Part shown: positions 1-64,000 of the stretch, piece by piece
How positions within the stretch are numbered: position 1 is the first letter of the stretch
How the letters are laid out: the number at the start of each line of letters is the position of its first letter
Source of the DNA: an uncultured Gemmatimonadales bacterium
Lineage (GTDB): Bacteria > Gemmatimonadota > Gemmatimonadetes > Gemmatimonadales > GWC2-71-9
Length of the DNA stretch: 64,000 nucleotides
Direction: 5' to 3'
NCBI GenBank assembly: GCA_963748815.1
Contig: CAVVKJ010000019.1
Span: 25,921 to 89,920, forward strand
Notes under the pieces: generated by a model
What the model was told of the DNA's origin: nothing
Database searches by the model: none
The model's input: only the letters and a program-made list of their open reading frames with translations
Position numbers and translations under genes: made by a program

Positions 1-57
1 CCGTGAAGGCGGCGCCACCTCCGGCGCCCAAGGCCCCCACCTCAACGAAGCGCCGCA

Positions 58-93
58 CCACAAAGAAATAGCGGGGCAGTTGACCTGCCCCGC
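58..93 (-). terminator. putative intrinsic terminator downstream of the kinase/TPR gene
   Basis: 9-bp GC stem GCGGGGCAG(71-79)/ttgac/CTGCCCCGC(85-93). On the minus strand it is followed by TATTTCTTT and lies just 3' of the TAG at 110-112. Confidence 0.5.
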
Positions 94-109
94 TGCCCCC
101 CTGCCCCGC

Positions 110-1942
110 CTAACTCCCCTTCACCATCTTCTCAAACCGCGGATTCCCCCGCAGCGGATTGAAGGTCGGATCGATGTTCAGCCAGGCCGGCGTGATGATA
201 GTATGGCCTCTGGAGCAGCTGCCTCGATCACGTCGAGCGCCTTTTCCTGCTCTCCCGACGCGCCAGGTAGGTGCGGATCAGCAGGATCATGTTGTAGCTG
301 GTGTTGCTTCTGCCCGCTCGCTTCACCTGCGACGGCGCGTTCGGCAGTAGCGAGCGCGTCGGCCTTCCGGCCGACGTAGGCGAGCATCAGGCCGTAGAGT
401 CCCAGCGTCTGCCCGTCGTTCGGGCGACGCCTGCCAGCTGCGCCTCGGTGGCGGGCAGCGCCGAGTCGGCGTACACCCGGGCCATGTGCCAGGTCGCCCT
501 GTTCCGCGTGCGCGATCGCGAGCGTCTGTCCCCACCACGCGCGGTCGTTGTCGAAGGCGGCCGGAGTCAGGCGGAAGAGCAGGTCGCGCTCGGCTGGTTC
601 GAGCGCCCAGGACAGCTCGTAGTATCCACCGAAGATGGCGGCCACCTGCGGGGCCGGTTCCCGCGGTCAATCGCGACGCGAATCACCTCCCGCGCCCCCT
701 TGAGGTCGCCCTGCGCCAGGTACACGATCGCCTGCCACTCGATCAGGTTGAGGTCGTCCGGCGCCAGCAGGACATGGCGGCCTGGCTCCGGCGTCGATCG
801 CCTCGCGGAATCGCCGCTGGAAGAGGTACACCTGCTGCAGGGAGCCAAGGCGTGGAGCTCGATCGGGGGTCGAGTTCCCGTGCCCGCTCAAGCTTCGCCG
901 TGGCCGCGTCATGCGTCCCGTGCTGAGGTCGGCCCGGCGGCCATGGCCAAGGACCTCGGCGTCGTTCGGCGCCAGCTGCGAGCGCCCGGTATGACCGTGG
1001 CGGCCGCCCGCCGGATCCGGCTCCACGATGCCCGTAGTACGTAGCCGCCGCCAGGTAGCCCGCGGGAGGTCGGGGTTGATCGCGATCGCCCGCTCCATGG
1101 CGCCTGCGCACGGGCGCTCGCGGACGCGGATCCCGACTGCCGTTGAAGTACACCCGGCTGAGCGCGAGCGAGAGCGCGGCCCAGGCGTCCACGAAGGTGG
1201 AGTCGAGCGCCACCGCCTGCTCGAAGTAGCCGGCGGCTGTCCGCATCGTGCCCACGTCCGAGCTGGTGAGCGCCTTGCCCTTCAGGTAGAGGTCGTAGGC
1301 CGCCACGTTTGCGTGGGACGCTCCGCCAGTTCCCGCTGCTTCCTGCGCGCCAAGTTGGGCGCCCAGCGCGCCCGCCACACGCGACGCGATCTGCGACTGG
1401 ACTTCGAACACGTCGGTCACGTCGGTGTCGAAGCTCTGCTGCCAGGTCGTGGCGCCCGTCTGCGACCGTCCACCAGCTCCGGCACCACCTGCACCCGGCG
1501 CGCGCCACCCACCCCGACGGCCCAGCGCACCTTGCCGACCAGGAGATAGTCGGCCCCGAGTTCCCTCGCGATTTCCTGCGGCGATCTTGGCGCTGCCGCG
1601 GTACTGGCTGGCGCTGCTCGACGCGATGACGGTGATGCCGTTGACCCGGGCCAGCTTGCCGCGCACCTCGTCGGCGATGCCGTCGGCAAAATAGGCATCC
1701 TCGGCGGGGCCCTGATTCTCGAAGGGGAGGATGGCCAGGTGATTGCCACCGCGCGCGCCGCGGCACCGCTCCGCCGCCCGGTCCCGACAACGCCAGTGCG
1801 GTCGCGATGCCGGCCCACAGGAGGAGTGCGGCCACCCCGCCGATGGTGGCGAACCGCCAGGTAAACCATCGCCCGAGCGGATGGCGTGACCGAGCCTCGA
1901 CCGGCGCCGCGCCTCCACCTTGCCGGTGATCATCAGGACCAT
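110..1942 (-). pseudogene. frameshifted periplasmic (TolB-N-like) + TPR C-terminal region belonging to the kinase gene
   Basis: Sensible peptide segments alternate between all three minus frames: '[23 protein letters not shown]', '[18 protein letters not shown]', '[19 protein letters not shown]', '[11 protein letters not shown]', '[18 protein letters not shown]', '[12 protein letters not shown]', final 'LNIDPTFNPLRGNPRFEKMVKGS*'. At least 5 frame changes are needed. Confidence 0.55.
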
Positions 1943-3083
1943 CGCGCCGATCCAGAGCAGCCCGAGCGCCAGCCCGAAGGTCCAGCTGCGGCAGGTTCCA
2001 CTGCCGAATCAGCGCGCTCACCAATGCCAGCATCCCCATGCAGCCGAGCGCGAAGAGTCCCCAGACCTGCAGCGGTGCGGGGCCGGCGGACACCGGGACC
2101 TCGCTCGTGCCGCTCCGCGATCCTTCGATAGCGCGGTCCAGCGCGGCGACCATCTCCCCGGCGTTGGCGTACCGGTCGGAAGGGCTCTTGGCCAGCGCCT
2201 TCATCACGGAGCTGTTCACCCCGGCCGGCAGCCCCGCCCGCGACGTGGTAAGCGAGCGCGGCTCCTCGGTCAGGCTGCGGGTGATGATGGCCCGCGCCGT
2301 GGGGCCGGTGAAGGGCGGCTCGCCGGCCATCATCTCGTACATCACCGCGCCCAGCGCGTAGATGTCCGCCCGGCCGTCCACCTCGCGCTCGCCGGTGGCC
2401 TGCTCCGGCGCCATGTACTGCGGCGTGCCGACCGCGAGCCCGGTCTTGGTGAGGACCTCCCCTTCGTCACCCAGCGCGCGTGCAATCCCGAAGTCCGCCA
2501 CCAGCGCATGCCCCGACTGGAGCAGGATGTTCCCCGGCTTGATGTCGCGGTGGATGATGCCGCGGGTGTGTGCGTAGGCCAGCGCTTCGGCCACCTCGCG
2601 CCCCAACCGCATCGTCTCGCTGATCGAAAGCTGCCCCTGCTTGGCGACATACTCCTTCAGCGTCTCCCCTTCCACATACGGCATCACGTAGTACAGGATG
2701 CCATCAGCCTCCCCGGAGTCGTGCATGGGGAGGATGTGGGGGTGATTGAGCTGCGCCGCCACCTGCACCTCGCGCAGAAAGCGATCGGCGCCGAGGGTGG
2801 CGGCCAGTTCCGGTCGCATCACCTTGACCGCCACCTTGCGGTTGTGCTTCTGGTCGTGCGCCAGGTACACCGTGGCCATGCCCCCCTCTCCGAGGACACG
2901 CTCGATCTGGTAGCGGCCGGCGAGCGCCTTCTTCACCTGGGCCACTTCGACCATTCCGGTGGCGGCGGTGCGCGATGGCACTCCCGGATCGGTAGGAGTG
3001 GCAACGCCGCAACGGAGGCAAAATTGTGCCTCTTCAGGCAGTGGTGTCTGGCAGGCGGGACAGGCGCGGGCAGCGGTGGTCAT
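909..3083 (-). CDS. Ser/Thr protein kinase (N-terminal zinc ribbon, Hanks-type kinase domain, one TM helix); true C-terminus continues in other frames
   Basis: ATG at 3083. 'CPACQ..CLRCG' zinc ribbon. Kinase motifs 'GEGGMATVY', 'VAVKVM', '[11 protein letters not shown]', 'VADFGIA', 'YMAPEQ'. Hydrophobic '[20 protein letters not shown]'. After about 1,950 the called frame turns into Arg/Gly-rich nonsense. Confidence 0.85.
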
Positions 3084-3255
3084 CGGTGCTCGGGAACGGG
3101 AAGGCGACCGCACATATATAGATGGGGGAGCCGGTAGAACTTCGCGCCAAACTGGAGCGGGCGCAAGATGCAGGGAGAGACCAGCTTGCCCTCGTTCCGG
3201 TGGCGCCCGGGCCGGGCGGACCGTACCTTCAACGCCTCCGTTACCACGAGCCGCC

Positions 3256-4554
3256 ATGTCCGGTCGAACCACATCCCTCCTGCTCACCCTGGCACTTGCC
3301 GGGGCCCCGATTCTGGTCGCGCAGGGGCTCCCCTCCGGTCAGGCGTCGCGGCTCGGGTTCGATCCGGCACGTCTCGCCCGGATCGACACCCTCTTCCAGT
3401 CTTATGTGGACGCCGGTCGAACACCGGGGGTCGTCGCCATCATCGCGCGGCGGGGACAGGTCGTGTGGAGCGGCGCCTTCGGGATGGCCAATCGCGAGGC
3501 CGGGCGGCCGATGACGCCGGACGCGCTCTTCCGGATCGCCTCCCAAACCAAGGCCGTGACGAGTGTCGCGGCGATGATTCTGATCGAGGAGGGACGGCTT
3601 CGGCTGAGCGAGCCGGTGTCCAAGTACATCCCGGGCTTTGTGGGTGCCCGCGTGGCCGTGGCCACCGATACCGGTCGCGCGTTGGTCGCCATCCACCGTG
3701 CGATCACCATCCGCCAGCTCCTGACCCAGACCGCCGGCCTCTCCTATGGCACCGACTCGCTCCTTCGCGACGACTATCGCGCCGCCGGACTCGGTCCCGC
3801 CGCTGGCTACGGCTGGTACCTGGCCGACAAGCCGGAGCCGATCTGCGCCACGATGGACCGACTGAGCACCCTGCCCCTGGCAGCCCAGCCGGGCGAGGTG
3901 TGGATCTATGGCTATGCCACCGACGTCCTGGGATGCGTCGTGGAGCGGGCCGCGGGAATGCCACTCGATCAGTTCTTCCGGAAACGGATCCTCGCGCCGC
4001 TCGAGATGCGCGATACCTGGTTCTTCCCGCCGGCCTCCGTCCGTGATCGGATGACCACCGTCTACTCCGTCACCCCCGAGGGCACACTGGTGCGCGCGCC
4101 GGACGGGGCGATGGGTCAGGGCGACTACATCGACGGGCCCCGGCAGGATTTTTCCGGTGGCGCCGGGCTGGTGTCCACGGCGGGGGACTACGCGCGGTTT
4201 CTGCAGATGCTGCTCAACGGCGGCCAACTCGACGGGGCGCGCATTCTCTCCCCTGCCACGGTGTCCCTGATGAGCGTCGATCAAGTGGATTCGCTGTACC
4301 CGGTCCGCGGCAGTGGCTTCGGACTCGGCTTCCAGGTCCTCGAGGACCCCGGCCTGGCGGGCGAGTACGGCTCGGTAGGCCGTTTCGGATGGGGAGGAGC
4401 CTACGCGACCAACTATTGGGTGGACCCCGCCGAGGAACTGGTGGTGGTGTTGATGCAGCAACTTCTGCCGGCGCGCGGATTGGACCTGACGGATAAGTTT
4501 CGGACGATGGTCTACGCCGCGCTCATTTCGTCCCCACGCAGCCAAGGACAGTGA
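3256..4554 (+). CDS. serine hydrolase, beta-lactamase/PBP4*-like family (secreted)
   Basis: ATG at 3256. Signal peptide '[17 protein letters not shown]'. Active-site 'ASQTK' (SxxK). Length and '[14 protein letters not shown]' C-terminal block are typical of the class C beta-lactamase fold. Confidence 0.85.
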
Positions 4555-4556
4555 TC

Positions 4557-5141
4557 ATGCGCCTCGTTCGATTCGCCCCTGCGTTCGTCCTCCTCACCCT
4601 CGTGGCCGTGCCGCTCACCGCCCAGGACCGGACCGTCGCCTGGCAGGTCGCCGCCGCAGTCCTCCCCCTCCCCGACAGCATGCGGGCCGGCGCCGAGGTC
4701 CTCGGCTACAAGACCGCCGGCGGGCCGCTGGTGCAGATCCGGGCCGGCACCAACGAGATGATCTGCCTGACCGACGATCCGGCCAACGAGGGCTACGCCG
4801 CTCACTGCTACCACAAGTCGCTGGCGGCGTTCATGTCGCGGGGCCGCGAACTCCGCGCCGCCGGCGTCACGAAGCGCTCGGCGGTCGATTCCGCCCGGCT
4901 CGCCGAAATCAACGCCGGGACCCTCAAGATGCCGGCCGGCGGCGCCGCACTCTATTCACTCTATGCCGACAGCCTCAACTTCGACCCGATGGCTGGGCGG
5001 CCGAAGAACTCAAGCAAGCTGCTCTCGTTCTACCTCCCCTACGCCACGCAGGAATCGACCGGCATCTCGGCGGTGCCGCTCAATGACCAGCCGTGGCTGA
5101 TGTACCCCGGCAAGCCGTGGGCGCACTTGATGATTCAGTAG
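4557..5141 (+). CDS. secreted hypothetical protein
   Basis: ATG 4557 lies 8 nt after 'AAGGA' (alternative GTG 4551 overlaps the upstream stop). Signal peptide 'FAPAFVLLTLVAVPLTAQD'. No family recognised. Confidence 0.6.
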   Translation: MRLVRFAPAFVLLTLVAVPLTAQDRTVAWQVAAAVLPLPDSMRAGAEVLGYKTAGGPLVQIRAGTNEMICLTDDPANEGYAAHCYHKSLAAFMSRGRELRAAGVTKRSAVDSARLAEINAGTLKMPAGGAALYSLYADSLNFDPMAGRPKNSSKLLSFYLPYATQESTGISAVPLNDQPWLMYPGKPWAHLMIQ

Positions 5142-5143
5142 GA

Positions 5144-5219
5144 GGGGAAGCGGGGAAGCGGGGAAGCGGGGAAGCGGGGAAGCGGGGAAGCGGGGAAGCG
5201 GGGAAGCGGGGAAGCGGGG
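5144..5219. repeat. perfect 8-bp tandem repeat (GGGGAAGC)x9 plus a partial unit
   Basis: Counted directly: nine contiguous units 5144-5215, then GGGG. The same motif occurs on the opposite strand at 14060-14085 (about 2.5 units). Confidence 0.95.
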
Positions 5220-5324
5220 CCGAAGTTGCGAAACGCGTGATGGGCTGTCAAGCGCCTCTCTCACGGAATCGATCAACCGGGACGATCCGATCATCCGGCA
5301 CGAAGTGTTGGGTTCGCTTGAATA

Positions 5325-5473
5325 GGGGTGGGCGTGAGCCCACCCCGGTCGATGGGCCCGCGCATGGGATCGCGATCGGGTCGGCGAGCCCACCCCGGTC
5401 GAAGCGCCCGCGCACGGGGTTGCAATCGGCATCGGAATTGATGCCCACCCCGGTCGTTGGGCCCGCGCATGGG
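5325..5473. repeat. palindrome GGGGTGGGCGTGAGCCCACCCC followed by three spaced copies of GCCCACCCCGGTCG-N4-GCCCGCGCAYGGGG
   Basis: Copies at about 5337-5367, 5387-5419 and 5443-5473, spaced about 50-56 bp. The palindrome recurs at 11399-11421. Confidence 0.8.
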
Positions 5474-5506
5474 GCCGCTAGTCGCGCGTTGGCGTCCGCC
5501 CATCCC

Positions 5507-6358
5507 TCATGGCAACAGGTCAAACTCCCAGACATAACCGCCGGCACCCATCACATAGGCGGTCGAGCTGGCATCGTCCGCGATGATGTCCGCGTCGAGC
5601 CAACCCCCGACGCTCCCTTCAGCCTCGGGAGGCGAGTCGAGTCGGCCGAGGAGTGCCAGGGTGGCGGCGTCGTACACCAGGATATCCGGGGCGGATCCCC
5701 GCTGAATCGCCACCAGGAGCCTGGTGTCGTTGCGCGCCAGGGCAAGCCCGAGCACTTCAAAGGCATACACCGGGAGCGGGGCCTGGCCCAGCACCGTGCC
5801 GTCGGATGCCTCCACGACAACGATCCCGCTCGCCCCCACATACAGGGTGCCGCCGTCCGCCGTGAACGCTGCGCCGGAAACTCGCCCAGAGGTCGGCACC
5901 CGGTACAGCGTGTCCCCGGTCGACATCTGGAAGACCACCGCCCCGCCGGAATAGCCGCCGTTGGCGATGGCCCGGTCCGCGACTCTGGACAACGTGAAGT
6001 GATGCGGGTCTTCGATCTGCACTGCATACGTCGGCAGCCCGGGCCGGATGACGTCAGTCGTGTGATTGTGCGTGTTGAGCCACACGTTCTCGCTCAACCG
6101 GACGATGATCCTGGCATAGGGACTCTGCAAGAACGACGGTACCGAATCCACCAGCGTCGGTCCCGGAAGGAGTTGCCATTCGGCGATCATGCCGGCGCTG
6201 TCGCGGAGGATGTAGCGGCTCGAGTCGAAGGTGACTCCAACCGCACGTAGACTCCACACATCGACAGGCTTGACCCCCGGCATCGGGATGACACGCTGCT
6301 GCTCAAGGGCGACGAGCCCGGTCTCACCGGCGAGAGGTTGGGGGTAGACCCCGGCCAC
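5507..6358 (-). CDS. hypothetical protein, beta-rich (probable C-terminal part of the lipoprotein starting at 6791)
   Basis: 283-aa ORF with good GC3 bias. Repeated 'G..LYV/ LLVA' strand-like segments. No start context of its own; overlaps the upstream ORF in another frame. Confidence 0.6.
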   Translation of the reverse strand: MAGVYPQPLAGETGLVALEQQRVIPMPGVKPVDVWSLRAVGVTFDSSRYILRDSAGMIAEWQLLPGPTLVDSVPSFLQSPYARIIVRLSENVWLNTHNHTTDVIRPGLPTYAVQIEDPHHFTLSRVADRAIANGGYSGGAVVFQMSTGDTLYRVPTSGRVSGAAFTADGGTLYVGASGIVVVEASDGTVLGQAPLPVYAFEVLGLALARNDTRLLVAIQRGSAPDILVYDAATLALLGRLDSPPEAEGSVGGWLDADIIADDASSTAYVMGAGGYVWEFDLLP

Positions 6359-6791
6359 GCCGAATGGGCCACCCGTGGACCTGGAATAGTACGGGATTTC
6401 CGAACACTGCTGGACTCGTTATCCAATACTCCCGAAACCCCACAATCCCCACCGAATCGACCAGGTAGCTCGTCGCCCCGTCGATCACCTCGATGGCCGC
6501 TGGTTGTGTGGAAATCGATGGGAGGGTCGCCGAGAGGGTGCTGTCGTCGACACGCGTGACGACCATTTCGATGCCGGCCGCCGTCACCGGCGGCAGCGAA
6601 TCGAGCTCGTCGAAGAACTGCGAGCGAATCAGGATCGCTCCACCGGCCCACTGCGCCGTCGGTGACACGCCAAAGGTGGGCGGCACCGCAGTCGGCTCCG
6701 AGGAGTCGCTGCAGGCGGCCAGGAGCAGGAGAAGGAGAAGGACCAAGCGGGGTGGAGGCGCATCAACACCCCTCGAACGTGGGAGACTCAA
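6324..6791 (-). CDS. lipoprotein N-terminal part (likely one gene with 5507-6358, frameshift near 6,330-6,360)
   Basis: Lipobox 'LLLLLLLAACS'. The ORF ends in Arg-rich junk exactly where ORF 5507-6358 opens in another frame. Confidence 0.55.
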   Translation of the reverse strand: MSLPRSRGVDAPPPRLVLLLLLLLAACSDSSEPTAVPPTFGVSPTAQWAGGAILIRSQFFDELDSLPPVTAAGIEMVVTRVDDSTLSATLPSISTQPAAIEVIDGATSYLVDSVGIVGFREYWITSPAVFGNPVLFQVHGWPIRRGRGLPPTSRR

Positions 6792-6925
6792 GCCACGTTA
6801 CGGCAGGATCTTCAGGCCGTCAATGGCGTCTCGGGCGGCCCCGCTCACCCCATGGAGTGCGGCGGTGGGCACACGGAGCGGCGTGGCCGATGTGACCACC
6901 GCAACGCGAACGCCAAAACGGGGGG

Positions 6926-9055
6926 TTAGGTCGTGGATTCCCGGACCCGGATAGGAAGCGCCACGACCGTCTTGCCCGCCCATTGCAGCCGCCGCTGGAT
7001 GGCCATCGCCGTCTCGTTGTGAAGGATCCGCTGCCACCAGCGGTCCTTCTGGAAGATCATTCTCCCGGTGAAGAACGTGGTGCGAGGGAACTCTCGGGCA
7101 ACCTCGAGGCACAGTCGCTCCGCCTCGGCGACGATCTCCGTCCCGATCGCCATCCTCGACGTGGCCGGCACACCCAGATGGCGGGCGAGCGCAATGTATT
7201 TGTCGAGCATCTCCTCTGTCCGCGCCCGAAGGTCGTCGACCGCGTGTTCCCCCTTGAACTCTCCCGAATCCACGACACCCACGCTCAGGAAGACGACATT
7301 GCCAAAGTGTCCTGGAAAGGACCGGAAGACGTTCAGGACCGTGTGAATCCCCACACCGTCGTAGGACGGCACCAGGACGGCCGCCGTGGGCCGGGCGGGG
7401 TCGACCGCTGTTGGTGAGCTCGCCTCCTCCGACCGCTGCCCTGGCAGGTCGCCCAGTTCGTCGTAGAGGGCGCGCACCCCCGCCGCCGCCCGGCGATAGT
7501 GGGCCCGGATCCGGAAGCAGCATCCAATGACGAGGGCGGTGATCCCCATCGTGACCCAGCCACCTTCGGCGAACTTCTCGTAGAGGGTGACGCCGAGGAT
7601 GGTGGCGCAGAGGAGGAACGCCGATGCGAAGAGCGCCAGCCGGCGCTTCCAGAAGGGCCGTACCCGTCGATGCTGTATCCAGAACCGGAGCATCGCGAAC
7701 ATCGAGAGCGAAAACGTCACGAACACGTTGATGCTGTACATCACCACCAGGTGCCCGACATCCCCGCCCGTGTAGACCAGGGCCGCGCAGCCCGCCCCCG
7801 CCATGAGGAGGATGCCGTTCCGTGTGGTCAGCCGCTCGGAGAGCGCCGCAAACCGGTGGGGGACCCACGAATCCACCGCCATGTTGGCCAGGACCCGGGG
7901 GCCGTCGATGAACCCGGCCTGCGCCGCAACGACCAGGAGCGTCGCCTCCGAGAGCAGGAAGAGCACCACGAAGGTGCCGCCGAGGGGCAATCCCCCTGCG
8001 AGACGCTCGACGAGGACGGCGTTCATGGTCTTCCCCTCGACCGGCGTGAGTTGCCAGAGCAGGTAGCAGAGGAGGAGCCCGGAGGCGGTGAGGGCGAGTG
8101 AGGTGCCCATGTACACCATGGTGCGCTTCCCGGTGGCGGCCTTCGGCTCCCGCATGATGGGAAGTCCATTGGACACCGCTTCGATGCCGGTGTAGGTCCC
8201 TCCGCCCAGCGAATAGGCCCGCAGGAAGAGCACGAGGAGACCCGAGAGTCCGAGGGTGGACAATCCCTGCTGATAGCCGGTACGGAGTGCCGCCGACGTC
8301 TGTTCCAGTCGTGGCGCGGACGCCGCCAGCCCCGCCCCGATGATGAGGGCATGGGTCACCAGGAACAGGAGGAAGACCGGGAGCAGGGTCAGCACCGACT
8401 CGCGGACGCCCCGAATATTGAGCACCGTCAAGAGGAGCAGCAGCCCGAACTCGACGGGGAGTTTTGCGGCGAGCCAGGCCGAAGGCAGGAAGCTGAAGAG
8501 GGCGTCCCCCGCCGCCGCGATGGAGATCGTGATGGTCAGGACGTAGTCGACGAGGAGCGCCGAACCCGAGATCACGCCCGCCTCGGCGCCGAGCAGCTTG
8601 GTCGCCACGACGTACCCGCCGCCGCCGGTCGGGAATTCCTCGATGATCCGTCGATACGCGGCTGCGATGAGCAGTACCGTCGCCGCCATCAGGACGGCGA
8701 GCGGCAGGGCGAGGTAGGGGTGCGCACCGAGCTGCCGAAACGCCTCCTCGGGCCCATAGGCCGACGACGACAGTCCATCGGCCCCGAGCCCGACCCAGGC
8801 CAGGAACGGGACCAACGAGAGTCGGTGGAAGAGGCGGTGATCGTGGAGATCGCGCGGCTTCCCGAACACCACCTGTTTCAGCCGGCGCACGCCGAAGCGG
8901 CGCGGCTCCTGCACAGTCGACACCAGCAGACCCCTGGAGAGTTTGGTGGCCCGAATACTGGCTCGCGGACGACCCGCCGCCAGCCCCGTCCCAAAATCCT
9001 GATACAATCTTGAGGCGCCGATCACGTAGGTTTGACCCCATGGCGAACACTCCAC
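6926..9055 (-). CDS. APC-superfamily permease with a C-terminal cytoplasmic (Usp-like) domain
   Basis: About 12 hydrophobic segments. N-terminal 'KQVVFGKPRDLHDHRLFHRLSLVPFLAWVGLGADGLSSSAYGPEE' is typical of this permease family. About 230-aa soluble tail. Start uncertain (GTG 9055 would overlap the kinase gene; GTG 8924 is an alternative). Confidence 0.8.
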   Translation of the reverse strand: MECSPWGQTYVIGASRLYQDFGTGLAAGRPRASIRATKLSRGLLVSTVQEPRRFGVRRLKQVVFGKPRDLHDHRLFHRLSLVPFLAWVGLGADGLSSSAYGPEEAFRQLGAHPYLALPLAVLMAATVLLIAAAYRRIIEEFPTGGGGYVVATKLLGAEAGVISGSALLVDYVLTITISIAAAGDALFSFLPSAWLAAKLPVEFGLLLLLTVLNIRGVRESVLTLLPVFLLFLVTHALIIGAGLAASAPRLEQTSAALRTGYQQGLSTLGLSGLLVLFLRAYSLGGGTYTGIEAVSNGLPIMREPKAATGKRTMVYMGTSLALTASGLLLCYLLWQLTPVEGKTMNAVLVERLAGGLPLGGTFVVLFLLSEATLLVVAAQAGFIDGPRVLANMAVDSWVPHRFAALSERLTTRNGILLMAGAGCAALVYTGGDVGHLVVMYSINVFVTFSLSMFAMLRFWIQHRRVRPFWKRRLALFASAFLLCATILGVTLYEKFAEGGWVTMGITALVIGCCFRIRAHYRRAAAGVRALYDELGDLPGQRSEEASSPTAVDPARPTAAVLVPSYDGVGIHTVLNVFRSFPGHFGNVVFLSVGVVDSGEFKGEHAVDDLRARTEEMLDKYIALARHLGVPATSRMAIGTEIVAEAERLCLEVAREFPRTTFFTGRMIFQKDRWWQRILHNETAMAIQRRLQWAGKTVVALPIRVRESTT

Positions 9056-10575
9056 GCACCGAGTACGCGCTGGCTACCGGCATCGTCGCCCTGACGACGG
9101 CCGCGGGGTTCGTCCTTCGCGCGCAGCTCAACCCGACCGACGTCGCGATGGGGTTCCTGCTCGCGGTCGTACTGGTCGCGTCGCGGTGCGCCCGCGGACC
9201 GGCGGTGCTGGCCTCGGTGCTCAGCATCGCCATTTTCGATTTCGCGTTCGTCCCGCCCTACTACACCTTCAGCGTACACGATACCTCCTACATCCTGACC
9301 TTCGGCGTGATGCTGGTGGTGGCGCTGGTGATGAGCGGGTTGGTGGCGCAAATTCGCGAACAGGCGGCGGAGGCCCGGGCCCGGGAGAACATGACAGCCG
9401 CCATGTACCTCCTGAGCAAAGACCTCGCAGATGCCACATCCCGAAGTGATGTAATCAACGTCACGGAGTCGCACCTCCGGCGCCTGGTGGCGGGCACCCC
9501 GATCATTGTGCTGCAACGAGAAGGCGCCGCTCCCTCCAGCGCGCTCCATCTCCCTTCCATCGAGCCGTTCGCCAGCCTGGAGGTGCGAGTGGCCGTGGAA
9601 TGGGCGTTTGAACGAGGGGATTCCGCCGGACACGGGACGGCGCATTGCGCTGAGGCGGGCGCGCTGGCCGTTCCATTGCGGACAACGACCGGGACCATGG
9701 GTGTGGTGGCCGTGGTGGCGGGTGCGCACGACGAAGTCCCGACGCCGGCAGCGCGCGCCACGGTCGAGGCGCTGGCGGCCCTGGCGGCCACGGCGCTGGA
9801 GCGCACGGGGCTGGCCGAGCAGCACAAAGTCGCGCGCGCCGAGGTCGAGGCGGAACGGCTCCGCACCTCCCTGCTGAGCTCGTTGTCCCACGACCTGCGT
9901 ACGCCGCTGAGCAGCATTGAGGGCGCCGCCAGCAGTCTCTTCGAGGATCGCGGCGCGTTGCCGGCCGAACTTCGGCGGGATCTGGCGGAGTCGATCCTCG
10001 AGGAGTCGCAGCGGATGTCGCGCCTGGTGGTGAACCTCCTGGACATGATCCGGGTCGAGACGGGCGCGCTCGCGGTCAAGAAGGCGTGGCAGCCGCTCGA
10101 GGAAGTGCTGGGGGTCGTCCTCATCCGGATGGAGGATCGGCTGAAGAGCCACCCGGTCGAGGCTCGGCTCCCGGAGGACCTCCCGCTGGTCCCGGTCGAT
10201 GAGCTGCTGCTGGAACAGGTCTTCGCCAACCTCCTGGAGAACGCCGCCCGGCATACACCGCCCGGGACACCGATCACGATCCGGGCCTGGCCCGAGGCCG
10301 GTGCGGTGGTGGTGGAGGTGGCCGACCACGGCCCCGGCGTTCCGCCGGGGGAGGAGGAGAACATCTTCCAGAAGTTCTATCGCGGCGCGTCGACGACAGC
10401 GCTGCCCGGCAGCAGCACCGGCCTCGGGCTCACGATCTGTCGGGGAATCGTCGCGGTACACGGCGGGCGCATCTGGGTCGAATCGCGGGCCGGAGGGGGG
10501 GCGGCGTTTCGCTTCACCCTCACCCTTGACGGCCCGCCGATGGAGGCGCTGCCGGTCGAGCAGGTCAGCGGCTGA
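9040..10575 (+). CDS. sensor histidine kinase, KdpD C-terminal type (membrane DUF4118-like + HisKA + HATPase), lacking the KdpD N-terminal domains
   Basis: ATG 9040. 'LASVLSIAIFDFAFVPPYYTFSV' membrane block. H-box 'LSHDLRTPLSSI'. 'NLLENAARHTP', 'DHGPGV', 'GLGLTICRGIV' ATPase boxes. Confidence 0.85.
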   Translation: MANTPRTEYALATGIVALTTAAGFVLRAQLNPTDVAMGFLLAVVLVASRCARGPAVLASVLSIAIFDFAFVPPYYTFSVHDTSYILTFGVMLVVALVMSGLVAQIREQAAEARARENMTAAMYLLSKDLADATSRSDVINVTESHLRRLVAGTPIIVLQREGAAPSSALHLPSIEPFASLEVRVAVEWAFERGDSAGHGTAHCAEAGALAVPLRTTTGTMGVVAVVAGAHDEVPTPAARATVEALAALAATALERTGLAEQHKVARAEVEAERLRTSLLSSLSHDLRTPLSSIEGAASSLFEDRGALPAELRRDLAESILEESQRMSRLVVNLLDMIRVETGALAVKKAWQPLEEVLGVVLIRMEDRLKSHPVEARLPEDLPLVPVDELLLEQVFANLLENAARHTPPGTPITIRAWPEAGAVVVEVADHGPGVPPGEEENIFQKFYRGASTTALPGSSTGLGLTICRGIVAVHGGRIWVESRAGGGAAFRFTLTLDGPPMEALPVEQVSG

Positions 10576-10583
10576 GGACGATC

Positions 10584-11291
10584 ATGGCCAACCCTGCACC
10601 GCTGGTCCTGCTCATCGAGGATGAGCCGCACATGCGGCGGTTCCTGCGCGCGGCCCTGCGAGGCCGCGGCTACCAGGTCGTCGAGGCGGCGACGGCGCGC
10701 GAGGGGCTGATGCAGGCGGCCGGCCGGAATCCCGATGTCATCCTCCTCGACCTCGGCCTTCCGGATCAGGACGGCCTGGAGGTGACTCGCACAATCCGCC
10801 TCACAGCCGCGACCCCGATCATCGTCATCTCCGCGCGGGGACTGGAGCAGGATAAGGTGGCCGCGCTCGATCTCGGCGCGGACGACTACCTCACGAAACC
10901 TTTCAGTGAGCCCGAGCTGCTTGCCCGCATTCGCGCCGCGTTGCGGCGCCTCGCGCGACCGGCCAGCGGGGCGGCCAGCGAGACGTTCGAGTCAGGAGAA
11001 TTGCGGGTCGACCTGCTCCGACGGGTGGTGCACCGGGGCGGCCGAGAGGTGCACCTCACGCCCACGGAGTTTCGGCTCCTCGCCACCCTGGTCCGGAATG
11101 CCGGCCAGGTCGTCACCCACCGCCGACTGCTGCAGGAAGTTTGGGGCGCCAACTACCAGGAGCACACACACTATCTCCGAGTCTACATGGCGCAGCTCCG
11201 CCACAAACTGGAGCGGGATCCGAATCGGCCACGGTTGCTTGCCACGGAACCGGGGGTGGGATATCGACTGCGTGAGGCGACGGGGGACTAG
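10584..11291 (+). CDS. kdpE: OmpR-family response regulator, KdpE-like
   Basis: Receiver 'VLLIEDE...DVILLDLGLPDQDG...ADDYLTKPF'. Winged-helix 'LTPTEFRLLATL...THYLRVYMAQLRHKLE...EPGVGYRL', characteristic of KdpE. Confidence 0.85.
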   Translation: MANPAPLVLLIEDEPHMRRFLRAALRGRGYQVVEAATAREGLMQAAGRNPDVILLDLGLPDQDGLEVTRTIRLTAATPIIVISARGLEQDKVAALDLGADDYLTKPFSEPELLARIRAALRRLARPASGAASETFESGELRVDLLRRVVHRGGREVHLTPTEFRLLATLVRNAGQVVTHRRLLQEVWGANYQEHTHYLRVYMAQLRHKLERDPNRPRLLATEPGVGYRLREATGD

Positions 11292-11317
11292 CAACGGGGC
11301 AACGGGGCCGACGGTAG

Positions 11318-11421
11318 CGGGCGTCCCCCCTCTCCATATCATGGACCCCGGCTTTCGCCGGGGTGACGGCCTCGTCCGCCCGCGCATGGAGACGCAAAAA
11401 GGGGTGGGCGTGAGCCCACCC
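11318..11421. repeat. cluster of three intergenic repeat families next to tRNA-Phe
   Basis: Half of family B (GGGCGTCCCCCCTCTCCATATCATGG, 11318-11345) is fused to family C (ACCCCGGCTTTCGCCGGGGTGACGG, 11345-11369). Then the family D palindrome GGGGTGGGCGTGAGCCCACCCC (11399-11421). Confidence 0.8.
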
Positions 11422-11426
11422 CTTCA

Positions 11427-11499
<73 letters not shown>

Positions 11500-11586
11500 T
11501 CAAGCGGCGGGAATATAAGGACTTGGGGTACCAATGCCAAGCTGACCACCCCTCCCTGCCCGCCCCTTCCCTACCTATAATCCCGA

Positions 11587-12979
11587 ATGCCCCTCTGGAC
11601 CGATATCGCAGCCGAAATCGCCGACTTCCGCCGCCGGATCCGGGATCTCCCCGTCATCCCCGACGCGACCCCCGCGACGCTCCGCGCCGAGCTCGAGCCG
11701 CGGTACAGGTTCGACCGGCCGATCGACCTGGAGACCCTGACCGCCGACGTGATGCGACTCCTCCGGACCCAGCAGGTCCACGTCACCCACCCGCGGTACT
11801 TCGGCCTCTTCAACCCGCAGGTGCGCGAGGCCGGCATCGTGGCCGACACCCTCGCCGCGCTCTACAACGCCCAGCTCGCCGTCTGGAGCCACAGCCCCGC
11901 CGCCAATGAGATGGAACGGCTGGCGCTCCGCGCCCTGGCCACCCGGATCGGCTACGATCCGAACGGCATGCTGGCCCAGTTCACCTCCGGCGGCGCCGAG
12001 GCCAACCTCTGCTCCGCGCTCTGCGCCCTGGCCTCCCGGTTCCCGACCTGGGCCGAGTCGGGCGTCGCCGCCCTCGGCACCCGGCCCGGCCATCTACGTC
12101 TCGGGAGAGAGCCACCACTCCTTCGTCAAGATCGCCAAGATGACCGGACTCGGCACCGCGAGTGTGCGCGAGGCACCGGTGCGCGCCGACCTGAAGCTCG
12201 ACGCCGTGGCCCTCGAGCGGTTGATCGAAGCCGACCGGGTGGCCGGGTGGAGCCCCCTCCTTATCGTGGGGACGGCCGGCACCACCGCCGCCGGCATCGT
12301 TGATCCGTTGCCGGAACTTGCGGAGGTGGCCAGACGCACCGGTGCCTGGTTCCACGCCGATGCCGCCTGGGGCGGCGGGGCGCTGATGTCCGACAATCTG
12401 CGGCCGCATCTCGACGGCATCGCGCTGGCCGACTCCGTCACCTGGGACGCACACAAATGGCTGAGCGTGCCGATGGGCGGCGGCATGTTCTTCTGCCGCC
12501 ACCCGGAAGCGGTGAAACAGGCCTTTGCCGCCGTCCACACCTACATGCCCGTCCCGACCGGCGACACGGTGGACAACTTCCAGACCACCCCGCAATGGAG
12601 CCGCCGCGCCACCGGCCTCAAGGTGTTCATGTCGCTGGCAGAACTGGGCATCGAGGGCTACGGCAAGCTGGTGGACCACCAGGCGGCAATGGGGAGGCTC
12701 CTCCGCGAGAAGCTCACCGCGGCAGGCTGGCTGCTCGTCACCGACTCCCCGCTCCCGACCGTCTGCTTCAGCCACCCCGACATCGAGTCGGGCCGGATAT
12801 CGATCGACGAGGTCATCGGTCGAGTGTATGCCAACCGGCAGACCTGGATCAGCCCGGTCATACTCGGCGGGGAGCGCCGGCGGGCGCTCAGGGCGTGCAT
12901 TACCAGCTATGAGACGGACGAACGGGATCTTGACGCGTTAGTGAACGAATTGATTCGCGCCCTTCGCGCCTTCGCGTGA
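11587..12979 (+). CDS. pyridoxal-phosphate-dependent decarboxylase (group II), one frameshift near 12,085-12,095
   Basis: Frame A 11587-12090 ('THPRYFGLFNP', 'FTSGGAEANL'). Frame B from about 12,090 ('IYVSGESHHSFVKIAK', 'GTAGTTAAGIVDP', 'HADAAWGG', PLP-lysine 'DAHKW'). The stop TGA lies inside a family A repeat. Confidence 0.8.
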
Positions 12980-13076
12980 ACCAACTCTGGACCCCGGCTT
13001 TCGCCGGGGTGACGATCGGTGTCAGGATGTAGCTTCGGCCCTCAGCCCTCAGTCCCCAGCCCCCAGTCCTCAGTCC
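12954..13076. repeat. three different repeats in the decarboxylase-upp spacer
   Basis: Family A TTCGCGCCCTTCGCGCCTTCGCGTGAACC (12954-12982). Family C GGACCCCGGCTTTCGCCGGGGTGACG (12989-13014). Family E CCCTCAGCCCTCAGTCCCCAGCCCCCAGTCCTCAGTCC (13039-13076; the inverse copy is at 24611-24643). Confidence 0.8.
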
Positions 13077-13111
13077 TTCTCTCCTCCGCTTTCTGACCCT
13101 ACATTCCACTG

Positions 13112-13747
13112 ATGGGCTCCCCCTCCCTGACCGTCGCTTCCCACCCGCTGATCCAGCACAAGATGGCGCTGCTCCGCGGCGTCGAGACGCCCACCAGGGA
13201 GTTCCGCCAGCTGGTCGGGGAGATCGCCACCCTCCTGGCCTACGAGGCGACCCGGACCCTCGAGACCGAGCCGATCGCCGTGCGCACGCCGCTCGAGATG
13301 ATGGAGGGCCACCGCCTCCCCGGCGACCGGATCGTGCTCGTCCCGATCCTCCGTGCCGGCCTCGGCATGGTGGATGCCGTCGCCGCCCTCTTCCCCAACG
13401 CCGGCGTCGGCCACATCGGTCTCTACCGCAACGAAGAGACGCTCGAGCCGGTCAGCTACTACTTCAAGATCCCGCCCCTCGGCGCGGACAAGGTCTACCT
13501 CGTGCTCGATCCGATGCTCGCGACCGGCGGCAGCGCCTCCGCGGCGATCGCCAAGCTGAAGGAATCGGGCGCGCGGCACCTCCGGCTCATTTCCCTGGTG
13601 GCCGCACCCGCAGGAGTTGACCGGATGAAGAAGGACCACCCCGACGTTCCGGTCTTCGTCGCCGCGCTCGACCGCGAACTCAACGACCACGGATACATCC
13701 TGCCCGGCCTCGGCGATGCTGGAGACAGGCTCTTCGGAACGACCTGA
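13112..13747 (+). CDS. upp: uracil phosphoribosyltransferase
   Basis: 'HPLIQHK..LR', 'LVPILRAGLGM', 'VLDPMLATGGS' (PRPP loop), 'YILPGLGDAGDRLFGT' C-terminal signature. 211 aa. Confidence 0.92.
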   Translation: MGSPSLTVASHPLIQHKMALLRGVETPTREFRQLVGEIATLLAYEATRTLETEPIAVRTPLEMMEGHRLPGDRIVLVPILRAGLGMVDAVAALFPNAGVGHIGLYRNEETLEPVSYYFKIPPLGADKVYLVLDPMLATGGSASAAIAKLKESGARHLRLISLVAAPAGVDRMKKDHPDVPVFVAALDRELNDHGYILPGLGDAGDRLFGTT

Positions 13748-13749
13748 CC

Positions 13750-14085
13750 GGGCGTTCCCCCTCTCCATATCATGGAGAGGGGGACAGGGGGTGAGGTGGA
13801 GAGCTGGCGGGGCAGGTGGGCCGGGAGGCCGGACCTGAAGTCTGTGTCATTCCCGCGCAAGCGGGAATCCAGTTGCATCTTCACTGGACCCCGGCGACCC
13901 TGCCCCGGCGAAAGCCGGGGGCCGGGGTGACGGCGCGCGCGTCGCTTTAGCGACATCAGCCGAGCCGCGGCTTCCGCCGCGAGTTCGCGCGGGAACAACC
14001 TGGACCCCCGCTTTCGCGGGGGTGACGACCTTCCATTGGAGTTCATGGTGCCTTTCACTTCCCCGCTTCCCCGCTTCCCCGCCTC
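13750..14085. repeat. 345-bp spacer almost entirely composed of repeats (families B and C, GGGGAAGC motif)
   Basis: Family B palindrome 13750-13796. TCATTCCCGCGCAAGCGGGAATCC hairpin 13848-13870. Family C variants 13885-13932 and 14002-14027. (GCTTCCCC)x2.5 at 14060-14085. Confidence 0.8.
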
Positions 14086-14091
14086 GCACTC

Positions 14092-15477
14092 GTGCGAATA
14101 ACCTTCCACGGCGCCGCCGGCGGCCAGGTCACCGGCTCGATGCACCTCCTCGAGGCGGCGGGCGCGCGTGTGCTCCTCGATGCGGGCCTCTTCCAGGGGC
14201 GCCGGTCCGAGACGCGCGAGCTGAACGCCAAGCTCCCCTTCGATGCGCGCCTCATCGATGCGGTGGTGGTGAGCCACGCGCACATCGACCACACCGGCCG
14301 CCTCCCCCTGCTGGTCAAGGAGGGGTACCACAACCCGATCATCGCCACGCCGGCCACCCGCGACCTCTCCGCCGTCATGCTCCCCGACTCGGCGCACATC
14401 CAGGAAAGCGATTTCGACTTCCTCAAGCGGCACGACCGCGTCGGCCCCGAGGCGGAGCCGCTCTATAACATGGCCGACGCCGTCGCCGTGCAGGATCTCA
14501 TCGAGGCCGTCCCCTACAATCGGCCGCACCACATCCGCAAGCATCTTGTGACCACCTTCATGGACGCCGGCCACATCCTCGGCTCGGCGTCGGTGGACAT
14601 CCGGATTACCGAGGGGACGGGCCACCGGCTCGTTTTCTCGGGCGACATCGGCCGGAACGACCTCCCCATCATCCGTGATCCGGTGCCGCCCTCGGGCGCG
14701 ATCGACACGCTGATCATCGAGAGCACCTACGGCAACCGCGACCACGAGTCGGTGGCCGGGGCGGAGGAACGCCTCGGCGAGATCGTGCGGCGGGTCGCCG
14801 GCCGCGGGGGCAAGGTCCTGATTCCTTCCTTCGCGGTGGGTCGCACGCAGGAACTGGTCTATGCCCTCCACGCGCTCTGGCTGACCGGCAAGATCCCCGG
14901 GATTCCCATCTACATCGACAGCCCGCTGGCGGTGAACGCCACCGAGGTGTTCCGACTGCACCCGGAAATCTTCGATCAGCGCGAGCAACTCATCGAGCGC
15001 GCCAAGGCCCTCTTCGATTTCCAGCTCGTCACGTATGTCCGCGACGTCGGGGAGTCGAAGGCGCTCAACACCCTGAACGGCCCCGCCGTCATCATCGCCG
15101 CCAGCGGCATGGCCGAGGCCGGCCGGATCCTCCACCACCTGAAGAACGGGATCGGCAGCCACAAGAATGTCGTCCTTTTTGTTGGCTTCCAGGGGGAGCA
15201 CACCCTCGGCCGCCGAATCCAGGAGGGCGCACGCGAGGTGAGGATCTTCGGTGACATGTATCCGGTGGCCGCCGAGGTCGAGACCATCGGCGGCTACTCG
15301 GCCCACGCCGACCGGGGTGAACTCCGCCAGTGGGTGCGGAAGATCGGCGGCCCCGTCAAGCGGGCCTTCGTGGTCCACGGCGAGACGCCCGCGCGCGAGG
15401 CGATGGGGAAGATTCTCAAGGAGGAAGGGGTCCAGGAGGTCGTGCTGCCGGCGCTCGGAGAGGGGTTCGACCTCTAG
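14092..15477 (+). CDS. MBL-fold metallo-hydrolase with beta-CASP domain (RNase J/CPSF-like)
   Basis: GTG 14092. 'VVSHAHIDHTGRLP' (HxHxDH). 'ESTYGNRDH'. C-terminal 'GYSAHADRGEL' (motif C His). 461 aa. Confidence 0.85.
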   Translation: MRITFHGAAGGQVTGSMHLLEAAGARVLLDAGLFQGRRSETRELNAKLPFDARLIDAVVVSHAHIDHTGRLPLLVKEGYHNPIIATPATRDLSAVMLPDSAHIQESDFDFLKRHDRVGPEAEPLYNMADAVAVQDLIEAVPYNRPHHIRKHLVTTFMDAGHILGSASVDIRITEGTGHRLVFSGDIGRNDLPIIRDPVPPSGAIDTLIIESTYGNRDHESVAGAEERLGEIVRRVAGRGGKVLIPSFAVGRTQELVYALHALWLTGKIPGIPIYIDSPLAVNATEVFRLHPEIFDQREQLIERAKALFDFQLVTYVRDVGESKALNTLNGPAVIIAASGMAEAGRILHHLKNGIGSHKNVVLFVGFQGEHTLGRRIQEGAREVRIFGDMYPVAAEVETIGGYSAHADRGELRQWVRKIGGPVKRAFVVHGETPAREAMGKILKEEGVQEVVLPALGEGFDL

Positions 15478-16062
15478 GTGAAATGGCTCAAGACGGTCCT
15501 CGGGTTCGGCCTCCTCTTCGTCGTCGTGGGCTACCTGGTGGCGTTCTTCTCCGTCCTGGCGGTGAGCCGGCAGGACCAGGCGCGCCCCGTTCCCGCCATC
15601 GTCGTGCTCGGCGCCGCCCAGTACAACGGCAAACCGAGCCCGGTCCTCAAGGCTCGGCTCGACCACGCGGCCCAACTCTACGCCGACAGCATCGCCCCCA
15701 TCATCGTGCTGACCGGCGGGGTGGCCACCGGCGACAAGATCAGCGAAGCCGAGGCCGCGGCGGTCTACCTGGCCGGCTCGGTGCCACCCCCCGTCCTGGT
15801 CGTGCTCCCCACCGGGCGCACCACCGACGCGTCGATCGTGGCCGCCGCCGAGTGGTGCCGGGGCTATGGCATTACGGAGGTCGTGGTGGTGAGCGATCCC
15901 TTCCACATGCTGCGCGTTCGGCTCGAAGCGCGGCGGCAGGGGCTCACCGCCTGGACCAGCCCCACGCGCACCAGTCCCATCTCCGCCCGGGTGGGGCGCG
16001 AGTTCCCCTACCTGGTGGCCGAAGCGGCCAAGGTGCTCGTCGCCGGGAGTCGCGGCTGGTAG
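15478..16062 (+). CDS. DUF218 (YdcF/ElyC/SanA-like) membrane-anchored protein
   Basis: N-terminal TM helix. 'AIVVLGAAQYNGKPSPVLKARLDHAAQLY...IIVLTGG' and 'VVVSDPFHMLR' match the DUF218 pattern. Confidence 0.75.
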   Translation: MKWLKTVLGFGLLFVVVGYLVAFFSVLAVSRQDQARPVPAIVVLGAAQYNGKPSPVLKARLDHAAQLYADSIAPIIVLTGGVATGDKISEAEAAAVYLAGSVPPPVLVVLPTGRTTDASIVAAAEWCRGYGITEVVVVSDPFHMLRVRLEARRQGLTAWTSPTRTSPISARVGREFPYLVAEAAKVLVAGSRGW

Positions 16063-16077
16063 CGGTGCCGGGGCGGC

Positions 16078-17409
16078 CTATCGGAGGTACCTCAACCACA
16101 AGTAGACATGCGCAATTCCCACGCTCAGGAGCATGAGCGGCAGGGCGCGCAGCGTGAACTTGCCGAACCGGAACGGTACGCCGGCCCGCTCGGCGAGGCC
16201 GGCCACGGTCAGGTTGGCGCTCGCCCCGATGAGCGTCCCGTTGCCGCCGAGGCAGGCGCCCAGCGCCAGCGCCCACCAGACCGGGTGCAACCCGGCCGCC
16301 CCGCCAAACGCCGATTCGAGCCCCTTCACCAGCGGAATCATCGTGGCCACGAAGGGGATGTTGTCGAGCACCGCGGAGAGCAGCGCCGACATCCAGAGCA
16401 CCGCGAGGACCGTCACCGTCGGGTCGCCCCCGGTGGCGGCGAGCAGTTTGTGGCCCAGAAGCTCGAGCAGCCCCGTTTTCGCCACCCCCTCGACCATCAC
16501 GAACAGGCCGATGAAGAAGAAGAGCGTGATCCACTCCACCTCGCCGAAGCTGGTGTGCACGTGGTGGGTCTGCTCCTCGGCGGTGCGGTCGTGGACGTCG
16601 AGCAGCAGCAGCACCGCCGCGCCGAACATCGCGATGGTGCCGACCTCCAGGTGCGTATACCGGGCGGTCACGAACGCGGCGACGACCCCGGTCAGGACCA
16701 GGAGGACATGCCGGAGGAGCCGCGGGTTGGTGATCGATTCCCGTTCGTCCATGGCCAACACCCGGGCCCGGGCCTCGTCCGAGGCGCGCAGGCGGCGTCC
16801 CCATACCAGGTGGCCGATCGCGCCGTGCACCAGGACGATGATCACGACCACCGGGCCGAGGTTGAAGAGGAAGTCGTTGAAGGTGAAGCCGACGGCGGAC
16901 CCGATCATGATGTTCGGCGGGTCGCCCACGAGGGTGGCGGTGCCGCCTACGTTGGAGGCCATGATCTCCGCGAAGAGGTAGGGCCAGGGGTCCACTTCCA
17001 GCTGCCGGGTGATGGCCAGTGTCACCGGGGCGACGAGCAGGACGGTCGTCACGTTGTCGAGCAGCGAAGAGAAGATGGCGGTGATGACCGCCAGGAGCGC
17101 CAGGATGGCGGCGGGCCGGGCACGGGCCAGCTTGACCGCGTGGATGGCCACGTACTCGAAGAGACCGGTGCGGCCGGCGATGCCCACGATCAGCATCATG
17201 CCGGCGAGCAACATGATGGTGTTCCAGTCCACGCCGCGGATCGCCTCGTCCTGGCTGAGCACGCCGGTCACGATCACCAGGCAGGCGCCGATGCCCACCA
17301 CGACGGCGCGATTCACCCGGTCGGCGATGATGGCGACGTAGGCAATGACGAGAAGGGCGGTGGCGACCCAGATGGGATTGAGGCCGAAGAGGAGGTGCGG
17401 AGACTCCAT
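16078..17409 (-). CDS. ArsB/NhaD-superfamily anion permease
   Basis: 443 aa, 10-12 TM segments. 'SSLLDNVTTVLL', 'NVGGTATLVGDPPNIMIG', second-half repeat 'SAVLDNIPFVATMIP', 'GGNGTLIGASANL'. Confidence 0.8.
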   Translation of the reverse strand: MESPHLLFGLNPIWVATALLVIAYVAIIADRVNRAVVVGIGACLVIVTGVLSQDEAIRGVDWNTIMLLAGMMLIVGIAGRTGLFEYVAIHAVKLARARPAAILALLAVITAIFSSLLDNVTTVLLVAPVTLAITRQLEVDPWPYLFAEIMASNVGGTATLVGDPPNIMIGSAVGFTFNDFLFNLGPVVVIIVLVHGAIGHLVWGRRLRASDEARARVLAMDERESITNPRLLRHVLLVLTGVVAAFVTARYTHLEVGTIAMFGAAVLLLLDVHDRTAEEQTHHVHTSFGEVEWITLFFFIGLFVMVEGVAKTGLLELLGHKLLAATGGDPTVTVLAVLWMSALLSAVLDNIPFVATMIPLVKGLESAFGGAAGLHPVWWALALGACLGGNGTLIGASANLTVAGLAERAGVPFRFGKFTLRALPLMLLSVGIAHVYLWLRYLR

Positions 17410-17519
17410 GGAGCTCGCCGGGAGGAGGAGGAGGGAAGATTACGGCAGGCTGAACGGTATGGCCAGCCGTGGCGAGAATCCCTATCTTGACCAAGTTGCT
17501 CCCCTAACCCCGAGCTCCT

Positions 17520-18395
17520 ATGCGCCGAGTCCTCCGGTGGCTCCGGTACACCGTCGCCATGCTGGTCGTCTTGCTGCTGCTCGCGGCGGCGACGCTGTAC
17601 ACCCTCTCCGAACGCATCCTGCGTCGCACCTACGACGAACCGCTGGTGGCCATCCCGATCCCCGCGGACTCGGGCTCCATTGCCGAAGGGGGCCGTCTGG
17701 CGCTGATTCACGGCTGCCGCGGCTGCCACACTCCAGACCTCTCCGGCCAGTGGTTCGAGGACGATTTCCTGATCGCCCGGTTTGCCGCGCCGAGCCTCAC
17801 CCTGGCGGCCCAGAAATACTCCGACGAGGAACTGGTCCGGATCATCCGGCGCGGCGTGCGCCCCGACGGTCGAAGCGTCTGGGCCATGTCGTCGGAGATG
17901 TTCGCTCCCCTCACGGACGCCGATCTCGGGAAGATCATCGCCTATGTGCGCAGCGTCTCACCGCCGGGTGGGCTGCCGCAGATGCTCAAGCCGGGCCCCC
18001 TGGGTCGCCTCGGGATCACCACCGGCGAGTTCATGCCCGCAGCCAGCCTGGTTCGCGTCACCGACTCGATCACCGCCTCGGGCTATTTCCCCAGCGGGGA
18101 CGCGCCGAACGCCTTCGGCGCCTACCTGGCGAGGACCTCCTGTCCCGAATGCCATAACCTCGCGCTCCAGGGATATCCGGGTGACACCCCCGATCTCAGC
18201 ATCGTGGCGGGCTACACGCCGGAACAGTTCGCCCACTTCTTCGCGACCGGCGAGGCGCTGGGCGGTCGGGAGCTCAAACTCATGAGCGAGATGGCCCGGA
18301 ACCGCTTCAGCAACTTCACCGACGAGGAAGAGGCCGCGCTCTACTCCTACCTGGTGGCCCGGGCGGCCGCCATCCAGGGCGCTCCCGTTCCATGA
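17520..18395 (+). CDS. membrane-anchored dihaem cytochrome c
   Basis: N-terminal TM helix. Two CxxCH motifs ('CRGCH', 'CPECH'). Confidence 0.75.
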   Translation: MRRVLRWLRYTVAMLVVLLLLAAATLYTLSERILRRTYDEPLVAIPIPADSGSIAEGGRLALIHGCRGCHTPDLSGQWFEDDFLIARFAAPSLTLAAQKYSDEELVRIIRRGVRPDGRSVWAMSSEMFAPLTDADLGKIIAYVRSVSPPGGLPQMLKPGPLGRLGITTGEFMPAASLVRVTDSITASGYFPSGDAPNAFGAYLARTSCPECHNLALQGYPGDTPDLSIVAGYTPEQFAHFFATGEALGGRELKLMSEMARNRFSNFTDEEEAALYSYLVARAAAIQGAPVP

Positions 18396-18817
18396 GGCTC
18401 GGTGCCGCCGCCTTCCTGGCCGGTGCCCTCTGGGGGCTGCTCGCCTGGGGACTCGGTGCCCGGGCGTACGGCCCGGGACTCTGGGGCGGTGTCGTGGCGG
18501 CCCCCTTCATCGGCGTCGCCGTTGCCGCCGGACTGCAGGCGCGCTTCGAGTACGCCTCCGGATGGCAGCGCTGGCTCACCGCCCTCGGCAGCCTCTACCT
18601 CGGGGCGACCCTCTTTGCCCTCGCGGTGGGAATCACCGGCGCCCTGACCGGCAGCCCGACCCGCAACCCGCTCGAAGTCGTCTGGGAAGCCGTGCTCGGC
18701 ACCTGGTGGGGAGTCACGCTGACCGGATTCCTGATTGCCCTCTGGCCCCTGGCCTACCTGACCCATATCGTGTTGGGGTACGCAGACGGCATCTCTCCCG
18801 ACCGGAGGTCTTCGTGA
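18392..18817 (+). CDS. hypothetical integral membrane protein
   Basis: Four hydrophobic segments. ATGA overlap with the cytochrome c stop. Confidence 0.55.
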   Translation: MRLGAAAFLAGALWGLLAWGLGARAYGPGLWGGVVAAPFIGVAVAAGLQARFEYASGWQRWLTALGSLYLGATLFALAVGITGALTGSPTRNPLEVVWEAVLGTWWGVTLTGFLIALWPLAYLTHIVLGYADGISPDRRSS

Positions 18818-18969
18818 GTCATTCCAACACCGCCGCCAAGGCCGGCATCGGGTTCGGCAGCGCGCTGGCCATCACCATCTCCTGGAGCGCCAACCACTCC
18901 ATCCTCTGGGCCATCCTGCACGGACTCTTCAGCTGGTTCTACGTCGTCTACTACGCGATCCGCTACTGA
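18814..18969 (+). CDS. small (51 aa) membrane protein
   Basis: GTG 18814 overlaps the upstream TGA (GTGA). 'AGIGFGSALAITISWSANHSILWAILHGLFSWFYVVYY'. Confidence 0.5.
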   Translation: MSHSNTAAKAGIGFGSALAITISWSANHSILWAILHGLFSWFYVVYYAIRY

Positions 18970-18984
18970 CCATCGGAGGGGCGC

Positions 18985-19545
18985 ATGGCGAGGATGAAGA
19001 CCTATCGGCTGGACCGGGTGTTCGTCGAGCGGGGCGAGGCGCATCCCGCGCAGTGGACCTTTGCCGGCACGTCGGTGAGCGGTACCGAGCAGTGGTACGG
19101 CGTCACCGACGGCAACTTCCCGGCGCGGAACAGCTGGGAGTTCGTGCTCCGGATTCCCAAGGCGGCGGGTGAGCGCATCGAGGTTCGGCCGAGAAGCACA
19201 CCGAAGCTGAAGGTCTGGGAGGAGCTGACCGACCGGTCGCTCACCTTCATGCGGGCGACGATGCCCGCCGCGCGGGGCAAGCGGTACTGCCAGGTGGCGC
19301 TGGCCGACACCAAGGGCCAGAAGACCAAGGACGTGGTCCGCACCGACGAGCGGCACCTCCTGCCGAAGTGGTTCGACCTCATCGGGCACCGGCTCCGCGC
19401 CAAGGAGAGTGTCCGGCGCACGCGAGGCACCGACGGGAAGGCGCTGGTGGCGCTGGTGCAGGATACCGACCACGAAATGATGATCCGGTTATTCTTCGCG
19501 ATGAAGGTGTGGGTGCTGAAGGAGAAATTCTCCCTCCCGGAGTGA
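18985..19545 (+). CDS. hypothetical protein
   Basis: 186-aa ORF with ATG start and GC3-rich codons. No motif recognised. Confidence 0.55.
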   Translation: MARMKTYRLDRVFVERGEAHPAQWTFAGTSVSGTEQWYGVTDGNFPARNSWEFVLRIPKAAGERIEVRPRSTPKLKVWEELTDRSLTFMRATMPAARGKRYCQVALADTKGQKTKDVVRTDERHLLPKWFDLIGHRLRAKESVRRTRGTDGKALVALVQDTDHEMMIRLFFAMKVWVLKEKFSLPE

Positions 19546-19549
19546 CACC

Positions 19550-20065
19550 ATGGATCCGCTCTTCCTGCTGATGCGCCTGCTGCACGTGGTCCTGGGTGTC
19601 TTCTGGGTCGGCACGATCGTCTTCGCCGCGACCCTCATGCTGCCGAGCATCCGCGACGCCGGCCCCGACGGGGGCAAGGTCATGTTCGCCCTGCTGCGGC
19701 GGGGATATCTGACGATTCTCCCCATCGTGGCGTTGATAACCATTGTGTCCGGTCTCTGGCTGTACATGGCACTGATGAAGAATGCCGGGCCCGCCTGGGC
19801 CGGCTCGATGGCGGCGCGGGTCTACGGCGTAGGCGCGGTGGCCGCGCTGGTGGCCTTCGGGCTCGGTATCTTCATCATGCGCCCCAATGGGCTGAAAGTG
19901 CGCGCCATCATGGAGGCGCTGCCCACCACGCCCGAGGGACCTGCCCGAGCCGCGCTCATGGACAAGCTGGTCCTGCCGCGGCAAAAGACAGCCGCAATCG
20001 CGCCCTGGATCGCCGGGCTGCTCACGATCGCCGCGATCACGATGGCGGTCGCGCGCTACCTGTAA
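19550..20065 (+). CDS. hypothetical membrane protein (4 TM)
   Basis: ATG 4 nt after the previous stop. Hydrophobic segments 'HVVLGVFWVGTIVFAA', 'ILPIVALITIVSGLWLY', 'VGAVAALVAFGLGIFI', 'WIAGLLTIAAITMAV'. Confidence 0.6.
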   Translation: MDPLFLLMRLLHVVLGVFWVGTIVFAATLMLPSIRDAGPDGGKVMFALLRRGYLTILPIVALITIVSGLWLYMALMKNAGPAWAGSMAARVYGVGAVAALVAFGLGIFIMRPNGLKVRAIMEALPTTPEGPARAALMDKLVLPRQKTAAIAPWIAGLLTIAAITMAVARYL

Positions 20066-20143
20066 GGGCGTCCCCCCTCTCCACATGGTGGAGAGGGGGA
20101 CAGGGGGTGAGGGACTCACGCGAAGTCGCGAAGCCGCGAAGTC
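20066..20143. repeat. family B palindrome followed by a family A repeat (reverse orientation)
   Basis: GGGCGTCCCCCCTCTCCACATGGTGGAGAGGGGGACAGGGGGTGAGGG (20066-20113), then GGACTCACGCGAAGTCGCGAAGCCGCGAAGTC (20112-20143). Confidence 0.8.
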
Positions 20144-20157
20144 ATGGGAGGGAAAGT

Positions 20158-20586
20158 TTGACGAAGCGACTTCTGGGGACGGTGCTCGGCCTGTTCATCC
20201 TCGCCACCGCCGGGTGCTCCAAGAGCACGCCCGAGGGGACCAGCCCGATGCTGTCTCCCGTGGGGACGGAATGGCGCTTGGTCGCCGTGGTGGGCGTGCC
20301 TGCCGGGACCGGCGCCAACGGCAAGCCCGCCACCCTCCTTCTTGAGGAGTTGAGTGGCCGCGCCAGCGGGTTTGCCGGCTGCAACACCTTTTCCGGCAGC
20401 TACACCCTGTCCGGATCCTCGATCGCCTTCGGACCGCTCGCCATGACCCGGATGGCCTGCGCGACGGGTGGCGAGCTCGAGTCCCGCTACGCCGGGGCGC
20501 TCGAGCAGGCCACCGAATGGAAGATGACGTCCCAGGGGTTGGAGCTGCGCAAGGGTTCCACCCTGCTGGCACGGTTCACGAAGTAA
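20158..20586 (+). CDS. META-domain (HslJ-like) lipoprotein
   Basis: TTG 20158 after 'GGGAGGGAAAG'. Lipobox 'LATAGC'. '[16 protein letters not shown]' and 'MTRMAC' are META-domain hallmarks. Confidence 0.75.
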
Positions 20587-20618
20587 CTCACCGCACCGAT
20601 CACGGTCTGGAGGTTGTT

Positions 20619-21074
20619 GTGGCCAAGTTCACCGTCAACGGCAAGGCGATCGATTCCGCTGCCGCACCCGACACCCCCCTGCTCTGGGTTCTCCGCGAGG
20701 ACCTCGCACTCACCGGCACCAAGTTCGGCTGCGGCATCGGCCAGTGCGGCGCCTGCACCGTGCACGTGGACGGCGAGGCGGCCAGGTCGTGCCAGCTCCC
20801 CGTCTCCGCGGTGGAGGGGAAGTCCATCATGACCATCGAGGGCCTCTCCGACGACGGGACGCATCCGCTGCAGGTCGCGTGGATCGAGGAGCAGGTGCCG
20901 CAGTGCGGGTACTGCCAGTCGGGACAGATCATGGCAGCCGCCGCGCTCCTGGCCGACACGCCGAAACCCACCGACGCCGACATCGACGCCGCCATGTCCG
21001 GCAACATCTGCCGCTGCGGCACCTACCAGCGCATCCGGAAAGCCGTCCACCGGGCGGCGGGAGGTGCCTCATGA
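20619..21074 (+). CDS. (2Fe-2S)-binding small subunit of a molybdopterin aldehyde/isoquinoline oxidoreductase
   Basis: GTG 20619 after GGAGG. '[11 protein letters not shown]' and 'CGYCQSG...CRCGTY' cluster motifs. Confidence 0.9.
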
Positions 21075-23203
21075 GCGCCAACGACGTCTCACGCCGCGAT
21101 TTCATGCGTGCCGGCATCGCGGCCGGCGCCGGCCTGACCCTGGCCATCTACCTCCCCGGCTGCTCGCCGCGTGCGCCGGTTGTCACCGGCCCGCCGTTCG
21201 TGCCCAACGCCTGGCTCAAGATCGGCACCGACGGCGTCGTCACGGTCGTGGTGGACAAGTCTGAAATGGGCCAGGGGGTGCTGACCTCCCTTCCGCAGAT
21301 GATCATGGAGGAGCTCGACGGCGACTGGACCACCGTGAAAGTCGAGGAGGCGCCCGTCGGTCCGCAGTACGTCAACGCGGCCTTTGGAATGCAGGGCACC
21401 GGCGGCAGCACCAGCGTGCGGATCTCGATGCAGCCGCTCCGCGAGGCGGGCGCCAGGGCGCGCGCCATGCTCGTCGCCGCGGCGGCACAGCAGTGGGGCA
21501 TTGACCCCTCCGCCTGCTCCACCGAGAACGGGTATGTGAAGGAGACGGGCAAGCGCCGGAAGCTGAGCTACGGCGAGCTCACCGTGGCCGCCGCCGCCAT
21601 GCCGGTGCCCGAGACCGTCACCCTCAAGGACCCGAAGGATTTCACGCTGATCGGGAAGTCGATCAGGCGGCTCGACCTGCAGAGCAAGGTGACCGGCACC
21701 GCCGGCTTCGGGATCGACGCCCACACGCCGGGGATGTTCGTGGCGGTGGTGGCCCGGACGCCGGTCCTCGGCGCCACAGCGACGGGGTTCAGCGCCGAGG
21801 CGGCGCTCGCCGTGCCGGGCGTCAAGCAGGTGGTACAGATCGCCTCCGGCGTGGCGGTCGTTGCCACCGGATACTGGGCCGCGATCAAGGGGCGCGAGGC
21901 GCTCCAGGTGACATGGAGCAAGAGCCCGATGGCGGGCGTCAGCAGCGCCACCCTCGCGGCGAAGTACAAGGCGCTCGCCTCCAAGCCCGGCGTCACCGCT
22001 CGGCACGACGGCGACCCCGCCGGCGCGCTCCGGCGCGCTGCAAAGGTGGTCGAGGCCACGTACACGGCACCGTACCTGGCCCATGCCTGCATGGAACCGA
22101 TGAACTGCGCCGCTTCGGTGGAGGCCGACAAGGTCACCGTCTGGGCGCCGACCCAGTTCCAGTCGGGCGTCGAGATGATCGCCACCCAGTTCACCGGACT
22201 CCCGGCGAGCGCCGTCACGGTCCACACCACCTACCTCGGCGGTGGCTTCGGGCGGCGGTTCGAGCTCGACTTCGTGATCGACGCGGTGCAGACCTCCCAG
22301 GCCGTCGGCGCGCCGGTCAAGGTCATCTGGCCGCGTGAGGACGACATCCGCCACGACTACTTCCGGCCCGCCACCTACAGCACGCTCACCGCGGGACTCG
22401 ACGCGGGCAACCAGATGACCGCCTGGTCGCAGACGGTGGTCACCCCCTCGATCATGACCCGCTTCACGGCCGCCTTCGGCCCGCTCCCCAACGGGGTGGA
22501 CGGGACGTCGGTGGAGGGCACGGCGGACGTCGCCTACGGCATCCCGAACTTCCACTGTGGTTGGGTGGACGCCGAGGTCGGCGTGCCGATCGGGTTCTGG
22601 CGCTCGGTCGGCCACTCACAGAACGGCTTCATCGCCGAGTGCTTCATGGATGAGGTAGCCCAGGCCGCGGGCGCGGATCCCTACGAGTTCCGCCGGAAGC
22701 ACCTCGCCAACTCGCCCCGTAACCTTGGCGTGCTGGAACTGGCCGCCACCAAGGCGGGCTGGGGCACGCCGCTCCCGGCGGGCCGCGCGCGCGGCATCGC
22801 CATGGTCCACTCCTTCGGCAGTCACGCCGCCCAGGTGGCCGAGGTCTCGATCGAGGACGGCAAGGTGCGGGTGCACCGCGTCGTCTGCGCCATCGACTGC
22901 GGCGTGGTAGTCAATCCTGACATCATCGCGGCCCAGATGGAAAGCTCGGTCGTGTACGGGCTCACCGCCGCCCTCTACGGCAACATCACCCTCGAGAACG
23001 GCGCGGTGGTGCAGGGAAATTTCGACACCTATCCGGTGCTCCGCATCGACGAGATGCCGGTGGTCGAGGTGCATATCGTGCCGAGCACGGAGGCGCCGGG
23101 CGGCGTCGGGGAGCCGGGCACGCCGCCGATCGCGCCGGCGGTGGCCAACGCGCTCTTCGCGCTGACCGGGAAGCGGATCCGAACGCTGCCCATCGAGGTC
23201 TGA
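21071..23203 (+). CDS. molybdopterin-dependent oxidoreductase large subunit (IorB/aldehyde dehydrogenase beta-like), Tat-exported
   Basis: ATGA overlap with the small subunit. Twin-arginine 'SRRDFMRAG'. 710 aa. 'YLGGGFGRR' and '[15 protein letters not shown]' conserved blocks. Confidence 0.9.
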
Positions 23204-23300
23204 CACGCAGCCCTTCGCCGAGGACGACTCACGCAACCAGCCGGCCCGGTCCTTCCTGGACCGGCTGGTCCGCCGGTACGCACGGCCTGCGTACATCGTC

Positions 23301-24021
23301 GTGGTCCTCGGCGTCTACGCGATCGTGGCGAGTGCACTCGGGCTGGCGCTGACGCCGGCGGTGCTGGTGTGGCAGGGGGTGGCGGAATGGAGCGCCAGGC
23401 TGTCCATGATGGGGCAGGCGTTCGCCGTCGCCCTTGGGACGGCGGTGGCGTTCTTCGTCTTCGGCTTCGCCCTCCTCATCGTCATCCCCGTGTACAACCT
23501 GGTGCTCCCCACCCGGGTCCGGCCGTTCAAGGGCGGGCTACTACACCCTACAGGCGGCGCCCTGGCTGCTGCACAACGCGCTCTTCTACCTGGTGCGGTA
23601 CACCTTCCTGCCGTTCGTCACCCTCACACCCTTCGGCATCTGGTTTCTCAAGGCCATGGGGATGAAGATCGGGCGACACGCCTTCATCAACACCGAGTAC
23701 ATTTCCGATCCACGCCTGCTCGAGATTGGAGAGGACGCCGCCCTGGGCGGCAGCGTGCGGATCTGCGCCCATTTCGGTGGTGGCGGGCACCTGACGGTGG
23801 CTCCGGTCATCATCGGCGCGCGCGCCACGCTGGGGCTCGCGGTGACCGTCATGGGCGACGTACAGGTGGGTGACGGCGCCACGGTGCTGCCAAACTCTGT
23901 GCTCCTCCCCGGCTCGCGCGTCGGCGCGGGGGAAACGTGGGGTGGCGTACCGGCGCGCCGCATTACGCGCGAGGAGATGGAAGCCTTCAAGGAAGGAATT
24001 CACGGAGTGCAACACCGGTGA
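23301..24021 (+). CDS. membrane-anchored left-handed beta-helix (hexapeptide-repeat) transferase-like protein, one frameshift near 23,535
   Basis: Frame 1 gives TM helices up to 'RVRPFKGG'. Frame 2 (ORF 23434-24021) continues '[18 protein letters not shown]...' with hexapeptide turns '[52 protein letters not shown]'. Confidence 0.6.
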
Positions 24022-24614
24022 CGACCATCGCACTCGCGCCTGAACTCGAAGTCCGCCTCGCCGCGCTCCGCGAGGCGGGCTGGGCGCTCTTCGACCAGTT
24101 CGACCACGACGTGCGCGATCACCGGTGGCATCCCTTCGTGGCCGCCAATTACGAATCGGTGCTCGAGGCGCTCATCGCGCAGCGAGCGCCGGGGCTGAAA
24201 TTCCTGGAATGGGGGTCGGCTACCGGCGTCATCACCATCATGGCCGACCTGCTCGGGTACGAGGCGTACGGCATCGAACTCGACGGATCACTGGTGGACA
24301 CGGCGCGCGCGCTCGCCGCGCGATTCGAATCGAAGGCAACGTTTGTCGCCGGCAGCTTCCTCCCCGAGGGATACGCCTGGAAACCGAAGGACGGCGACGG
24401 CCGGCTCGGCACTATCGGTCAGGGACGTTCCGGGTACCTGGAGCTGGGCAAGCCGCTGGACGAGTTCGACCTCGTCTTCGGATACCCCTGGGCCGGGGAG
24501 GAGGCGATGATGCACGACCTCATGCGGTGCTACGGCGGTCGCGACGCGCGGCTGATGATCCACGGAACCGACCGCGGCGTGGAGATCTATCGGGACGGCA
24601 AGAAACAGGGCTGA
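24018..24614 (+). CDS. putative class I SAM-dependent methyltransferase-like protein
   Basis: GTG 24018 overlaps the upstream TGA. 'FLEWGSATGV' resembles motif I and 'GIELD' motif II. Weak call. Confidence 0.5.
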   Translation: MTTIALAPELEVRLAALREAGWALFDQFDHDVRDHRWHPFVAANYESVLEALIAQRAPGLKFLEWGSATGVITIMADLLGYEAYGIELDGSLVDTARALAARFESKATFVAGSFLPEGYAWKPKDGDGRLGTIGQGRSGYLELGKPLDEFDLVFGYPWAGEEAMMHDLMRCYGGRDARLMIHGTDRGVEIYRDGKKQG

Positions 24615-24697
24615 GAGGTGAGGACTGAGGACTGAGGGCTGAGATCACGATCGCGATCCAGCCTGGACTTCGCACCCCTGGACAGGAGGAGGCCGAA

Positions 24698-25186
24698 ATG
24701 TCGCGTCGCTCCGTCCCTCGATTCGCGGTGGTGGGGCTGTTTGCCGTGTTCGTTGCTGCCAGACAGTCTGCTGCGCAGGAAGGAGCGAGGTCCGCCCAGG
24801 CGGATTCGACCCATCGCGCCGCCGTGCTCGAGATGCTCCAGGTCATGAAAATTGGGGACGGGATCATGGAGATGATCGAGCTGTCCATGGCGGATACAAC
24901 GGCCGGCGGGGGCATGGTCGAACCCCTTCGTTCGGCGTTTCTTGCGAAAGCCAGAGCGCGTCTGCCTGAACTGTTGCAATCCCTCGTGCCGGGATTCGCC
25001 TCCAGGTTGACGCCGGACGACGTGCGGGAGATCACCGCGTTCTTCCGGTCGCCGAGTGGGGAACACTTGACCGCTGCTCGATCGACGGCCGACCCCCAGA
25101 TGGAGCAGGCGGTGGAACGCTGGGCGCTGAAGGTGGTCGGTGAGGTGATGATGGAGATGGGTGACGCACCCATCCCGGAGAAGTAA
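24698..25186 (+). CDS. secreted hypothetical protein (DUF2059-like helical)
   Basis: Signal peptide 'FAVVGLFAVFVAARQSAAQ'. Helical Met/Glu-rich body. The family assignment is from memory only. Confidence 0.55.
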   Translation: MSRRSVPRFAVVGLFAVFVAARQSAAQEGARSAQADSTHRAAVLEMLQVMKIGDGIMEMIELSMADTTAGGGMVEPLRSAFLAKARARLPELLQSLVPGFASRLTPDDVREITAFFRSPSGEHLTAARSTADPQMEQAVERWALKVVGEVMMEMGDAPIPEK

Positions 25187-25214
25187 CGTCGCCGCACGAG
25201 GGTCCCACCGAAGT

Positions 25215-25235
25215 GGCCCGGAGTTGCTCCGGGCC
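25215..25235. terminator. GC hairpin between convergent genes
   Basis: GGCCCGGAG-ttg-CTCCGGGCC, located between the stop at 25186 (+) and the predicted lipoprotein end at about 25253 (-). No T-run. Confidence 0.4.
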
Positions 25236-25252
25236 GCTCACGGCGGGCGCCG

Positions 25253-26352
25253 CTACTGCCGGACCGCCTTCCCCCGCACATCCCGCCGGTGCCGACGTTC
25301 GGTCCCTCCTGGAAGACGTAGTTCGACACCTGGGAAATCAGGTTCCCGTTGGCCGAGAGCTCCCAGGTGAAGTCTTCGCGGTAGGTGCTGCCCGGGGGGC
25401 CGGCAATGAAGTAGCCGCGCGCCTTGTGGGGGCTCCCCGCGATCACCGTCGCCGTGTAGTTGGCGATGTCGCCGGATCCCGGCGGATCCTCGTCTGCGAT
25501 CGAGATGGTGCTGCCGCTCACTGTCAGCGTGTGCTTCGCCTGGCCGTACTCCACCGGGAGGCAGGCCCAGTTCTGCACGAAGACGCCGACCCAGTCGCCC
25601 GCCTTGCCGGTCCCTGCGCAGGGAAAGGTGATCTCGCTGTTCGGCAGGTCGGTCGCGGTCCCGCCGTTGTCGGTATAGGTGGCGCCGGTGACGGTGACCG
25701 TCGCGCTGTTGGACCGGAATTGCCAGACGGATTCGAGCGTGCCCTGGGTGCCCTGGATCTCGAAGAGCGCGTCGCCGTGGAGGCTGTACCCGCAGATGTT
25801 GGCCACGGCGTTCGCCGTGCCGTCGGCGGGCTTGAGGAGCAGCGGGCTCCCGAGCGGGACGGTCAGCGTCGTCATGTTGCCCGTCACCCCTTCGACGAAG
25901 GTGCCGGACCCGGTGGCCTCCCGTCCCACCGCGGTTCGGACAAAGTCCATTTCTCCCGCGAAGTTGCCGAGCCCGCCGGCGGTGGTGAGCGTCATGTCGA
26001 CGTGCCCCGCAAAGCCGGGCGCCGCATCGGCGGGGTCACCATTGAAGGCGGCGGTGCCCGCCACGGTGGTTTCGGTGGAGCCGTTGCCGTCGCCGTCGAG
26101 CGGGGCCGAGAAGGTGTAGGTGTTCGGCGCCCCGGTGGGGGTAAACACGAAGCCACCGGACCCGGCTGATCCGGGATTGAGCATGAAGGGGATCACGGCC
26201 TCGAAATTCGCCATCCGGGTGACGAGCAGCGTCGCCCCGGTCTTCGCGTACGCGGCCAGTGCCGCGGACGGCGTGGTGACCGGGTTCGGTTCGGAGTCGG
26301 AGCTGCACGACACGAAGGACAGGACCAGCAGGCTGGCGAGCAGACGGCGCAC
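25253..26352 (-). CDS. lipoprotein, beta-rich; natural 3' end probably at TAG 25253-25255 after a 1-nt slip
   Basis: Lipobox 'LVLSFVSCS'. Thr/Gly-rich beta pattern to '...YVFQEGPNVGTGGMCGG'. The called 610-aa ORF then runs antisense through gene 24698-25186. A 1-nt change in the C5/G5 run at about 25,274 gives '..KAVRQ*' just before the hairpin. Confidence 0.6.
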
Positions 26353-26581
26353 GAGGCCTCCTCAGGGGGGGACACCGGCAGACGGCGGGCGACGAAGGGC
26401 GATACCTTACAGGCCGGGACAGGGGGAGTCAATAGGAGATCCCGGACCCGAGCGCCTGTACCCACGACCGGATGTGCGGGCGGCTCGATGCCTATCCAAT
26501 CCTGCGCCATGGTGCAGATTACGGGAACGTAGAATGAGGGAGTCACCCTGATTCAGCTCTAACCAACCCGAGGTCGTCGCC

Positions 26582-27687
26582 ATGGGTCCGCTGCTGAAGG
26601 AAATCCGCCACAACAAGCTGCTCTGGCTGCTGGTGTTCGTGCCGGTGCTGTTCGGCGCCACGCGAGTGCAGGCCCGAGGCGCACACCATGTTGTTCGTGC
26701 TCTCGGTGCTGGCCATCGTGCCGCTGGCGGCGCTCCTGAGCCACGCCACCGAGTCGGTCGCCGCCAAGACCGGCGACGCAGTCGGCGGCTTGCTGAATGC
26801 CACGCTCGGCAACCTCACCGAACTGGTCATCGCGCTGGCCGCGCTCCGCGCCGGCCAGTACGCCCTCGTCAAGGCGTCGATCGCCGGGGCCATCGTCACC
26901 AACACCCTCTTCATGCTGGGCGGCTCGTTCCTGCTCGGCGGGCTCAAGCACCACGTGCAGGAGTACAACCGCGCCGGCGCGCGCCTGCAGGCCGGCCTCC
27001 TCTTCCTGGCCACGGTCGCGCTGTTCGTCCCCTCGGCGGTCGCCGATGTCGACTCCCCGGCGGGGCGGCCTTCAGCCGGCAACTCAGCCTCGGGCTGGCG
27101 GTGCTGCTCATCGTGACCTACGGCCTCGGGCTGGTCTTCTCGCTCAAGACCCACCGCAAGTTCTTCGGCGAGCGCAAAGAAGGAGGGGGAGGAGGAGGCG
27201 CACGAGGAGACGCTGGCCGATCGGGGTGGCGCTGGCCACGCTGGCCGGCGTCACGGTGCTGGTGGCGCTGGTGAGCGAGGTCTTCGTCGAGTCGGTCCAG
27301 GAGGCGGCGGTGACGTTCGGCATGACCCCGGCCTTCGTCGGGTTCATCATCGTGGCGCTGGTCGGCGGCGCCGCGGAGATGGCGTCGGCCTTTTCCGCGG
27401 CGCGCAAGGACCGCCTGGACCTGAGCGTCGGCATTGCGATGGGGAGCGCGGCGCAGATCGCGCTGTTCGTGGCCCCGGTGCTCGTCCTGCTCAGCTACGT
27501 GATCGGCCCGACGCCGATGGACCTGCAGTTCTGGCCGGGAGCGGTGGTGATGGTCTTCTTCGCCATGCTGGCCACGACGCTGGTGACGAACAGCGGCCGG
27601 TCGGCGTGGTTCGTCGGCGCCCTGCTGCTGATGGTGTACGCCATCCTGGGGATGACCCTCTACCTCCTGCCACCCCAAGTGATGTGA
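26582..27687 (+). pseudogene. Ca2+/H+ exchanger (CaCA/ChaA-Cax family), about 3 frameshifts
   Basis: Alpha-repeat motifs 'GNLTELVIALAAL' (frame of ORF 26688) and 'GGAAEMASAFSAARKD' (frame of ORF 26797). N-terminus and 'LAVLLIVTYGLGLVFSLKTH' are in the frame of ORF 26582. Confidence 0.8.
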
Positions 27688-27704
27688 TCGATGAGACTCC
27701 CGCC

Positions 27705-28389
27705 ATGACCGACGACACCGCCGCGGCCGCGCCGCGGCGGGCTCAGCGGTCCCGACGTGTCCTCGAACCGATCGAGCGGCTCTCCGAAATCCTCTTCGGA
27801 CTCATCATGGTGCTCACCTTCACCGGCGCGCTCAGTGTGGCGGAGGCGGGGCGCGCGGATGTGCGCGAGATGCTCATCGGGGCGCTGGGGTGCAACCTGG
27901 CCTGGGGCATCATCGACGGGGTGTTCTACCTGATGGGAGCCATGGCCGAGCGGGGCCGCAACCTGCGTGCCCTGCGAGGCGGTGCGAGCGACCGAAGACC
28001 CGGAGGAGGCCGAGCGCCTCATCGTGGACGCGCTGCCGCCGACCATCGCGGCGGTGCTGGAGCCTTCCGAGTTCGTCGACCTGCATCAGCGGCTCGGCGA
28101 ACTCCCCGAGCCGCCCACCGCCCGCGTCTGGGCGGGACGACTGGCGTCGGCGCGCTCGGCGTCTGCCTTCTCGTCTTCGTCTCGACGCTGCCGGTGGTCC
28201 TCCCGTTCACTCTTCATGCACGACATCGCGCCGGCCATGCGCGTCTCCGACGGGATCGCGATCATCTTGCTCGCGCTCACCGGGGCCGCGTTCTCCCGGA
28301 TGACCGGCCGGAATCCCTGGTTCGACGGCGTCATCGCGGTGCTGCTCGGCTCGGCGCTGGTGGCGCTCACCATGGCGCTCGGCGGATGA
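27705..28389 (+). pseudogene. VIT1/CCC1-like membrane protein, several frameshifts
   Basis: ATG 27705. 'RLSEILFGLIMVLTFTGALS', 'GCNLAWGIIDGVFYLMG' then frame changes. The last TMs 'GIAIILLALTGAAF..VIAVLLGSALVALTMALGG*' are in ORF 27967-28389. The family call is tentative. Confidence 0.45.
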
Positions 28390-29043
28390 CGGGCCTGAGG
28401 AGTCTCGCCCTGATCGGGCTCATCTCTTGTCCTGGTGACAAGGGTCGCCAGGGCGCAGTCGCCTGACACCGCCACCGCCTCGGCGTCGGACGCCGACGAG
28501 CGCACCTGGGCATTCGGCGCGGCGGCATACACCTACTTTCTCCAGGATGACGCCGACTACGTCCAACTGGCCGCGACCGCGGACCGCGCGGCGCTGCACC
28601 TCGAGGCGCGCTACAACTACGAGGAGATCGACGCCGCCTCGATGTGGGTCGGCTACAACCTGAGCGCGGAAGGGACGCTGACGCTGGAGTTCACGCCGAT
28701 TCTCGGCGGTGTCTTTGGCAGCATGACCGGGGTCGGACTCGGATACGAAGGGTCGCTGAGCTGGAAGAGCCTGGAGCTGTACAGCGAAGGGGAGTGGATC
28801 TTCGATACCGAGGACTCTTCGAACAATTTCTTCTACAACTGGTCGCAGCTGATCTATTCGCCGGCCGACTGGGTCAACTTCGGGCTGGTCACCCAGCGGA
28901 CCAGGCTGGTGGACACCGACCGCGAGATCAACCGCGGTCCCTTCCTGGGTTTCAGCTACCGGTCCCTCAGCCTGACTGCCTTCGCGGTCAACGTGGGGGC
29001 AGACGACGCGTACCTCATTCTCGGGCTGGAGGTTGGGTTCTAG
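28386..29043 (+). CDS. outer-membrane beta-barrel protein, one frameshift in the signal peptide
   Basis: ATG 28386 (ATGA overlap). 'MTGLRSLALIGL' then, after a +1 shift, 'SLVLVTRVARAQS'. Alternating Tyr/aromatic strands. C-terminal '...LGLEVGF' ends in Phe. Confidence 0.6.
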
Positions 29044-29352
29044 GCCGGAAGAGAGGACGAGGGAAGCGCGGAAGGGTGTCGGAAGCTCGGAAACAACGAA
29101 AAATGCTCAAAAGCGTCAATTTCTTGAAGGATATTCTGTGTTTTCTTCGATCTTCAATCAAATATCTGGGTTTTGCCGCATTTTCTGCGGCTTTCCGGGC
29201 TATCGGCGTGAAGGGATCACCGCCTTGGACCGGGGACGCGGGAGGCGCGGAAGGCTGTCGGAAGCTCGGAAAGGTGGAATATAGACGAATTATCGCAATA
29301 TTGGGTCAATAATCGATTGAAACAGGTCCATTTGTACCATTCTACTGTTGTT
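29044..29352. repeat. AT-rich intergenic module bracketed by a 27-nt direct repeat
   Basis: GCGCGGAAGGGTGTCGGAAGCTCGGAAA (29067-29093) recurs as GCGCGGAAGGCTGTCGGAAGCTCGGAAA (29244-29271). The interior is far below the local G+C. Words 'TTTCTGCG', 'TTTTGCC' are shared with the modules at 29780-29878, 38830-38960 and 63333-63556. Confidence 0.7.
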
Positions 29353-29380
29353 TTCGCGCCTTCGCGTCTTCGCGTGAGCC
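29353..29380 (+). repeat. family A repeat (CTTCGCGY)n-TGAGCC
   Basis: TTCGCGCCTTCGCGTCTTCGCGTGAGCC. Confidence 0.9.
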
Positions 29381-29407
29381 CCGTCCGAACCCCGCCCGGG
29401 AGGCCCC

Positions 29408-29759
29408 ATGTGGCTGATCACCACCACCGGTTTCTACAGCGTCGTCCAGAAACCGTGGGATCAGGCCGCCGACACCCTCACGGTTCGCGCCCGCGCCAAG
29501 GCTGACCTCGACGCACTCCGCGAGGCCGGGCTCCCGGAGCTGGGGGAGATCATGGAGGATCCCGGGCGCCGACTACCGGTTCCGGGCCCAGGCGCCGAGG
29601 GCGGCAGTGACCCGTGCGGTGCGAGGCGCAGGTCGAGGCGATCGACTACGACAACTTCAAGTCGGCGGTGGCCAGGCGGCAGGGATCGGCGCGCGCCCAC
29701 CTGTATCATGGCGTGTGGGATGCGCTGTATCGGATTCAGTCCGGGACTGAAGGGGCCTA
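29408..29759 (+). pseudogene. conserved hypothetical protein, at least 2 frameshifts
   Basis: 'MWLITTTGFYSVVQKPWDQAADTLTVRARAKADLDALRE..' (frame 1), 'DYRFRAQAPRAAVTRAV' (frame 2), 'IDYDNFKSAVARRQGSARAHLYHGVWDALYRIQSGTEGA*' (frame 3). Confidence 0.5.
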
Positions 29760-29878
29760 GGCTTCCCGCGCCCATTGGGCTCCTCGCCAGACAAAAACAC
29801 TCAAGAACGAGCAGTTTTTCTCCAGAACTCCTCAGTTTCTTCCTGTTTTCTGCGAATTCCAGCACAATACGGTGTCTT

Positions 29879-29906
29879 TTCGCGCCTTCGCGCCTTCGCG
29901 TGAGCC
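29879..29906 (+). repeat. family A repeat preceded by an AT-rich module (29780-29878)
   Basis: TTCGCGCCTTCGCGCCTTCGCGTGAGCC. Upstream 'GTTTTCTGCGAATTCC' matches 'GTTTCTGTTGAATTCC' at 63543. Confidence 0.9.
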
Positions 29907-29963
29907 CTTGGGGAGTATCGAAGTGGCTTGCGCCGTTGCTGGTATTATCAGATATTATTCCGT

Positions 29964-30368
29964 ATGCCAAAGCGACCTCCCATTGCCCGGATCTCCATCA
30001 CCATCCCCGCTGACACCCTGCGGCTGGCGGATGAGCTTGCCGCTCGGCTCGATCGGCCGCGCAGCTGGGTGATGGGGGAGGCGGTGCGGCGGTGGGACAC
30101 GAGTTCCCCCGCGACCGGTGCCACAAGCACCGTGCGCGAGGCCGCGGCCCTTCACTACACTGCGCATCGGCCCGGGCTGGGGGAGAGTCGTCTGGCTCAA
30201 CTCCAATCCGACATGGAGTTGAGCGTGGATGAGCGGGTCCTGGCGGCAGAGGAAGGCGCAAAGCTCGATCGCGTGATCCATCCGTCGAGTCCCGGCTCAC
30301 AACTCAGATTCTTCGATCGATACGAGGACTATCTCGCGTGGAAGAAGTATCAAGGGATCGCCCGATGA
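29964..30368 (+). CDS. ribbon-helix-helix (CopG/Arc-like) protein with a C-terminal extension
   Basis: ATG 29964. 'RISITIPADTLRLADELAARLDRPRSWVMGEAVRRW' fits the beta-strand/helix/helix pattern. Confidence 0.65.
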   Translation: MPKRPPIARISITIPADTLRLADELAARLDRPRSWVMGEAVRRWDTSSPATGATSTVREAAALHYTAHRPGLGESRLAQLQSDMELSVDERVLAAEEGAKLDRVIHPSSPGSQLRFFDRYEDYLAWKKYQGIAR

Positions 30369-30832
30369 CCACGTACCAGACCCAGCTCGCGCAGGTCTGC
30401 GCGCTCCTGAATGAGTCCGGAGCGCAGTATGTCCTGGTAGGCGCCCGCGCCCTTCAGCTCTATGGCAGCAGCCGCGCCACGCGTGATATCGACATCCTCA
30501 TTGAGCCCACCATCGACAACGCCAGACGGGTGCTCTCGGCGCTCTCACAGATCGGATTCGGCGTGGCCAGCGATTGGCTTGCAGAGGAGGTCGTCGCCAA
30601 GCAGGTCACCATCATTGGTGACACGCCAAGGGTGGATATCCTGACGGTGGCGTGGAGCGTTCGCTATCGCGATGCCCGACCCGCGGCGACGATCTTCACC
30701 CTGGAATCGGTGGAGATCCCGACGATCTCGATCGAGCACCTCATTGCCTCCAAACGCACCGGCCGCCTGCAGGACGCGGCCGACATCGAAGTCCTCGAGG
30801 AGATTCAGCGACTTCGCGGCGAGGGCATATGA
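30365..30832 (+). CDS. minimal nucleotidyltransferase-fold protein (DUF6036/AbiEii-N-like)
   Basis: ATGA overlap with the RHH gene. 'YVLVGARALQLYGSSRATRDIDILIEP' equals the G-x-A..G..R.T.DxD NTase signature. Confidence 0.6.
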   Translation: MTTYQTQLAQVCALLNESGAQYVLVGARALQLYGSSRATRDIDILIEPTIDNARRVLSALSQIGFGVASDWLAEEVVAKQVTIIGDTPRVDILTVAWSVRYRDARPAATIFTLESVEIPTISIEHLIASKRTGRLQDAADIEVLEEIQRLRGEGI

Positions 30833-31335
30833 CCGTCATCATCCGCGCCCTCCTCGCCGACATCACTACCCTCGACGTGGACGCCATCGTCAACGCCGCC
30901 AACGACCAGTTGGCCCCCGGCGGCGGCGTCTGCGGTGCGATCCATCGCGCCGCCGGCCCCGAGCTCGCCGAGGCATGCGCCCCTCTCCGCCCCTGCCCTG
31001 CCGGCGAAGCGCGCGTCACCCCCGGCTTCAACCTCCCCGCCCGTCTCGTGATCCACGCCGTCGGTCCCCGCTGGCTCGGCGGCGACCAGGGAGAGCCGGA
31101 GCAGCTGGCCGGCGCCTATCGCTCGGCGTTCCGCCTGGCGCAGGAGAGCATGGTCAAGACCCTCGCGTTCCCCGCCATCAGCACCGGCATCTTCGGGTAT
31201 CCGCTGCACCCGGCCACGGCCATTGCCGTGCGGGTGACGCGGGAGGTGGCGCCGGCGTCGGGGGTGGAGGAAGTCATCTTCGTCTGCTTCAGCGAGGAAG
31301 TGCTGGGGGCGTATCGGAAGGAAGGAGTGGAATGA
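30829..31335 (+). CDS. macro-domain protein (YmdB-like O-acetyl-ADP-ribose deacetylase/ADP-ribosylhydrolase)
   Basis: ATGA overlap with the NTase gene. 'DITTLDVDAIVNAAN..L.PGGGVCGAIHRAAGPEL', 'VIHAVGP', 'AFPAISTGIFGYP'. Confidence 0.9.
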   Translation: MTVIIRALLADITTLDVDAIVNAANDQLAPGGGVCGAIHRAAGPELAEACAPLRPCPAGEARVTPGFNLPARLVIHAVGPRWLGGDQGEPEQLAGAYRSAFRLAQESMVKTLAFPAISTGIFGYPLHPATAIAVRVTREVAPASGVEEVIFVCFSEEVLGAYRKEGVE

Positions 31336-31391
31336 TCCCTCGCGCGTGATTCCGGTTGTGACCTTTCGCTGATGGGTACCAAGACTATAGG

Positions 31392-31420
31392 GGCTCACGC
31401 GAAGGCGCGAAGACGCGAAG
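31392..31420 (-). repeat. family A repeat, reverse orientation
   Basis: GGCTCACGCGAAGGCGCGAAGACGCGAAG. Confidence 0.9.
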
Positions 31421-31431
31421 GAGACAGCGGT

Positions 31432-31854
31432 ATGAACGCAGAGGAGGTCTCCTCGGCTATTGTGGATACTGCATTTCACCTGCACAGAGGGATAGGACCG
31501 GGGCTCCTGGAGTCGGTCTACGAATCACTCCTGTCGAGTCTGCTGGAACGTCGGGACCTGAAGGTAGAACGACAAGTACTCGTCGAGTTCGATTTCGACG
31601 GGGTTCACTTCTCGGAGGGATTACGGCTGGACTTGTTGGTGGAAGGCTTGGTGGTGGTTGAACTCAAGTCGGTGGAGCGATTGGCGCCGGTCCACCCGAA
31701 ACAACTTCTGACATACCTCCGACTATTGCATCTCCCGCTCGGCCTCCTCATCAACTTCGGCGCACCCACCTTCAAGGAAGGCGTCAAGCGAGTCGTCAAC
31801 CATCACACCAACTTCGCGTCTTCGCGCCTTCGCGTGAACCAACGGTCCGACTAA
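31432..31854 (+). CDS. GxxExxY-family protein (PD-(D/E)XK-like)
   Basis: 'GPGLLESVYE', 'DLLVEGLVVVELKSV', 'QLLTYLRL...GLLINFG'. The last 14 codons ('NFASSRLRVNQRSD') are read from a family A repeat. Confidence 0.85.
   Translation: MNAEEVSSAIVDTAFHLHRGIGPGLLESVYESLLSSLLERRDLKVERQVLVEFDFDGVHFSEGLRLDLLVEGLVVVELKSVERLAPVHPKQLLTYLRLLHLPLGLLINFGAPTFKEGVKRVVNHHTNFASSRLRVNQRSD
31812..31840 (+). repeat. family A repeat, forward
   Basis: CTTCGCGTCTTCGCGCCTTCGCGTGAACC. Confidence 0.9.
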
Positions 31855-32444
31855 AGAACCCCGGCAATCGCGTAGGCGATCTTCTCCGCCCCCTGCGAGG
31901 ACGGTTCGATCTCCAGCACGAAGTCCTCCTCCTCCGTGCACACTCGCCGCAATTCCAGCACCTCCAGCCCCAATTCCTCGCCGACCCACCGGATCCGATC
32001 GTTGATCAGCCCGAGGGGGACGCGGGCAAGCCGGCCCGCCATCGGCGGCTGCAGCGGCACCTCGTAGATGGTGCAGAGCACCGTCCTTTCCGTGCGCTCC
32101 ATGACCGACCGCGCCGCCACCTCGTACTGCAGGTGGAACCCGTCGGCGATGGCCAGCAGTTCCGCCAGGACCTCGGCCGCCGAGGTGGCGGGCCGCTCGA
32201 TGATCTCGATGTAGGGCACCAGGTCGTTCCCGCCGATGCTCAGCACCGCGACATCCGGCCGATAGTCCAGCGCCTCGAGCTGACGCGGCAGGCCGCGCAT
32301 GGTGGCGCCGTCCTGCGCCAGCCGCTTCACCGACCAGGTCGGGGCCAGCAGCGGCTCCAGGTGCGCGGTCGTGTCCGGCTCCGGGTGGGTGTAAGGGGCG
32401 TTGTCGAGGATCGAATCGCCGAGGAGGAGGAGGGTCTGGGTCAT
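31851..32444 (-). CDS. SGNH/GDSL-family hydrolase
   Basis: ATG 32444. 'LLLLGDSILDN' (block I Ser), 'LSIGGNDL' (block III). 197 aa. Confidence 0.8.
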   Translation of the reverse strand: MTQTLLLLGDSILDNAPYTHPEPDTTAHLEPLLAPTWSVKRLAQDGATMRGLPRQLEALDYRPDVAVLSIGGNDLVPYIEIIERPATSAAEVLAELLAIADGFHLQYEVAARSVMERTERTVLCTIYEVPLQPPMAGRLARVPLGLINDRIRWVGEELGLEVLELRRVCTEEEDFVLEIEPSSQGAEKIAYAIAGVL

Positions 32445-32450
32445 TGATAT

Positions 32451-32485
32451 CTCACGCGAAGACGCGAAGGCGCGAAGGCGCGAAG
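32451..32485 (-). repeat. family A repeat, reverse (4 units)
   Basis: CTCACGCGAAGACGCGAAGGCGCGAAGGCGCGAAG. Confidence 0.9.
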
Positions 32486-32579
32486 CTGGGTCGGACAAGT
32501 ATGTCACACCCCTCTGACATCTTGGCCTTTCACGTTAGTTGGTCTGACCGGAGCATTGACCAGGAGGAGAGGGAACCCG

Positions 32580-32945
32580 ATGCCTGACTGGAAACCGAGC
32601 CCGATTGCCGGGAAGTTCTACACCGTAGAGGACCTCATGAACCTGCCGCCGGCAGGATGCGTCAATCCCGCGAAGTCCCGGGAGGTGAGCCGGAACCTGC
32701 CGGTGCGGTTCTGGATGGAGACGGCCGAGCTGGTGGCCATTCTCGAGGCCAACATCGAGCTGATCAGGCTCAACCAGGAGCGGGCCAGCGCAGATGACGC
32801 CCGCCAGGCCGAGGTGCTGATTGCGCAGCGACGGCTCTGGGTCCGCCACCTGCTGGAGGCAGACGAGGAAGAGACCTTCATCGGCATCTTTCCCGCGTCG
32901 TTCGCCGGCGACGAATACGATCAGGAGGAGGCCATCACCGGCTAG
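32580..32945 (+). CDS. hypothetical small protein, paralogue of 39074-39373
   Basis: ATG 32580 after AGGAGGAGAGGGAA. 'FYTVEDLMNLPPAG...ELVAILEANIELIRLNQERASADDARQAEVLIAQRRLW' aligns with 'FHTVEELMNLPQAA...ELFELQAMNIEIHQANQMECAPEDARQNAILTERRQLG'. Confidence 0.55.
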   Translation: MPDWKPSPIAGKFYTVEDLMNLPPAGCVNPAKSREVSRNLPVRFWMETAELVAILEANIELIRLNQERASADDARQAEVLIAQRRLWVRHLLEADEEETFIGIFPASFAGDEYDQEEAITG

Positions 32946-32950
32946 TTCCT

Positions 32951-32995
32951 CTTCGCGACTTCGCGTGAGCCGAATCAGTTCACACGAAGTCGCGA
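32951..32995. repeat. family A repeat, forward, plus a partial reverse unit
   Basis: CTTCGCGACTTCGCGTGAGCC (32951-32971); CACACGAAGTCGCGA (32981-32995). Confidence 0.85.
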
Positions 32996-33002
32996 TCTTT
33001 CA

Positions 33003-33047
33003 CCTCACCCCCTGTCCCCCTCTCCATGATATGGAGAGGGGGAACGC
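33003..33047. repeat. family B palindrome (inverse orientation)
   Basis: CCTCACCCCCTGTCCCCCTCTCCATGATATGGAGAGGGGGAACGCC. Confidence 0.85.
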
Positions 33048-33056
33048 CGAGCGAAG

Positions 33057-34313
33057 CTACGGCATCCGCATCTTCCTGCCGAGGAGGTCTTTCGCTTCCC
33101 GGATGTTGTAGGACTCGAAACGCTCGCGCTTGAGCGAGTACTGGTCGAACCGCTCCCGGTGCCTGTGGGCCAGCTGTTCCAACTCGCGCACCAGGCGCCG
33201 CATTTCGGGGTCATGTCCGGCGTACTCCTTGATCCGACGGGCGGTGGCCAGCAGTACGCTGCGCGCCTTCTCCAGTTCGCCGATCCGGTTCAGCTCGGCC
33301 GCTTCCTCGCGGGCCTGGGCGGCGTAGCGCTGGGCCACGGCGAGGTCCACCGACTGGTCGCGCACCTGGGCGTCGTTGGCGGGGTGGTCGGCGTACTCCC
33401 ACTCGATCCGCTCGGGGCGGACCTGCAGTACACCGTCACGATCGGCCAGGGAGACACTGATACCGGAGCTGGCGCCCATGGCACCGCGGGGGAACGTCAC
33501 GCGGAGTACCGCGTCCACCTGCTGGCGGCTGACGAGGTCGTCGAGCGCGACTTCCACGGTGCGGCCGTTTCGGGTGACGCGGCGACCGTCGAGCGAGTGA
33601 ATGATCAGGCCGGGGTCGGCTTCGACGACGACGCTGGCGTCCCGTGACACGACCTCGAGCGCCTCGCCCAGTTCGCTCATCAGGAAATCGGCAATCTGTT
33701 CCGGACGCTCGAGGTAGTAGAAGTTCCCGCCGCCGGCCCGGGCCATGCCCTCCATGAGCCGCTCGTCGAAATCGCGCCCGATGCCGAAGGTGCTGGTGGC
33801 GACGCCGCGGGCGCGGAGTTCGCCGGCATGCGTTTGGAGCGCACCCACGTCGGTGATGCCGGCGTTCGCCAGGCCGTCACTCAGCAGCAGCGTGCGGGCG
33901 ACGGTGTTCGCGCGCTCGGCGCGAGCCACCTCTTCGCAGCCCGTCAGCCAGCCGCCGGAGAGGTTGGTGGAGCTGCCGGAATCGAGATGGTCGATTGCCG
34001 AGAGGAGGCGGCGCTTGTGGTCGTGATCGAGGAGCGCGCCGCCGGCCAGGAGCTCCACCTCGGTGTCGTAGGCCACCAGGGCCACGTGGTCGCGGGGGCC
34101 GAGAAGTTCGACCGCGCGGCGGGCAGCCAACTTCGCCAGTTCCAGCTTGTCGCCGTCCATCGAGCCCGACTTGTCGATGACGAGTGCGACGTCGAGCGGC
34201 AAACGTTCGCGCTGACGCGGGGCCTCGGGGGCGGTGAAGCGGATGCGGACATAGCGGGTGCTGTGGACGCCGGCGCGGACCAGCCTCCGGTCGGTATGGA
34301 TGTGCAGTGTCAT
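33057..34313 (-). CDS. von Willebrand factor type A (vWA) domain protein with beta-rich and coiled-coil C-terminal regions
   Basis: ATG 34313. MIDAS 'VIDKSGSMDG'; 'SGSSTNLSGG'; 'LLSDGLAN'. Helical tail 'AQREEAAELNRIGELEKARSVL'. Confidence 0.8.
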   Translation of the reverse strand: MTLHIHTDRRLVRAGVHSTRYVRIRFTAPEAPRQRERLPLDVALVIDKSGSMDGDKLELAKLAARRAVELLGPRDHVALVAYDTEVELLAGGALLDHDHKRRLLSAIDHLDSGSSTNLSGGWLTGCEEVARAERANTVARTLLLSDGLANAGITDVGALQTHAGELRARGVATSTFGIGRDFDERLMEGMARAGGGNFYYLERPEQIADFLMSELGEALEVVSRDASVVVEADPGLIIHSLDGRRVTRNGRTVEVALDDLVSRQQVDAVLRVTFPRGAMGASSGISVSLADRDGVLQVRPERIEWEYADHPANDAQVRDQSVDLAVAQRYAAQAREEAAELNRIGELEKARSVLLATARRIKEYAGHDPEMRRLVRELEQLAHRHRERFDQYSLKRERFESYNIREAKDLLGRKMRMP

Positions 34314-34840
34314 AGACCCTCCCCAGTATTGATGAGCCGATCGGCGAGTTCGACCAGCCGACTCACCAACTTCGTCTCGTGGTGTGACAACGGGCTTCGA
34401 ACGTGCATCTCGATGTTGGGGGTGAGGGATATCCGCTCCCAGGAGTCGCGGGAGCGTTGGGAAGGGGTGGCGACCGTCCGCTGCGGGGTCCGTTCCGCGC
34501 GGAAGAAGGGGGTTTCGCGTTCGGCGCCCATCCGGATGGAGCGGGCGTAGTCGGCGGCGGATTTGCGGCGCTGCTGAACCTCGGCGAGGGTCCTGGCCAC
34601 CTCGGCGTCGTCCATCGGGGCCAGCCGGTCCTGGATCTCGGCCAAGGTCAGGCGCTCCTTTTGGAGGGCCCGGATGAGCTCGAGGCGCTGGACATCGGAG
34701 TCGCCGTAGAGGACCTTGACCCCGCGGAGGCCGGGGGAGTCCATCAGCCCTTCGTTCTGGTAAAACCTTATGGTACGGACACTTAGACCGGTGGCGGCGG
34801 CGAGATCCTGGATGGAGAGGTCGTCGGAGTTGAGGAGCAT
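34310..34840 (-). CDS. MerR-family transcriptional regulator
   Basis: 'LSIQDLAAATGLSVRTIRFYQNEGLM' HTH. ATGA overlap with the vWA gene start. Confidence 0.85.
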   Translation of the reverse strand: MLLNSDDLSIQDLAAATGLSVRTIRFYQNEGLMDSPGLRGVKVLYGDSDVQRLELIRALQKERLTLAEIQDRLAPMDDAEVARTLAEVQQRRKSAADYARSIRMGAERETPFFRAERTPQRTVATPSQRSRDSWERISLTPNIEMHVRSPLSHHETKLVSRLVELADRLINTGEGL

Positions 34841-34852
34841 GGCAGTAAATGT

Positions 34853-34876
34853 ACAGTTTGACTGTTATACTGTCAA
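34853..34876. promoter_or_regulatory. imperfect dyad in the MerR / 34996 divergent spacer (candidate MerR operator)
   Basis: ACAGT-TTG-ACTGT and TTGAC-N9-GTCAA overlapping dyads (34853-34876), 13 nt upstream of the MerR start codon. Confidence 0.35.
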
Positions 34877-34995
34877 TACCCATGGTCCCTGGAGTTGATG
34901 TCTCCGGCCGCTCGTCCAAGCCACTTGTGTTCCGTCCTTTCCGTGACAGACTTTGAAACGCTGATCATCCCACCACCAAGAGCGAGAGGGAAGCG

Positions 34996-35591
34996 ATGGA
35001 ACAGAACCCAATCCATTTCGAGCCCTGGAAGGCGAGTTGTTCAAGAGTGGCGAAGGCCAGCTCGGCTCCAAACGGCTCCTAGTCCTCGGCGAGGCGCATT
35101 ACTCCGACCATCCTGAGGATGAGACCCCGGAGCTCACGTGCAACCTGCTTCAGACCATCACTGATGGGACCAGGTCGATCGCGTATTTCACAAAGCTCGA
35201 GCACCTGCTCGCCGGTTGCCAGAACGGTGACGGAAGACGCCGTGTCGGGCTTCAATGGGGTTCTACACTTTGACAGGGACTCGTCGCGAAGGCGCGAAGA
35301 CGCGAAGACGCGAAGAGGGGGCTCACACGAAGGCGCATTTGCGGTGTGCTGGCAGAATTGAAACCTCAACGAGTCCTCGTCACCGGCGTCGAACTCTGGA
35401 ACGCACTGAGCCATGGACTCTTTCCGGGCTGGACGTCCAGATCAATGACGCCGGGATTCGACGGCCCGATTTACGAATGGAGTTCGGTGGACCACCAGCC
35501 ACAGGTCTGCGCCACCTGGATCAGCCACCCATCCTCCGGCTCATCCGCCTACGAGAAGTGGACCGAGCGGATTGACACGCTCATGGAGTAG
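34996..35591 (+). pseudogene. hypothetical protein interrupted by a frameshift, a TGA and a 51-nt family A repeat block
   Basis: ATG 34996 after GAGAGGGAAG ('MEQNPIHFEPWK'). It then shifts to the frame of ORF 35037 ('ELFKSGEGQLGSKRLLVLGEAHY..'). TGA at 35271-35273. The repeat sits at 35285-35335. The same frame resumes as 'VLAELKPQRVLVTGVELWNAL...ISHPSSGSS..'. Confidence 0.45.
35285..35335 (-). repeat. family A repeat block (4 CGCGAAG units + GGGCTCACACGAAGGCG) inside an ORF
   Basis: CGCGAAGGCGCGAAGACGCGAAGACGCGAAGAGGGGGCTCACACGAAGGCG. Confidence 0.9.
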
Positions 35592-36193
35592 GCAATCAGC
35601 GAACCCTGCTGTCACACCCCCATGCGATTGTTCGGGTCAACCGTACCACCAACCCGAGCGTGCAATGGACTACCCGTCGAACCCACTAACTCTCTTTCCT
35701 CCTGCAATCCATGAGCTGCTCGACCGGCAATGCAAGTCCTGGAAGCCACACCACGCCGCACTTGTTGTTGTCTTTCGTGTATGGCAACTCGGTGCAGCGC
35801 TTCGGTGGAACGTGGCGCCTCCTCCCTGTTCTACGGATTGGTGCGACTCGAATTGGCGTGTGAGCTCCGACCGACTTGGCTGGCTGGCCGAAGGCAGGGA
35901 GTACGTCCGTCGGAGTTCGGGCCTCACTTCATCAGCCTCGTGGCGGGGTGGAGTTGGGCCGGCCGGAACACGTTCCTCATCGGGGGTTTCCGCCTGCCGC
36001 ATCGTACACGCCTCAAGCGGCGGTACCGCGGAGTCTCCGCATGCTGAGCGGGCAATCCAGCGCCGCGCAGCGTGAATTTCCGACAGTGTTCGCGGCTTCG
36101 CGCGAAGAGGGAACGGTCACCTTCTGGAAGGCGCGCGCGGCCAAGTGCGCGTGCCCCCGGTGTCGGAGCATGAAGTCATCCTGGAACCGGGTC

Positions 36194-36773
36194 TCAAGAA
36201 GTCGCTGCTCGACTGGCTGGACCATTTCTGGAATCAGCAGTCAGCGGCTCGGAACTGGGCCTGACGCCGAGGGGACCCCGCTCGGCCACACCCATCATCT
36301 CCGTGTAGCCAGCCGGAATAGGTCCAGTCCCGGCCTTCCCGGACGGGATGGCCATCTGTATGTCGCCACCACCTCAGGGCGGCAAGCCGATTGCTTCAGC
36401 CGATGCTCGGCCTCTCGCGCCAGCTCGGCGAACCGCTGCACGAGGACTTGTCGGCGAGCACCCGGGCGGTGTGTGGCGCGCATCCGTCCAATGTGAAGTA
36501 ATTGTTCTCGGCGTCCCCCGTTGTGTATCGGGCGGCTCGCGCCAAGGGATCGTGATCCAGTCGCACCGTTGTCGTGGAGGATGTACAGGGCAAGCCAGCG
36601 GGTAGGACGCCGCGTCTGTTCGCCGGAAGAACAGGCCGCTCGGTGCGTTCGCGGAGACGATCCGAAGGCCGCTGGTAGCCGCGCTTGTGCAGTTCGTGCA
36701 CCATCTGGAGGACGCGCACTGCCCGGCGGACAATGGGCTCAGGCGAGCGGACGCTCGGCTTGGGAGTAGCCAT
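36194..36773 (-). pseudogene. conserved hypothetical protein, at least 3 frameshifts (last gene of the HEPN/DUF429 operon)
   Basis: ATG 36773 directly abuts the DUF429 stop (TAGATG). 'MATPKPSVRSPEPIVRRAVRVLQMVHELHKRGYQR', then 'LRIVSANAPSGLFFRR', 'ARYTTGDAENNYFT', 'LADKFLVQRFAELAREAEH', 'AGYTEMMGVAERGPL' in changing frames. Confidence 0.45.
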
Positions 36774-37550
36774 CTAGAATGCCCTTTCTGCGGCTTGGAG
36801 GCAGCAGGAGATGGAGCACGCGCATTGAATGGCCAAGGCGAGCATCCTACGCCAGGCCACCATCTCCATGCGAAGTCGGTACTCGTCGCGAGGAGGATTC
36901 TCGGGGAAGCAGACCGCGTCGCCTCGGCGGATTCGCCTGGCAGTCCAGAGGCCAGCGAACGCATTGAGGATGTCATCCGCCTCACAGCCGAGGTCTTGGC
37001 GTGCGGTGAGGGCGGCATCGATAGCTCCCCCAAACTCCGTCCGAAGGAGTCCCGCCCGTCTTGCCTGACCTTCTGGTGAACGCTTCTTCGCGACAATCGG
37101 CTCGCCCCCCGCCAGGTGAAAGAAGCAGAGCTCGGGATGGACTTCGCGCACATGACCCCGGAGGGAGGGGTCACCCCGCATCAGATCGTCGACCTCACGA
37201 ATCTTCGGGAGGATTGCCCAGGCCTGTTTCGACAGGGCCCGACCCTCGATGCGGCGCCCGATGGCACAGGCGTCCGAATAGGTGGATGCCGTGAGCATCG
37301 GCCGGATCGGGGCCGTGAACACTGAACGACCTCTCGGCTGTCCGAGCAGTTGGCGCGCCGCGATGTCGCACTCGCGGCTGCCAGACGACATCAGCCCTAT
37401 CGGGATATCAAGCGCCAGAAGTTCCGGCGGGTTCGGTGAATCAAGAAGAGCCCGGACCGACGGCACGACCTCCCAGGAGATTCGCCCGTCCGCACTCTCG
37501 CGGATCACGGCCCAGCCGCCCTTGCACCCGTCCGCTCCGGCAATGATCAC
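36774..37550 (-). CDS. DUF429-family protein (predicted RNase H-like fold nuclease)
   Basis: 'IIAGADGCKGGWAV', 'LALDIPIGL', 'RECDIAARQLLGQPRGRSVFTAP', 'LSKQAWAILPKIREVD'. GTG 37550 has AGAAGGTGG upstream; the alternative GTG 37586 would overlap the upstream gene. Confidence 0.75.
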   Translation of the reverse strand: MIIAGADGCKGGWAVIRESADGRISWEVVPSVRALLDSPNPPELLALDIPIGLMSSGSRECDIAARQLLGQPRGRSVFTAPIRPMLTASTYSDACAIGRRIEGRALSKQAWAILPKIREVDDLMRGDPSLRGHVREVHPELCFFHLAGGEPIVAKKRSPEGQARRAGLLRTEFGGAIDAALTARQDLGCEADDILNAFAGLWTARRIRRGDAVCFPENPPRDEYRLRMEMVAWRRMLALAIQCACSISCCLQAAERAF

Positions 37551-37578
37551 GAGGCGGCACCACCTTCTCAACGGAGAA

Positions 37579-38806
37579 TCAGCCACGCTTCACCTGACAC
37601 TTCGCCAACTCTACCAGCACCCCGTGACACCCGATCCCCACAATCTGCACACGCCAACGCTGGGCCACCGTCCGCGGGACCCGGGCGGCGTGCGAGCCGG
37701 GGTTCCGGTCCTTCGCCAAGGCGTCGAGAATGGGGGGCAGCTGCGTCGCGTACCACCCGCCGTTCTCCAGCCGCTTCCCCAGGAATTGCGCCCGCTCACG
37801 GTCCCCGCCGATCACGCGCGCAAGCTGCCCAAGCGACAGCGAGCCGCTCCGGGCCAAGTCCTCCGTCGAGCCATCGATGTTCGCCAGCCGGATCGCCTCC
37901 GGCGCGTCTTGCAACGCACAGAGAAGGATCCGGTTCACCTGTACTTCGACGGCCTTGGCCAACGGCCCCATCGACGCCTGAAAGTCGAAGGCGTCATCCT
38001 CCCGATGATCGCGGAACACCTTCTCCCCGGTCGCGACAAACGTCCGGGCAACCGGATTCGAGGGCCTGCCACGCGGCGTCCCCGAGGAGATTCTCGCGAA
38101 GCTCCCGCTGCATCAGGCCCGTCCCCCCCGATTCCGCGTCAAATTCCGCCCAATACCGCCCCTCCGCGAGGGGCGCGTAGGCCGCCTCGTCGAAGTACCG
38201 ATGGCCATCGGGCCGGATCACCACCAGCGGCAAGTCGACCATTCCTCCGTAGAGGGAAACGGGACGGTCGTGGTAGTGGACATTCCGGAGATGACGAACC
38301 TCCTCGACGACGGAAAGGGTGTCGTCGAGCACGAGTCGTCGGATGTCACGAAGCCTGAACCAGCAGTCGCACCGGAGATCATCCTCGCGGTAGTACACGG
38401 GCAGGTGGTCCGGATCGACGCTGGCAACGTCCTCGAAGGTGATCTCGTCCACGTCCGCCACATAGAGCGAACGGTAGTCGGTCAGGTACAGCTGCAATTC
38501 GCGGGTCTGGTCCTGGCGCAACTCCTCCGCCATCCGCTTCAGGTCGTCGCCGTGCGCCATTCCCTGCTGCCGGTTTTCGGACCGAATCTTTCCCCACCAG
38601 ACGTACACGTCGTCGTCGTCGGACTTGCGCTCTCTCCAGGCCTGGATCCGTGACAACAGGATGCCCAGGTGCGCCTCCATCGCATTCGACGCATAGGCCG
38701 GATTCCAGACACCGAGGAGATGCTGAACGGGAGGGTTCACGGGGCCGCCGTTGGGGTGGGTGGGAGGTGCCGGGCTCAAGATGTGGGTACCTCCGGGAGG
38801 GCACAA
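37579..38806 (-). CDS. two-domain hypothetical protein: unknown N-terminal domain + C-terminal HEPN-like domain; one frameshift near 38,060
   Basis: ORF 37994-38806 ('VYVWWGKIRSENRQ', 'LYLTDYRSLYVADV', 'DRPVSLYGGMVDLPLVV') joins ORF 37579-38019 as '..AAWQALES/NPVARTFVATGEKVFRDH..'. C-terminal 'LAKDRNPGSHAARV' fits the HEPN R-x4-H motif. Start uncertain (TTG 38806, GTG 38740, ATG 38680). Confidence 0.6.
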
Positions 38807-39073
38807 CCGGCCGTGGGCTCAGCCGGGGGGAAGCACAAGATGAATGCGAGAGAATTGCCGGTATTCCTCAACATTGCACGAATAGTTGGCAAAAACGCCA
38901 AAAAGCAGCGGTTTCCACGGCTTTTTGCTCATTTCTTGCTCGACATTCCCACAATTGCCTACTGCCGGGACGCACCGGCTCGCACCCAGACACACCCGGA
39001 CGAGAGTACTGACGCCCCTGTCACGCCCCCACCCTACCTTGGGACTCTGACAATTGTACCTCAAGCAGGATAG
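38807..39073. promoter_or_regulatory. AT-rich divergent control region between the HEPN operon and the nuclease-helicase operon
   Basis: G+C is locally much lower (for example 'CAACATTGCACGAATAGTTGGCAAAAACGCCAAAAAGC', 'CTTTTTGCTCATTTCTTGCTCGACATT'). It shares words with the AT-rich modules at 29.1, 29.8 and 63.4 kb. No promoter consensus verified. Confidence 0.3.
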
Positions 39074-39373
39074 CTCCGGGGAACCTCAACGCCACAGCAC
39101 CCCCGCCGTGAGCAGATCATCGGCAGGTTCCACACGGTCGAGGAGCTGATGAATCTCCCCCAGGCCGCCCCGGTCAAGCTCTCGATGGGCAGGGAGGAAT
39201 TGTTCGAACTGCAGGCCATGAACATCGAGATCCACCAGGCCAACCAGATGGAGTGTGCTCCGGAGGATGCCCGTCAGAACGCGATCCTCACGGAGCGGCG
39301 GCAGCTGGGGATCGACTGGCTGAGCCAGCGGGTGGAGGATAGCTTGAGGAGAAGTCGGCGCAGGCGACCCTGA
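39074..39373 (+). CDS. hypothetical small protein, paralogue of 32580-32945
   Basis: The frame is open from 39074. The first ATG (39149) falls inside the conserved 'FHTVEELMNLP' block, so the true start is upstream/non-canonical or lost. Confidence 0.45.
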   Translation, partial: LRGTSTPQHPRREQIIGRFHTVEELMNLPQAAPVKLSMGREELFELQAMNIEIHQANQMECAPEDARQNAILTERRQLGIDWLSQRVEDSLRRSRRRRP

Positions 39374-39392
39374 TGCATTTCCGGAGCCCCAT

Positions 39393-42300
39393 GGAACAGC
39401 CACAACTCGCCTGGATTGCCAACTTCATCTGGGGCATCGCGGACGATAGTCGAGCGGTGGGGGGATTGTCGGCGGAGAGTATCGATTGAGTCACATTTCT
39501 CTCAACGCAGTCGTCAAGAGCGACCTGCAAGAGATTGTGCTGAGGATCGTTAGGCTCCGGGATGAGCCGAGTGACCTTCAGGCGCGCCTCCTCGGGCTTC
39601 GTCAGCAGTTTGAGCGGGCCATTCGACTTCTCGTTCTTGATCCAACGAGGGCATTCCCCGATCACTTCGAGCGCCTCTGCTACGTTTCGCAAAAGCACTC
39701 GCTCTCGACAGATCTCGTTACCCAGCTGCAGCGGACTCGAATCAGGCTCAACAAGATCGTCCATGAGGTTAGTGCGAATCCGAGTGAACAAGACGTTTCC
39801 GAAACCGCGGCCGTGTTGCTCGCCCTGCTCCACGTGTTCGGACTCGCCCCAACGCCAGCACGAACAGCTCCACCACCACCTCCCACCACGCAACTCGCTC
39901 CGCCGGCTCTTCCTCGCACAAGGATCCGGCCGGCCGAGGGAACTACCCCATCGCCGCCGTCGATCGGCGTCACTGGACGAGAAAGCGTCCCTGTCTCAAC
40001 CACGCCTCCAACTGTTGGCGGACGGACAGCTGTCGCATTCGCGCGAGTCTTCGTCCTGGAGGTGGGTACTGCAGGCAAAGAGGGCCACAAGAGCCTCCGC
40101 TGCAGACACGAAGACTTTGACGACCTTCTCACGGTCGAGCTACACATCCCGTGGGCCGATACTGATGTGGTGTCCTTCTCAACGCTTGCGTTGCACACAG
40201 TAGAGCAGGTGTCGCCATTGCTCTGGCGCACCACCGCCGAGAGTTTCGTTGTTCTGGAACCGGACGTACTTGTGCAGGCTACCGACATCGCGACCTGTTT
40301 CCAATCGAGCCCTCCCAGCCACCTCCTCTATGTCTCCTCGCTGCTGAACTCGGTGCAACAAACCCGCCCGATGGCACAGGGCATCGTCGCCAATACCACC
40401 TTCAACATGCTCCTTGCTGAGAACGATGGTACGCCTCCGGAGTCTCTTCTCGCTCGGGCATGTGATGCTCACGCTGAGGCACTTGGCAGCTTACCGGGCG
40501 AGGTGGATGCCGATGTCCGACGCGCCATCCGCACGGACCACCTCGAGGCCCTGACTGAGATCGCGGCACGGCTTCGCAAGCATCACATTACGGTCGAGCC
40601 GGCTCTATTCACATCTCAGTTTGGTTTGCAGGGCCGCCCCGACGTCCTTGTTGAGCGCGATCAGTCATCCAGCTACGTGGTGGACTTGAAGACCGGGAAG
40701 CCCCCGAGAGAAGATGCGGACCCGGAATGGCCGGCGATGGAAGGCGTGAGAGGCTCCTACGCCAAGGAGGCTGCCCAGTTGGTGTGTTACGACCTTCTGC
40801 TGGCCGGTCGAGGTCCCACTGGGCCAACGCATTATCTCTTCTACTCGGCAGCTGGCGCCAAAGCCGGGGTGCGGGCTATTCACGTCACGTACGAAGCGCG
40901 GCGTGATGTCATCCGAGCACGTAATCGCATCATCGCGGCTGAGCGGACAGTGCTGCTGCCCCCATCTGCCGAGACCGCCTCGCTGACTATGGCGGGACTG
41001 CCGCCGAGACTCCCGCCCTACGCCCGGGAGTCTCTCTGTTGGCTGTGGCTCGTTACCGAGCCATCTGTAGTCCCGACGCTCCACGTACGGACACCTTTGT
41101 CGGCGACCAGGTGCGTTCGGTCATGCAGCAGACGTGGCGCGCACGACTGGGAGGGGGCACGCAGTATGAAGGATCTGGTTTTGCCTCCCTCTGGCGTGAG
41201 CGTGACCTGATCCTCAAAGCGGCAAGTTTGGGCGTGCTGGCGTTTCTTCGCTACGCAAGAATGGAAACGGTGGACAGAAGACAGCTCTATCATTTCACGC
41301 TCGACGCATCGAAAAGCCAACCCTTTATCACTGCTGAACTTCGCAAAGACGAGCCGATCGTCCTGTACCCTCACCTGGATCGCTACGTCGACCATTGAAC
41401 GGCCCGATCATTAAGGGTCGACTGAAGCTCGTCGAGCTTGGTGCCGCCGAGCCGCGGGTTGTAGTGGAGTGTTACAGCGCCACCGCCGAGGCGCTACTTC
41501 CGCGGCACGCACATTGGGCTATTGAGCGCGACTATCTCGAGTCGAGCGGCCGCGCCGCATTTCCGGGGCTCGCCCGGCTGCTGTCCATCGATCCCAATCG
41601 GTTGTCCCTCCTTCTCGGTGACCGAGCTCCCCTAGGCCCAGCGCCGACACTCGCCTCGACAACCACCGGTGCAGGGACCACGCTTCAACAGATCGCCGTC
41701 GCTGCCGCCGAGTCCCAAGAGTATTTCCTGAATTCAAGGCCCACCCGGAACGGGAAAGACGAGCACGTTACTCCCAGCCATCGTCAAGCTTGTGCTTGAT
41801 GAGCGACGCACACCGGTGCTACTCCTCGCCGATGAGTAATCGAGCTGTGGACGAGATGCGGGCGGCAATGAGCAGGCATCATTTCGTGCTTGATCCTTTC
41901 CGTGAGGATCGGCTGAGCGCGCCGGAATCGCCAAGCGCACCCGGTGGGGCCAGTATTGTCTTTCGAGAACGATTGGCAAAGACCGAGGTGTACGCCATGA
42001 CGGTTGCCCAGGCGCAGAAGCGCCATGCTTGGCTGGAGGCGATGGCGTTTGACACCGTAGTCGTGGACGAGGCCTCGCAGTTGCTCGACAGCCAGTTACG
42101 GGGGATCCTCAGCACCGCAACACGATTTGTGCTGATTGGCGATCAGCGACAGTTGCCACCTATCCAGCCCGCTGTGGCGGATGCTGATGGTGAGTCCGAG
42201 GGTGGCGAGGTCAAGCCTTCGACATTTGAGCGCTTGCTGGACAAGATGCACTAGCGAGCGGGTGGGACTACGCGTATGGCATGCTCGAAGAGCAGTGGCG

Positions 42301-42956
42301 CATGCACGAAGAGATCCAGGCGTTTCCAAGCGCAGCCTGCTATGGGGGGCGGCTCCGCATCGGTCAGCCAGTGAGGCAGCGTGCCAGAGAGTGGGTGCGG
42401 TTGAGGCCATGGGCAGACAGCACCCGTAGGGACCCTATTCGCCCACCGCGTGGCGTTCGTGTCGGTCCCGGATGATCATGCACAGGAGGTACGGTCAAAC
42501 TACCGTGAAGTGGAAGTCATCGGTCGTGTAATCGACGAGCTTTGTAGTGAGCTGGGCATCACTCCTGGCTCCATGCCGCAAGCCGCTGATGCTACTCTTG
42601 GCGTAATTGCGCCATTTCGAGCCCAGGTAGCTGCCATCAGCCGTCGCCTTCATGAATGGCGGCACTGGGTGAAGGTGGATACCGTGGAGCGCTTTCAGGG
42701 GAGCGAACGCGATGTCATGGTGATCTCCATGACAGCTGACAATGCGCAGGAGCGGACGATGGCCCAGAGTATGTCCGCGGACGGCCTCATTGATCGGAAG
42801 CTGAACGTCGCCATCACGCGTGCCAGAGAACATTTGATCGTCGTTGGGCACGAACCGACCATGGCAGGTGGGGCATTCACGGCGCAGTTCTTGGAGCATG
42901 TGAGACAGTATGGGACGTTTGTGACCGCCAAGGAGCTTGGCCTCAATGGCGGATGA
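39393..42956 (+). pseudogene. very large Cas4/Dna2-like PD-(D/E)XK nuclease + SF1B (Dna2/NAM7, AAA_11/AAA_12) helicase with an N-terminal DUF4145/HEPN-like domain; at least 6 frame changes
   Basis: Pieces: 39393-39486 'MEQPQLAWIANFIWGIADD'. 39486-41210 ('TRIRLNKIVHE', Pro-rich linker, 'GLQGRPDVLVE..YVVDLKTGK..QLVCYDLLL'). 41039-41398. 41395-41799 (Walker A 'GPPGTGKT' out of frame at about 41,740). 41790-42254 ('SNRAVDEM', 'VVVDEASQ', 'LIGDQRQLPP'). 42281-42475 ('EEQWRMHEEI'). 42450-42956 ('VDTVERFQGSERDVMVIS', 'NVAITRAREHLIVVG'). Confidence 0.8.
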
Positions 42957-43308
42957 TATGCTGGTGGCATTCGTGGCGGGGTTACGCCGGCAACTCCTGG
43001 ATAGCCCCAAGGGCTTCAGTGATCCAGCGGACCGAGCGAGCAGGCCGCTCAAAGGTTGGTGGAGCGAATACTTCGATGAACAGGACTCGGACGGACTGCT
43101 ACTGGAATTGGCTAGCCGTGGAGAGACTTTGTCGATGGTCTTGTACCGCGTGGCAGAAGCTCACCTGCGCAACGGTCGCGTTCTGGGCACTACGGAACGG
43201 CCACTGTCGTGTGAGTACGAACAACTGGGAGTAGGCGTTGGTAGATACTGCTCGCGAGCGGTGCGGGCGTGCCTGCAGCGCGAGCTTGGAGTTGTAGAAC
43301 CTCAATAG
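42946..43308 (+). CDS. hypothetical protein
   Basis: ATG 42946 overlaps the helicase stop by 11 nt. 120 aa. No motif recognised. Confidence 0.4.
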   Translation: MADDMLVAFVAGLRRQLLDSPKGFSDPADRASRPLKGWWSEYFDEQDSDGLLLELASRGETLSMVLYRVAEAHLRNGRVLGTTERPLSCEYEQLGVGVGRYCSRAVRACLQRELGVVEPQ

Positions 43309-43487
43309 AGGCCGCGACCCCAGCACACAGACTCCACGACCGTACTCGAAGTGGAAGGAATTCCTAGCGGGTCACTGGTGGCCGCACCACCGGGGCGGCC
43401 CACACGCCACCTATCCGCGTCCACTGATGTCATGCCTGATGTGGGGACCTCTATGCCTAGGGGACCCACCGACCCCGGCGAGATCTC

Positions 43488-44168
43488 CTACGCCATGAAC
43501 CGCTGATCACCCCGGGCCCAACCCGTATATAGCCGGGTCACGCCGAGTGTGGCCAACGGCACGACGGAGCCTGGCTCGGCATCCGCACCGAAGAGCTTCA
43601 GGAATGCCGCAAAGTCCGAGTAACCTGCATCCTGTGTGCTGAACGAGTGAACGAGCAGAATGGCCAGGGGCGCATGGTAGCGATGAGCTGCCAACACTGC
43701 CGATGCCGCCCGGTGAAATAGCTGGTAGCGCAGGGTAGGATCCTGGTCTTCGTCCAAGCCGAGCGTGGCGCAGAGGAAGCTCCAGCGGACTTGTTTCCCG
43801 TTCGATGCGTCTTTCCGCCACTCGCCTAACGTGGGCCCAAACGTCTCAGCGACTTTCCCCTCGACCGCCATGGCAAAGGCGCCGCCCTGCGCTCGGCCCA
43901 AAACCATAACATCGGTCTGCGATGGCCGATCGCCTCCTGGGAGGGCCGTCTCATACTCCGGGACAGCGAGATATGGAGCAGGGTTCGAGAGGGCACCGTC
44001 TGGCGCGGATCCAAGGGCAGCGGAAACTTCAGGCGGTAGGCCATCCGCCGCCTCCCAGCATAGCGCCAACGCCTTCGCGGAATACCCGGTCTTCCAGTGT
44101 TTCTCGGGGTCGGCCAGGTATGGCTTCCAGTCGTCAGGTCCAACGGTGCATGCGAGGATTCTCGACAT
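43488..44168 (-). CDS. conserved hypothetical protein (DUF6946-like, from memory), last gene of the restriction island
   Basis: 'HWKTGYSAKALALCWE', 'LAVPEYETALPGGDRPSQTDVMVLG', 'AVEGKVAETFGP', 'LRYQLFHRAASAVL', 'ILLVHSFS'. The D..E-x-K spacing is compatible with a PD-(D/E)XK core. Confidence 0.6.
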   Translation of the reverse strand: MSRILACTVGPDDWKPYLADPEKHWKTGYSAKALALCWEAADGLPPEVSAALGSAPDGALSNPAPYLAVPEYETALPGGDRPSQTDVMVLGRAQGGAFAMAVEGKVAETFGPTLGEWRKDASNGKQVRWSFLCATLGLDEDQDPTLRYQLFHRAASAVLAAHRYHAPLAILLVHSFSTQDAGYSDFAAFLKLFGADAEPGSVVPLATLGVTRLYTGWARGDQRFMA

Positions 44169-44212
44169 ATCTGCCCCTGGTGAAAGTCACATGCGACGAC
44201 CCGATCGACTAC

Positions 44213-45166
44213 TTAAGGCTTGAGTTCCTGCATGAGCCCTGACTGCCAACCTTCATACCTTCCATCGCGCACCTTTCCGAAAAAGCTCGTGTAGTCTTCC
44301 GGGGACAGGAAATAGAAATGGTAGCGCCACTCTTCGTTCGTATCCTTCAGCCGTTGGTTCAGTGTCTCGAAGTGCTTCACGCCATCTCGGAGCTTTGCCT
44401 TGTTGCGGTTGGAATCATCTCCCTCCGCCTTGATCTCGACGACAAGAATATCATGCCCACCACTGACCCTTAAGAAGAAGTCCGGATTGAAGTTCTCGTT
44501 TGAAACATGCGTCTTTGCGGCCTTGGCTGGTTTATAGGAATACGGGAATGAATAGCCACCAGTGTTAGGCATCTTTACAAAGGCATCAAACAACTTGCCG
44601 TTCTCAAACAGGAGGTCAGAGAACTTGCGCTCTGGCTCATGACTGGCGTAGTGGACGTTCCAGGGCGACTTGAACGCGCTGACGTCCACTTGATGAATCC
44701 GACCTCCGACGGCCTTCGCCTGGTCAGAGGCATCATCTCCGTATTCCGCGCACATTCTTACAAACCTCTGATACTGTTCCCAGAGATGGACTTCGTGGCC
44801 GGTGAACGGTTTGGTGTCTCCATCCACAGCGTAAAGCACACCATCTTCCTTGAGCATGCTTTCGGAGAATGACTGCCGCGCTAAGGCACTCAGGTCCACC
44901 GGGACGAGCTCCCGCCCCGTCTGGCTCATTCGTGGATGCTGCTTGCCCAATTCCCGAAACATCGGGCCGAAGCCCTGCTGAAGGCGCAGCAAGTTTTCCT
45001 TGCTTAAGAACGTTGCGTCTTGCCCCGCGGCTCTGAGCCTTGCCACAATGAACTCGTGCAGCCGCTTCTTCGGCCAGGCTGCGCCCAGCCTAGCGTCCTT
45101 TTCTCGCAGGAAGAGCCGCAACAGTCTCGCAGCATCTTCGATGCTCCAGTATATCGTCATGTTCAA
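44213..45166 (-). CDS. res: type III restriction enzyme Res, C-terminal endonuclease part
   Basis: 'NPDFFLRVSGGHDILVVEIKAEGDD' is a PD-(D/E)XK motif. It overlaps the helicase ORF by 77 nt in another frame, and the frame is open only from a TGA just upstream of the ATG. Confidence 0.7.
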   Translation of the reverse strand: MNMTIYWSIEDAARLLRLFLREKDARLGAAWPKKRLHEFIVARLRAAGQDATFLSKENLLRLQQGFGPMFRELGKQHPRMSQTGRELVPVDLSALARQSFSESMLKEDGVLYAVDGDTKPFTGHEVHLWEQYQRFVRMCAEYGDDASDQAKAVGGRIHQVDVSAFKSPWNVHYASHEPERKFSDLLFENGKLFDAFVKMPNTGGYSFPYSYKPAKAAKTHVSNENFNPDFFLRVSGGHDILVVEIKAEGDDSNRNKAKLRDGVKHFETLNQRLKDTNEEWRYHFYFLSPEDYTSFFGKVRDGRYEGWQSGLMQELKP

Positions 45167-46799
45167 TCTCGACCGCCAGCCTCCCAGTCACGGAGAAGGT
45201 GGAGTACTCCGTCGTTGCGCGGTCCTGGGGCATGAATGTCACATCCGGCTCCTTCGCCCGTTCCCGCTTCGTCTCCACAGTCGTCTGCTCCGGCTCATAA
45301 CGCAGATTGTGTAACGGAAAGAGATACTTGCTGCGACGTTGGTCGAAACCCCACGTAAGGGTATTCTCCACCTCGAGCACTTCCTTGAGCAGATTCCCAA
45401 CTTCCTCAGACCATGCTTCGTGGTTGTTGATGGTGACCAAGGGCTGCGCGCTCAGGCCTGGCGGCACCCGCAAACCACGTCCAAGTACCTGTGCGATCAA
45501 CAATTTGGAGGAAAATGCCCGTGATTCGTGCGGCACGATTTGAAAGATATTCTTGACGTCCCAGCCTTCGGTAAGCATGGAGACTGAAACGATCCACTCC
45601 ACAGGGCTTCCCGGCTCGTCGACCTGCTTGAGCATGGCCAGGTTCTCCATCCGTCGCTTTTCCGGAGAATCCTTGGCATCACGGGGGCAATGGGCTGCCT
45701 CCACCCTCGCCTTCCCGGCACCAGACGGCACACCAGACGTCACCCATATCGCCTTGTTGGTCGCTTCCTCACGCGTGATCTTCTCCTTCTTCATGAGGAA
45801 GTCCACCAGTTCCCTCCAGACCTCCACACACCTGGCAATCTCCTGGGTGACGACAATCGACATCGGCTTCACTAGCTTGCCGTAGTCCTTTTGATTCTGC
45901 TGATGAATAGCGTATGTCTTGCGCCAATCATGATTGGTGTAGGTGTCTTCCAGTTTGTAGTTTGGCTTCTTGACGACCTTGTCGGCGATGGCCTGCTTCA
46001 AGCCATAACGAAAAACGACATCGGGGAAGTAGTCGTCGACTATATATGGTGTGCCGGAAACGTTCACGATCTGTCGGAAGCTGAACTCCTCGTGCTGCAA
46101 GAACTTCATCCATTCCTTCAAACCCTTGTCTGGCGGGCTGAACAGGTGATGCGCCTCGTCGTTCAATACCAGCGTACGCCCACCGCGCCCCCGGAGGCTA
46201 TCTCGGATAGACGAGCCAGTATTCTCGTACACCGCGTGGATATTTTCCACGCAAATGTCGCCTGCATGAATGGTCTCGTTGCCGTGCTTGATGGCGGGAA
46301 TGGCCACCGCGGCGCCAAGTTCTTGCATGATGCCGGAGAGCTCGCCAGTCCCTGCCAGCGAAGTGAACTTCTCCAACAGCCCCTCTTCAATGGTGAGCGA
46401 CGGGCACAGGACCAAGACCCGGTCCACGAGCCCCTCGGCCAGGGCTATGGCCGCCAGAGCATACATCACAAAGCTCTTGCCAGATCCGGTTGCAAGGTCC
46501 AGCGACACCGACTTCCGGTCCCGGAGGGGCATCTTGCTGAGGTAAGCATCAATGCTCTCATGCCGTTGCTGAATCGGCTCGCGCTTGTTCCAATTCTCCC
46601 GTGCAAGCTGCTCGAGGTTCGAATACTTGTCTGAGACAAGGAATCGAAGGACCTCACGGACAGCGTCGCGCTGGAATGCATATTGATCGGCGCAGAGCAT
46701 GTTTAGGAAGGCGTCGTACTTGTGGATCACTGCCTCTGTGGAGTCGCGGCTATCGTCCACCAATAGGACCTGATCGGCAATGCGGAATTGGAGGCTCAT
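45090..46799 (-). CDS. res: type III restriction enzyme Res, SF2 helicase/translocase part
   Basis: ATG 46799. 'DLATGSGKSFV' (Walker A), 'LVLNDEAHHLF' (DEAH), 'VSGTPY', 'MLTEGWDVKNIF', 'QVLGRGLR'. Confidence 0.85.
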   Translation of the reverse strand: MSLQFRIADQVLLVDDSRDSTEAVIHKYDAFLNMLCADQYAFQRDAVREVLRFLVSDKYSNLEQLARENWNKREPIQQRHESIDAYLSKMPLRDRKSVSLDLATGSGKSFVMYALAAIALAEGLVDRVLVLCPSLTIEEGLLEKFTSLAGTGELSGIMQELGAAVAIPAIKHGNETIHAGDICVENIHAVYENTGSSIRDSLRGRGGRTLVLNDEAHHLFSPPDKGLKEWMKFLQHEEFSFRQIVNVSGTPYIVDDYFPDVVFRYGLKQAIADKVVKKPNYKLEDTYTNHDWRKTYAIHQQNQKDYGKLVKPMSIVVTQEIARCVEVWRELVDFLMKKEKITREEATNKAIWVTSGVPSGAGKARVEAAHCPRDAKDSPEKRRMENLAMLKQVDEPGSPVEWIVSVSMLTEGWDVKNIFQIVPHESRAFSSKLLIAQVLGRGLRVPPGLSAQPLVTINNHEAWSEEVGNLLKEVLEVENTLTWGFDQRRSKYLFPLHNLRYEPEQTTVETKRERAKEPDVTFMPQDRATTEYSTFSVTGRLAVEIEHDDILEHRRCCETVAALPARKGR

Positions 46800-46836
46800 G
46801 TTGCCCTACGCCCCTTTCGTGCCCCCGCCTTCTTCT

Positions 46837-48417
46837 TCACGGTCTTTGTAGGCTTGCGACGCGGCGCGCCCTCAAAGTCCCCTCTTTCAGCAGCAGCGCC
46901 TTCTCATTTCCATACCGGTCGCAGAGAATCATCATCATCTGCTTCCCGCTGAAGTCCGCCTCCGCGACTCGCAGTTGCAGCCGCTGCGCGCCTTCCAGCC
47001 CACCAGCTGCCTTGACTATGTCCTCTCCCCACAGCACGTGGCTCAACCGAAAGACGTTTCCGTCGTAGTGGGTATCGACCATGGCCATGGAAAATGTCTC
47101 GAAGTTGCGGAAATCCTCGGGGTCGGTCGCCAGCGTCTGGGCCCGGAATTCCGTGATCTCCAGGACAAAGTCAGCAAACAACTCACCAGGTAGTGCTTCT
47201 TTCTTTGCCTTCCAGGCCACTTGAGGTTGCGAGATGAAGTCGAAGCCTACAGCATCGATCACCTCATTCACAGCGGCTTCACTTGTCGGTTGCTTTAGTG
47301 CGGCTGGCATGCCCTTCTCGATCAGCCGGAGCAGTACCGAGACTGGAACCTTGAGGAAGACATACGTCGTGTCGCCCCTTGTCACCTCGTCTTCCGCAAA
47401 GTCCATCGATATCACGGGAGCAATGACATAGAATCGCTCAGCCGTCTTGCCGCGCAGGGTGCGGTGGAGGTCATCCACGTAGGCGTGGTCTAGCGTGAGC
47501 GCCGGAAAGTCCGGATAGTTCCACAGCAGCACCGAATGGGTGCCGATGTACCCATCGAGCGCCAACCCATAGCGCGTGTGGGGATGCTCCCTGACGCCAA
47601 AGAGCTTCAGCACGAATGGCCTGTAGTCCACCCACGGCAGCCCTTTGATGGTCTCCATGTCATAGACACCTGCCCGGTAGAGCGCGAACTCCTTCGCTGG
47701 CAACGGCTTGTCCTTGGCGGCCTTGTCCTTCGGCTCAATCACCGAGAGCCTGAATTCCACTCCACCAACCACGATGCGTTTGGCACCTGGCCCGTTCTCA
47801 GGTTCCGTCAACCGGTTCGAGGGGATCCGCATTTTCTCAGCTGGGCAGACCAATGACAATGACGCTCCCTGCTTCACCAAGTTGTGTGTTCCGACGAGGG
47901 TAGCCAAGTCCTTGAGCAGCTCCATCGTGACCTCGCACTCGCCTTTTCGCGCCTTGTCAGTGATGAGAAGGACGCTTGGCGCGCCTTTCAGATGGCCCGC
48001 CCAATCCTCCACTCTCTCGGGCTCGTTGCGGTCGTCCTTCCTCGATGTCCCGATGCTCGAGGTGAGTGAGAACAGGCGCTTCTGTGTGGTATAGATGGCC
48101 AACTTACCGCAATCCATGGCGATCCAGCGCCGCCCCAGCTTCTCCGCGACAGCTGGCGTGGTTCCGCTGCCGGCAAAGCAGTCGAGGACGATATCCCCTT
48201 CGTTTGATGAGGCACAGATGATGCGTTCTGCGAGCTGTTCAGGCTTCTGGGTTGGATAAGCGATGCGCTCTGCGGCTTGGCTGTTGACAGCCTTAATGTC
48301 GGTCCAGATCGACTGGATGGCAGCTCCTTTCTGCTCACTGAGGTAGGCTTTCAAGCGCGGCCACCCTCCCTTCTTTGCTGGCCAATAGATGCGCCCTTCC
48401 TTGTCAAGCCGATCCAA
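46837..48417 (-). CDS. mod: type III DNA methyltransferase Mod, C-terminal part (reading actually continues in frame from 48558)
   Basis: 'YPTQKPEQLAERII', 'VLDCFAGSGTT' (motif I), then about 380 aa of target-recognition/other region. Same frame as ORF 48559-49290. Confidence 0.85.
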   Translation of the reverse strand: MDRLDKEGRIYWPAKKGGWPRLKAYLSEQKGAAIQSIWTDIKAVNSQAAERIAYPTQKPEQLAERIICASSNEGDIVLDCFAGSGTTPAVAEKLGRRWIAMDCGKLAIYTTQKRLFSLTSSIGTSRKDDRNEPERVEDWAGHLKGAPSVLLITDKARKGECEVTMELLKDLATLVGTHNLVKQGASLSLVCPAEKMRIPSNRLTEPENGPGAKRIVVGGVEFRLSVIEPKDKAAKDKPLPAKEFALYRAGVYDMETIKGLPWVDYRPFVLKLFGVREHPHTRYGLALDGYIGTHSVLLWNYPDFPALTLDHAYVDDLHRTLRGKTAERFYVIAPVISMDFAEDEVTRGDTTYVFLKVPVSVLLRLIEKGMPAALKQPTSEAAVNEVIDAVGFDFISQPQVAWKAKKEALPGELFADFVLEITEFRAQTLATDPEDFRNFETFSMAMVDTHYDGNVFRLSHVLWGEDIVKAAGGLEGAQRLQLRVAEADFSGKQMMMILCDRYGNEKALLLKEGTLRARRVASLQRP

Positions 48418-48558
48418 CTCCTTATTTGCAAACTTCCAGTGATTGCCTTTCGCTCCCGGGATGAACCCACGCCAAGGGCTTCCCGATGAGCCATTTCGGA
48501 GCCCAGCCTGAGTCGCGTCAATCGTTGCGAAGCGGCGTCCGTCAGCTTCACTGTAAGT

Positions 48559-49290
48559 CTAGTAACGATCGATGTAGCTTGGGTCGTGGGCCAAGAACTG
48601 TTCGTTAAAGCGGAAGTTCGTGGCTTTGGAGTAGAACAGCAGAACATCGTGAATGTGATTGAATGTATGCGAGTCACTGCGGGCAGATGTCCGCTTCCAA
48701 ATGATCTCGTTCTGGAAATTGTCTTCCCCGAACGTCTCGTCCAATACAGCCTTCAAGTAGTGACTCTTCTTCGTATCCAGGTGCACATAGATGCTACCGT
48801 CGTCGGCAAGCAGTTCGCGGAGCAGAATGAGACGGCGCCTGAGGAATTCGATGAACTGTGCGCCGAGGACCTTGTCCCGGTAGGCCTTCTCCTTGTCCTT
48901 CATGAAGTCCTGCCGCGTGGCAAACGGCGGGTCGATATAGATGAGCTTGATCTTGCCGCGTGTGCCGAGGCGGTTCGGCCCCTGTTGGTCGGCGAGCAGC
49001 TCCCGCAAAGCAAGGAGATTGTCCCCCCATACCAGCAGATTGCGCCAGCCGTCGCCATGCGGCCTCTCAGCACAAAAGGACCGCTCCAACTGCCACGGCG
49101 CTGCCGGCGTCTGGGCCAGCACCTCCTCGCGGGACAGCTTCCCCTCATAGACCAGCCGGTACTCCTTGCCGATTTGAGAGGCGCGCCCGACGTCAGGAAA
49201 GAGGCGCTGTCGCCACTGTTCGGATAAGGGAGTCCCCGACTTGAGTAGGTTGTTGAGGTGCTGGCGCTCGGCGTCGTTCAAAGGCTTCAT
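48559..49290 (-). CDS. mod: type III DNA methyltransferase Mod, N-terminal part ending at an in-frame TAG
   Basis: ATG 49290. 'LIYIDPPFATRQDF' (motif IV DPPF, beta-class order). 'IYVHLD', 'NEIIWKR'. TAG at 48559-48561. Confidence 0.85.
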   Translation of the reverse strand: MKPLNDAERQHLNNLLKSGTPLSEQWRQRLFPDVGRASQIGKEYRLVYEGKLSREEVLAQTPAAPWQLERSFCAERPHGDGWRNLLVWGDNLLALRELLADQQGPNRLGTRGKIKLIYIDPPFATRQDFMKDKEKAYRDKVLGAQFIEFLRRRLILLRELLADDGSIYVHLDTKKSHYLKAVLDETFGEDNFQNEIIWKRTSARSDSHTFNHIHDVLLFYSKATNFRFNEQFLAHDPSYIDRY

Positions 49291-49340
49291 GGATAGTGGG
49301 TCCAGTGGTTGTTCTAGGAGTGGGGCGACCGTGGAACCGA

Positions 49341-51137
49341 CTACAACTTTCTGAAGTACTTCTTGATGCGCGCTGCCATTAACCTCCGACGTTCGACCAG
49401 GAAGCTATCATAATCCTCGGCCAAGCCATCGAATATCCCCTCCGGAATGCAGTGCTGCTCCAGGTTCTTGCGAAGGTCTTCCCTGTCGTCTAACCCTCCC
49501 AACTTGCGCTTGCCTCCAACGCATTGCTTCTCAACAGCACGGAAGTAGTCTGATGGGGGACGCGCACCAATCGCAATGTTGATTTCACTCTGCGTCACTG
49601 CAAAGTTCGCGATTTGGTTATACTTGCCGCGCTGCAATCCCTGGGCTTTTAAGTGCTTGCGTGGAAATATATGGTGCACATCGGAATGGTTCTCGATGAG
49701 ATCCTGCACGGTGATATCACGGGACAGGAACCCCAGGTCCCCCAGTTTCACTTGCGCTGCCTGGAACACCAGGAAGAAGGGGCTCCTTGTTGAGGAGGTC
49801 TCCATCTGCTGAGGGAGGAGGACATTCCAGAAGTCATCCGTGAGCGAGGAAGTCACGGTGGTGTCAACGTGCTGCTTGAGACCACGCTCGTCGATCTGCC
49901 GAATATCGGAGTCAAAGGCGGATTCCGGCGTCCCGCTGTAGCGGCCGGTCAGCATCGACATCACAAACCATTGTTTCACAAGGCGCTCGATCTCGGCGGA
50001 CTCCACCTTGTCTGCCCGACCACGCAGATAAATGATGTACGCAAAGTTGATGGCGTTTTGGCTGCCGATGAGGTCCGGGCTCACGAAACCGGCAGATCGC
50101 AGGATCATGATGAGACGCTCAAAGTGCGTCTTGTTGATGAAATTGTGCACGCCGGTGCGCAGTTTAGTGAACGATTCCTCCGCGATGGCCTCCTCGTACT
50201 GCTTCGTTTCGAAATTGCGTCCGGAGAGCAGGGCCACGAGGTCTTGAAGCTTCCCCCGCTTGAACTCGCTCGTGAAGGCCACCCTGAGCATGTCCGTGTA
50301 TGACGGGTCGTAAATGTCGTCGTTGGTGTCCTTCAGCCACCCAATTTTGGGGAAGAACTCTGATTTGGCAAACACAGGGTCACCGTTCTTGATCTTGCTA
50401 TAGAACTCGGGCGCCACTGCCAGGTGACAGAAGTAGTCAATCGCCTTGCGCAGCAGATTCCCGCCATAGGTGTCGTTGGCAGCAATTTTGGACATCGCGA
50501 AGTCGGCCTGACTCAGTTCCTTGCCGGCCGAGTTTACTCGAATGAAAATCTCTGTGACCGTTTCGATGTCGAGGTCGTCAGATAGATCGATGATGCCGAC
50601 ATGGTTATTGATGATCTTGCGAAGTGTCTCGAGCGTGGTGAAGACCGTGTCTTCGCTCATCCCGGGATTGTCCGCGGCATACGCCTTGGTGATCTGGAGA
50701 AGTTTCGCATCCGGCGCGAAGACTGCTGAGACGTCCGGAATCCAGGCCGAGTCCCGCTGAATGGCGGGATTGGACACCTCGAACAGCTCATTGCCCGGAT
50801 GGAAAGCGATCCGGATCCGCGCCGTCTCGTAATCCTTGTTGACCACTTCATAACCGAGGAGTGCCGCCATCAGGGCGGTCACCCTCTGCTGGCCATCGAT
50901 GAGGATGCGCTTGCCTGCTGACGGACTCCCGTCCTTGAGACGTACGGTGGGATTACGCCATGCGATGAGATATCCTACGGGGTATCCGCGGTAGAGCGAG
51001 TCCAACAGACCCCGAACCTGAGTCGCATCCCAGACAAATGGGCGTTGAATTTCTGGGATCGCGATCTCGCCAGACTTGACCCAAGTGAGCAGCGTGTCAA
51101 TTGGGTGCGGAGTGACTGTATATCGCTGGGTTGCCAT
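49341..51137 (-). CDS. GmrSD-like type IV restriction endonuclease (DUF262 + DUF1524)
   Basis: ATG 51137 after AAAGGGA (alternative GTG 51146). '[10 protein letters not shown]', '[11 protein letters not shown]' (DUF262 DGQQR). C-terminal '[11 protein letters not shown]...[10 protein letters not shown]' (His-Me/DUF1524). Confidence 0.85.
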
Positions 51138-51257
51138 CGGTTTCACGTCCCTTTGTCGCGGTATTCAATGAAGGATTGTGACGCGCTGTCCTACCGTCAT
51201 GTGCACATCCGCTCAGGCATGGGTGCCCGCATCAGGCGGTCGCCGCGCAAGCCAATG

Positions 51258-53249
51258 CTACTCGAACGGGTATTGCTCTGGTACGTAATCGTACCCGCTG
51301 CACTCCCACACCCACTGTCGGCATTGCCGAGTTAGGGTGAGCCTGTCAGTGGGGTCTGGAATGAAGGCAATCTCTAAGTGGCTCTGTGTCTGCCGCACCA
51401 CGGCCAAATGGTACTTCGCCCCCATCTGGCGTGCGACGGCTTCCTCATTCGTCGTCAGGGTAAACGACTGGCCAACATAGTCGATGAGCTTTACCTCGAT
51501 GGCCATGCTTTCCCCCTGGTCTGTCCTCCCTTCTATGTCGTAACCGATATTCTCTCTGCTCACATCCTTCACTTGCCAGCCCCGAGAAGCAAGAATGTCG
51601 AGCACTTGCTGCTCGGCGCTCCGCCATTTCTTGAGGCTCACTGGACCTGCAGTAGACCTAGTGGTTTGTTGGCCAACGGCACCGACCTTCCTCGGCGGAC
51701 CCCACTCGCCGAGCAAACGGATTGCAGATGCCTCGTTGCTCATGGCGGTGAGAAGGCGAACGACCTCTCCGCTACTGCGCACCTTCTCCCTGACTTGGTC
51801 GACAAAGGTGGATGCGAGTGGCGTGCCGTGCCGCAGTGCAGTCTCCAAGGACTCAGGTCGAATGCCCGTCGGCCACAACTTCCAAGCACTCTTAAGATTC
51901 CCAGGCGCGATCTGTCTGGTAGATAGAAGGGTCGTCAAGTGCGCGACCACTTCCGCGGCGCCAGACTCAGAGGGAGCTAGGGTGACCAAAGCAGGTGCGA
52001 TGTTCTGAAAGTTTGCCTCCCTCGCACCAAGAAACCTCAGGAAGACCCTCAATCCTTCCGTGGCTTCGAGGTTGCGCGGGACTACTCTTAGACCCGCTTT
52101 GGTGGCCACAGCATAGAAATCGACCGCATTGAGCCAAGTCGGCCGCAAGTAGAGGTCATCCCAATGGTTTGCGGCATATCGTTGAATTGCAGAGTACAAC
52201 TCCGTGCGAAAGGACCGACGCTGGAGGCCAGCCATTCGGGGGTCGGCAATCGGGACCAGAGCGGCAAGCAGGCGGATGTCGCCAGAACTGAATACGCACT
52301 CGCGAACCAGGTCCACGATGAATGCCGCTGCCACGTTGATAGCTCCGGACGTCCGATCGTCCAACACCACCCGAGTGCGCGAAGGGTCGGTGCTGATGTC
52401 ACCATTCAGCTTGAAGGAAAACCCTGAAGCTTCCAACGTTGGGAGGAAGGCATGAACGACAGCCCTCCGTTCATCCAGTCGAACGATGCCCGTCGGATCG
52501 TGGACAAATCCCAAAGCAATGTCATCTCTCTCCATGATCGTCCATTGGAAAGATCCTTCCACGCTCGCCAAGCGCAGCGATCGAACCCCAGGTGCTTGAT
52601 TCTCCCGACGAATGGTGACGAGGGTGTCGATATCCCCACGCAGTTCCATCTGTCGCACGTTGCGCAGGAATAGAAGCCCAGAAGGGTCGAAGGCCGCGAA
52701 TTCTGCCTCGATTCCAGTGGCGATCAACCCGGCAAATACGAAAACGGTATTGAAGCCGTCGGCATTAAGTTTGTCGATTTCCTTGCCGAAGGGTACGCGG
52801 TCTGATGGCAGAAGCGGATGGGGAATGCGAATCAGCGGAACCCGGCTCGCTTCTGGGATGTCAAGTGCGGTACGTTCTCGTGAAAACGTGGCTGCAAGCT
52901 CTCCACTCAAGACGTGCACGGTGTGAGCGAATCCTACGACTGACTTGAAGCCGATACCGCGGAATCCAATGCAAACACCTCTTTCCTTCAAAGAGGACGC
53001 GCTGCGGCACAGGCTTTGGAAGTCATTCAGAGTGAATGAGTTGCCGTCGTTTGCTACCAGCAGGAAACCATCCGTCCGTCGAACACTGAACCTTGCCGCC
53101 CCAGCATCGTCTGCATTCTGAAGGAGCTCGACAAACGAACGCGCGTCGTAGCTCTCAGCAATGTACTGCTCCAGTCCGGCAAGATCCGAAAGCAGGCCGG
53201 GAGACTGGCGGGCCTCACTCAGTAGGCTGTCCCTGACAGTTGTGAGCAT
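51258..53249 (-). CDS. GHKL (sacsin/Hsp90-like) ATPase fused to a C-terminal DUF3883 restriction-endonuclease-like domain
   Basis: 'FVELLQNADDAGA' (N-box ExxxNAxD), 'VANDGNSF', 'GFRGIGFKSV'. C-terminal 'WRSAEQQVLDILASRGWQVKDVS..IGYDIEG...MAIEVKLI..FTLTTNEEAVA..YHLAVV'. Confidence 0.8.
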   Translation of the reverse strand: MLTTVRDSLLSEARQSPGLLSDLAGLEQYIAESYDARSFVELLQNADDAGAARFSVRRTDGFLLVANDGNSFTLNDFQSLCRSASSLKERGVCIGFRGIGFKSVVGFAHTVHVLSGELAATFSRERTALDIPEASRVPLIRIPHPLLPSDRVPFGKEIDKLNADGFNTVFVFAGLIATGIEAEFAAFDPSGLLFLRNVRQMELRGDIDTLVTIRRENQAPGVRSLRLASVEGSFQWTIMERDDIALGFVHDPTGIVRLDERRAVVHAFLPTLEASGFSFKLNGDISTDPSRTRVVLDDRTSGAINVAAAFIVDLVRECVFSSGDIRLLAALVPIADPRMAGLQRRSFRTELYSAIQRYAANHWDDLYLRPTWLNAVDFYAVATKAGLRVVPRNLEATEGLRVFLRFLGAREANFQNIAPALVTLAPSESGAAEVVAHLTTLLSTRQIAPGNLKSAWKLWPTGIRPESLETALRHGTPLASTFVDQVREKVRSSGEVVRLLTAMSNEASAIRLLGEWGPPRKVGAVGQQTTRSTAGPVSLKKWRSAEQQVLDILASRGWQVKDVSRENIGYDIEGRTDQGESMAIEVKLIDYVGQSFTLTTNEEAVARQMGAKYHLAVVRQTQSHLEIAFIPDPTDRLTLTRQCRQWVWECSGYDYVPEQYPFE

Positions 53250-53254
53250 GGATG

Positions 53255-54022
53255 TCAGTTCGGTTCGGGATAGATGCGAATGCGATGTACGGCTGAGATT
53301 TCAAGGTGGTTTATCCATATTTCGAACGTAGAGAAGAGGTTAAAACTCTCCCTATAGAACGAGTCGCTATTGATCGCCAACACACGGCCATGCGGGCCGT
53401 AGACCACCGCCTTCAAAACAGTGTCCTGCGTAAGCGTGGCGCCGTCTCTAGAATAGATTTCGCCAAGAATTGTGAGTTGGTTTGACTCTACGGATACCCG
53501 CACCGAGAGACCCTCTAGTCGAATACCGAGTTGCTCCTCAAGTACTTCTAGTCGTTCGATATGTTCGAGCAATCGGTCTGCTAATTGGCTTTCGGATAGT
53601 GGGAGGTCCTCGACTTGCGTCATTGCAAGCTTCCAACCCTCATCGGCAGGAAGATCGGGGTCGATACAGTCGAACCGCATTGCGATCTTCTTGCCAGAAT
53701 GCGGCACGCTAGCATGGCAGTACAGCGCGTCGCCGATGCAGATCTCCTGAAGGTGGCGCCGATAGAAGACCAGCCCACACTTCCTACTGGCATTGGGAAG
53801 GATCGTTTCCGATTCGACCAGGTAGCCCGTCAACCAAATGCTCTGAGTGAGTTGCTCGCCAGCGGCGGTGACGTACGTAGCCTTGGAAACCTCTATTCCC
53901 CTAGGCACGGAAGCGAAATTTCTAATCGCGAGGTAGAAGAGGTAGGCCTCTTCGTCGTTGTTCATCTCCGTTTCCTCAATCGAGGAGATCTGGAATTGGA
54001 AACCGACGAGATCAGATGTCAT
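53255..54022 (-). CDS. hypothetical protein, no recognisable domain; first gene of the island
   Basis: 255 aa. Its stop TGA (53255-53257) lies 5 nt before the ATG of the GHKL gene. Two beta-rich halves are joined by the helical 'SESQLADRLLEHIERLEVLEEQLGIRLE'. A+T-rich codon usage like the rest of the island. Confidence 0.6.
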   Translation of the reverse strand: MTSDLVGFQFQISSIEETEMNNDEEAYLFYLAIRNFASVPRGIEVSKATYVTAAGEQLTQSIWLTGYLVESETILPNASRKCGLVFYRRHLQEICIGDALYCHASVPHSGKKIAMRFDCIDPDLPADEGWKLAMTQVEDLPLSESQLADRLLEHIERLEVLEEQLGIRLEGLSVRVSVESNQLTILGEIYSRDGATLTQDTVLKAVVYGPHGRVLAINSDSFYRESFNLFSTFEIWINHLEISAVHRIRIYPEPN

Positions 54023-54305
54023 ACCTCACACCCTGGTGCGAGCATAGTATCGGTATCACGTACCATGAAGTTGCCTCGACTGCCGACTAGACATCCAATG
54101 GAAGGACAAGATGTGGAGATGTTGACGTCAGGACTCACCTAACCATGAATGCGATCGGACCGACACGGTGGACCAAGGGTTTGTGCTTCAGCTTGGACCG
54201 AACTTCCAAATGTACCCACTGGATATACCCGCGATAGGGCAGTGTCCTGCCGTGGCGAGCGAGCTTTGCGGGGCCAGACTGCTCCCGCCTCGGCGCTTGG
54301 CCTGC

Positions 54306-54569
54306 CTACCTCGGCACCACCCTTCGCTCCCCGAACACCTCGGCGTCCGCACCGACGCACTTGTAGTCGAGCACCTCTGGAAGATCGCCGGCGTGCAGGT
54401 AGCTGGCGCCCCCGACCTGGCCGGTGGAGGAGTAGATCTCGAAGTTGACCTCGCCGTCGAGCACGAGATGGATCTGCGCCAGGTTGCTCTTCTCGCCACG
54501 GGCCACGTTGACCACCACCGCCTCGATCCGCTTCCCGATCAGATGCTGCCAGCCACCCTTGATGGACAT
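54306..54569 (-). CDS. small hypothetical protein
   Basis: ATG 54569 ('MSIKGGWQHLIGKRIEAVVVN..'). High-G+C codon usage. Downstream of the WYL genes. Confidence 0.45.
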   Translation of the reverse strand: MSIKGGWQHLIGKRIEAVVVNVARGEKSNLAQIHLVLDGEVNFEIYSSTGQVGGASYLHAGDLPEVLDYKCVGADAEVFGERRVVPR

Positions 54570-54638
54570 CCATGCCTCCAAGTCGTTTGACCTCCCTCAG
54601 GTGGCCCTGACGATACGGTGGGGGTGTGACATTCCCTG

Positions 54639-54727
54639 ACGTCCCCCCTCTCCAGGAGGGAGAGGGGTTGGGGGTGAGGGGGTACCCCCCCTCTCCGCTA
54701 GCCGGAGAGGGGGCCGGGGGGTGAGGA
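54639..54727. repeat. two adjacent family B-type palindromes
   Basis: GTCCCCCCTCTCCAGGAGGGAGAGGGGTTGGGGGTGAGGGGG and TACCCCCCCTCTCCGCTAGCCGGAGAGGGGGCCGGGGGGTGAGG. Confidence 0.8.
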
Positions 54728-54730
54728 CGA

Positions 54731-55675
54731 TCATTCCAGGATCTCCTTCAGCCCCTGCGCAATCGCCTCCCGAATTTCCTTCGGCTCCACCACCTCCGCA
54801 TCCGGGCCGTACTGCAGCACATGCCGGAGCGCCCAGTGCGGGTCGGCCAGCGGGTGCTCGAGCGTGACCGTCCCGTCGGCCTCCACCGGCACCCACTCCC
54901 GCTCCGCCACCCACCGCGCCACCCGCGCCGAGTACCGCACGGTGAGCGTCCCCACCCCCTCCGCCACGAACATCTTCCGCTCCCGCAGCACGGCATCCAC
55001 CGAAAACTCCGCCGGCACCTCGAATTCCTCGTCGGTCACCTCCACCGCGTCCATCCGGTCCAATCGGAAGAACCGCAGCCCCGTGGCCCCGTCCGCCAGC
55101 GCCACCAGGTACCAGCTCAGCTCGGCGTACACCACCGCCAGCGGCGCCGCCACCCGCGTGGCCGCCGCGTCCGCCCCGCTCTTGTGATAGGAGAACCGCA
55201 CCCGCGTCCGTTCGCGCACCGCACCACGCAGCAGCGAGAGCATCTCGAGGTCCACCGCCCCGCCCAGCGACGCCGAAAAATCCTTCTCCTGGATGTCCTG
55301 CCCCGGCAGCTTGGCGATCACCTGCCGTAGCCGCTCCCGCGCGCCGTCGATGGCCCGCGTCTCGTCCGGCGGCCGCTCGGCGCGCAGCATCGCGAGCCCC
55401 AGCTCCAGCGCGCAGAGCTCCGGCAAGGTGAGCCGCATCGGGCGGAGGAAGTGATCGGACCGTACCGCCACCTGGTCCGTCTCCAGGAAGATCTGCACCC
55501 CCTCCACGAACCCGCCCGGATCGTCGAACCGCTCGGCGAGGGACTTGAGGTCCTGCAGGAGTGTCGGGCGGTCTACCCCCGCCTGCTCCGCCACCTCGTT
55601 GATGGGATGCGAACGGTCGTCGGCCAGCGTCGGGATCAGGTGCAGGATCCGCCGGAGCTGCAGCGCCGCGCTCAT
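54731..55675 (-). CDS. HTH + WYL + WCX-domain regulator (PafC-like)
   Basis: 'VRFSYHKSGADAAATRVAAPLAVVYAELSWYLVA' WYL core. N-terminal HTH 'INEVAEQAGVDRPTLLQDLKSL'. Confidence 0.8.
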   Translation of the reverse strand: MSAALQLRRILHLIPTLADDRSHPINEVAEQAGVDRPTLLQDLKSLAERFDDPGGFVEGVQIFLETDQVAVRSDHFLRPMRLTLPELCALELGLAMLRAERPPDETRAIDGARERLRQVIAKLPGQDIQEKDFSASLGGAVDLEMLSLLRGAVRERTRVRFSYHKSGADAAATRVAAPLAVVYAELSWYLVALADGATGLRFFRLDRMDAVEVTDEEFEVPAEFSVDAVLRERKMFVAEGVGTLTVRYSARVARWVAEREWVPVEADGTVTLEHPLADPHWALRHVLQYGPDAEVVEPKEIREAIAQGLKEILE

Positions 55676-56739
55676 CGGGCGTAGATCTCCGCCGTGGCGC
55701 CGGCCATCGCGCGGTACTCGGCAATCAATTCCTTCGGCGCCACCGGCGTCGCGTCACCCGCCAACGACAAGAGCCACCGCGCGAAAGCATCCACCCGCCG
55801 CACCTGGAACTTCCGCCGGTCGGGATGATTATTGACCGGTGCGCCGAGGCGGGCGGCGGCACGCGCCGGGCCGGAGCGGCGGTCGAACTCCACCTCCGCC
55901 GTCATCGCGTGGCCGTCGCCCAGTTCCCACGCCTGCCGGGACTGTGCGTGCTTCTTCAGCGAGAACTTCTCCGGTACGGCGTAGTCCGGCGTCCCCGGTG
56001 CCTGCCCATTTGCTGCCGCTCCCGTCATCCGGCTCAACCGGAAGTTCTTGACGATCTCTTCCTCCGGCGCGCGCGCCGCCAGGTACCAGTGCCGCCCCAG
56101 GAAGAAGAGCCCCATCGGCTCGACGGTGCGCTCCGCCTCCTCGTTGCGACCCATCGATCGATACGTGAAGGTGACGCGCTTCCGCCGCTCCAGCGCCCCG
56201 GCCAGCACGTCGAAAATCTCGTCGTGATTCTCGACCGGACCCGCCACCTGCACTTCAGGCGCGCGGGACGCATCCACCGGCAGGTCGAACGCCAGCTTGC
56301 GGCACGCCGAATCGGCCAGCGCCGCCAGCTCCGGCACGCCCAGCGCCCGCACCCGCGCCGCTGCCTCGGCCACCGCCGCGAGCTCGTCCGGCTCGAACGC
56401 CAGCCCGGCCAGCGCCTTGTAGCCGTAGCGGTCCACCCGCTTCGGCGCCGTCTTTCGTCCCTCCACCACCATCGACAGATACGGCAGATAGAATTCCTTC
56501 GCCGCCAGCCGGTATCCCTCGGCCTCTCCCTCGGGCGACAGCACCGTCTCGATCGGCACGCCGAAGGCGCGGAGCTCGTCCTTGTCCCGCTCGAACATCC
56601 GCCGGAGCGCCGCCTTGCTCTGCTTCCCTGGCTGATACCCCGGCACCTCCTGCGCCAGCTCGTCAAATGAGACGGCGTACCGCCGCCTGAGGAGTGCGGC
56701 GAGCAGATCAATCCAGCGCTGGAGCTTCGGTGCAGCCAT
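55672..56739 (-). CDS. HTH + WYL-domain regulator (PafB-like)
   Basis: ATG 56739 overlaps the upstream TGA. 'VTFTYRSMGRNEEAERTVEPMGLFFLGRHWYLAA'. ATGA-type 4-nt overlap with the next WYL gene. Confidence 0.8.
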   Translation of the reverse strand: MAAPKLQRWIDLLAALLRRRYAVSFDELAQEVPGYQPGKQSKAALRRMFERDKDELRAFGVPIETVLSPEGEAEGYRLAAKEFYLPYLSMVVEGRKTAPKRVDRYGYKALAGLAFEPDELAAVAEAAARVRALGVPELAALADSACRKLAFDLPVDASRAPEVQVAGPVENHDEIFDVLAGALERRKRVTFTYRSMGRNEEAERTVEPMGLFFLGRHWYLAARAPEEEIVKNFRLSRMTGAAANGQAPGTPDYAVPEKFSLKKHAQSRQAWELGDGHAMTAEVEFDRRSGPARAAARLGAPVNNHPDRRKFQVRRVDAFARWLLSLAGDATPVAPKELIAEYRAMAGATAEIYAR

Positions 56740-59700
56740 CAGTCCGCCTTGTCGTTGACACCGGGACACCACCCGACCCGCTTGTACCCGCAGAACCCGC
56801 ATTCCTTCGGATGGGCGGTCAGCTCCGCGCCGCCCGCGTCGATGGCGGCCAGCGCGTCCTGCACGCGGCGCCGCGCCCCGGCCCGCTCTTCATCATCGAT
56901 CGGCGTGCTGACCTGCGTCTCGGCGCGCGAGTACTGGAACGCGAACCGCGCCACTGGCATTCCGCCGATCGCCTCGGCGGCGGTCACGTACACGTCCCGC
57001 TGCAGCGCGTACCGGGCCGCGTTCGCGGCCGCCGCCGCGGCGTCACCCTGCGTGGTCTTCACGTCGAGCAGCACCAGGCCATCCGCCTCGCGGGCAGCCA
57101 AGTCGATCATCCCCTCGATCTGCCGGTCCGCTCCCACCAGGTGCACGAACGGCAACTCGTGGCGGCTGGTCGGGTTCTCGGCCACCGCCCGATATTCCGC
57201 TTGCTCGGCCACCAACCGGATCTCCTCGCGCAGCATCTCGCGCAGGTCGCGCTCCTCCGCCGAGTCGGGCGGCATCGCCGAATCATCCCACCGACCGATC
57301 GCGGCATCGAGCAGCGCGTCGGTGTCGGCCTCCTCCTGCATCTGCTCCAGCACGTCGTGCACGATCTGCCCGCGCGCGATGGCGCCGAGGTATCCCTGTC
57401 CCGTCCGCTCGACCGGCGGCTCCTTCAGCCCCGCCACGTATCGCAGCCAGTGCCGCCGAGCGCAGCGCCCGTGACTCATCAGCGAGGTGGCCGAATGGCG
57501 CGCCGGACCCACGGCCACCGGGAGCGGGCCAACCTGCGCCGGCAACTCCGCCGGGAGCGGCTCGACCCACGGATCTGGCGCCTCGACGGACGGTACCGGG
57601 GGACGAGGTGGTGCGAGGTGCACCGTCGCCACGAACTTTCGTCCTCCCTGGCCGGCATACTCAACCTCCCCCCCGTCGACCACCGGCACGGCGAGTCGTC
57701 CCAGCAAGGCTCTGGCTGGGGCAGCTCCACTGCTGGTCGCGCCGCAGACTCCCGCCAGGGTCGATCGCTGCTTGGCCCGCGTGGCCGCCACATACCAGAG
57801 GCGCTTGTGCTCCGCGGCCGACTCCGCATCCTGCTCCGCCTTCAGCGCCGTCCACTCGGCGGGCTGCGGGTCATCCTTGCCGGCATCGGGATCCTTGAGC
57901 GCCAGCGTATCCCGGCCGATGAGGCAGGCGTCGGCGCCCCAGCCCCCGCCGGTCACCGGTTTCCGTTCGAGGTCGCACCAGAAGACGGTGTGCCACTCGA
58001 GCCCTTTGGCGCTGTGGATCGTGGTGAGCGTCATGACATCGTCGGTCGGGCCGTACAGCCGTTCATCTCCTTCTCGATCCTCGCGATCGCGGATGTCCCT
58101 GATGATCTGCAGGAAGTCGCCCACGCTCGAACCCGACTGCTGTCGGGCGATGCGCAGGAACTTTCGCACGTTGGCGATCGCCTGATTCCCCTGCGCGCCC
58201 TGCAGCACCAGGTGGCCCAGGTAACCGCTCCGGTCGAGAAGCCCTTCGAGCAGTTCGTGGATCGGCACGCGATCCCGAAGCACCATCCGTTCCCGCAGCA
58301 GCTCGATTCCCTCGGCAAGCCGTCCGGTTTCGGCCGTGACCGCCTGCGCCAGCGCATCCCACTGCGGCGAGTCCCCCTGCCAGGCGATCTGTAGCAGCGT
58401 TTCGTCCCTGAGCCCGACGAAGGGACTCCGCAGGAATCCCAGGAGCGCCCGGTCGTCCCGCGGATCCCGGATCGTCTCCAGCGCGAGGATGAGATCCAGC
58501 ACCTCGCGCCGCTGGTAGAGTCCCTCGCCCCGCAGGGTGTAGGTCGGGACACCCGCCCGTTCCAGCGCCCGCTGGTAGATCTCCACGTCTCCCATCCCGG
58601 CAAAGAGCGCCGCCATCTCACGGTATGGGACACCCTCCGCCTTCAGCTGCACCGCACGGCGAGCCACCGCCTCCGCCTCCGCCATCCGGCGCGGTTCCGC
58701 GGTGAGCGGCTCGCCGTCGGCGTCGCCCGGCACCACCAGGATTTCCACGGCCCGGTCCGCTGGTCCCTCGGTGGTGTCCACCGCCGTGACCGAGCGGTAG
58801 TTCACCTCGAAGTCCCGGATCGTCGTCCCGTCGATCGGCGTGTCGAGCACCGGCCCGACGGTGGCATCCACGAACCCGAGAATCGGCGCGACGCTGCGGA
58901 AGTTGTCCTCCAGCGCCACGACCGTGCCCAGCCCGCCCTCCTCGAACGCCCGCTCGACCCCACGCCAAACCGTCACGTCGGCGCCGCGGAAGCGGTAGAT
59001 GCTCTGCTTCGGGTCGCCGACCAGCATCAGGCGTGTGGTATCCGCTCGACCTGACTCAGGGTCGGCCAGCAGCCAGGCGATGTCCCGCTGCACCGGGTCC
59101 ACGTCCTGGAACTCGTCCAAGATCAGTGTCCGCAACCGGCGCTGCAGCAGCCGTCGAACCGATCCGTCGTTCCGCAGCAGGTCCCGCGTCCACACGATCA
59201 TCCGATCGAAATCGATCGCGCCCTCGTCTTCCAGTCGACGCTCCAGCAGCAGCCGCGCCCGCTCCGCCAGCTCGGCCACTGCCCGCTCGCCCTCTCCGAG
59301 GCGCGTCGACTGCCGAATCCTCCTCAGCCGGTCGCCATCGCCGAGGAGGCGACGCACCCACCCTTCCACCTCGTCCTGGCGGCGCTGGGCCAGCAGGGCC
59401 TCCAGCCCCGGCACCGCATCCGCATCCAGCGCCTCGATCAGTGCGTCGCGCACCGCCTCAGCGGCCCGTGACCCGCTCTCCCCCTCCTCGAGCACGTTCA
59501 TTCCGGGGTTCTGACCCGACCGCAGCGCCGACTCGCGGAGGATGTCACCACAAAATCCGTGGATCGTCCCGATCCGCGAGTTGTCGACCTGGTAGGCGAC
59601 GTCGCCCAGTCCCGCCTCCCGGAGTGCCGCGCGGAGCTTGCGTTTCAGGTCGGCGGCAGCGGCGTTGGTGAAGGTGATCGCCCCGATCTCCTGCAGGTCG

Positions 59701-59864
59701 ATGGGCGACTCGATCCGTTCTCCCCCCACCTCCGCGCCGAGGAGGTAAAGGATGCGCGCCACGACGGTGGAGGTCTTGCCGGTGCCGGCTCCGGCCGCCA
59801 CCAGCACGTGGCGGTCGACGGCGCGGATCGCCTGCCATTGCGACGGCGTGGGTTGCCGCCTCAC
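56739..59864 (-). CDS. UvrD/Rep-type SF1A helicase with a C-terminal RecB/Cas4-like nuclease (AddA/AdnB-like)
   Basis: 'VAAGAGTGKTS' Walker A, 'LILDEFQDV', 'LEDNFRS', 'TIHSAKGLEW'. C-terminal 'GMIDLAARE..LVLLDVKTT' plus Cys cluster 'C(ARRHW)...ECGFCGYKRVGWC'. Confidence 0.85.
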   Translation of the reverse strand: MRRQPTPSQWQAIRAVDRHVLVAAGAGTGKTSTVVARILYLLGAEVGGERIESPIDLQEIGAITFTNAAAADLKRKLRAALREAGLGDVAYQVDNSRIGTIHGFCGDILRESALRSGQNPGMNVLEEGESGSRAAEAVRDALIEALDADAVPGLEALLAQRRQDEVEGWVRRLLGDGDRLRRIRQSTRLGEGERAVAELAERARLLLERRLEDEGAIDFDRMIVWTRDLLRNDGSVRRLLQRRLRTLILDEFQDVDPVQRDIAWLLADPESGRADTTRLMLVGDPKQSIYRFRGADVTVWRGVERAFEEGGLGTVVALEDNFRSVAPILGFVDATVGPVLDTPIDGTTIRDFEVNYRSVTAVDTTEGPADRAVEILVVPGDADGEPLTAEPRRMAEAEAVARRAVQLKAEGVPYREMAALFAGMGDVEIYQRALERAGVPTYTLRGEGLYQRREVLDLILALETIRDPRDDRALLGFLRSPFVGLRDETLLQIAWQGDSPQWDALAQAVTAETGRLAEGIELLRERMVLRDRVPIHELLEGLLDRSGYLGHLVLQGAQGNQAIANVRKFLRIARQQSGSSVGDFLQIIRDIRDREDREGDERLYGPTDDVMTLTTIHSAKGLEWHTVFWCDLERKPVTGGGWGADACLIGRDTLALKDPDAGKDDPQPAEWTALKAEQDAESAAEHKRLWYVAATRAKQRSTLAGVCGATSSGAAPARALLGRLAVPVVDGGEVEYAGQGGRKFVATVHLAPPRPPVPSVEAPDPWVEPLPAELPAQVGPLPVAVGPARHSATSLMSHGRCARRHWLRYVAGLKEPPVERTGQGYLGAIARGQIVHDVLEQMQEEADTDALLDAAIGRWDDSAMPPDSAEERDLREMLREEIRLVAEQAEYRAVAENPTSRHELPFVHLVGADRQIEGMIDLAAREADGLVLLDVKTTQGDAAAAAANAARYALQRDVYVTAAEAIGGMPVARFAFQYSRAETQVSTPIDDEERAGARRRVQDALAAIDAGGAELTAHPKECGFCGYKRVGWCPGVNDKAD

Positions 59865-62800
59865 ACCGCCTCCCGCGGCCCGCCGGCCACTCGGCAGATG
59901 TCGCGCGCATGGCAGAACGAGGGACAGCCGCAGGAGGGCGGCGGGTTGGCGGGGAATGCGCCGCCGCGCACACTCAGGACGTGGCGCACTACGGCGTCGA
60001 GCGCGGCGTCCATCCGGGTCGCGTCCTCACCGCCGGTGAGCAGCGTCTTCGCCTTGCGATCCACGCTGACCAGCTGGAGACTGTGCACCGCCTCCCGCTG
60101 CTTCAGCGCGCGATACTCCACTCGCGATACCACCGTGCCCGGCCGCAGCGCCGAAAGGGCGTGGGCGTAGAGCGGCACCTGGAGCACCACCCCCTCGTCC
60201 CACGCCTTCTTCTTGCCCCCGCCCGGCGCGGCGTACTTGCTCGACTTGTAGTCCACCGCCGCGACGTAGTGGCTCGACTCGACCCGCTCGTCGATGCCGA
60301 CTTCCACCCGGTCGATGGTGCCCCGGAACCGGAACCGGACGCCTCCCCGTTCGAGGACCGCGTCCGTGAAGCTCAGCTCGTGGCGCTCCACGCCGGTCCG
60401 GAGCACGAACGCGTTGTTGGTGCGATTGTTGAACAGCTTCTCGTTGTAGGCGATCTCGAACTCGAGGTAGCGCGTCAGCATCCGCGCCATGTTGGCCCGC
60501 TTCGCGGGGGCGAGGGAGGGATGGCCGAGCCAGTCCGTCTCCCCCGAGGCGTCGAGGGCCGCGTCGAGCGCGGCGCGGAGCCGCGGGATCGCCTCCGCGT
60601 GGTCGCCCTTGAGGAGCAGGACCGGCTCGCCGCGCCGCGCAAACTCCCCGTCGAAGAACCGGGCGAGCGCGTCGTGGAGGACGGTACCGAAGGTCCTCGG
60701 GTCCATCTCGTCTTCCGGATCCTTCCGTTCCGAAATGCCGAGCAGCCTCGACGAGAAGTACGCCCAGGGACACTTGGCGTACGCCTCGAGCTGGGTCGGG
60801 CTCCAGAGGTACTCGTCCCCGAACTGCCGGCCCAGTCGCGCGACGAGGTCCCGATCGGTGATCTGGCCGTTCCAGGGACCGGGCAGACCCCTGGCTCGGT
60901 CCAGCTCGACGCGCGCCGCATACTCCGCCTGTCGCGCTGCGCCAGGAGTCGCGGCGATCCGCACGCCGGGCGTGAGCACGCGCGACGGCGTCAGGGTGTC
61001 CTCCGCGAGCGTCGCCACTTCGCCGAGCGCCTCGATGAACGCGCTCCGCACCACTTCCCGGCTGGCCGGATCGATGCTCGCGTACGATACCGTGAGCGAC
61101 TCCTGGGCTCCCGCAACAAGGACCCGGAAGAGTTCGCGTTCGCGGCGCTCCCACTCGGCGCGGAGCTCCAGCGAAACGCCCCCTGCCACGAGCGACGCCC
61201 GCTCCGATTCGTCGAGCAGTGGAGAGCCGGGCGCGCGCACCGGGAAGCGGCCCGACTCCATCCCCACCACGAACAGGTGGCGGACATGCCGGTACATCCC
61301 GGCAAGACCCTCAACCACCGGCACGCCCCGCCGGTTCGGCGACCAGAGCGCGATCTCGTGATCCAGCAGGTCGGTGAGTTGTGCGTGGAGATCCACGGCG
61401 CCGAGCGCGGTCGGGCTGGAGCCCCACTCCTCGACCGCCGTTTGCCACTCCTCCACCAGCGTCGTCAGTCCCTTCCATCCCTGGAGGTCGAGCCGCACCA
61501 CGTCGAACCGGTCGCCCGGGACGCGCTCGATGCGCGCCTTCATCTGCCACGGATCGTCGGTGAGGAACCGGTGCAGCCAGGCGAGCCACTCCCTGAGCGG
61601 CTGGCGGACGTCGAGTTCGCGGGCCTGCGCAGCGAATCGGTCGAAGGTGGCTGATTTGCCGTCGGGCGCTGCATCTCGAATGGCCGCCGCCCACTGCTCC
61701 AGGCCGCTCACGCGGCGCGCGAACCCGATCGCGTTGATCTGCGCGGCGTCCACGTCGTTCTCGAAGTACGGCTGGTCGGCCAGCTCCGCGAGCCCGTGCC
61801 GGGACCATCCGTCGGCGGCGGCGCCGAAGAGCGCGGCCAGGGCGCGGACCACGGGGATATCGCGCAGTGCGTGCCGGCGGCGCAGGGTGGCGGGCACCCC
61901 GAACCGTTCCAGCGCGGCGGCGGCCATCTCGGTATAGGGACGGGCCTGGCGGGCCACCACCGCCATCCGGTGCAGCGGGACCCCGTTGTCCGCCAGTTCC
62001 CGGATGCGGCGCGCCACTTCCTCCATTTCGCGCTCCACGTCCGGCGCGGCGATGACCGCGACCGTTCCGGTGCGTGCCGTCGGGGATGAACTGAATAGCC
62101 GGGTGGCGATTGCCTCCGGCTCCTCGAGGCGCTTCACGGTCGGCGCGAGATCGTCACGGAGGTCGAGGAGTTCCGACGAGTAGATGGTGATGCGATCGAG
62201 GGCGGGGTGAGCGCGAAGCGCGCGGAGGAGTGGGCGCCACCCGTTCCGGAGATCCTGCAAACCGAAGAGCCGGAGCTCACGGCGGCCGCCGAGCTGCTCG
62301 GTCGTCCGGTCAGGATCGGCCAGAATGGCCTGGGCGCAGTCCGCCCAGCCATCGCGTCCGTCCCGGCGCCCCGCGGCATTGAGTGCCTCGAGGTACCCGG
62401 CGTAAATGGCCGCGAGCTCGGCATCGCGCACCTGCTCGAAGTCGTCCCTTCCGTCCCGCCCCGCCAGCGCATTTGCGAAGTGCGCCGGTTCGACTCCCTC
62501 ACTGACCAACTCACCGATGAGCCGATCCACCGCCGAGAGGAATCGTTCGAGGTGCCTGAGCCGGCCGAGGAGGCCGGTGGCGCGCTCGCGGATCAGGCGG
62601 GCGAGAAGGGTGCGGCGGTCGAGCTCGGTCAGCGGCCGCCGATCGGTCCGGCCCAGCCACGTCGGGAGTTCCTGGAAGGTGAAGAGCGGCGGATCATACC
62701 AGCCACCCACCCCCCGTTCGAAGGCGAGGGCGTAGAGGTCATCCCGGATGCCCCCCTGCCGGAGCGCCAGGACGACCGATGGTGACGGGAATGGATTCTC

Positions 62801-62905
62801 TGGGGTGGCACGTTGTGGGACCAGGAACTCCGCCGCCGCCTGCTCGAGCAGCAGTCGGGGATCGGTGCCGAGGATCAGGTGCAGCTCGGCCTGGGCAGTG
62901 GCCAC
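59861..62905 (-). CDS. AddB-like subunit: degenerate helicase scaffold + C-terminal PD-(D/E)XK nuclease with an Fe-S-type Cys cluster
   Basis: GTG 62905. No Walker A seen. 'YAKCPWAYF', 'GTIDRVEVG..AAVDYKSSK', 'PSCGCPSFCHARDIC'. GTGA overlap with the AddA-like start. Confidence 0.8.
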   Translation of the reverse strand: MATAQAELHLILGTDPRLLLEQAAAEFLVPQRATPENPFPSPSVVLALRQGGIRDDLYALAFERGVGGWYDPPLFTFQELPTWLGRTDRRPLTELDRRTLLARLIRERATGLLGRLRHLERFLSAVDRLIGELVSEGVEPAHFANALAGRDGRDDFEQVRDAELAAIYAGYLEALNAAGRRDGRDGWADCAQAILADPDRTTEQLGGRRELRLFGLQDLRNGWRPLLRALRAHPALDRITIYSSELLDLRDDLAPTVKRLEEPEAIATRLFSSSPTARTGTVAVIAAPDVEREMEEVARRIRELADNGVPLHRMAVVARQARPYTEMAAAALERFGVPATLRRRHALRDIPVVRALAALFGAAADGWSRHGLAELADQPYFENDVDAAQINAIGFARRVSGLEQWAAAIRDAAPDGKSATFDRFAAQARELDVRQPLREWLAWLHRFLTDDPWQMKARIERVPGDRFDVVRLDLQGWKGLTTLVEEWQTAVEEWGSSPTALGAVDLHAQLTDLLDHEIALWSPNRRGVPVVEGLAGMYRHVRHLFVVGMESGRFPVRAPGSPLLDESERASLVAGGVSLELRAEWERRERELFRVLVAGAQESLTVSYASIDPASREVVRSAFIEALGEVATLAEDTLTPSRVLTPGVRIAATPGAARQAEYAARVELDRARGLPGPWNGQITDRDLVARLGRQFGDEYLWSPTQLEAYAKCPWAYFSSRLLGISERKDPEDEMDPRTFGTVLHDALARFFDGEFARRGEPVLLLKGDHAEAIPRLRAALDAALDASGETDWLGHPSLAPAKRANMARMLTRYLEFEIAYNEKLFNNRTNNAFVLRTGVERHELSFTDAVLERGGVRFRFRGTIDRVEVGIDERVESSHYVAAVDYKSSKYAAPGGGKKKAWDEGVVLQVPLYAHALSALRPGTVVSRVEYRALKQREAVHSLQLVSVDRKAKTLLTGGEDATRMDAALDAVVRHVLSVRGGAFPANPPPSCGCPSFCHARDICRVAGGPREAV

Positions 62906-63015
62906 GCTCGGCTCCGGACGTCGAAGAGGATGGAGGGGTCAATCTCACCCCGGCGTGTGACAGACCTTCATGCTCCAGGGATTGTCACACCCCCATCTCA
63001 AGGTAAGATATCGCT

Positions 63016-63043
63016 CTTCGCGTCTTCGCGTCTTCGCGTGAGC
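63016..63043 (+). repeat. family A repeat, forward
   Basis: CTTCGCGTCTTCGCGTCTTCGCGTGAGC. Confidence 0.9.
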
Positions 63044-63089
63044 TGCGGGCGAGCGCACCGTATCCTGCCGCGGGAGGAGGGTGGACTCT

Positions 63090-63293
63090 ATGGACAACAT
63101 CTTCGACGATCCCTACATCTACTTCATGTTCGAGGACGAGGAAGACGAGGAGAAGAAGCGTCGCCAGGACGCGTTGCAGGAGGAACGCCGGGAAGAGCGG
63201 CGGATGGAACGGGAAGCCGAGCGGGAATTTGGGGACAGCGACGAGGAGGAGGAAGACCTACTGGACGACGACCTGGATGACGACGACGAGTAG
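63090..63293 (+). CDS. small, extremely acidic hypothetical protein
   Basis: ATG 63090 about 10 nt after GGGAGGAGGG. 'MDNIFDDPYIYFMFEDEEDEEKKRRQ...DSDEEEEDLLDDDLDDDDE'. GC3-rich codons. Low-complexity, so coding is uncertain. Confidence 0.4.
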   Translation: MDNIFDDPYIYFMFEDEEDEEKKRRQDALQEERREERRMEREAEREFGDSDEEEEDLLDDDLDDDDE

Positions 63294-63310
63294 GGCCTGC
63301 GGGGACGGCA

Positions 63311-63444
63311 CCTCACGCGAAGCCGCGAAGCGTTTTTTTGTCACTCTCGTCATTTTTCTAAGTTTTTGGCAATATTTTGGCATTTCTTGCCATCATTATG
63401 TCCATTTCTTGTCGTTTTCGCGTCTTCGCGCCTTCGCGAGAGCC
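63311..63444. repeat. 134-bp unit: inverted family A ends bracketing an AT-rich core (MITE-like)
   Basis: Left CCTCACGCGAAGCCGCGAAG (63311-63330). Core 'CGTTTTTTTGTCACTCTCGTCATTTTTCTAAGTTTTTGGCAATATTTTGGCATTTCTTGCC..'. Right TTCGCGTCTTCGCGCCTTCGCGAGAGCC (63417-63444). Confidence 0.75.
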
Positions 63445-63469
63445 CTCGGACCACTGCGGCAGCACCTAT

Positions 63470-63575
63470 CAATCATTGACGAGAATCAGGTTGTTTGTCG
63501 TATTTTTTCCGTATTTCCGGCTGTTTTCCGCTGTTTTCCATCGTTTCTGTTGAATTCCGCGCTTTCGCGTGAGCC
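63470..63575 (+). repeat. second AT-rich module ending in a single-unit family A repeat
   Basis: 'ATCAATCATTGACGAGAATCAGGTTGTTTGTCGTATTTTTTCC...GTTTCTGTTGAATTCCGCGCTTTCGCGTGAGCC'. Confidence 0.7.
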
Positions 63576-63590
63576 CCCAAGCCCTCACCC

Positions 63591-63974
63591 CTACGGGTTG
63601 CACGGCACCCCTTCCCCACCGGACCCGTCTTCGAACCCGCAGCCGCAGGTCACCGCCGGGTCCACTACGACGGCGGCGTAGGTGAAGGGAGCCGCCTGGA
63701 CCGTACAGCTCCCCGCCGAGACCGTCGCCCCGGCGGGATCAAGCACCGTCGTGGTGACCACGGTTCCGCCGGTGAACTCGGTGGTGACCTGCTTCCAGGT
63801 GGCGGGCAGGATCGAGTAGGTGCCGATCGTCCGCGGCCCAACCTGTACCTGCACCCGCAGATCGGTCCTGGCCGTCGAGTTGAAGTAGTCGATGTGCGTC
63901 GGATCCTTGGCGCCCGTCGAGTCGGTGGCGCACCCCGCCACGAGCAGGACGAGAACCGCGAGCCTTCGGAACAT
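63591..63974 (-). CDS. lipoprotein, hypothetical
   Basis: ATG 63974. Lipobox 'LLVAGC'. 127 aa, beta-rich. Confidence 0.6.
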   Translation of the reverse strand: MFRRLAVLVLLVAGCATDSTGAKDPTHIDYFNSTARTDLRVQVQVGPRTIGTYSILPATWKQVTTEFTGGTVVTTTVLDPAGATVSAGSCTVQAAPFTYAAVVVDPAVTCGCGFEDGSGGEGVPCNP

Positions 63975-64000
63975 GGTGCCCCCATGTCGTAATGGTGCCA

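Follow-up and report, generated by a model that had tools for sequence, protein, structure and literature searches.

Three overlapping genes of an uncultured Gemmatimonadales bacterium raise the question of whether they make up one three-part system or a two-gene toxin-antitoxin (TA) module that abuts a macro-domain gene. They lie on the forward strand of a 64,000-nucleotide stretch of contig CAVVKJ010000019.1, referred to as a whole as the window, and encode a ribbon-helix-helix (RHH) protein of 134 aa as candidate antitoxin (29964-30368), a minimal pol-beta-fold nucleotidyltransferase (NTase) of 155 aa as candidate toxin (30365-30832) and a MacroD/YmdB-type macro-domain protein of 168 aa (30829-31335). 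An earlier note on this DNA had suggested a tripartite, TA-like cassette. In this work, we analyzed the linkage, sequence, predicted fold and variation of the three genes. The explanation that we favor, with a probability of about 0.7, is that the RHH and NTase genes are a self-contained, autoregulated TA module that resembles MenAT/AbiE but has an RHH protein as its antitoxin, and that the macro gene is a co-transcribed neighbor and not a third part.

Gene order and junctions

The ORFs are joined by ATGA overlaps at 30365-30368 (RHH/NTase) and 30829-30832 (NTase/macro). The earlier note had placed them at exactly these positions, and its description of the three ORFs stood throughout: domain searches bore out the RHH, NTase-fold and YmdB-type macro assignments, every peptide motif that it quoted is present, and its reading of the genes as a coupled operon also holds. 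In the trio loci with cleanly readable junctions, 4-nt start/stop overlaps are also found at both junctions (L006, L007, L041, L059 and L066), so that the arrangement is not a one-off. The same 4-nt overlap is present at the NTase/macro junction of L116, and L081 has indels near that junction. Between RHH and NTase, the window has an ATGA or GTGA overlap, as do the six trio loci that we inspected.

Upstream, on the same strand, lies the UP gene (29408..29760), which encodes a conserved hypothetical protein of 116 aa with no Pfam match and is spread over three frames in the window, indicating two frameshifts or assembly indels. The three genes are also enclosed by a perfect inverted pair of a repeat that we call family A, CTTCGCGCCTTCGCGTGAGCC, with its left copy at 29886..29906 (forward strand) and its right copy at 31392..31412 (reverse strand); the latter is also the left end of a neighboring GxxExxY (PDDEXK_3) cassette. 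This repeat is found genome-wide and matches 11 times in the window, where the expected number is 0; its position ahead of the RHH promoter is confined to the macro-linked clade (the window, L006, L041, L059, L066 and L081). We regard it as context, since the TA module does not include it in most of the other genomes. An Rfam search (E<=0.1) of positions 28500-33500 gave no match.

Linkage of the RHH-NTase pair and the macro gene

The linkage survey covered 80 species-level loci carrying the NTase. An RHH gene stood directly upstream in 79 of them, the single exception being cut by a contig end, and a macro gene directly downstream in only 6, the other 74 having none within 4 kb. The proposal that RHH, NTase and macro recur as a unit therefore fails on its third member, and the three-way co-occurrence on which the earlier note had made its tripartite cassette depend is largely absent. 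All macro-linked NTases fall on one side of a branch with 98% SH-aLRT support, as against 73 unlinked ones, which is compatible with a single historical event. Otherwise, the downstream neighbor of the NTase is inconstant in strand, distance and size, and no third gene is conserved. Seen from the other gene, the 30 best loci with a macro orthologue include 2 in which the pair lies upstream, namely those of the window and of a congener, and 28 from which it is missing, and metagenome contigs encoding 81% identical NTases carry the pair and no macro gene.

Close relatives present all of these forms at one chromosomal slot. Pair and macro gene occur together in L081, in the order UP-RHH-NTase-macro-DUF2779. 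The pair occurs alone in L008 (UP-RHH-NTase-DUF2779), and the macro gene alone in C3 (own contig) and L128, where 2 nt separate UP from the macro ATG, and in G016, where UP is followed by a PUA-like gene and then by macro. Two interpretations of these forms were considered and not adopted. We rejected UP and macro as a true conserved pair despite their 2-nt spacing in C3 and L128, as remoter UP homologues precede unrelated genes such as DinB_2. C3 is not necessarily a simple cassette deletion, since it has the junction TGAGCATG in common with the diverged L128, and the macro tree has no resolution inside the clade.

An exchangeable block within the locus

Comparison of the window with the congener L081 revealed a mosaic, with nucleotide identities of 90-100% at 29420-30079, 30-77% at 30080-30859 and 90-98% at 30860-31339. 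At the protein level, the identities were 87% for the RHH N-terminal domain, 54% for the RHH C-terminal domain, 62% for the NTase and 95% for the macro protein; the corresponding values against L006 were 71, 62, 89 and 89%. What has been exchanged between these two loci is a block made up of the RHH C-domain and the NTase, with the RHH N-domain and the macro gene outside it. The RHH C-domain co-varies with the NTase allele and the macro protein does not. Together, the RHH C-domain and the NTase behave like a specificity cassette that can be exchanged, of which two alleles, 62-64% identical, circulate at one chromosomal site (allele A in the window and L006, allele B in L066 and L059). This interpretation is better supported than the co-option of the macro protein discussed below. 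A step in composition separates the macro gene as well: G+C contents are 64.7% (RHH), 63.0% (NTase) and 71.0% (macro), and GC3 values 72.6, 79.5 and 88.2%, respectively.

The NTase resembles MenT1

The NTase gave weak Pfam matches to Aminoglyc_resit (24.2, cut-off 21), DUF2204 (23.7, cut-off 20.3), AbiEii (PF08843; 22.2, cut-off 22.5) and DUF6036 (21.0, cut-off 23.6). As it lies 0.3 bits under the curated AbiEii threshold, it is classed as a related or similarly working protein and not as a formal AbiEii member. Among 59 sequences of the NTase family, DUF6036 matched 43, DUF2204 35 and AbiEii, at E<=0.001, 32. PADLOC likewise returned weak AbiEii matches on the NTase only, and none for the macro protein. 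The best PDB profile match was MenT1 (8AN4, E 1.4e-4), aligned over residues 5-137, and the AF2 model (pLDDT 91.3, pTM 0.88) had MenT1 as its best Foldseek match too (8an5_B, E 3.8e-6, TM 0.69). The top Foldseek entries were the MenT1 structures 8an5, 8an4 and 8rr5 (E 3.8e-6 to 6e-5, TM 0.52-0.69), with JHP933 also listed; the model folds nearly as well onto LnuA (4FO1, TM 0.60) and TM1012, and ANT(2'')-Ia gave TM 0.54-0.59. With MenT1 the closest by both profile and fold, the suggestion that this is an NTase of the toxin-antitoxin kind holds by analogy; identity to MenT1 is only 21-24%, and toxicity and target would follow from that analogy.

The motif III lysine of these toxins is K137 in MenT1 and K189 in MenT3, and the acidic residues of motif IV (D149/D152 in MenT1) are unique to DUF1814. 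The key residues of the window NTase are G26, T39, D41, D43, D91, K130, D137 and D140. Its metal-coordinating pol-beta motifs I and II (hG[GS]...DxD) match the TRDVDI segment of MenT1, G26 and D43 being invariant and D41 at least 90% conserved across the 59 sequences. In the profile alignment, the MenT1 segment HLIAMK lies opposite HLIASK, which holds the invariant K130. T39, D41, D43 and K130 thus align with T39, D41, D43 and K137 of MenT1, which are needed for its toxicity or phosphorylation, T39 being the phospho-acceptor (PMC10435456, PMC11375011). An invariant D137-x-x-D140 follows K130 and may be equivalent to D149/D152; the HMM alignment reaches D137 but goes no further, and in MenT1 the interval is longer by 5 residues. 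Mean column identity of the NTase is about 75% across the phylum, which is unusually conserved for a toxin. Its plasmid relatives are distant (26-34% identity) and annotated as DUF6036-family NTases, also with a small upstream ORF, and no relative was encoded in the phage records.

The RHH protein and its putative operator

In the RHH protein, the DNA-binding RHH domain at the N-terminus (residues ~8-46) is followed by a linker that is disordered (~50-66) and by a conserved C-terminal region of three helices (74-129). Its N-terminus matches RHH_1 (PF01402) over residues 9-44 (E 1.2e-6, 28.7 bits, cut-off 20.5), its best PDB profile matches are the RHH antitoxins or regulators EndoAI (4ME7), CopG, MazE6 and Rv0298, and the AF2 model (pLDDT 79) displays strand-helix-helix, disordered linker and three helices. 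The C-terminal region, with the conserved motifs GLG..R.AQL and FDRYEDYL.WK, had no sequence relative in the PDB profile search and is predicted to neutralize the NTase.

A strict sigma-70 consensus and terminator scan of 29300-31900 found none, and the promoter and operator that we propose (29928..29968, forward strand) is accordingly based on cross-locus conservation. It comprises TTGCGC (29928-33), a 19-nt spacer and TATTAT (29953-58), together with three 10-bp-phased GTAWTAY-like half-sites at 29942-48, 29952-58 and 29962-68, the last of which overlaps the RHH ATG. In 72 loci, the density of this 7-mer was 11.3 per kb within the 75 nt that precede RHH and 0.14 per kb over the next 400 nt, an enrichment of about 80-fold, and in loci with at least two copies the spacing was 10 nt in 11 cases and 20 nt in 3. 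The repeat, conserved upstream of RHH, is the predicted RHH binding site. As no Shine-Dalgarno sequence precedes the RHH ATG, the mRNA is probably leaderless.

The macro-domain protein

The macro protein matches Macro (PF01661) with E 2.3e-41, scores 199.5 bits against NF001664 (O-acetyl-ADP-ribose deacetylase; cut-off 200) and aligns over residues 5-162 with E. coli YmdB (5CB3, E 4e-41). All of the ADP-ribose-binding loops are present (NAAN, GGGV.GAIH and AISTG..GYP). By sequence it is an ADP-ribose or O-acetyl-ADP-ribose hydrolase of the MacroD/YmdB type and not of the DarG type. The positions of the catalytic YmdB residues Asp35 and Tyr126 hold Cys and Phe, respectively; of 34 family orthologues, 19 have this Cys, whether or not they adjoin the TA pair, and macro residues are alike in TA-linked and unlinked orthologues. 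Orthologues of the macro protein are present in 78 of 151 family genomes.

Proposed mechanism and alternatives

We propose that the RHH protein would bind the phased GTAWTAY repeats over the -10 region and start codon and thereby repress the operon, and that its helical C-terminal region would bind the NTase and keep it inactive by occlusion, possibly also by inducing auto-phosphorylation of Thr39, as MenA1 does to MenT1. Upon loss of the antitoxin, the NTase, by homology to MenT1, would add nucleotides to tRNA 3' ends, so that translation stops. The macro gene would be a resident at the edge of a gene-shuffling hotspot, abutted with a 4-nt overlap by the TA cassette in one Gemmatimonadales clade; by virtue of this abutment, we infer that the resident neighbor is co-transcribed and translationally coupled with the NTase. 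It would lie outside the TA specificity unit, the pair having no need of the macro gene nor the macro gene of the pair.

The coupling itself is an argument for a genuine three-component system in this clade, in which the macro protein would have been recruited as a partner of the NTase, for instance to hydrolyze a product with a linked nucleotide or ADP-ribose, or to provide an additional safeguard. ATGA or GTGA overlaps between NTase and macro are retained in the cleanly readable trio loci with both NTase alleles, and even in L007, whose macro protein has diverged to 64% identity and whose flanks lack synteny; the trio is also kept while the upstream content changes (UP, AAA+PDDEXK_4 or none). 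This retention across the allele swap and in L007 may reflect some selection for co-expression, although a 4-nt overlap leaves no intergenic room for insertions and its persistence may therefore be structural. We nevertheless consider such a system unlikely, given the scarcity of macro genes beside the NTase, the macro-only and pair-only forms of the same slot in close relatives, the co-variation of the RHH C-domain, and not of the macro protein, with the NTase allele, the lack of any macro residue difference between TA-linked and unlinked orthologues, and the fact that every linked case fits one origin. Furthermore, we know of no chemistry connecting MenT-type nucleotidylation with MacroD hydrolysis. 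The specific form in which a MacroD-type hydrolase was co-opted as a third working part, for example to remove or process an adduct, linked to a nucleotide or to ADP-ribose, that the NTase makes or triggers, is quite improbable; if true, it would explain why the 4-nt coupling outlasted both the replacement of the NTase allele and about 35% divergence of the macro protein.

Two other alternatives concern the NTase itself. It could be a nucleotidyltransferase acting on small molecules (antibiotics or metabolites), of the LnuA or ANT(2'')-Ia type, whose transcription the RHH protein would regulate. The Aminoglyc_resit score over threshold, the structural matches to LnuA and ANT(2'')-Ia, the weak NCBIfam matches to Lnu(AN2) and Lnu(A) and the high conservation of the NTase all point that way. 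However, the resistance-enzyme matches span only the N-terminal 75-80 residues, while the MenT1 alignment includes the C-terminal Lys, and the NCBIfam scores (Lnu(AN2) 17.2 bits vs a cut-off of 340, Lnu(A) 12.9 vs 300, residues 3-79 only) exclude true Lnu membership. A conserved helical tail of about 65 aa that is swapped together with the NTase fits a protein-protein neutralizing partner and not a simple repressor, and the distribution is patchy and hotspot-associated, all of which leaves this explanation doubtful in our opinion. Less probable still is that the NTase is an MNT-like antitoxin, as in type VII systems, or that it works with a toxin encoded at another place, with the RHH protein a regulator only. 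Minimal NTases of similar size are indeed the antitoxins of HEPN-MNT pairs, but a HEPN gene is adjacent in 0 of the 80 loci, the NTase is structurally most similar to MenT/AbiEii toxins and not to MNT, and a DNA binder first, an enzyme second and 4-nt overlaps are the classic type II layout.

Distribution and significance

The NTase was found in 41 of 301 genomes of the phylum (~14% of the sampled Gemmatimonadota) and in 2 of 6 in its own genus, a patchy distribution typical of accessory TA genes, and at least 1,600 metagenome-collection proteins match it at E<=1e-5. Literature searches on macrodomains with DUF1814, on RHH with NTase toxins and on DUF6036/DUF2204 turned up no account of this pairing. 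The locus defines an abundant branch of MenT/AbiEii-like NTases that is apparently undescribed. The evidence favors an ordinary-looking TA cassette of two genes, next to a resident macro gene in one group of soil Gemmatimonadales, over a new three-part system. MenT/AbiEii toxins, which block translation by extending tRNA 3' ends, have been understood only recently and are known mainly from Mycobacterium tuberculosis and streptococcal phage defence. A 155-aa candidate toxin with a classical RHH binder and a recognizable operator would offer a compact model for how unrelated antitoxins control one NTase core, and for asking whether Thr39 auto-phosphorylation is general; the natural swap of RHH C-domain and NTase provides ready-made cognate and non-cognate pairs for specificity work. 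The locus also carries a caution, as translational coupling to a macro domain should not in itself be taken to indicate a DarG-like role.

Comparison with known systems

With DarTG, the locus shares a macro-domain gene inside a TA-like operon. Here, however, the macro gene comes last and has no ART partner, its neighbors being the RHH and NTase genes, and the candidate toxin is the NTase. The earlier note had reported no DarT-like gene, and we likewise found no DarT (PF14487) match in the window or in the 86%-complete genome, a weak negative since the control genomes gave none either. The macro protein resembles the MacroD-type domains of E. coli YmdB and human MacroD1-2 and aligns at full length with the YmdB structures 5CB3/1SPV (E 4e-41); its Asp35 to Cys and Tyr126 to Phe changes are lineage variants, shared with orthologues that have no TA pair beside them. 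Like the type VII HEPN-MNT systems, the module has two genes, one of which encodes a minimal NTase of about 150 aa; it differs from them in that the NTase is the second gene, its partner is an RHH protein and its structural neighbors are MenT1, TM1012 and LnuA rather than MNT; the partner protein had no HEPN match in Pfam and no conserved Rx4-6H motif in its C-terminal region. No Pfam entries match members of the NTase family more often than DUF6036 and DUF2204 (PF19502, PF09970), but both families are uncharacterized, so that no mechanism follows from the label, and the window NTase is under the DUF6036 threshold.

The closest likeness is to MenAT1 of M. tuberculosis (Rv0078B-Rv0078A) and the MenAT/AbiE DUF1814 systems, in which a small antitoxin gene likewise lies upstream of a pol-beta-fold NTase. 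AbiEi, MenA3 and MenA4 are wHTH proteins. The window NTase retains the counterparts of MenT1 T39, D41, D43 and K137 within 155 aa, compared with about 190 aa in MenT1. MenA1, a MazE-related protein of 68 aa, has no DNA-binding domain (PMC7450476), unlike the candidate antitoxin of the window, which combines an RHH domain for DNA binding with a tail of helices. With type II TA systems that have RHH (CopG/MetJ/Arc) antitoxins, the module shares an N-terminal RHH domain, a C-terminal extension predicted to bind the toxin and operator-like repeats in its own predicted promoter.

The overlapping ORFs and their domain assignments

Re-reading of the sequence, from a MAG of 3.16 Mb in 19 contigs (86% complete), returned the three ORFs at exactly the positions claimed in the earlier note: a ribbon-helix-helix (RHH) gene at 29964-30368 (134 aa), a nucleotidyltransferase (NTase) gene at 30365-30832 (155 aa) and a macro-domain gene at 30829-31335 (168 aa), with ATGA start/stop overlaps at 30365-30368 and 30829-30832. 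The first protein matches Pfam RHH_1 over residues 9-44 (E 1.2e-6; 28.7 bits, cut-off 20.5) and the third Pfam Macro (E 2.3e-41). The NTase matches four overlapping Pfam NTase families, all weakly: Aminoglyc_resit (24.2; cut-off 21), DUF2204 (23.7; cut-off 20.3), AbiEii (22.2, 0.3 bits under the cut-off of 22.5) and DUF6036 (21.0; cut-off 23.6). Across 59 members of its family these profiles were found in 28, 35, 32 and 43 proteins, respectively, and PADLOC gave only weak AbiEii matches for the NTase and none for macro.

The macro protein was correctly recognized as YmdB-type, as it aligns over its full length with E. coli YmdB (E 4e-41); it scores 199.5 bits with the O-acetyl-ADP-ribose deacetylase model NF001664 (cut-off 200). 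It carries a Cys (codon 30931-30933) at the position of Asp35, the catalytic residue in YmdB, and a Phe, within the GIFGYP motif, at that of Tyr126. The same Cys occurs in 19 of 34 orthologues of the family, both with and without the RHH-NTase pair.

Linkage of RHH and NTase is conserved, that to macro mostly is not

The NTase belongs to a family of at least 1,600 proteins at E<=1e-5 (of 1,683 candidates), many of them 70-97% identical. Scanning one genome per species yielded 140 loci, from which the best 80 were taken with 4-kb flanks; in this species-level scan the relatives were all from Gemmatimonadota. Its distribution is patchy: of the genomes sampled, 41 of 301 in the phylum and two of six in its own genus encode the NTase. 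Among these best 80 of 140 loci, an RHH homologue lies directly 5' of the NTase in 79, and the contig of the remaining locus is cut off there, as the locus starts at its base 2. Only six of the 80 (L006, L007, L041, L059, L066 and L081) have a macro gene 3' of the NTase, so that the proposed three-gene unit found little support in the neighbourhood survey and it is mainly its first two genes that recur together. No recurrent third gene was found at the remaining loci, where the downstream gene varies in strand, distance and size. Metagenome contig L116 holds the trio with a 93%-identical NTase, and contigs with 81%-identical NTases have the pair only, followed by a DUF2779 or an unrelated gene.

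The same picture was obtained from the macro gene, orthologues of which occur in 78 of 151 sampled family genomes: the pair precedes it in only two of the 30 best macro loci, the window and L081, from a congener. In the source genome itself, the region recurs on a 7-kb contig (C3, 7068 bp), which is 90% identical to 24649-29741 and 95% identical to 30835-31331, lacks 29742-30834 and thus represents an 'empty site' for the RHH-NTase cassette. There, the upstream hypothetical gene (UP) ends 2 nt ahead of the macro ATG. Either a segmental duplication or the co-binning of a related strain would account for C3. An independent genome (L128, macro 88% identical) has the same junction, TGAGCATG, with the UP stop also 2 nt from the macro ATG, in the order OMP-like gene, UP, macro, DUF2779. 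In another congener (L088) the order is UP, a PUA-like gene (PF24405; 386 aa; 158-1318, minus strand) filling the slot held by RHH-NTase in the window, macro and a vWA gene; as vWA directly follows macro there, the GxxExxY, GDSL-hydrolase and 129-aa genes of the window (31372-32945) also count as insertions. L008 has UP-RHH-NTase and then, without macro, a long ORF where the 81%-identical P0015 contigs have DUF2779, and L081 reads UP-RHH-NTase-macro-DUF2779. Close relatives thus carry, at a single slot, the pair with macro, the pair by itself or macro by itself.

UP itself (29408-29760; 116 aa) has 76 relatives, all unnamed, and no Pfam match; it is split over three frames in the window, by frameshifts or assembly indels, and intact in C3, L081 and L128, and its distant homologues precede unrelated genes.

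History of the locus and the exchanged unit

A branch with 98% SH-aLRT support separates, in the NTase tree, 73 unlinked sequences from L008 and the seven that are macro-linked, a split compatible with a single joining event that was later inherited. The macro tree groups seven genes linked to the pair with three lacking it in a tight clade (97/95), whose internal branching is not resolved and whose sister is L007.

Two NTase alleles occupy this site: allele A in the window, L006, L007, L008 and L116, and allele B, 62-64% identical to the window, in L041, L059, L066 and L081. In nucleotide sequence, the window and L081 are 90-100% identical over UP, the promoter and the RHH N-domain (29420-30079), 30-77% over the RHH C-domain and NTase (30080-30859) and 90-98% over macro (30860-31339). 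At the protein level, RHH N-domain, RHH C-domain, NTase and macro are 87, 54, 62 and 95% identical to those of L081 and 71, 62, 89 and 89% to those of L006. These steps indicate that the co-inherited specificity unit comprises the RHH C-domain and the NTase and excludes macro. The base composition agrees with this: G+C is 64.7% in RHH, 63.0% in NTase and 71.0% in macro (68.6% in the MAG), and GC3 is 72.6, 79.5 and 88.2%. In L081 the NTase 3' end and the macro 5' end (4400-4500) have one indel each within about 70 bp, which may reflect errors of long-read assembly or a module starting to decay.

NTase, RHH protein and promoter

The best PDB match of the family profile is M. tuberculosis MenT1 (8AN4/8AN5/8RR5; E 1.4e-4, residues 5-137). 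A confident AlphaFold2 model (pLDDT 91.3, pTM 0.88) likewise retrieved MenT1 chains first with Foldseek (E 3.8e-6, TM 0.69), followed by TM1012, LnuA, ANT(2'')-Ia and JHP933. Conservation of T39, D41, D43 and K130 across 59 sequences is complete or at least 90%, and these residues align with MenT1 T39, D41, D43 and K137. Toxicity and the binding of nucleotides by MenT1 depend on D41 and K137, and its antitoxin induces auto-phosphorylation at T39 (PMC10435456, PMC11375011). Of the four motifs that define DUF1814 toxins (PMC7450476), I-III are present, and an invariant D137xxD140 pair, at a shorter spacing than in MenT1, is a candidate for motif IV. The genome also encodes a 39%-identical paralogue (G000:C17:80727-81146) whose weak Pfam matches are the same; the small ORF ahead of it is another one, and the matched frame contains a TAG. 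Identical NTases were found in L042 (Gemmatimonadaceae) and L048 (a 2019-bp contig labelled Actinocrinis sp.), MAGs of one study assigned to different phyla; the short L048 contig is most likely mis-binned.

The RHH N-domain matches antitoxins and regulators of this class (EndoAI, CopG, MazE6, Rv0298). In the model of the protein, a disordered linker (50-66) connects the strand-helix-helix part to three helices (74-129), and the C-terminal region has the conserved motifs GLG..R.AQL and FDRYEDYL.WK. All that the otherwise unrelated sequences 5' of RHH have in common among loci is a TTGNC element and, immediately ahead of the start codon, GTAWTAY-like repeats. The density of these repeats is 11.3 per kb within the nearest 75 nt against 0.14 per kb farther upstream, their spacing is 10 nt (n=11) or 20 nt (n=3), and the window has copies at 29942-48, 29952-58 and 29962-68. 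No Shine-Dalgarno was found before the window RHH gene, whose mRNA is therefore probably leaderless. Perfect inverted copies of a genome-wide repeat, CTTCGCGCCTTCGCGTGAGCC, flank the trio at 29886-29906 (+) and 31392-31412 (-), with further copies at 29360-29380, 31820-31840, 32449-32469 and 32951-32971; the window has 11 against 0 expected by chance. A copy ahead of the RHH promoter is peculiar to the macro-linked clade.

Proposed function and alternatives

Taken together, we favor, with a probability of about 0.7, that RHH and NTase form a MenAT/AbiE-like toxin-antitoxin pair with an RHH antitoxin, the macro gene being co-transcribed by virtue of its position. The phased repeats would let the RHH antitoxin repress its own promoter, and its helical tail would neutralize the NTase, possibly with auto-phosphorylation of Thr39 in addition. 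Once free, the NTase would probably nucleotidylate tRNA 3' ends, by analogy at 21-24% identity, and the macro protein would be a resident ADP-ribose or O-acetyl-ADP-ribose hydrolase.

A functional, clade-specific recruitment of the macro protein is unlikely given its place outside the exchanged unit. It would account for the conserved 4-nt overlaps, both of which are present in five further trio loci with either NTase allele, the NTase/macro ATGA being also found in L116; this conservation is the main argument for some selection on co-expression. The Aminoglyc_resit and LnuA/ANT(2'') matches would fit a small-molecule enzyme with RHH as its regulator, a reading that we regard as quite improbable. 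An MNT-like antitoxin role of the NTase is very improbable, and a HEPN-MNT system was ruled out, the NTase having no HEPN partner.

Comparison with known systems

No published description of the RHH and NTase pairing was found in the literature, and distant plasmid relatives, also preceded by a small ORF, are annotated just as DUF6036-family NTases. Those on CP155474.1 (Fibrella) and CP001771.1 (Spirosoma), 27-31% identical, are N-terminal domains of ~635-aa 'DUF6036 family' proteins, each behind a 75-aa ORF; the Fibrella one adjoins an annotated AbiEi/AbiEii pair. DarTG was ruled out for the trio: the macro protein is MacroD-type and, as the earlier note had stated, no DarT was found in the 86%-complete MAG, in a search with a weak control, as the control genomes gave no match either. 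The closest known system is MenAT1. In comparison with it, the window pair is known from sequence and structure prediction, its toxin is smaller and falls 0.3 bits under the Pfam AbiEii threshold, and its antitoxin belongs to another class, RHH.

Follow-up and report, generated by a model that had tools for sequence, protein, structure and literature searches.

A frame-broken gene for a HEPN-headed, Dna2-like nuclease-helicase in a low-GC island of a Gemmatimonadales-like contig

The 64,000-nt stretch analysed here (the window) belongs to a contig that is Gemmatimonadales-like and carries, on its forward strand, one 3.5-kb gene that is read in eight frame segments (Table 1). Stop-free stretches in the three forward frames jointly tile 39450-42953, and the reading passes through the frames in the order f0, f2, f1, f2, f0, f1, f2, f0. 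The GC2 minima agree with these stitched frames; in the island, GC3 plots gave too weak a signal for placing frameshifts. A first-pass annotation of this DNA had joined six open reading frames into a protein of about 1,180 codons, starting at 39393 and read in at least six frames. That the pieces form one protein is confirmed by the tiling frames and by an intact 1,155-aa allele on L001, a metagenome contig 99% identical to the window (11213-14680, minus strand), which also corrects the length. The start is the TTG codon at 39486, seven bases upstream of which lies a GGAGAG; the peptide at 39391-39447 is the relic of another gene and lies outside this one. The multi-frame reading was right but the count too low, since there are eight segments separated by seven 1-nt indels; the list of six frames missed two of them, a 16-nt f1 piece and the short f2 piece with the Walker A motif. 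All motifs quoted in the annotation are present in the window at coordinates that we verified. As written in the window, the gene cannot make a helicase, because the seven indels break the frame in a tract covering the second barrel/stalk region together with the helicase from domain 1A to early 2A.

Table 1. Coordinates of the gene, its frame segments, domains and motifs, and the overlapping downstream frame (positions in the window).
Feature	Position	Strand	Details
Nuclease-helicase gene	39486..42956	+	TTG start, GGAGAG upstream; stop 42954-42956
Frame segments 1-4	f0 39486-41036; f2 to 41391; f1 to 41730; f2 41732-41830	+	
Frame segments 5-8	f0 41832-42242; f1 about 42244-42259; f2 to 42419; f0 to end	+	
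Indel tract, all seven 1-nt indels	41037..42420	+	blastn vs L001
Deletions vs L001	41037 (-T), 41392 (-C)	+	blastn
Insertions vs L001	41731 (+A), 41831 (+G), 42243 (+A), 42260 (+G), 42420 (+G)	+	blastn
DUF4145/HEPN-like five-helix domain, residues 1-120	39486..39845	+	alignment, Pfam in relatives, AF2, Foldseek
Head catalytic residues	R85 39738-39740, N89 39750-39752, H93 39762-39764	+	
TRIRLNKIVHE	39735-39767	+	f0
Pro-rich linker, predicted disordered, residues about 121-180	39846..40025	+	AF2 pLDDT <50 at 134-177
OB-like beta-barrel, residues 181-257	40026..40256	+	AF2 strands at 181-257
PD-(D/E)XK nuclease (RecB/Cas4-fold), residues 265-516	40278..41033	+	Pfam PDDEXK_1, Foldseek
Nuclease residues	D386 40641, D400 40683, K402 40689, Q431 40776, Y435 40788	+	
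Nuclease motifs	GRPDVLVE 40632-40655; VVDLKTGK 40677-40700; QLVCYDLLL 40776-40802	+	
SF1B (Upf1/Dna2-like) helicase core	41738..42953	+	Pfam AAA_11, AAA_12; PDB sequence matches
Walker A GPPGTGKT	41738-41761	+	f2
Motif Ia SNRAVDE	41835-41855	+	
DEASQ	42066-42080	+	
QWRMH	42293-42307	+	f2
FQGSERD	42693-42713	+	
ITRAREHL	42813-42836	+	
Small ORF	42937-43308	+	overlaps helicase stop by 20 nt; 123 aa from TTG

The N-terminal head was proposed to be DUF4145/HEPN-like, and at the family level this is what we find. Pfam DUF4145 matches 23 of 30 aligned relatives (best E 4.8e-8), and R85, N89 and H93 are invariant in this alignment, whose members were picked for having the R-x3-N-x3-H motif; weak precomputed DUF4145 matches are on record for two relatives, P0008 and P0003. 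The window's own head has no match to Pfam DUF4145 even at E<=1. Its AF2 model is a five-helix bundle (pLDDT 93) whose top Foldseek matches are the HEPN proteins 7ae6, 2hsb (TM 0.63) and 6m6u, with weak E-values of 0.14-0.2. The head thus combines the helical bundle and the R-x3-N-x3-H signature of DUF4145 (PF13643) HEPN domains. The spacing is R-x7-H with a central N, not the R-x5-H first given, and is that of RAZR, which cannot defend without the equivalent DUF4145 residues, R146 and H154 (PMC13017515). RAZR/PD-T7-4 and other DUF4145 HEPN defence proteins have this type of head in common with the window protein (PMC13017515; Ishtar, bioRxiv 10.64898/2026.07.06.735840; a survey of HEPN domains, PMC3710099). 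However, in RAZR the HEPN domain lies C-terminal to a zinc finger and is the sole effector, whereas in the window protein the HEPN domain, a putative RNase, heads a nuclease-helicase.

The Pro-rich linker and the PD-(D/E)XK nuclease of the stitched protein were likewise upheld, by predicted disorder and by Pfam (PDDEXK_1 2.6e-7 and Dna2 3.5e-5 on window fragments). Structure prediction with AF2 used the exact window fragment 39486-41036 (pLDDT 87), and for residues 1-517 the best Foldseek match is Dna2 (5EAN, E 7.7e-11), over 356 columns, consistent with barrel plus nuclease. The N-terminal fragment model separately matches HIN/SSB OB folds, the Pfam Dna2 N-terminal domain matches residues 215-357 of the intact allele, and further Foldseek matches of the nuclease are AdnAB, Cas4, ACE1 and Exo5. 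D386, K402, Q431 and Y435 are invariant in alignments of 40 and 61 sequences. The description of this nuclease as Cas4/Dna2-type is right for the fold but not for the four-cysteine Fe-S signature: the C-x2-C-x5-C cluster is absent from the domain, in the intact allele the stretch ...PPYARESLLLAVARYRAICSPD... has just one Cys, and the Fe-S cysteines of Dna2, Cas4 and AddB are missing from the family's nuclease. A 10-sequence alignment of relatives has no conserved Cys triad, and the only conserved cysteine reported in larger alignments is C271 (at least 90%). We therefore reject membership of the "iron staple" group of Dna2 and Bad, as its four conserved cysteines are absent.

The helicase core spans two RecA-like domains and, as the first reading held, contains a complete Upf1/Dna2-like SF1B motif set (Walker A, Ia, II DExx, III, IV, V, VI). 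Pfam scores rise from the window fragments (AAA_11 2.4e-10, AAA_12 1.4e-23) to the intact allele (3.8e-22 and 3.6e-35), the motifs are invariant in a 40-sequence alignment, and PDB sequence matches are to IGHMBP2, Dna2, Sen1 and Upf1 (1e-23 to 1e-17), Dna2 being among the best for residues 715-1123 (3.2e-23). A PDB sequence search with the N-terminal fragment gave no match. The suggested resemblance to Dna2 is upheld: mouse Dna2 (5EAN/5EAX) has the same order of OB-like barrel, PD-(D/E)XK nuclease, barrel/stalk and SF1B helicase, and Pfam, AF2 and Foldseek together support a RecB-family nuclease N-terminal to an SF1B motor with an OB/barrel domain, as in Dna2 and Bad. Compared with Dna2, the window protein lacks the four-Cys Fe-S staple, adds the N-terminal DUF4145/HEPN domain and the disordered linker, sits in a bacterial island, and is only 17-18% identical in the structure-based alignment.

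The island has a GC content of 0.55-0.62 compared with about 0.69 in the backbone, and the gene's neighbours there include a type III-like mod/res pair, GmrSD, NOV_C/sacsin and DUF6946 genes; the gene itself adjoins what is left of the 5' end of a methyltransferase gene. Other island genes vary in frame state among assemblies: both the window and L001 have res in split form, the Logan contig ERR12037370 apparently in fused form, and a 255-aa ORF (53255-54022) is whole in the window but spread over three frames in L001. The first-pass annotation had noted that the gene is divergent from a DUF429/PUA-HEPN pair, and this pair is not a conserved neighbour of homologues: tblastn against 89 loci (E<=1e-3) found no match to DUF429, PUA-HEPN, DUF6946, the 94-aa ORF or the small downstream ORF near them. 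The last of these does overlap the helicase stop, as first described, but is 120 aa long only from ATG 42946. It has no match in Pfam or PADLOC and is weakly similar (26% identity, E 0.007) to a stop-overlapping ORF of P0151, a 38%-identical relative; it may be a partner gene.

For the seven indels, consensus error in an indel-prone metagenome assembly is somewhat more likely than real mutation, and what was called the most frame-broken gene of the window is probably broken mainly by assembly indels. We lean towards error because backbone genes are frameshifted as well, there are more indels than substitutions, and other samples contain uninterrupted alleles. The backbone hexapeptide acyltransferase gene is frameshifted at about 23530-23537 although orthologues 93-95% identical to it are intact in other MAGs, and genes for a PLP decarboxylase (11587-12979), a Na/Ca exchanger (26598-27687) and VIT1 are also split. 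Between 41.0 and 42.5 kb the window differs from L001 by seven indels, all of 1 nt, and four substitutions, with neither nonsense substitutions nor large deletions. A second intact 1,155-aa gene is found in Logan ERR15459710, where the exact 120-aa product of the window's downstream ORF is called beside it.

Several observations do not fit this reading well and point instead to real indels in a recent pseudogene, a dead relic of island cargo that was truncated after the nuclease and then gathered neutral 1-nt indels downstream; we regard this as possible, though short of probable. The indels are tightly clustered, with seven in 1.4 kb against one in the adjoining 10.2 kb (P 8e-8 at the rate of those 10.2 kb, 1.5e-3 at a broader background rate), which uniform assembly noise would not predict, and all lie beyond the end of the nuclease domain (P=0.016). 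Only three fall in runs of two or more reference bases, and a search of the seven sites for a shared motif, for instance a methylation motif behind systematic errors of base calling, found none. Codon differences between the window and L001 (12 nonsynonymous, three synonymous) fit relaxed constraint; five of the 12 amino-acid differences are in or just after the Pro-rich linker. On ERR12037370 only a 318-aa C-terminal fragment is called, so the gene may be truly disrupted in some populations. Decay would also accord with the variable frame state of res and the 255-aa ORF among assemblies and with indels of evolutionary type close by, namely a 3-nt in-frame insertion at 38608-38610 and a compensated pair at 36950/36955. 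However, neutral decay in bacteria gives an indel to substitution ratio far below 7:4, which the tract shows at a substitution divergence of about 0.27%. Moreover, the flanking 10 kb are 99.98% identical to L001, leaving little time for seven events, and the frameshifts in conserved backbone genes of the same contig suggest a technical cause.

It is very unlikely that the 574-aa ORF at 39486-41210, comprising HEPN, OB and nuclease domains, is a functional truncated protein retained after loss of the helicase. The first indel does come directly after the nuclease domain, at residue 517, and the 1.55 kb upstream are free of indels relative to L001. Yet no high-ranking homologue is so truncated (matches of 488-561 aa are only 27-28% identical), of the 15 codons that differ, 11 (nine nonsynonymous) fall within this HEPN/OB/nuclease half, and an exact look-up found the 574-aa product on record in no assembly. 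Programmed recoding, which has in its favour only that the net shift returns to frame 0, is ruled out by the uninterrupted alleles of about 99% identity and is all the harder to credit for seven shifts of both signs in unrelated sequences with no common slippery motif. With assembly error as the preferred explanation, frame-broken genes on this contig should not be taken for pseudogenes without read support.

Full-length homologues of the repaired protein, which the first-pass annotation had allowed might not exist, number more than 150 at E<1e-74; they are about 1,100 aa long and at most 38% identical. A word-index search with the 586-aa N-terminal fragment returned nothing, probably because the Pro-rich linker saturated the candidate list; a linker-free repeat found only two distant partial proteins, and that collection seems to hold no close relatives. 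Against plasmids, tblastn gave only two weak Bacteroides/Phocaeicola matches. We found no literature on the HEPN-OB-PD-(D/E)XK-SF1B architecture except a 2013 table entry for DUF4145 fused to a UvrD/exoV-alpha-type helicase, and nothing relevant on "PLuB", the name of an NCBIfam with partial similarity.

No model in PADLOC 2.0 or NCBIfam 20 spans the whole protein at or above its curated cut-off, the best NCBIfam scores falling below theirs (IGHMBP2 family 175 bits vs 348.9, PLuB_AAA 172 vs 999, ProA 74 vs 1500). The closest PADLOC models for the helicase core are the Upf1-like SF1 helicases MkoA (6.3e-54) and MkoC (3.1e-34) of Mokosh, but only the C-terminal third of these models aligns, and the N-terminal HEPN, OB and PD-(D/E)XK domains are left uncovered. 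The PLD nuclease of Mokosh (MkoB, or the C-terminus of MkoC) is absent from the protein, and neither it nor its neighbours contain a PLD domain; we therefore reject assignment to type I (MkoA+MkoB) or type II (MkoC). Nhi, the nuclease-helicase immunity of staphylococci to which the protein had been likened, shares the concept of a one-protein nuclease and SF1 helicase in defence islands, but differs in size and domain set, and kinship is not borne out: the PADLOC Nhi match covers 36 aa at the Walker A motif (residues 743-779, E 4.9e-4).

The sole biochemically characterised bacterial analogue that we found is Bad of Geobacillus stearothermophilus, a 5'-3' ssDNA translocase, helicase and ssDNA endonuclease (PMC7430649). 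Bad was found through, and depends on, an Fe-S cysteine signature, which the window family lacks, and the description of Bad that we consulted mentions no HEPN head such as the window protein has (PMC7430649). By analogy with Bad as there described, 5'-3' ssDNA translocase, helicase and endonuclease activity would be expected here (PMC7430649). Homology leads us to envision a scenario in which the intact 1,155-aa protein would load at a free 5' end or flap of single-stranded nucleic acid and translocate 5' to 3' at the expense of ATP, the PD-(D/E)XK site cutting the strand as in Dna2 and Bad, while the HEPN head, with R85, N89 and H93 intact, could add an RNase or sensor function.

Taken as a whole, the locus is probably best explained as a single-polypeptide "HEPN-Dna2-like" enzyme carried as cargo of a low-GC defence island. 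From N to C, a DUF4145-type HEPN head and a disordered linker lead into an OB-like barrel and a PD-(D/E)XK nuclease without Fe-S, with a second barrel/stalk region between this nuclease and the Upf1/Dna2-type SF1B helicase. Because of the island context, the window's clade would most likely act against invading DNA, and a defence role is plausible. The family could instead be a housekeeping enzyme of DNA repair or replication, a bacterial analogue of Dna2 and Bad (themselves repair and replication enzymes) that is not immune in function and whose island copy was acquired horizontally, a reading that we hold to be somewhat doubtful. The Cloacimonadota relatives look like core genes, having ftsY upstream and secD/secF or SNase/pgk downstream in conserved synteny, and this, together with the want of a full-length PADLOC or NCBIfam family, counts against defence. 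In one Bacteroidota genome the gene adjoins recJ, with uvrA nearby; the family is spread across many Prevotella, Bacteroidales and Proteiniphilum species; and the R...N...H motif is missing from most of these (from 48 of 55 genome loci and from 108 of the top 150). However, the window's clade has kept the HEPN catalytic triad, its gene lies in a low-GC island among restriction and defence genes beside the methyltransferase relic, and its broken or truncated state in some samples indicates that it can be dispensed with. In lineages other than Cloacimonadota some copies lie amid mobile-element or defence-type genes. The surroundings of the relatives P0004 and P0151 contain transposases, HsdR and other helicases.

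With island cargo as our favoured explanation, we raise a broader idea that we consider rather unlikely as it stands: that the HEPN-OB-PD-(D/E)XK-SF1B family represents a widespread but so far unrecognised class of enzymes for nucleic-acid surveillance, each a single protein that joins an RNase-type HEPN to an Fe-S-free, Dna2-like nuclease-motor. HEPN-active island clades, the window's among them, would then be a new immune system of one gene, or of a gene and a small partner ORF, whereas in Bacteroidota the clades with a degenerate HEPN would have become domesticated core genes of repair. If the HEPN-headed, Fe-S-free enzyme is active, it would join Nhi, Hna and Mokosh II, the few effectors that unite nuclease and helicase in one polypeptide, as an unusual fusion of an RNase-type toxin domain to a DNA-end processing motor. 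The family would then also be a natural test case for the co-option of a core repair enzyme, as in Cloacimonadota and Bacteroidota, for conflict, or for the reverse.

The nuclease-helicase gene is a single gene read in pieces. A six-frame ORF listing and a three-frame translation show stop-free stretches in the three forward frames (f0, f1 and f2), each overlapping the next, over the whole of 39450-42953, and one protein is spread over all of them, with a part in each. Pfam profiles identify a PDDEXK_1 domain (2.6e-7) and a Dna2 N-terminal domain (3.5e-5) in the first piece, AAA_11 in the fifth (2.4e-10) and AAA_12 in both the sixth (2.8e-8) and the seventh (1.4e-23). Because of these scores, and because every motif quoted in the first-pass annotation lies at verified coordinates, the stitched gene is real, far beyond chance. 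Contigs sharing its genomic island were found through the neighbouring intact DUF6946 gene: L001, a 38-kb metagenome contig from ENA, and two from Logan. On L001, which is 99.05% identical to window positions 36940-54173 by blastn, the gene is a single 1,155-aa ORF (11213-14680). Frame tiling, Pfam matches and this intact ORF bear out the earlier proposal that the pieces form one protein, and the anatomy drawn from sequence was essentially right. The start was placed then at 39393; the gene begins at TTG 39486, preceded by GGAGAG, in agreement with homologue N-termini.

Relative to L001, blastn identified seven single-base indels within the gene (see table), which create eight frame segments (f0, f2, f1, f2, f0, f1, f2, f0) with a net shift back to frame 0. 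The conceptually repaired window allele differs from L001 in 15 codons, 12 of them nonsynonymously.

Features in window coordinates, followed by domains of the AlphaFold2 model in residues
Feature	Position	Strand	Remark
PLP-dependent decarboxylase	11587-12979	+	Pfam profile positions 12-132 in one frame, 146-373 in another; frameshift at about 12050-12100
Hexapeptide acyltransferase	23253-24018	+	split by frameshift at about 23530-23537
Na/Ca exchanger	26598-27687	+	two Na_Ca_ex repeats in different frames; frameshift at about 27100-27200
VIT1	27750-28386	+	C-terminal end alone in frame; frameshift at about 27950
AAA-ATPase gene and 201-aa gene	35000-36420		AAA gene split over two frames; 437 aa on L001
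DUF429 gene	36774-37586		
PUA-like protein gene	37579-38806	-	split by +A at 38057
'HEPN' ORF	37579-38019	-	
270-aa ORF	37994-38806	-	
Small upstream gene	39098-39373	+	ATG lost (T>C at 39090), leaving 74-aa ORF from 39149
Upstream peptide	39391-39447	+	f1
Nuclease-helicase gene	39486-42956	+	
Indel vs L001	41037		-T
Indel vs L001	41392		-C
Indel vs L001	41731		+A
Indel vs L001	41831		+G
Indel vs L001	42243		+A
Indel vs L001	42260		+G
Indel vs L001	42420		+G
Small downstream ORF	42937-43308		TAG at 43306 (GAG in L001)
DUF6946 gene	43488-44168	-	
res gene, type III-like	44213-46799	-	ResIII (569 aa) and endonuclease-like ORF (317 aa), 77-nt overlap
mod gene	46837-48417	-	T deletion at 46885 (TTTT to TTT)
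Unannotated 255-aa ORF	53255-54022	-	continuous; three frames on L001 (152-911)
Two long intact ORFs	56739-62905	-	1,041 and 1,014 aa
Five-helix head	8-116		
Disordered linker	134-177		
Beta-barrel	181-257		
Alpha/beta nuclease	265-516		

We lean towards assembly error as the source of these lesions. All are 1 nt long; at about 0.27% divergence there are 7 of them against 4 substitutions, and intact alleles are present in two or more other assemblies, of which one carries the window-type downstream allele. Conserved backbone genes of the same contig, encoding a hexapeptide acyltransferase, a PLP decarboxylase, an Na/Ca exchanger and VIT1, are also frameshifted; orthologues of the first in Gemmatimonadales MAGs are 93-95% identical and intact at 239-255 aa, which places the window in Gemmatimonadota, and the source annotation calls just 142 aa, on a 113,906-nt contig. 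Finding several frameshifted conserved genes within 38 kb, in the high-GC genome of a free-living organism and with coding composition undisturbed to either side, suggests that the assembly is indel-prone. Real pseudogenisation is the less probable reading. In its favour, the indels are clustered, with seven in 1.4 kb versus one in the next 10.2 kb (P=8e-8 at the adjoining 10.2-kb rate, 1.5e-3 at a broader background rate, and 0.018 for their span within the gene), and every one lies downstream of the nuclease domain. Furthermore, substitutions are dominated by amino-acid changes, one Logan contig calls just a 318-aa C-terminal fragment, and the frame states of other island genes vary between assemblies. 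The local indel excess is explained by neither error nor real pseudogenisation.

The repaired protein has full-length homologues. An exhaustive HMMER search with it yielded 22,079 proteins at E<=1e-3, more than 900 of them at E<=1e-30. The best 150 all fall below 1e-74, and almost all of these are 1,060-1,245 aa and align nearly end to end, with the closest relative only 38% identical. Nuclease residues G380, G383, D386, K402, Q431 and Y435 are invariant in a 40-member and in a 61-member alignment, and the helicase motifs are invariant in the former and conserved at 90% or more in the latter. Within the N-terminal 120 residues, R85, N89 and H93 are invariant across aligned relatives that were chosen beforehand for the R...N...H motif. 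Pfam DUF4145, an established HEPN family (PMC3710099), matches 23 of 30 aligned heads (best E 4.8e-8) and gives no match to the window's own divergent head. The R-x3-N-x3-H spacing is identical to that of RAZR, in which defence requires both R146 and H154 (PMC13017515).

An AlphaFold2 model of the exact window fragment 39486-41036 (pLDDT 87.3) predicts the domains listed in the table, and its top Foldseek match in the PDB was mouse Dna2 (E 7.7e-11, 356 columns), followed by AdnAB and Cas4-family nucleases. The earlier assignment to a Cas4/Dna2-type nuclease thus stands for the fold but not for the Fe-S Cys cluster of Dna2, Bad, AddB and Cas4 nucleases, which was not found in the L001 allele or across the family. 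When the head is modelled alone (pLDDT 93), Foldseek ranks HEPN toxins along with HEPN-domain proteins highest, with weak E-values. The helicase half is nearest to IGHMBP2, Dna2, Sen1 and Upf1.

PADLOC models matched only the helicase core (MkoA 6.3e-54, MkoC 3.1e-34, Nhi 4.9e-4 over 36 residues), and scores for the NCBIfam models IGHMBP2 family, PLuB_AAA, ProA and Hhe were all far under their cut-offs. JGI names relatives 'Dna2'. Among characterised bacterial enzymes, Geobacillus Bad comes closest: it is an endonuclease with a 5'-3' ssDNA motor and depends on Fe-S (PMC7430649), unlike the present family, which lacks the Cys cluster. Based on these comparisons we class the protein, by its probable mode of action, with Dna2 and Bad, to which it adds a HEPN head, and outside three other groups: the iron-staple group because the cluster is absent, Mokosh because the MkoA and MkoC matches are confined to the helicase core, and Nhi because its match is short and weak. 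The kinship to Nhi proposed at first is not established.

The gene lies within a 26-kb low-GC stretch, alongside two N6/N4 methyltransferases, a split ResIII and endonuclease, GmrSD, a NOV_C/sacsin-like protein, DUF6946, and a divergent PUA-like-HEPN gene followed by DUF429. Directly upstream, a short peptide, MEQPQLAWIANFIWGIADD, is encoded here and in L001. By tblastn it matched 81 plasmid records (best match Meiothermus, 74% identity over 19 aa), and 15 of 15 among the matches listed coincide with a gene annotated as RM-type DNA methyltransferase or RM protein. The segment resembles the remnant of a methyltransferase gene displaced by cassette replacement. The small gene before it has high GC3, encodes 94 aa with an Arg-rich tail on L001 and has no Pfam or PADLOC match.

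Compared with L001, the left part of the island is mosaic: at the amino-acid level the AAA-ATPase is 52% identical and a 201-aa gene beside DUF429 80%. DUF429 itself is only 86% identical to its L001 copy. The 'HEPN' and 270-aa ORFs are halves of one 398-aa PUA-like protein, intact on L001, with an RNPGSH (R-x4-H) motif in the C-terminal half. On the other side, the res split is identical in L001 and ERR15459710; the Logan contig ERR12037370 calls a continuous res ORF of at least 491 aa, which hints that this frameshift is real and possibly phase-variable. The mod deletion alters the last codons of an N6/N4 methyltransferase (526 aa vs 519 aa) and removes the 4-nt res overlap of L001. At the right edge (53.2-54.2 kb), 14 indels and 20 mismatches separate window and L001. 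The two long ORFs beyond are probably an AddA/AddB-type end-resection pair, since the second carries PDDEXK_1.

The small ORF noted earlier as overlapping the gene's stop codon is present. It shows weak similarity (E 0.007) to an ORF in the same position after the family relative P0151, and may encode a partner. It ends at 120-123 aa in the window and two Logan contigs, a length that spans the entire stretch conserved with the P0151-clade ORF; the 189-aa L001 form runs into the convergent DUF6946 gene.

The contexts of relatives vary. A transposase and other helicases lie near P0151, transposases and HsdR near P0004, and unrelated genes around P0003 and P0008; P0042 adjoins recJ. Neither DUF429 nor PUA-HEPN recurs near relatives (tblastn against 89 loci, E<=1e-3), and the suggested DUF429/HEPN link is not established. 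In Cloacimonadota, synteny is conserved as ftsY-gene-secDF or ftsY-gene-SNase-pgk, from two annotated loci (L017, with ftsY upstream and SNase/pgk downstream; L011, with secD/secF downstream) and two matched by ORF sizes (L025, L039). This points to a core rather than an island gene there. The HEPN triad is nevertheless intact there.

What the locus holds is a frame-broken representative of a HEPN-Dna2-like family that is widespread and uncharacterised, and the copy itself adds little beyond pointing to that family. Because the Cloacimonadota synteny is conserved and just 42 of the best 150 relatives and 7 of 55 genome loci keep the exact triad, much of the family looks housekeeping. We infer that an immune role would belong, at best, only to HEPN-active, island-borne clades.

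Follow-up and report, generated by a model that had tools for sequence, protein, structure and literature searches.

Variable, low-G+C clusters of several defence systems, lodged between core genes, have been described as cDHS1 and cDHS2 of Pseudomonas aeruginosa (PMC10250203) and as the defence islands of E. coli (PMC10121019). For core hotspots, a transfer via the conserved flanks by homologous recombination has been proposed (PMC10250203). Tiamat (TmtA) is a single-gene defence system with a PD-(D/E)XK structure, whose mechanism is not known (bioRxiv 10.1101/2024.10.26.620412), and DUF6946 (PF22187) is a protein family whose function is not known (PMC10584680). Here we relate to them a locus of an uncultured Gemmatimonadales bacterium, found in a stretch of 64,000 nucleotides of contig CAVVKJ010000019.1, hereafter the window.

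The block at 43,310-54,150 of the window is, with high probability, a composite defence island in a core-gene-flanked chromosomal hotspot. It would consist of four independent cassettes, one of which, a Mod-Res pair, would be dead, and its core would have been exchanged recently. Several unrelated defence or restriction systems are clustered here: a GmrSD-like enzyme, a type III-like Mod-Res pair, a TmtA-like GHKL-nuclease and an adjoining nuclease-helicase (Table 1). The first-pass annotation of the window had described a low-G+C, co-directional restriction/defence island, and this description, together with horizontal acquisition, is supported by the foreign composition, the patchy presence and the close relatives that each cassette of the block has in unrelated genomes. 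The seven closely spaced minus-strand ORFs that it listed were all found, in one direction and 5-111 nt apart. Profile searches returned the domains it had named (GHKL/DUF3883, GmrSD_N, N6_N4_Mtase, ResIII and DUF6946) and gave no family for the 255-aa ORF.

Table 1. Features of the variable region and its right-hand border (window positions)
Feature	Position	Strand	Basis or remark
Whole variable region, orf87 to VWA gene	34920..54305	.	comparison with relatives
PUA-like gene (398 aa when intact) and DUF429 gene	36774..38806	-	part of a scaffold conserved within the variable region
PD-(D/E)XK/Dna2-like nuclease and SF1 helicase (1155 aa when intact), small downstream ORF	39486..43308	+	outside the block, inside the variable region
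Zero-substitution tract versus contig_82359 of ERZ25039527	43307..53634	.	three 1-nt indels; flanking genes diverged
DUF6946 protein	43488..44168	-	PF22187, 1.6e-80
res, SF2 helicase with a putative C-terminal endonuclease	44213..46799	-	+1 frameshift between the helicase and endonuclease parts
mod, β-class N6/N4 DNA methyltransferase, type III-like	46837..49290	-	two N6_N4_Mtase pieces, in-frame TAG between them
GmrSD/BrxU-like type IV (modification-dependent) restriction enzyme candidate, 601 aa	49341..51146	-	GmrSD_N
Sacsin-type GHKL ATPase fused to DUF3883/NOV_C PD-(D/E)XK nuclease domain, 663 aa	51258..53249	-	profile matches
g255, tandem β-sandwich (Ig/FnIII-like) protein, 255 aa	53255..54022	-	AF2 and Foldseek
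Core-to-island junction with the island's upstream non-coding stretch	54023..54305	.	G+C step located here
orf87, 87 aa, small conserved right-hand core anchor	54306..54569	-	also called in independent contigs

The block DNA is foreign by composition. Its computed G+C is 0.568 over 10.8 kb, and all 1-kb windows within it stay at or below 0.621, whereas the mean is 0.687 (sd 0.016, minimum 0.645) for 36 windows of 1 kb that lie outside the variable region. Codon usage deviates as well, with a GC3 of 0.62-0.77 in the block genes against 0.85-0.95 elsewhere. Both results uphold the annotation, which had also expected a G+C step at either end. On the right, 100-nt windows rise sharply between 54.1 and 54.3 kb, where G+C goes from 0.51-0.54 to 0.63-0.67, but the left-hand step at 43.3 kb was not found: the DUF6946 gene is at 0.627 and 34.9-43.3 kb still at 0.62, without a return to genome level. 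The reason is that foreign or variable DNA reaches left to about 34.9 kb. The variable region thus spans 19.4 kb (34.9-54.3 kb), with its lowest G+C in the block. What stops at 43.3 kb is the co-directional block and, with it, the zero-divergence tract. Promoter and terminator predictions over the block were uninformative, with fewer sites than in shuffled sequence.

Immediately upstream of the variable region stand the conserved genes adnAB, a pafBC-like WYL pair and orf87, a gene order that four Gemmatimonadales MAGs (L001-L004) share. Homology to these relatives, which lack the island, ends at the stop codon of orf87 (blastn and tblastx, 54,306-54,313). In three of them (L001, L003, L004), orf87 is followed, via 1.6-2 kb of unrelated DNA, directly by the VWA gene (window 34,887), an absence of the block that applies to this site. 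The fourth, L002, carries other restriction-like cargo there (PLD-SNF2, N6_Mtase and Type_ISP_C). The expected empty site therefore exists, and cargo at this core-flanked site differs between genomes, as L020 and L021 also illustrate. The JGI contig L020 comes from a distant relative, with an adnA only 69% identical to that of the window, and holds a diverged allele of the block at the same site (G+C 0.55; amino-acid identity 59% for g255, 76% for GHKL and 90% for GmrSD). Conservation in the same place thus extends to L020 and, in identical form, to contig_82359, but not to all relatives.

In L021, the GmrSD and DUF6946 genes are adjacent with a spacer of 37 nt, without Mod-Res or GHKL; homology to the window ends near the gene ends, and a different type III Res precedes GmrSD. 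Such junctions suggest that cassettes are gained and lost at gene boundaries, and that the Mod-Res cassette was inserted between GmrSD and DUF6946. To judge by these neighbourhoods, the block is made up of at least four independent cassettes and does not form one unit. The GmrSD, DUF6946, PUA-like and DUF429 genes recur together as a scaffold, the PUA-like gene at a different nearby position in relatives. The neighbouring nuclease-helicase, which has Mokosh-like PADLOC matches, is broken by seven indels in the window. Frame-broken genes outside the block, to which the annotation had drawn attention, are indeed present, but they are at least partly assembly-specific, as comparable genes are broken in one of two assemblies and intact in the other, in both directions.

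The two right-hand genes of the block form a pair. The GHKL protein matches NOV_C/DUF3883 (1.2e-12) and P_loop_sacsin (9e-19), and its N-terminal part matches PADLOC TmtA (4e-41), covering profile positions 17-333 of 1538 only. Its homologues number more than 1,000, are about 665 aa long and occur in mobile or defence contexts; a sequence search of the PDB returned no match. Its partner g255 has no match in Pfam, PADLOC or NCBIfam, and a word-indexed search gave one relative only. The family emerged from an exhaustive search, with 332 remote homologues. The AF2 model (pLDDT 95.3) is closest in Foldseek to RbmA, IL-17RA and transglutaminase barrels. A homologue of the g255 C-domain was found directly upstream of the GHKL gene in all six other loci checked, and the pair recurs across phyla with unrelated neighbours; PADLOC has no model for the partner. 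The GHKL-DUF3883 protein is a candidate defence effector, and the pair presumably acts in defence, as an ATP-gated nuclease with a non-enzymatic β-sandwich partner that would be its sensor or regulator. We tentatively suggest, as a possibility that falls somewhat short of an even chance, that a small β-sandwich protein, corresponding to the C-domain of g255, and the GHKL-DUF3883 protein of about 665 aa are a widespread, uncatalogued two-gene anti-phage system distinct from Tiamat, in which the fast-evolving partner senses a phage component or restrains the nuclease.

The candidate type IV enzyme matches GmrSD_N (PF03235, DUF262; 8.2e-30), its best PADLOC family is HEC-05 (1.4e-35), and in the PDB its N-terminal part only matches BrxU (7p9k, 4.8e-9). 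The C-terminal domain, where a DUF1524 His-Me finger nuclease would be expected, has no Pfam match at E <= 0.01; a 'DVHHIFP...N' motif is seen in the translation, from which DGQQR and HH...N were likewise read. This protein would cut modified phage DNA.

DUF6946, at the other end of the block, is matched over the full length of PF22187 (profile positions 3-213 of 214) and scores 270 bits where the gathering threshold is 27. The residues E71, D86 and E103-G-K105, an E...D...E-x-K motif, do not vary among 32 sequences. Foldseek searches with the AF2 model (pLDDT 94.1) gave weak matches to HamA, BamHI and MunI; the best were PD-(D/E)XK enzymes at E >= 0.08 and a TM of about 0.2, and nothing was retrieved at E <= 0.001. 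DUF6946 is probably a stand-alone PD-(D/E)XK nuclease. The gene occurs alone in L022-L024 and is also found in non-defence neighbourhoods; in the block it would serve in defence.

The annotation had recognised no integrase, transposase or flanking repeats, and profile scans and a repeat search paint the same picture. Neither Pfam searches on all long ORFs nor a six-frame scan of 34.9-39.5 kb revealed an integrase or transposase, no plasmid or phage genes were found in the block, and no tRNA lies within or beside it, the only one of the window being at 11.4 kb. Att-like direct repeats between 33 and 55 kb are limited to pairs of 14-32 nt, a chance size, none of which brackets the block. A 30-nt pair (35,610-35,639 and 54,602-54,631), considered as terminal inverted repeats, was rejected, as it reduces to a 13-nt motif with unalignable flanks. 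This motif, TGTCACACCCCCA, has three exact copies and six with up to two mismatches, where 1.4 would be expected by chance.

The comparison with contig_82359 indicates how such a block may move. Synonymous divergence (pS) is 0 across GHKL, GmrSD, mod, res and DUF6946, whereas on the right flank it reaches 0.104 in adnA (dN/dS 0.21), 0.228 in pafB, 0.126 in pafC and 0.127 in orf87. On the left side it is 0.0045 in the helicase, 0.048 in the PUA-like gene and 0.26 in the DUF429 gene. The base-by-base comparison covers one assembly (L007/L008), Logan contigs having been compared as gene calls, and both lineages are known from metagenome contigs only. The 10.3-kb core would have passed very recently between two diverged lineages. 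Because neither an integrase nor an att site was found, homologous recombination after transduction, transformation or conjugation would be the likeliest route. Mismatches and indels, which may be assembly errors in contig_82359, cluster at the right tract end (53.6-54.1 kb) and obscure it, so that the recombination end-points are imprecise; they may lie inside the island and not in the core flanks. Since the block is base-for-base identical in a second lineage with diverged neighbours, it is an ordinary kind of feature, apparently caught just after transfer.

The Mod-Res cassette has a history of its own. In mod, upstream of res, motif IV precedes motif I in the β-class order, PADLOC MTase_III models match, and of the N6_N4_Mtase profile, the N-terminal piece matches positions 1-116 and the C-terminal one 128-217. 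A single in-frame TAG at 48,559-48,561 separates them, at a position where intact Mods have K, N or H in the alignment. The res helicase piece matches ResIII (2.4e-15); the endonuclease piece has a weak RE_endonuc match (0.0065; 16.7 bits against a cut-off of 23.4) and, by eye, a D...EIK motif. The +1 frameshift at GG 45,146-45,147 lies in the linker between these two domains, and 98% of the rebuilt Res (862 aa) can be aligned in a single piece with intact genes from plasmids. The Mod-Res cassette is autonomous: three plasmids, of three different phyla, carry it as a two-gene pair, and in 80 metagenomic loci the other island genes are all missing from its neighbourhood. Its closest relatives (82-83%) are in hosts with a G+C of 0.42-0.65.

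Because of the nonsense codon in mod and the frameshift in res, the cassette is predicted to be inactive now. Alternatively, the lesions might be reproducible sequencing errors, or be tolerated through split subunits, read-through or frameshifting, and the type III-like system might still be active. The frameshift does fall in a poorly conserved interdomain linker with an ATG just downstream in the new frame, the TAG is within the variable target-recognition region, and the conserved motifs 3' of both lesions are all intact. We nevertheless consider continued activity unlikely. Both lesions, which the annotation had noticed, are real relative to intact homologues. Among 80 metagenomic relatives, res is intact across the frameshift site and, where both parts are present, in one frame, except in L048 and L049, whose frame breaks are elsewhere; eight res ORFs translated in full have about 860 aa and no stop. 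Nine of the ten closest mods inspected also lack a stop, and in the window the TAG parts the catalytic motif IV from the AdoMet-binding motif I. Systematic long-read errors may recur in independent assemblies, but gene calls on two long-read contigs and on a Logan k-mer assembly all give the same split ORFs, with an identical mod split (243 aa + 519 aa) in other assemblies. The two sites, a single TAG substitution and a GG, are free of homopolymers and simple repeats, and this also rules out phase variation of mod or res.

A dead cassette inside a transferred island is not how every reading would have it. An assembly or binning artefact, with a plasmid, phage or foreign block misjoined to a Gemmatimonadales chromosome and a free element shared by two samples, would fit the metagenomic source, the differing frame breaks of other genes, the identity of the block in two contigs and the fact that the relatives are long-read MAGs by name, presumably nanopore assemblies. 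Yet the orf87-g255 junction is repeated in three other assemblies, namely contig_82359, the JGI contig L020 and an independent Logan contig (ERR12035938) that has the window's own PafC allele. The left side of the block runs unbroken into genes common to the relatives, and plasmid or phage genes did not turn up in this respect either, which makes an artefact barely credible. The shared direction, the short spacers and the transfer of all 10.3 kb as one identical tract could instead point to a single integrated defence system, an interdependent operon of seven genes. This is very unlikely, given that GHKL and its partner stand beside unrelated neighbours, that Mod-Res is found alone in the 80 loci and on three plasmids, and that L021 and L022-L024 hold GmrSD-DUF6946 or DUF6946 without the rest. 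An old, vertically inherited region, with low G+C and absences produced by lineage-specific loss and selection, would account for the diverged version at the same locus in the distant L020 and for the recurring scaffold. However, vertical descent cannot produce a zero-substitution tract bordered by flanks at pS 0.10-0.23, and in L020 GmrSD is far more similar than adnA; together with the deviant GC3 and the G+C of the hosts of the closest Mod-Res relatives, this renders old vertical descent highly improbable. A composite island of independent cassettes thus remains our preferred reading.

As such, the locus is a clear case, visible in the sequence of a member of an uncultured soil phylum, of a defence island that lacks mobility genes of its own and is identical over 10.3 kb in two lineages. 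It bears on whether core-hotspot islands move by recombination, a question raised in PMC10250203. It also illustrates turnover at the level of cassettes, with a dead Mod-Res nested between genes that are adjacent in another contig of the same lineage. Two testable leads emerge: the pair of β-sandwich partner and GHKL-DUF3883 across phyla, and the invariant nuclease-type catalytic motif in the functionally dark DUF6946 family.

Each cassette resembles a described system in part. As in type III systems of the EcoP15I/EcoP1I type, mod is followed by res, the β-class N6_N4 Mod has a central variable region, and Res joins an SF2 ResIII helicase to a putative D...E-x-K nuclease motif near its C-terminus. 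Unlike in these systems, Res scores 24 bits against the NCBIfam type III Res cut-off of 564 (the cassette, 78 against 800 for the BPTD_3080 model), Mod has a C-terminal extension of about 400 aa that is conserved in its sub-family, and both genes are inactivated by their lesions. The GmrSD-like gene shares with GmrSD and BrxU an N-terminal DUF262 with DGQQR, a C-terminal HH...N and a stand-alone position in a defence context, but differs in its C-terminal domain, which Pfam does not match at the threshold given above; HEC-05 is a candidate family and no validated system. With Tiamat, the GHKL protein has the N-terminal sacsin-type region in common. It differs in its length, 663 aa against TmtA models of 1,063-1,782 positions with no full-length match, and, unlike Tiamat as described, it is paired with a small β-sandwich gene.

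As a whole, the block is unlike a classical integrative element, as no integrase, att repeats or tRNA/tmRNA target were found at it. It is instead like a horizontally acquired island, deviant in composition and codon usage, patchy among close relatives and with an empty site. The closest likeness is to cDHS1, cDHS2 and the E. coli islands, with which it shares the low-G+C, multi-system make-up between core genes, a cargo that varies between relatives and the lack of obvious mobile-element genes. Unlike cDHS1 and cDHS2, it belongs to an uncultured Gemmatimonadales host and is anchored by adnAB, the pafBC-like WYL pair and orf87, its tract ends may fall inside the island instead of in the core flanks, and there is direct sequence evidence of very recent exchange, with 0 substitutions in 10.3 kb.

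The first-pass annotation had read 43,310-54,150 as a low-G+C, co-directional restriction/defence island, and the computed profile bears out the composition: G+C is 0.568 across the block, with a maximum of 0.621 in any 1-kb window, versus a mean of 0.687 (sd 0.016, minimum 0.645, n = 36 1-kb windows) outside the variable region in which it lies. The seven minus-strand ORFs are present, with spacers of 5, 111, 50, 37 and 44 nt, and the domains assigned to them earlier agree with the profile matches (Table). Of the composition steps expected at both ends, only the right one was recovered. There, 1-kb values of 0.55-0.58 over 44-54 kb give way to 0.69-0.72 right of 54.6 kb, and a finer profile places the step between 54.1 and 54.3 kb. 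On the left, by contrast, composition stays below genome level (DUF6946 gene, 0.627; 34.9-43.3 kb, 0.62; 28.5-34.9 kb, 0.644). Third-position G+C is 0.62-0.77 in the block ORFs versus 0.85-0.95 in neighbouring genes.

A search of species-representative genomes with the PafC-like protein adjoining the block retrieved four uncultured Gemmatimonadales MAGs at 91-96% identity, whose names start with "MFD", presumably denoting long-read soil metagenomes. Three of them (L001, L003, L004) are collinear with the window across adnB, adnA, pafB, pafC and the 87-aa core gene orf87. Their homology ends at the orf87 stop codon; 1.6-2 kb of unrelated DNA follow before it picks up again at the VWA gene (34,887-34,907). 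This defines a variable region of 19.4 kb, from 34.9 to 54.3 kb, in which the block has the lowest G+C. Synteny thus gives a site lacking the block in these three MAGs, but the same site is filled in two further relatives, contig_82359 (assembly ERZ25039527) and the JGI contig L020. The fourth MAG, L002, encodes other cargo after orf87 (L002 11,500-20,900): two helicases, one of them of PLD (NgoFVII-like)-SNF2 type, and an N6 methyltransferase whose C-terminal specificity domain is of Type ISP. These genes are all frame-broken in the L002 assembly. Searches of the block and the variable region, att-like repeats included, turned up no integrase, transposase, nearby tRNA or bracketing repeat, as the first reading by eye had also reported for integrases, transposases and flanking direct repeats. 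Foreign composition, patchy distribution and alternative cargo at the site support the island reading: a composite defence island, gained horizontally, at a hotspot between core genes.

Table. Features of the block, the variable region and the adjoining core genes, in window positions, with divergence from contig_82359.
Feature	Position	Strand	Content	Versus contig_82359
adnA				pS 0.104, dN/dS 0.21
pafB				pS 0.228
pafC				pS 0.126
orf87	54,569-54,306		87 aa	pS 0.127
g255		minus	255 aa; no family match	
GHKL-DUF3883		minus	663 aa; sacsin-type GHKL domain and NOV_C/DUF3883	
GmrSD-like		minus	601 aa; GmrSD_N	
mod	49,290-46,837	minus	two N6_N4_Mtase pieces	
res		minus	ResIII helicase piece, and piece with weak RE_endonuc match	
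DUF6946		minus	last of the seven block genes	
GHKL, GmrSD, mod, res, DUF6946 tract	43,307-53,634			0 substitutions, three 1-nt indels
Nuclease-helicase	39.5-43.0 kb	opposite to block	PD-(D/E)XK/Dna2-like nuclease-SF1 helicase fusion; variable region	pS 0.0045
PUA-like gene	37,588-38,790		variable region outside block	pS 0.048
DUF429 gene			variable region outside block	pS 0.26
AAA ATPase gene			variable region outside block	
(CGCGAAGR)n arrays	12,962; 20,120; 29,352-29,375; 29,878-29,900; 31,398-31,421; 31,812-31,835; 32,454-32,485; 32,951; 35,285-35,316; 63,011-63,039; 63,316; 63,413			

The PUA-like gene occupies a different nearby position in relatives, between segments matching window 29,868 and 29,746 (L001 16,123-17,300; L004 18,643-19,757). 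In the window it adjoins the island and the old position keeps only ~120 bp, which indicates local rearrangement or xenologous replacement. The AAA-ATPase region (35,241-36,940) aligns to contig_82359 at only 88%, with 77 gaps and ~0.5 kb unaligned, which reflects either strong divergence or poor assembly. G+C falls to 0.61 just past adnB (63,000-64,000), where the homology of relatives ends near 63,256-63,329; the adnAB-pafBC-orf87 block may be flanked by variable DNA on both sides.

Intergenic tandem arrays of an 8-nt unit, (CGCGAAGR)2-4, occur in the window, where the pattern GCGAAGRCGCGAAG has 23 matches versus 0.14 expected by chance. The pattern is present as well in the Gemmatimonadales relatives L002, L003, L004 and L021, whereas 100 other loci all lack it. 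Of the arrays at 29.3-33.0 kb, most are no further than ~60 nt from the edge of a synteny block common to relatives, and the interval from 36 to 62 kb has none. The array at 35,285-35,316 appears to split a ~190-200-aa gene (34,996-35,590, plus strand), which is a single product of at least 201 aa in contig_82359. G+C-rich hairpin-forming repeats (CCCCCTCTCC...GGAGAGGGGG) at 54,600-54,730, just after pafC, and at 33,016-33,046, near the VWA gene, look like REP-type intergenic elements.

The recent history of the island was read from contig_82359, a second lineage with the same arrangement as the window, for which differences were counted over 22.4 aligned kb. The flank divergence reflects real evolution, because flank dN/dS is 0.04-0.21. 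A block without substitutions between flanks at pS 0.10-0.23 implies recent transfer between lineages, meaning that the 10.3-kb island core was probably exchanged very recently between these two. Homologous recombination would be the most economical route, since mobility genes are absent. To the left of the substitution-free tract, the first mismatch, at 43,306, is four bases from the left end proposed by eye. At the right end, differences begin between 53,634 and 54,088 and are clustered with indels; part of them may be errors, as the gene there is frame-broken in contig_82359. A Logan contig of ERR12035938, an independent assembly, carries the window's own PafC allele with orf87, g255, GHKL, GmrSD and the start of mod, and the core/island junction is therefore independently reproduced.

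Older alleles point to turnover of single cassettes. The more distant L020 (amino-acid identity 69% in adnA, 83% in pafB, 89% in pafC) holds orf87, g255, GHKL and GmrSD at the same site, at 0.55 G+C, with identities to the window of 59% for g255, 76% for GHKL and 90% for GmrSD. Another relative, L021, which bears the 8-nt repeat of the lineage, has a different type III Res followed by GmrSD (84.6% nucleotide identity), a 37-nt spacer, DUF6946 (81%), other genes, and PUA-like and DUF429 genes (78%); homology to the window breaks off near gene ends. Because GmrSD and DUF6946 are adjacent in L021, Mod-Res (49,340-44,170) is a cassette nested between them; the island head is exchangeable too. A scan of metagenome contigs found 80 Mod-Res loci at 49-83% identity and host G+C of 0.42-0.65, none with other island genes nearby.

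This cassette carries the two lesions noticed at first pass, and both were confirmed. The mod gene is one reading frame interrupted by a single TAG (48,559-48,561), and res changes frame near 45,146-45,147 through one extra base in GG (relatives read …L-[F/V/Y]-[D/E]-I-E-D-A…), in a poorly conserved linker joining the helicase and nuclease domains. A reproducible sequencing error, or a split enzyme that still functions, would explain the same pattern, yet we consider either improbable. Gene calls on contig_82359 and on a Logan contig of ERR15459710 give the same split products (243 + 519 aa for Mod, 569 + 302 aa for Res), and neither site has a homopolymer run or simple repeat. When its two parts are joined, the resulting 862-aa Res can be aligned without interruption, across 98% of its length, to intact, unsplit plasmid genes of Curtobacterium, Mucilaginibacter and Limosilactobacillus, each preceded by a Mod of 610-671 aa. 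In the metagenomic loci holding both Res parts, these adjoin and share a frame; the exceptions are L048 and L049, whose breaks lie elsewhere. The eight fully translated Res ORFs are ~860 aa and stop-free. Likewise, the Mod parts share one frame wherever both are present, and nine of the ten closest Mods are free of stops, with K, N or H in place of the TAG. From these comparisons we conclude that both lesions are probably real and inactivating, and that the island appears to hold one dead restriction-modification cassette, Mod-Res.

The remaining frame breaks, at least those compared, differ from one assembly to another, which suggests assembly error and not a shared biological state. The nuclease-helicase falls into five or more pieces in the window versus one 1155-aa ORF in contig_82359 and a Logan contig, and pafB, pafC, g255 and GHKL are broken in contig_82359 and unbroken in the window. 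Within the nuclease-helicase (39,486-43,300, plus strand), 41,000-42,420 shows seven single-base indels in 1.4 kb versus three in the adjacent 10.3 kb, none of the seven in a long homopolymer; they could be real lineage decay or a local consensus artefact.

As for the other cargo, the GmrSD-like protein has a clear DUF262 domain, with BrxU (7p9k) as sole solved relative, and a C-terminal nuclease motif visible by eye only. DUF6946 is a family of no known function, established in 2023 from AlphaFold clusters that are functionally dark (PMC10584680). Its E71, D86 and E103-G-K105 are invariant in 32 sequences, and its model (pLDDT 94.1) gives weak Foldseek matches only, topped by HamA, BamHI, PaqCI and MunI. 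Not all DUF6946 neighbourhoods are defence-related.

More than 1,000 homologues of the GHKL protein, ~665 aa long, are spread over many phyla, in neighbourhoods rich in mobile or defence genes (TIR and SIR2, MobC and IS200, Mu-like prophage, Fic, NERD, HNH). Its translation contains the N-box (ELLQNADDA), the GxxGxG box and the DUF3883 D…E-V-K motif; in characterised modification-dependent endonucleases DUF3883 is a catalytic PD-(D/E)XK domain (PMC6765204). For g255, exhaustive search found 332 homologues versus one by word-indexed search, many of them 105-130-aa proteins matching the C-terminal domain only. Counted irrespective of existing gene calls, the ORF directly upstream of GHKL was homologous to this domain in 6/6 other loci examined (E 1e-11 to 1e-17). 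The AlphaFold model of g255 (pLDDT 95.3) consists of two β-sandwich domains linked by a helix, matching tandem FnIII/Ig-like proteins in Foldseek. Elsewhere, its N-domain recurs directly before TerB-C in large Lcl_C/InlB-repeat/ankyrin proteins (P0166, P0172, P0189 and others), and some homologues fuse an FtsK-gamma DNA-binding domain to whole g255-like units. GHKL-DUF3883 could act as an ATP-gated nuclease, with its partner g255 as a non-enzymatic sensor or restraint. Tentatively, the pair of β-sandwich partner and GHKL-DUF3883 might form an uncatalogued two-gene defence system.

Among catalogued systems, the PADLOC TmtA models of Tiamat match the N-terminal 300 aa of the GHKL protein, but cover profile positions 17-333 of 1538 only, and the protein is Tiamat-like rather than a member. 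The site as a whole resembles the defence hotspots bounded by core genes known from P. aeruginosa and E. coli (PMC10250203, PMC10121019), in that relatives, here L002 and the window, carry differing cargo after the same core genes.
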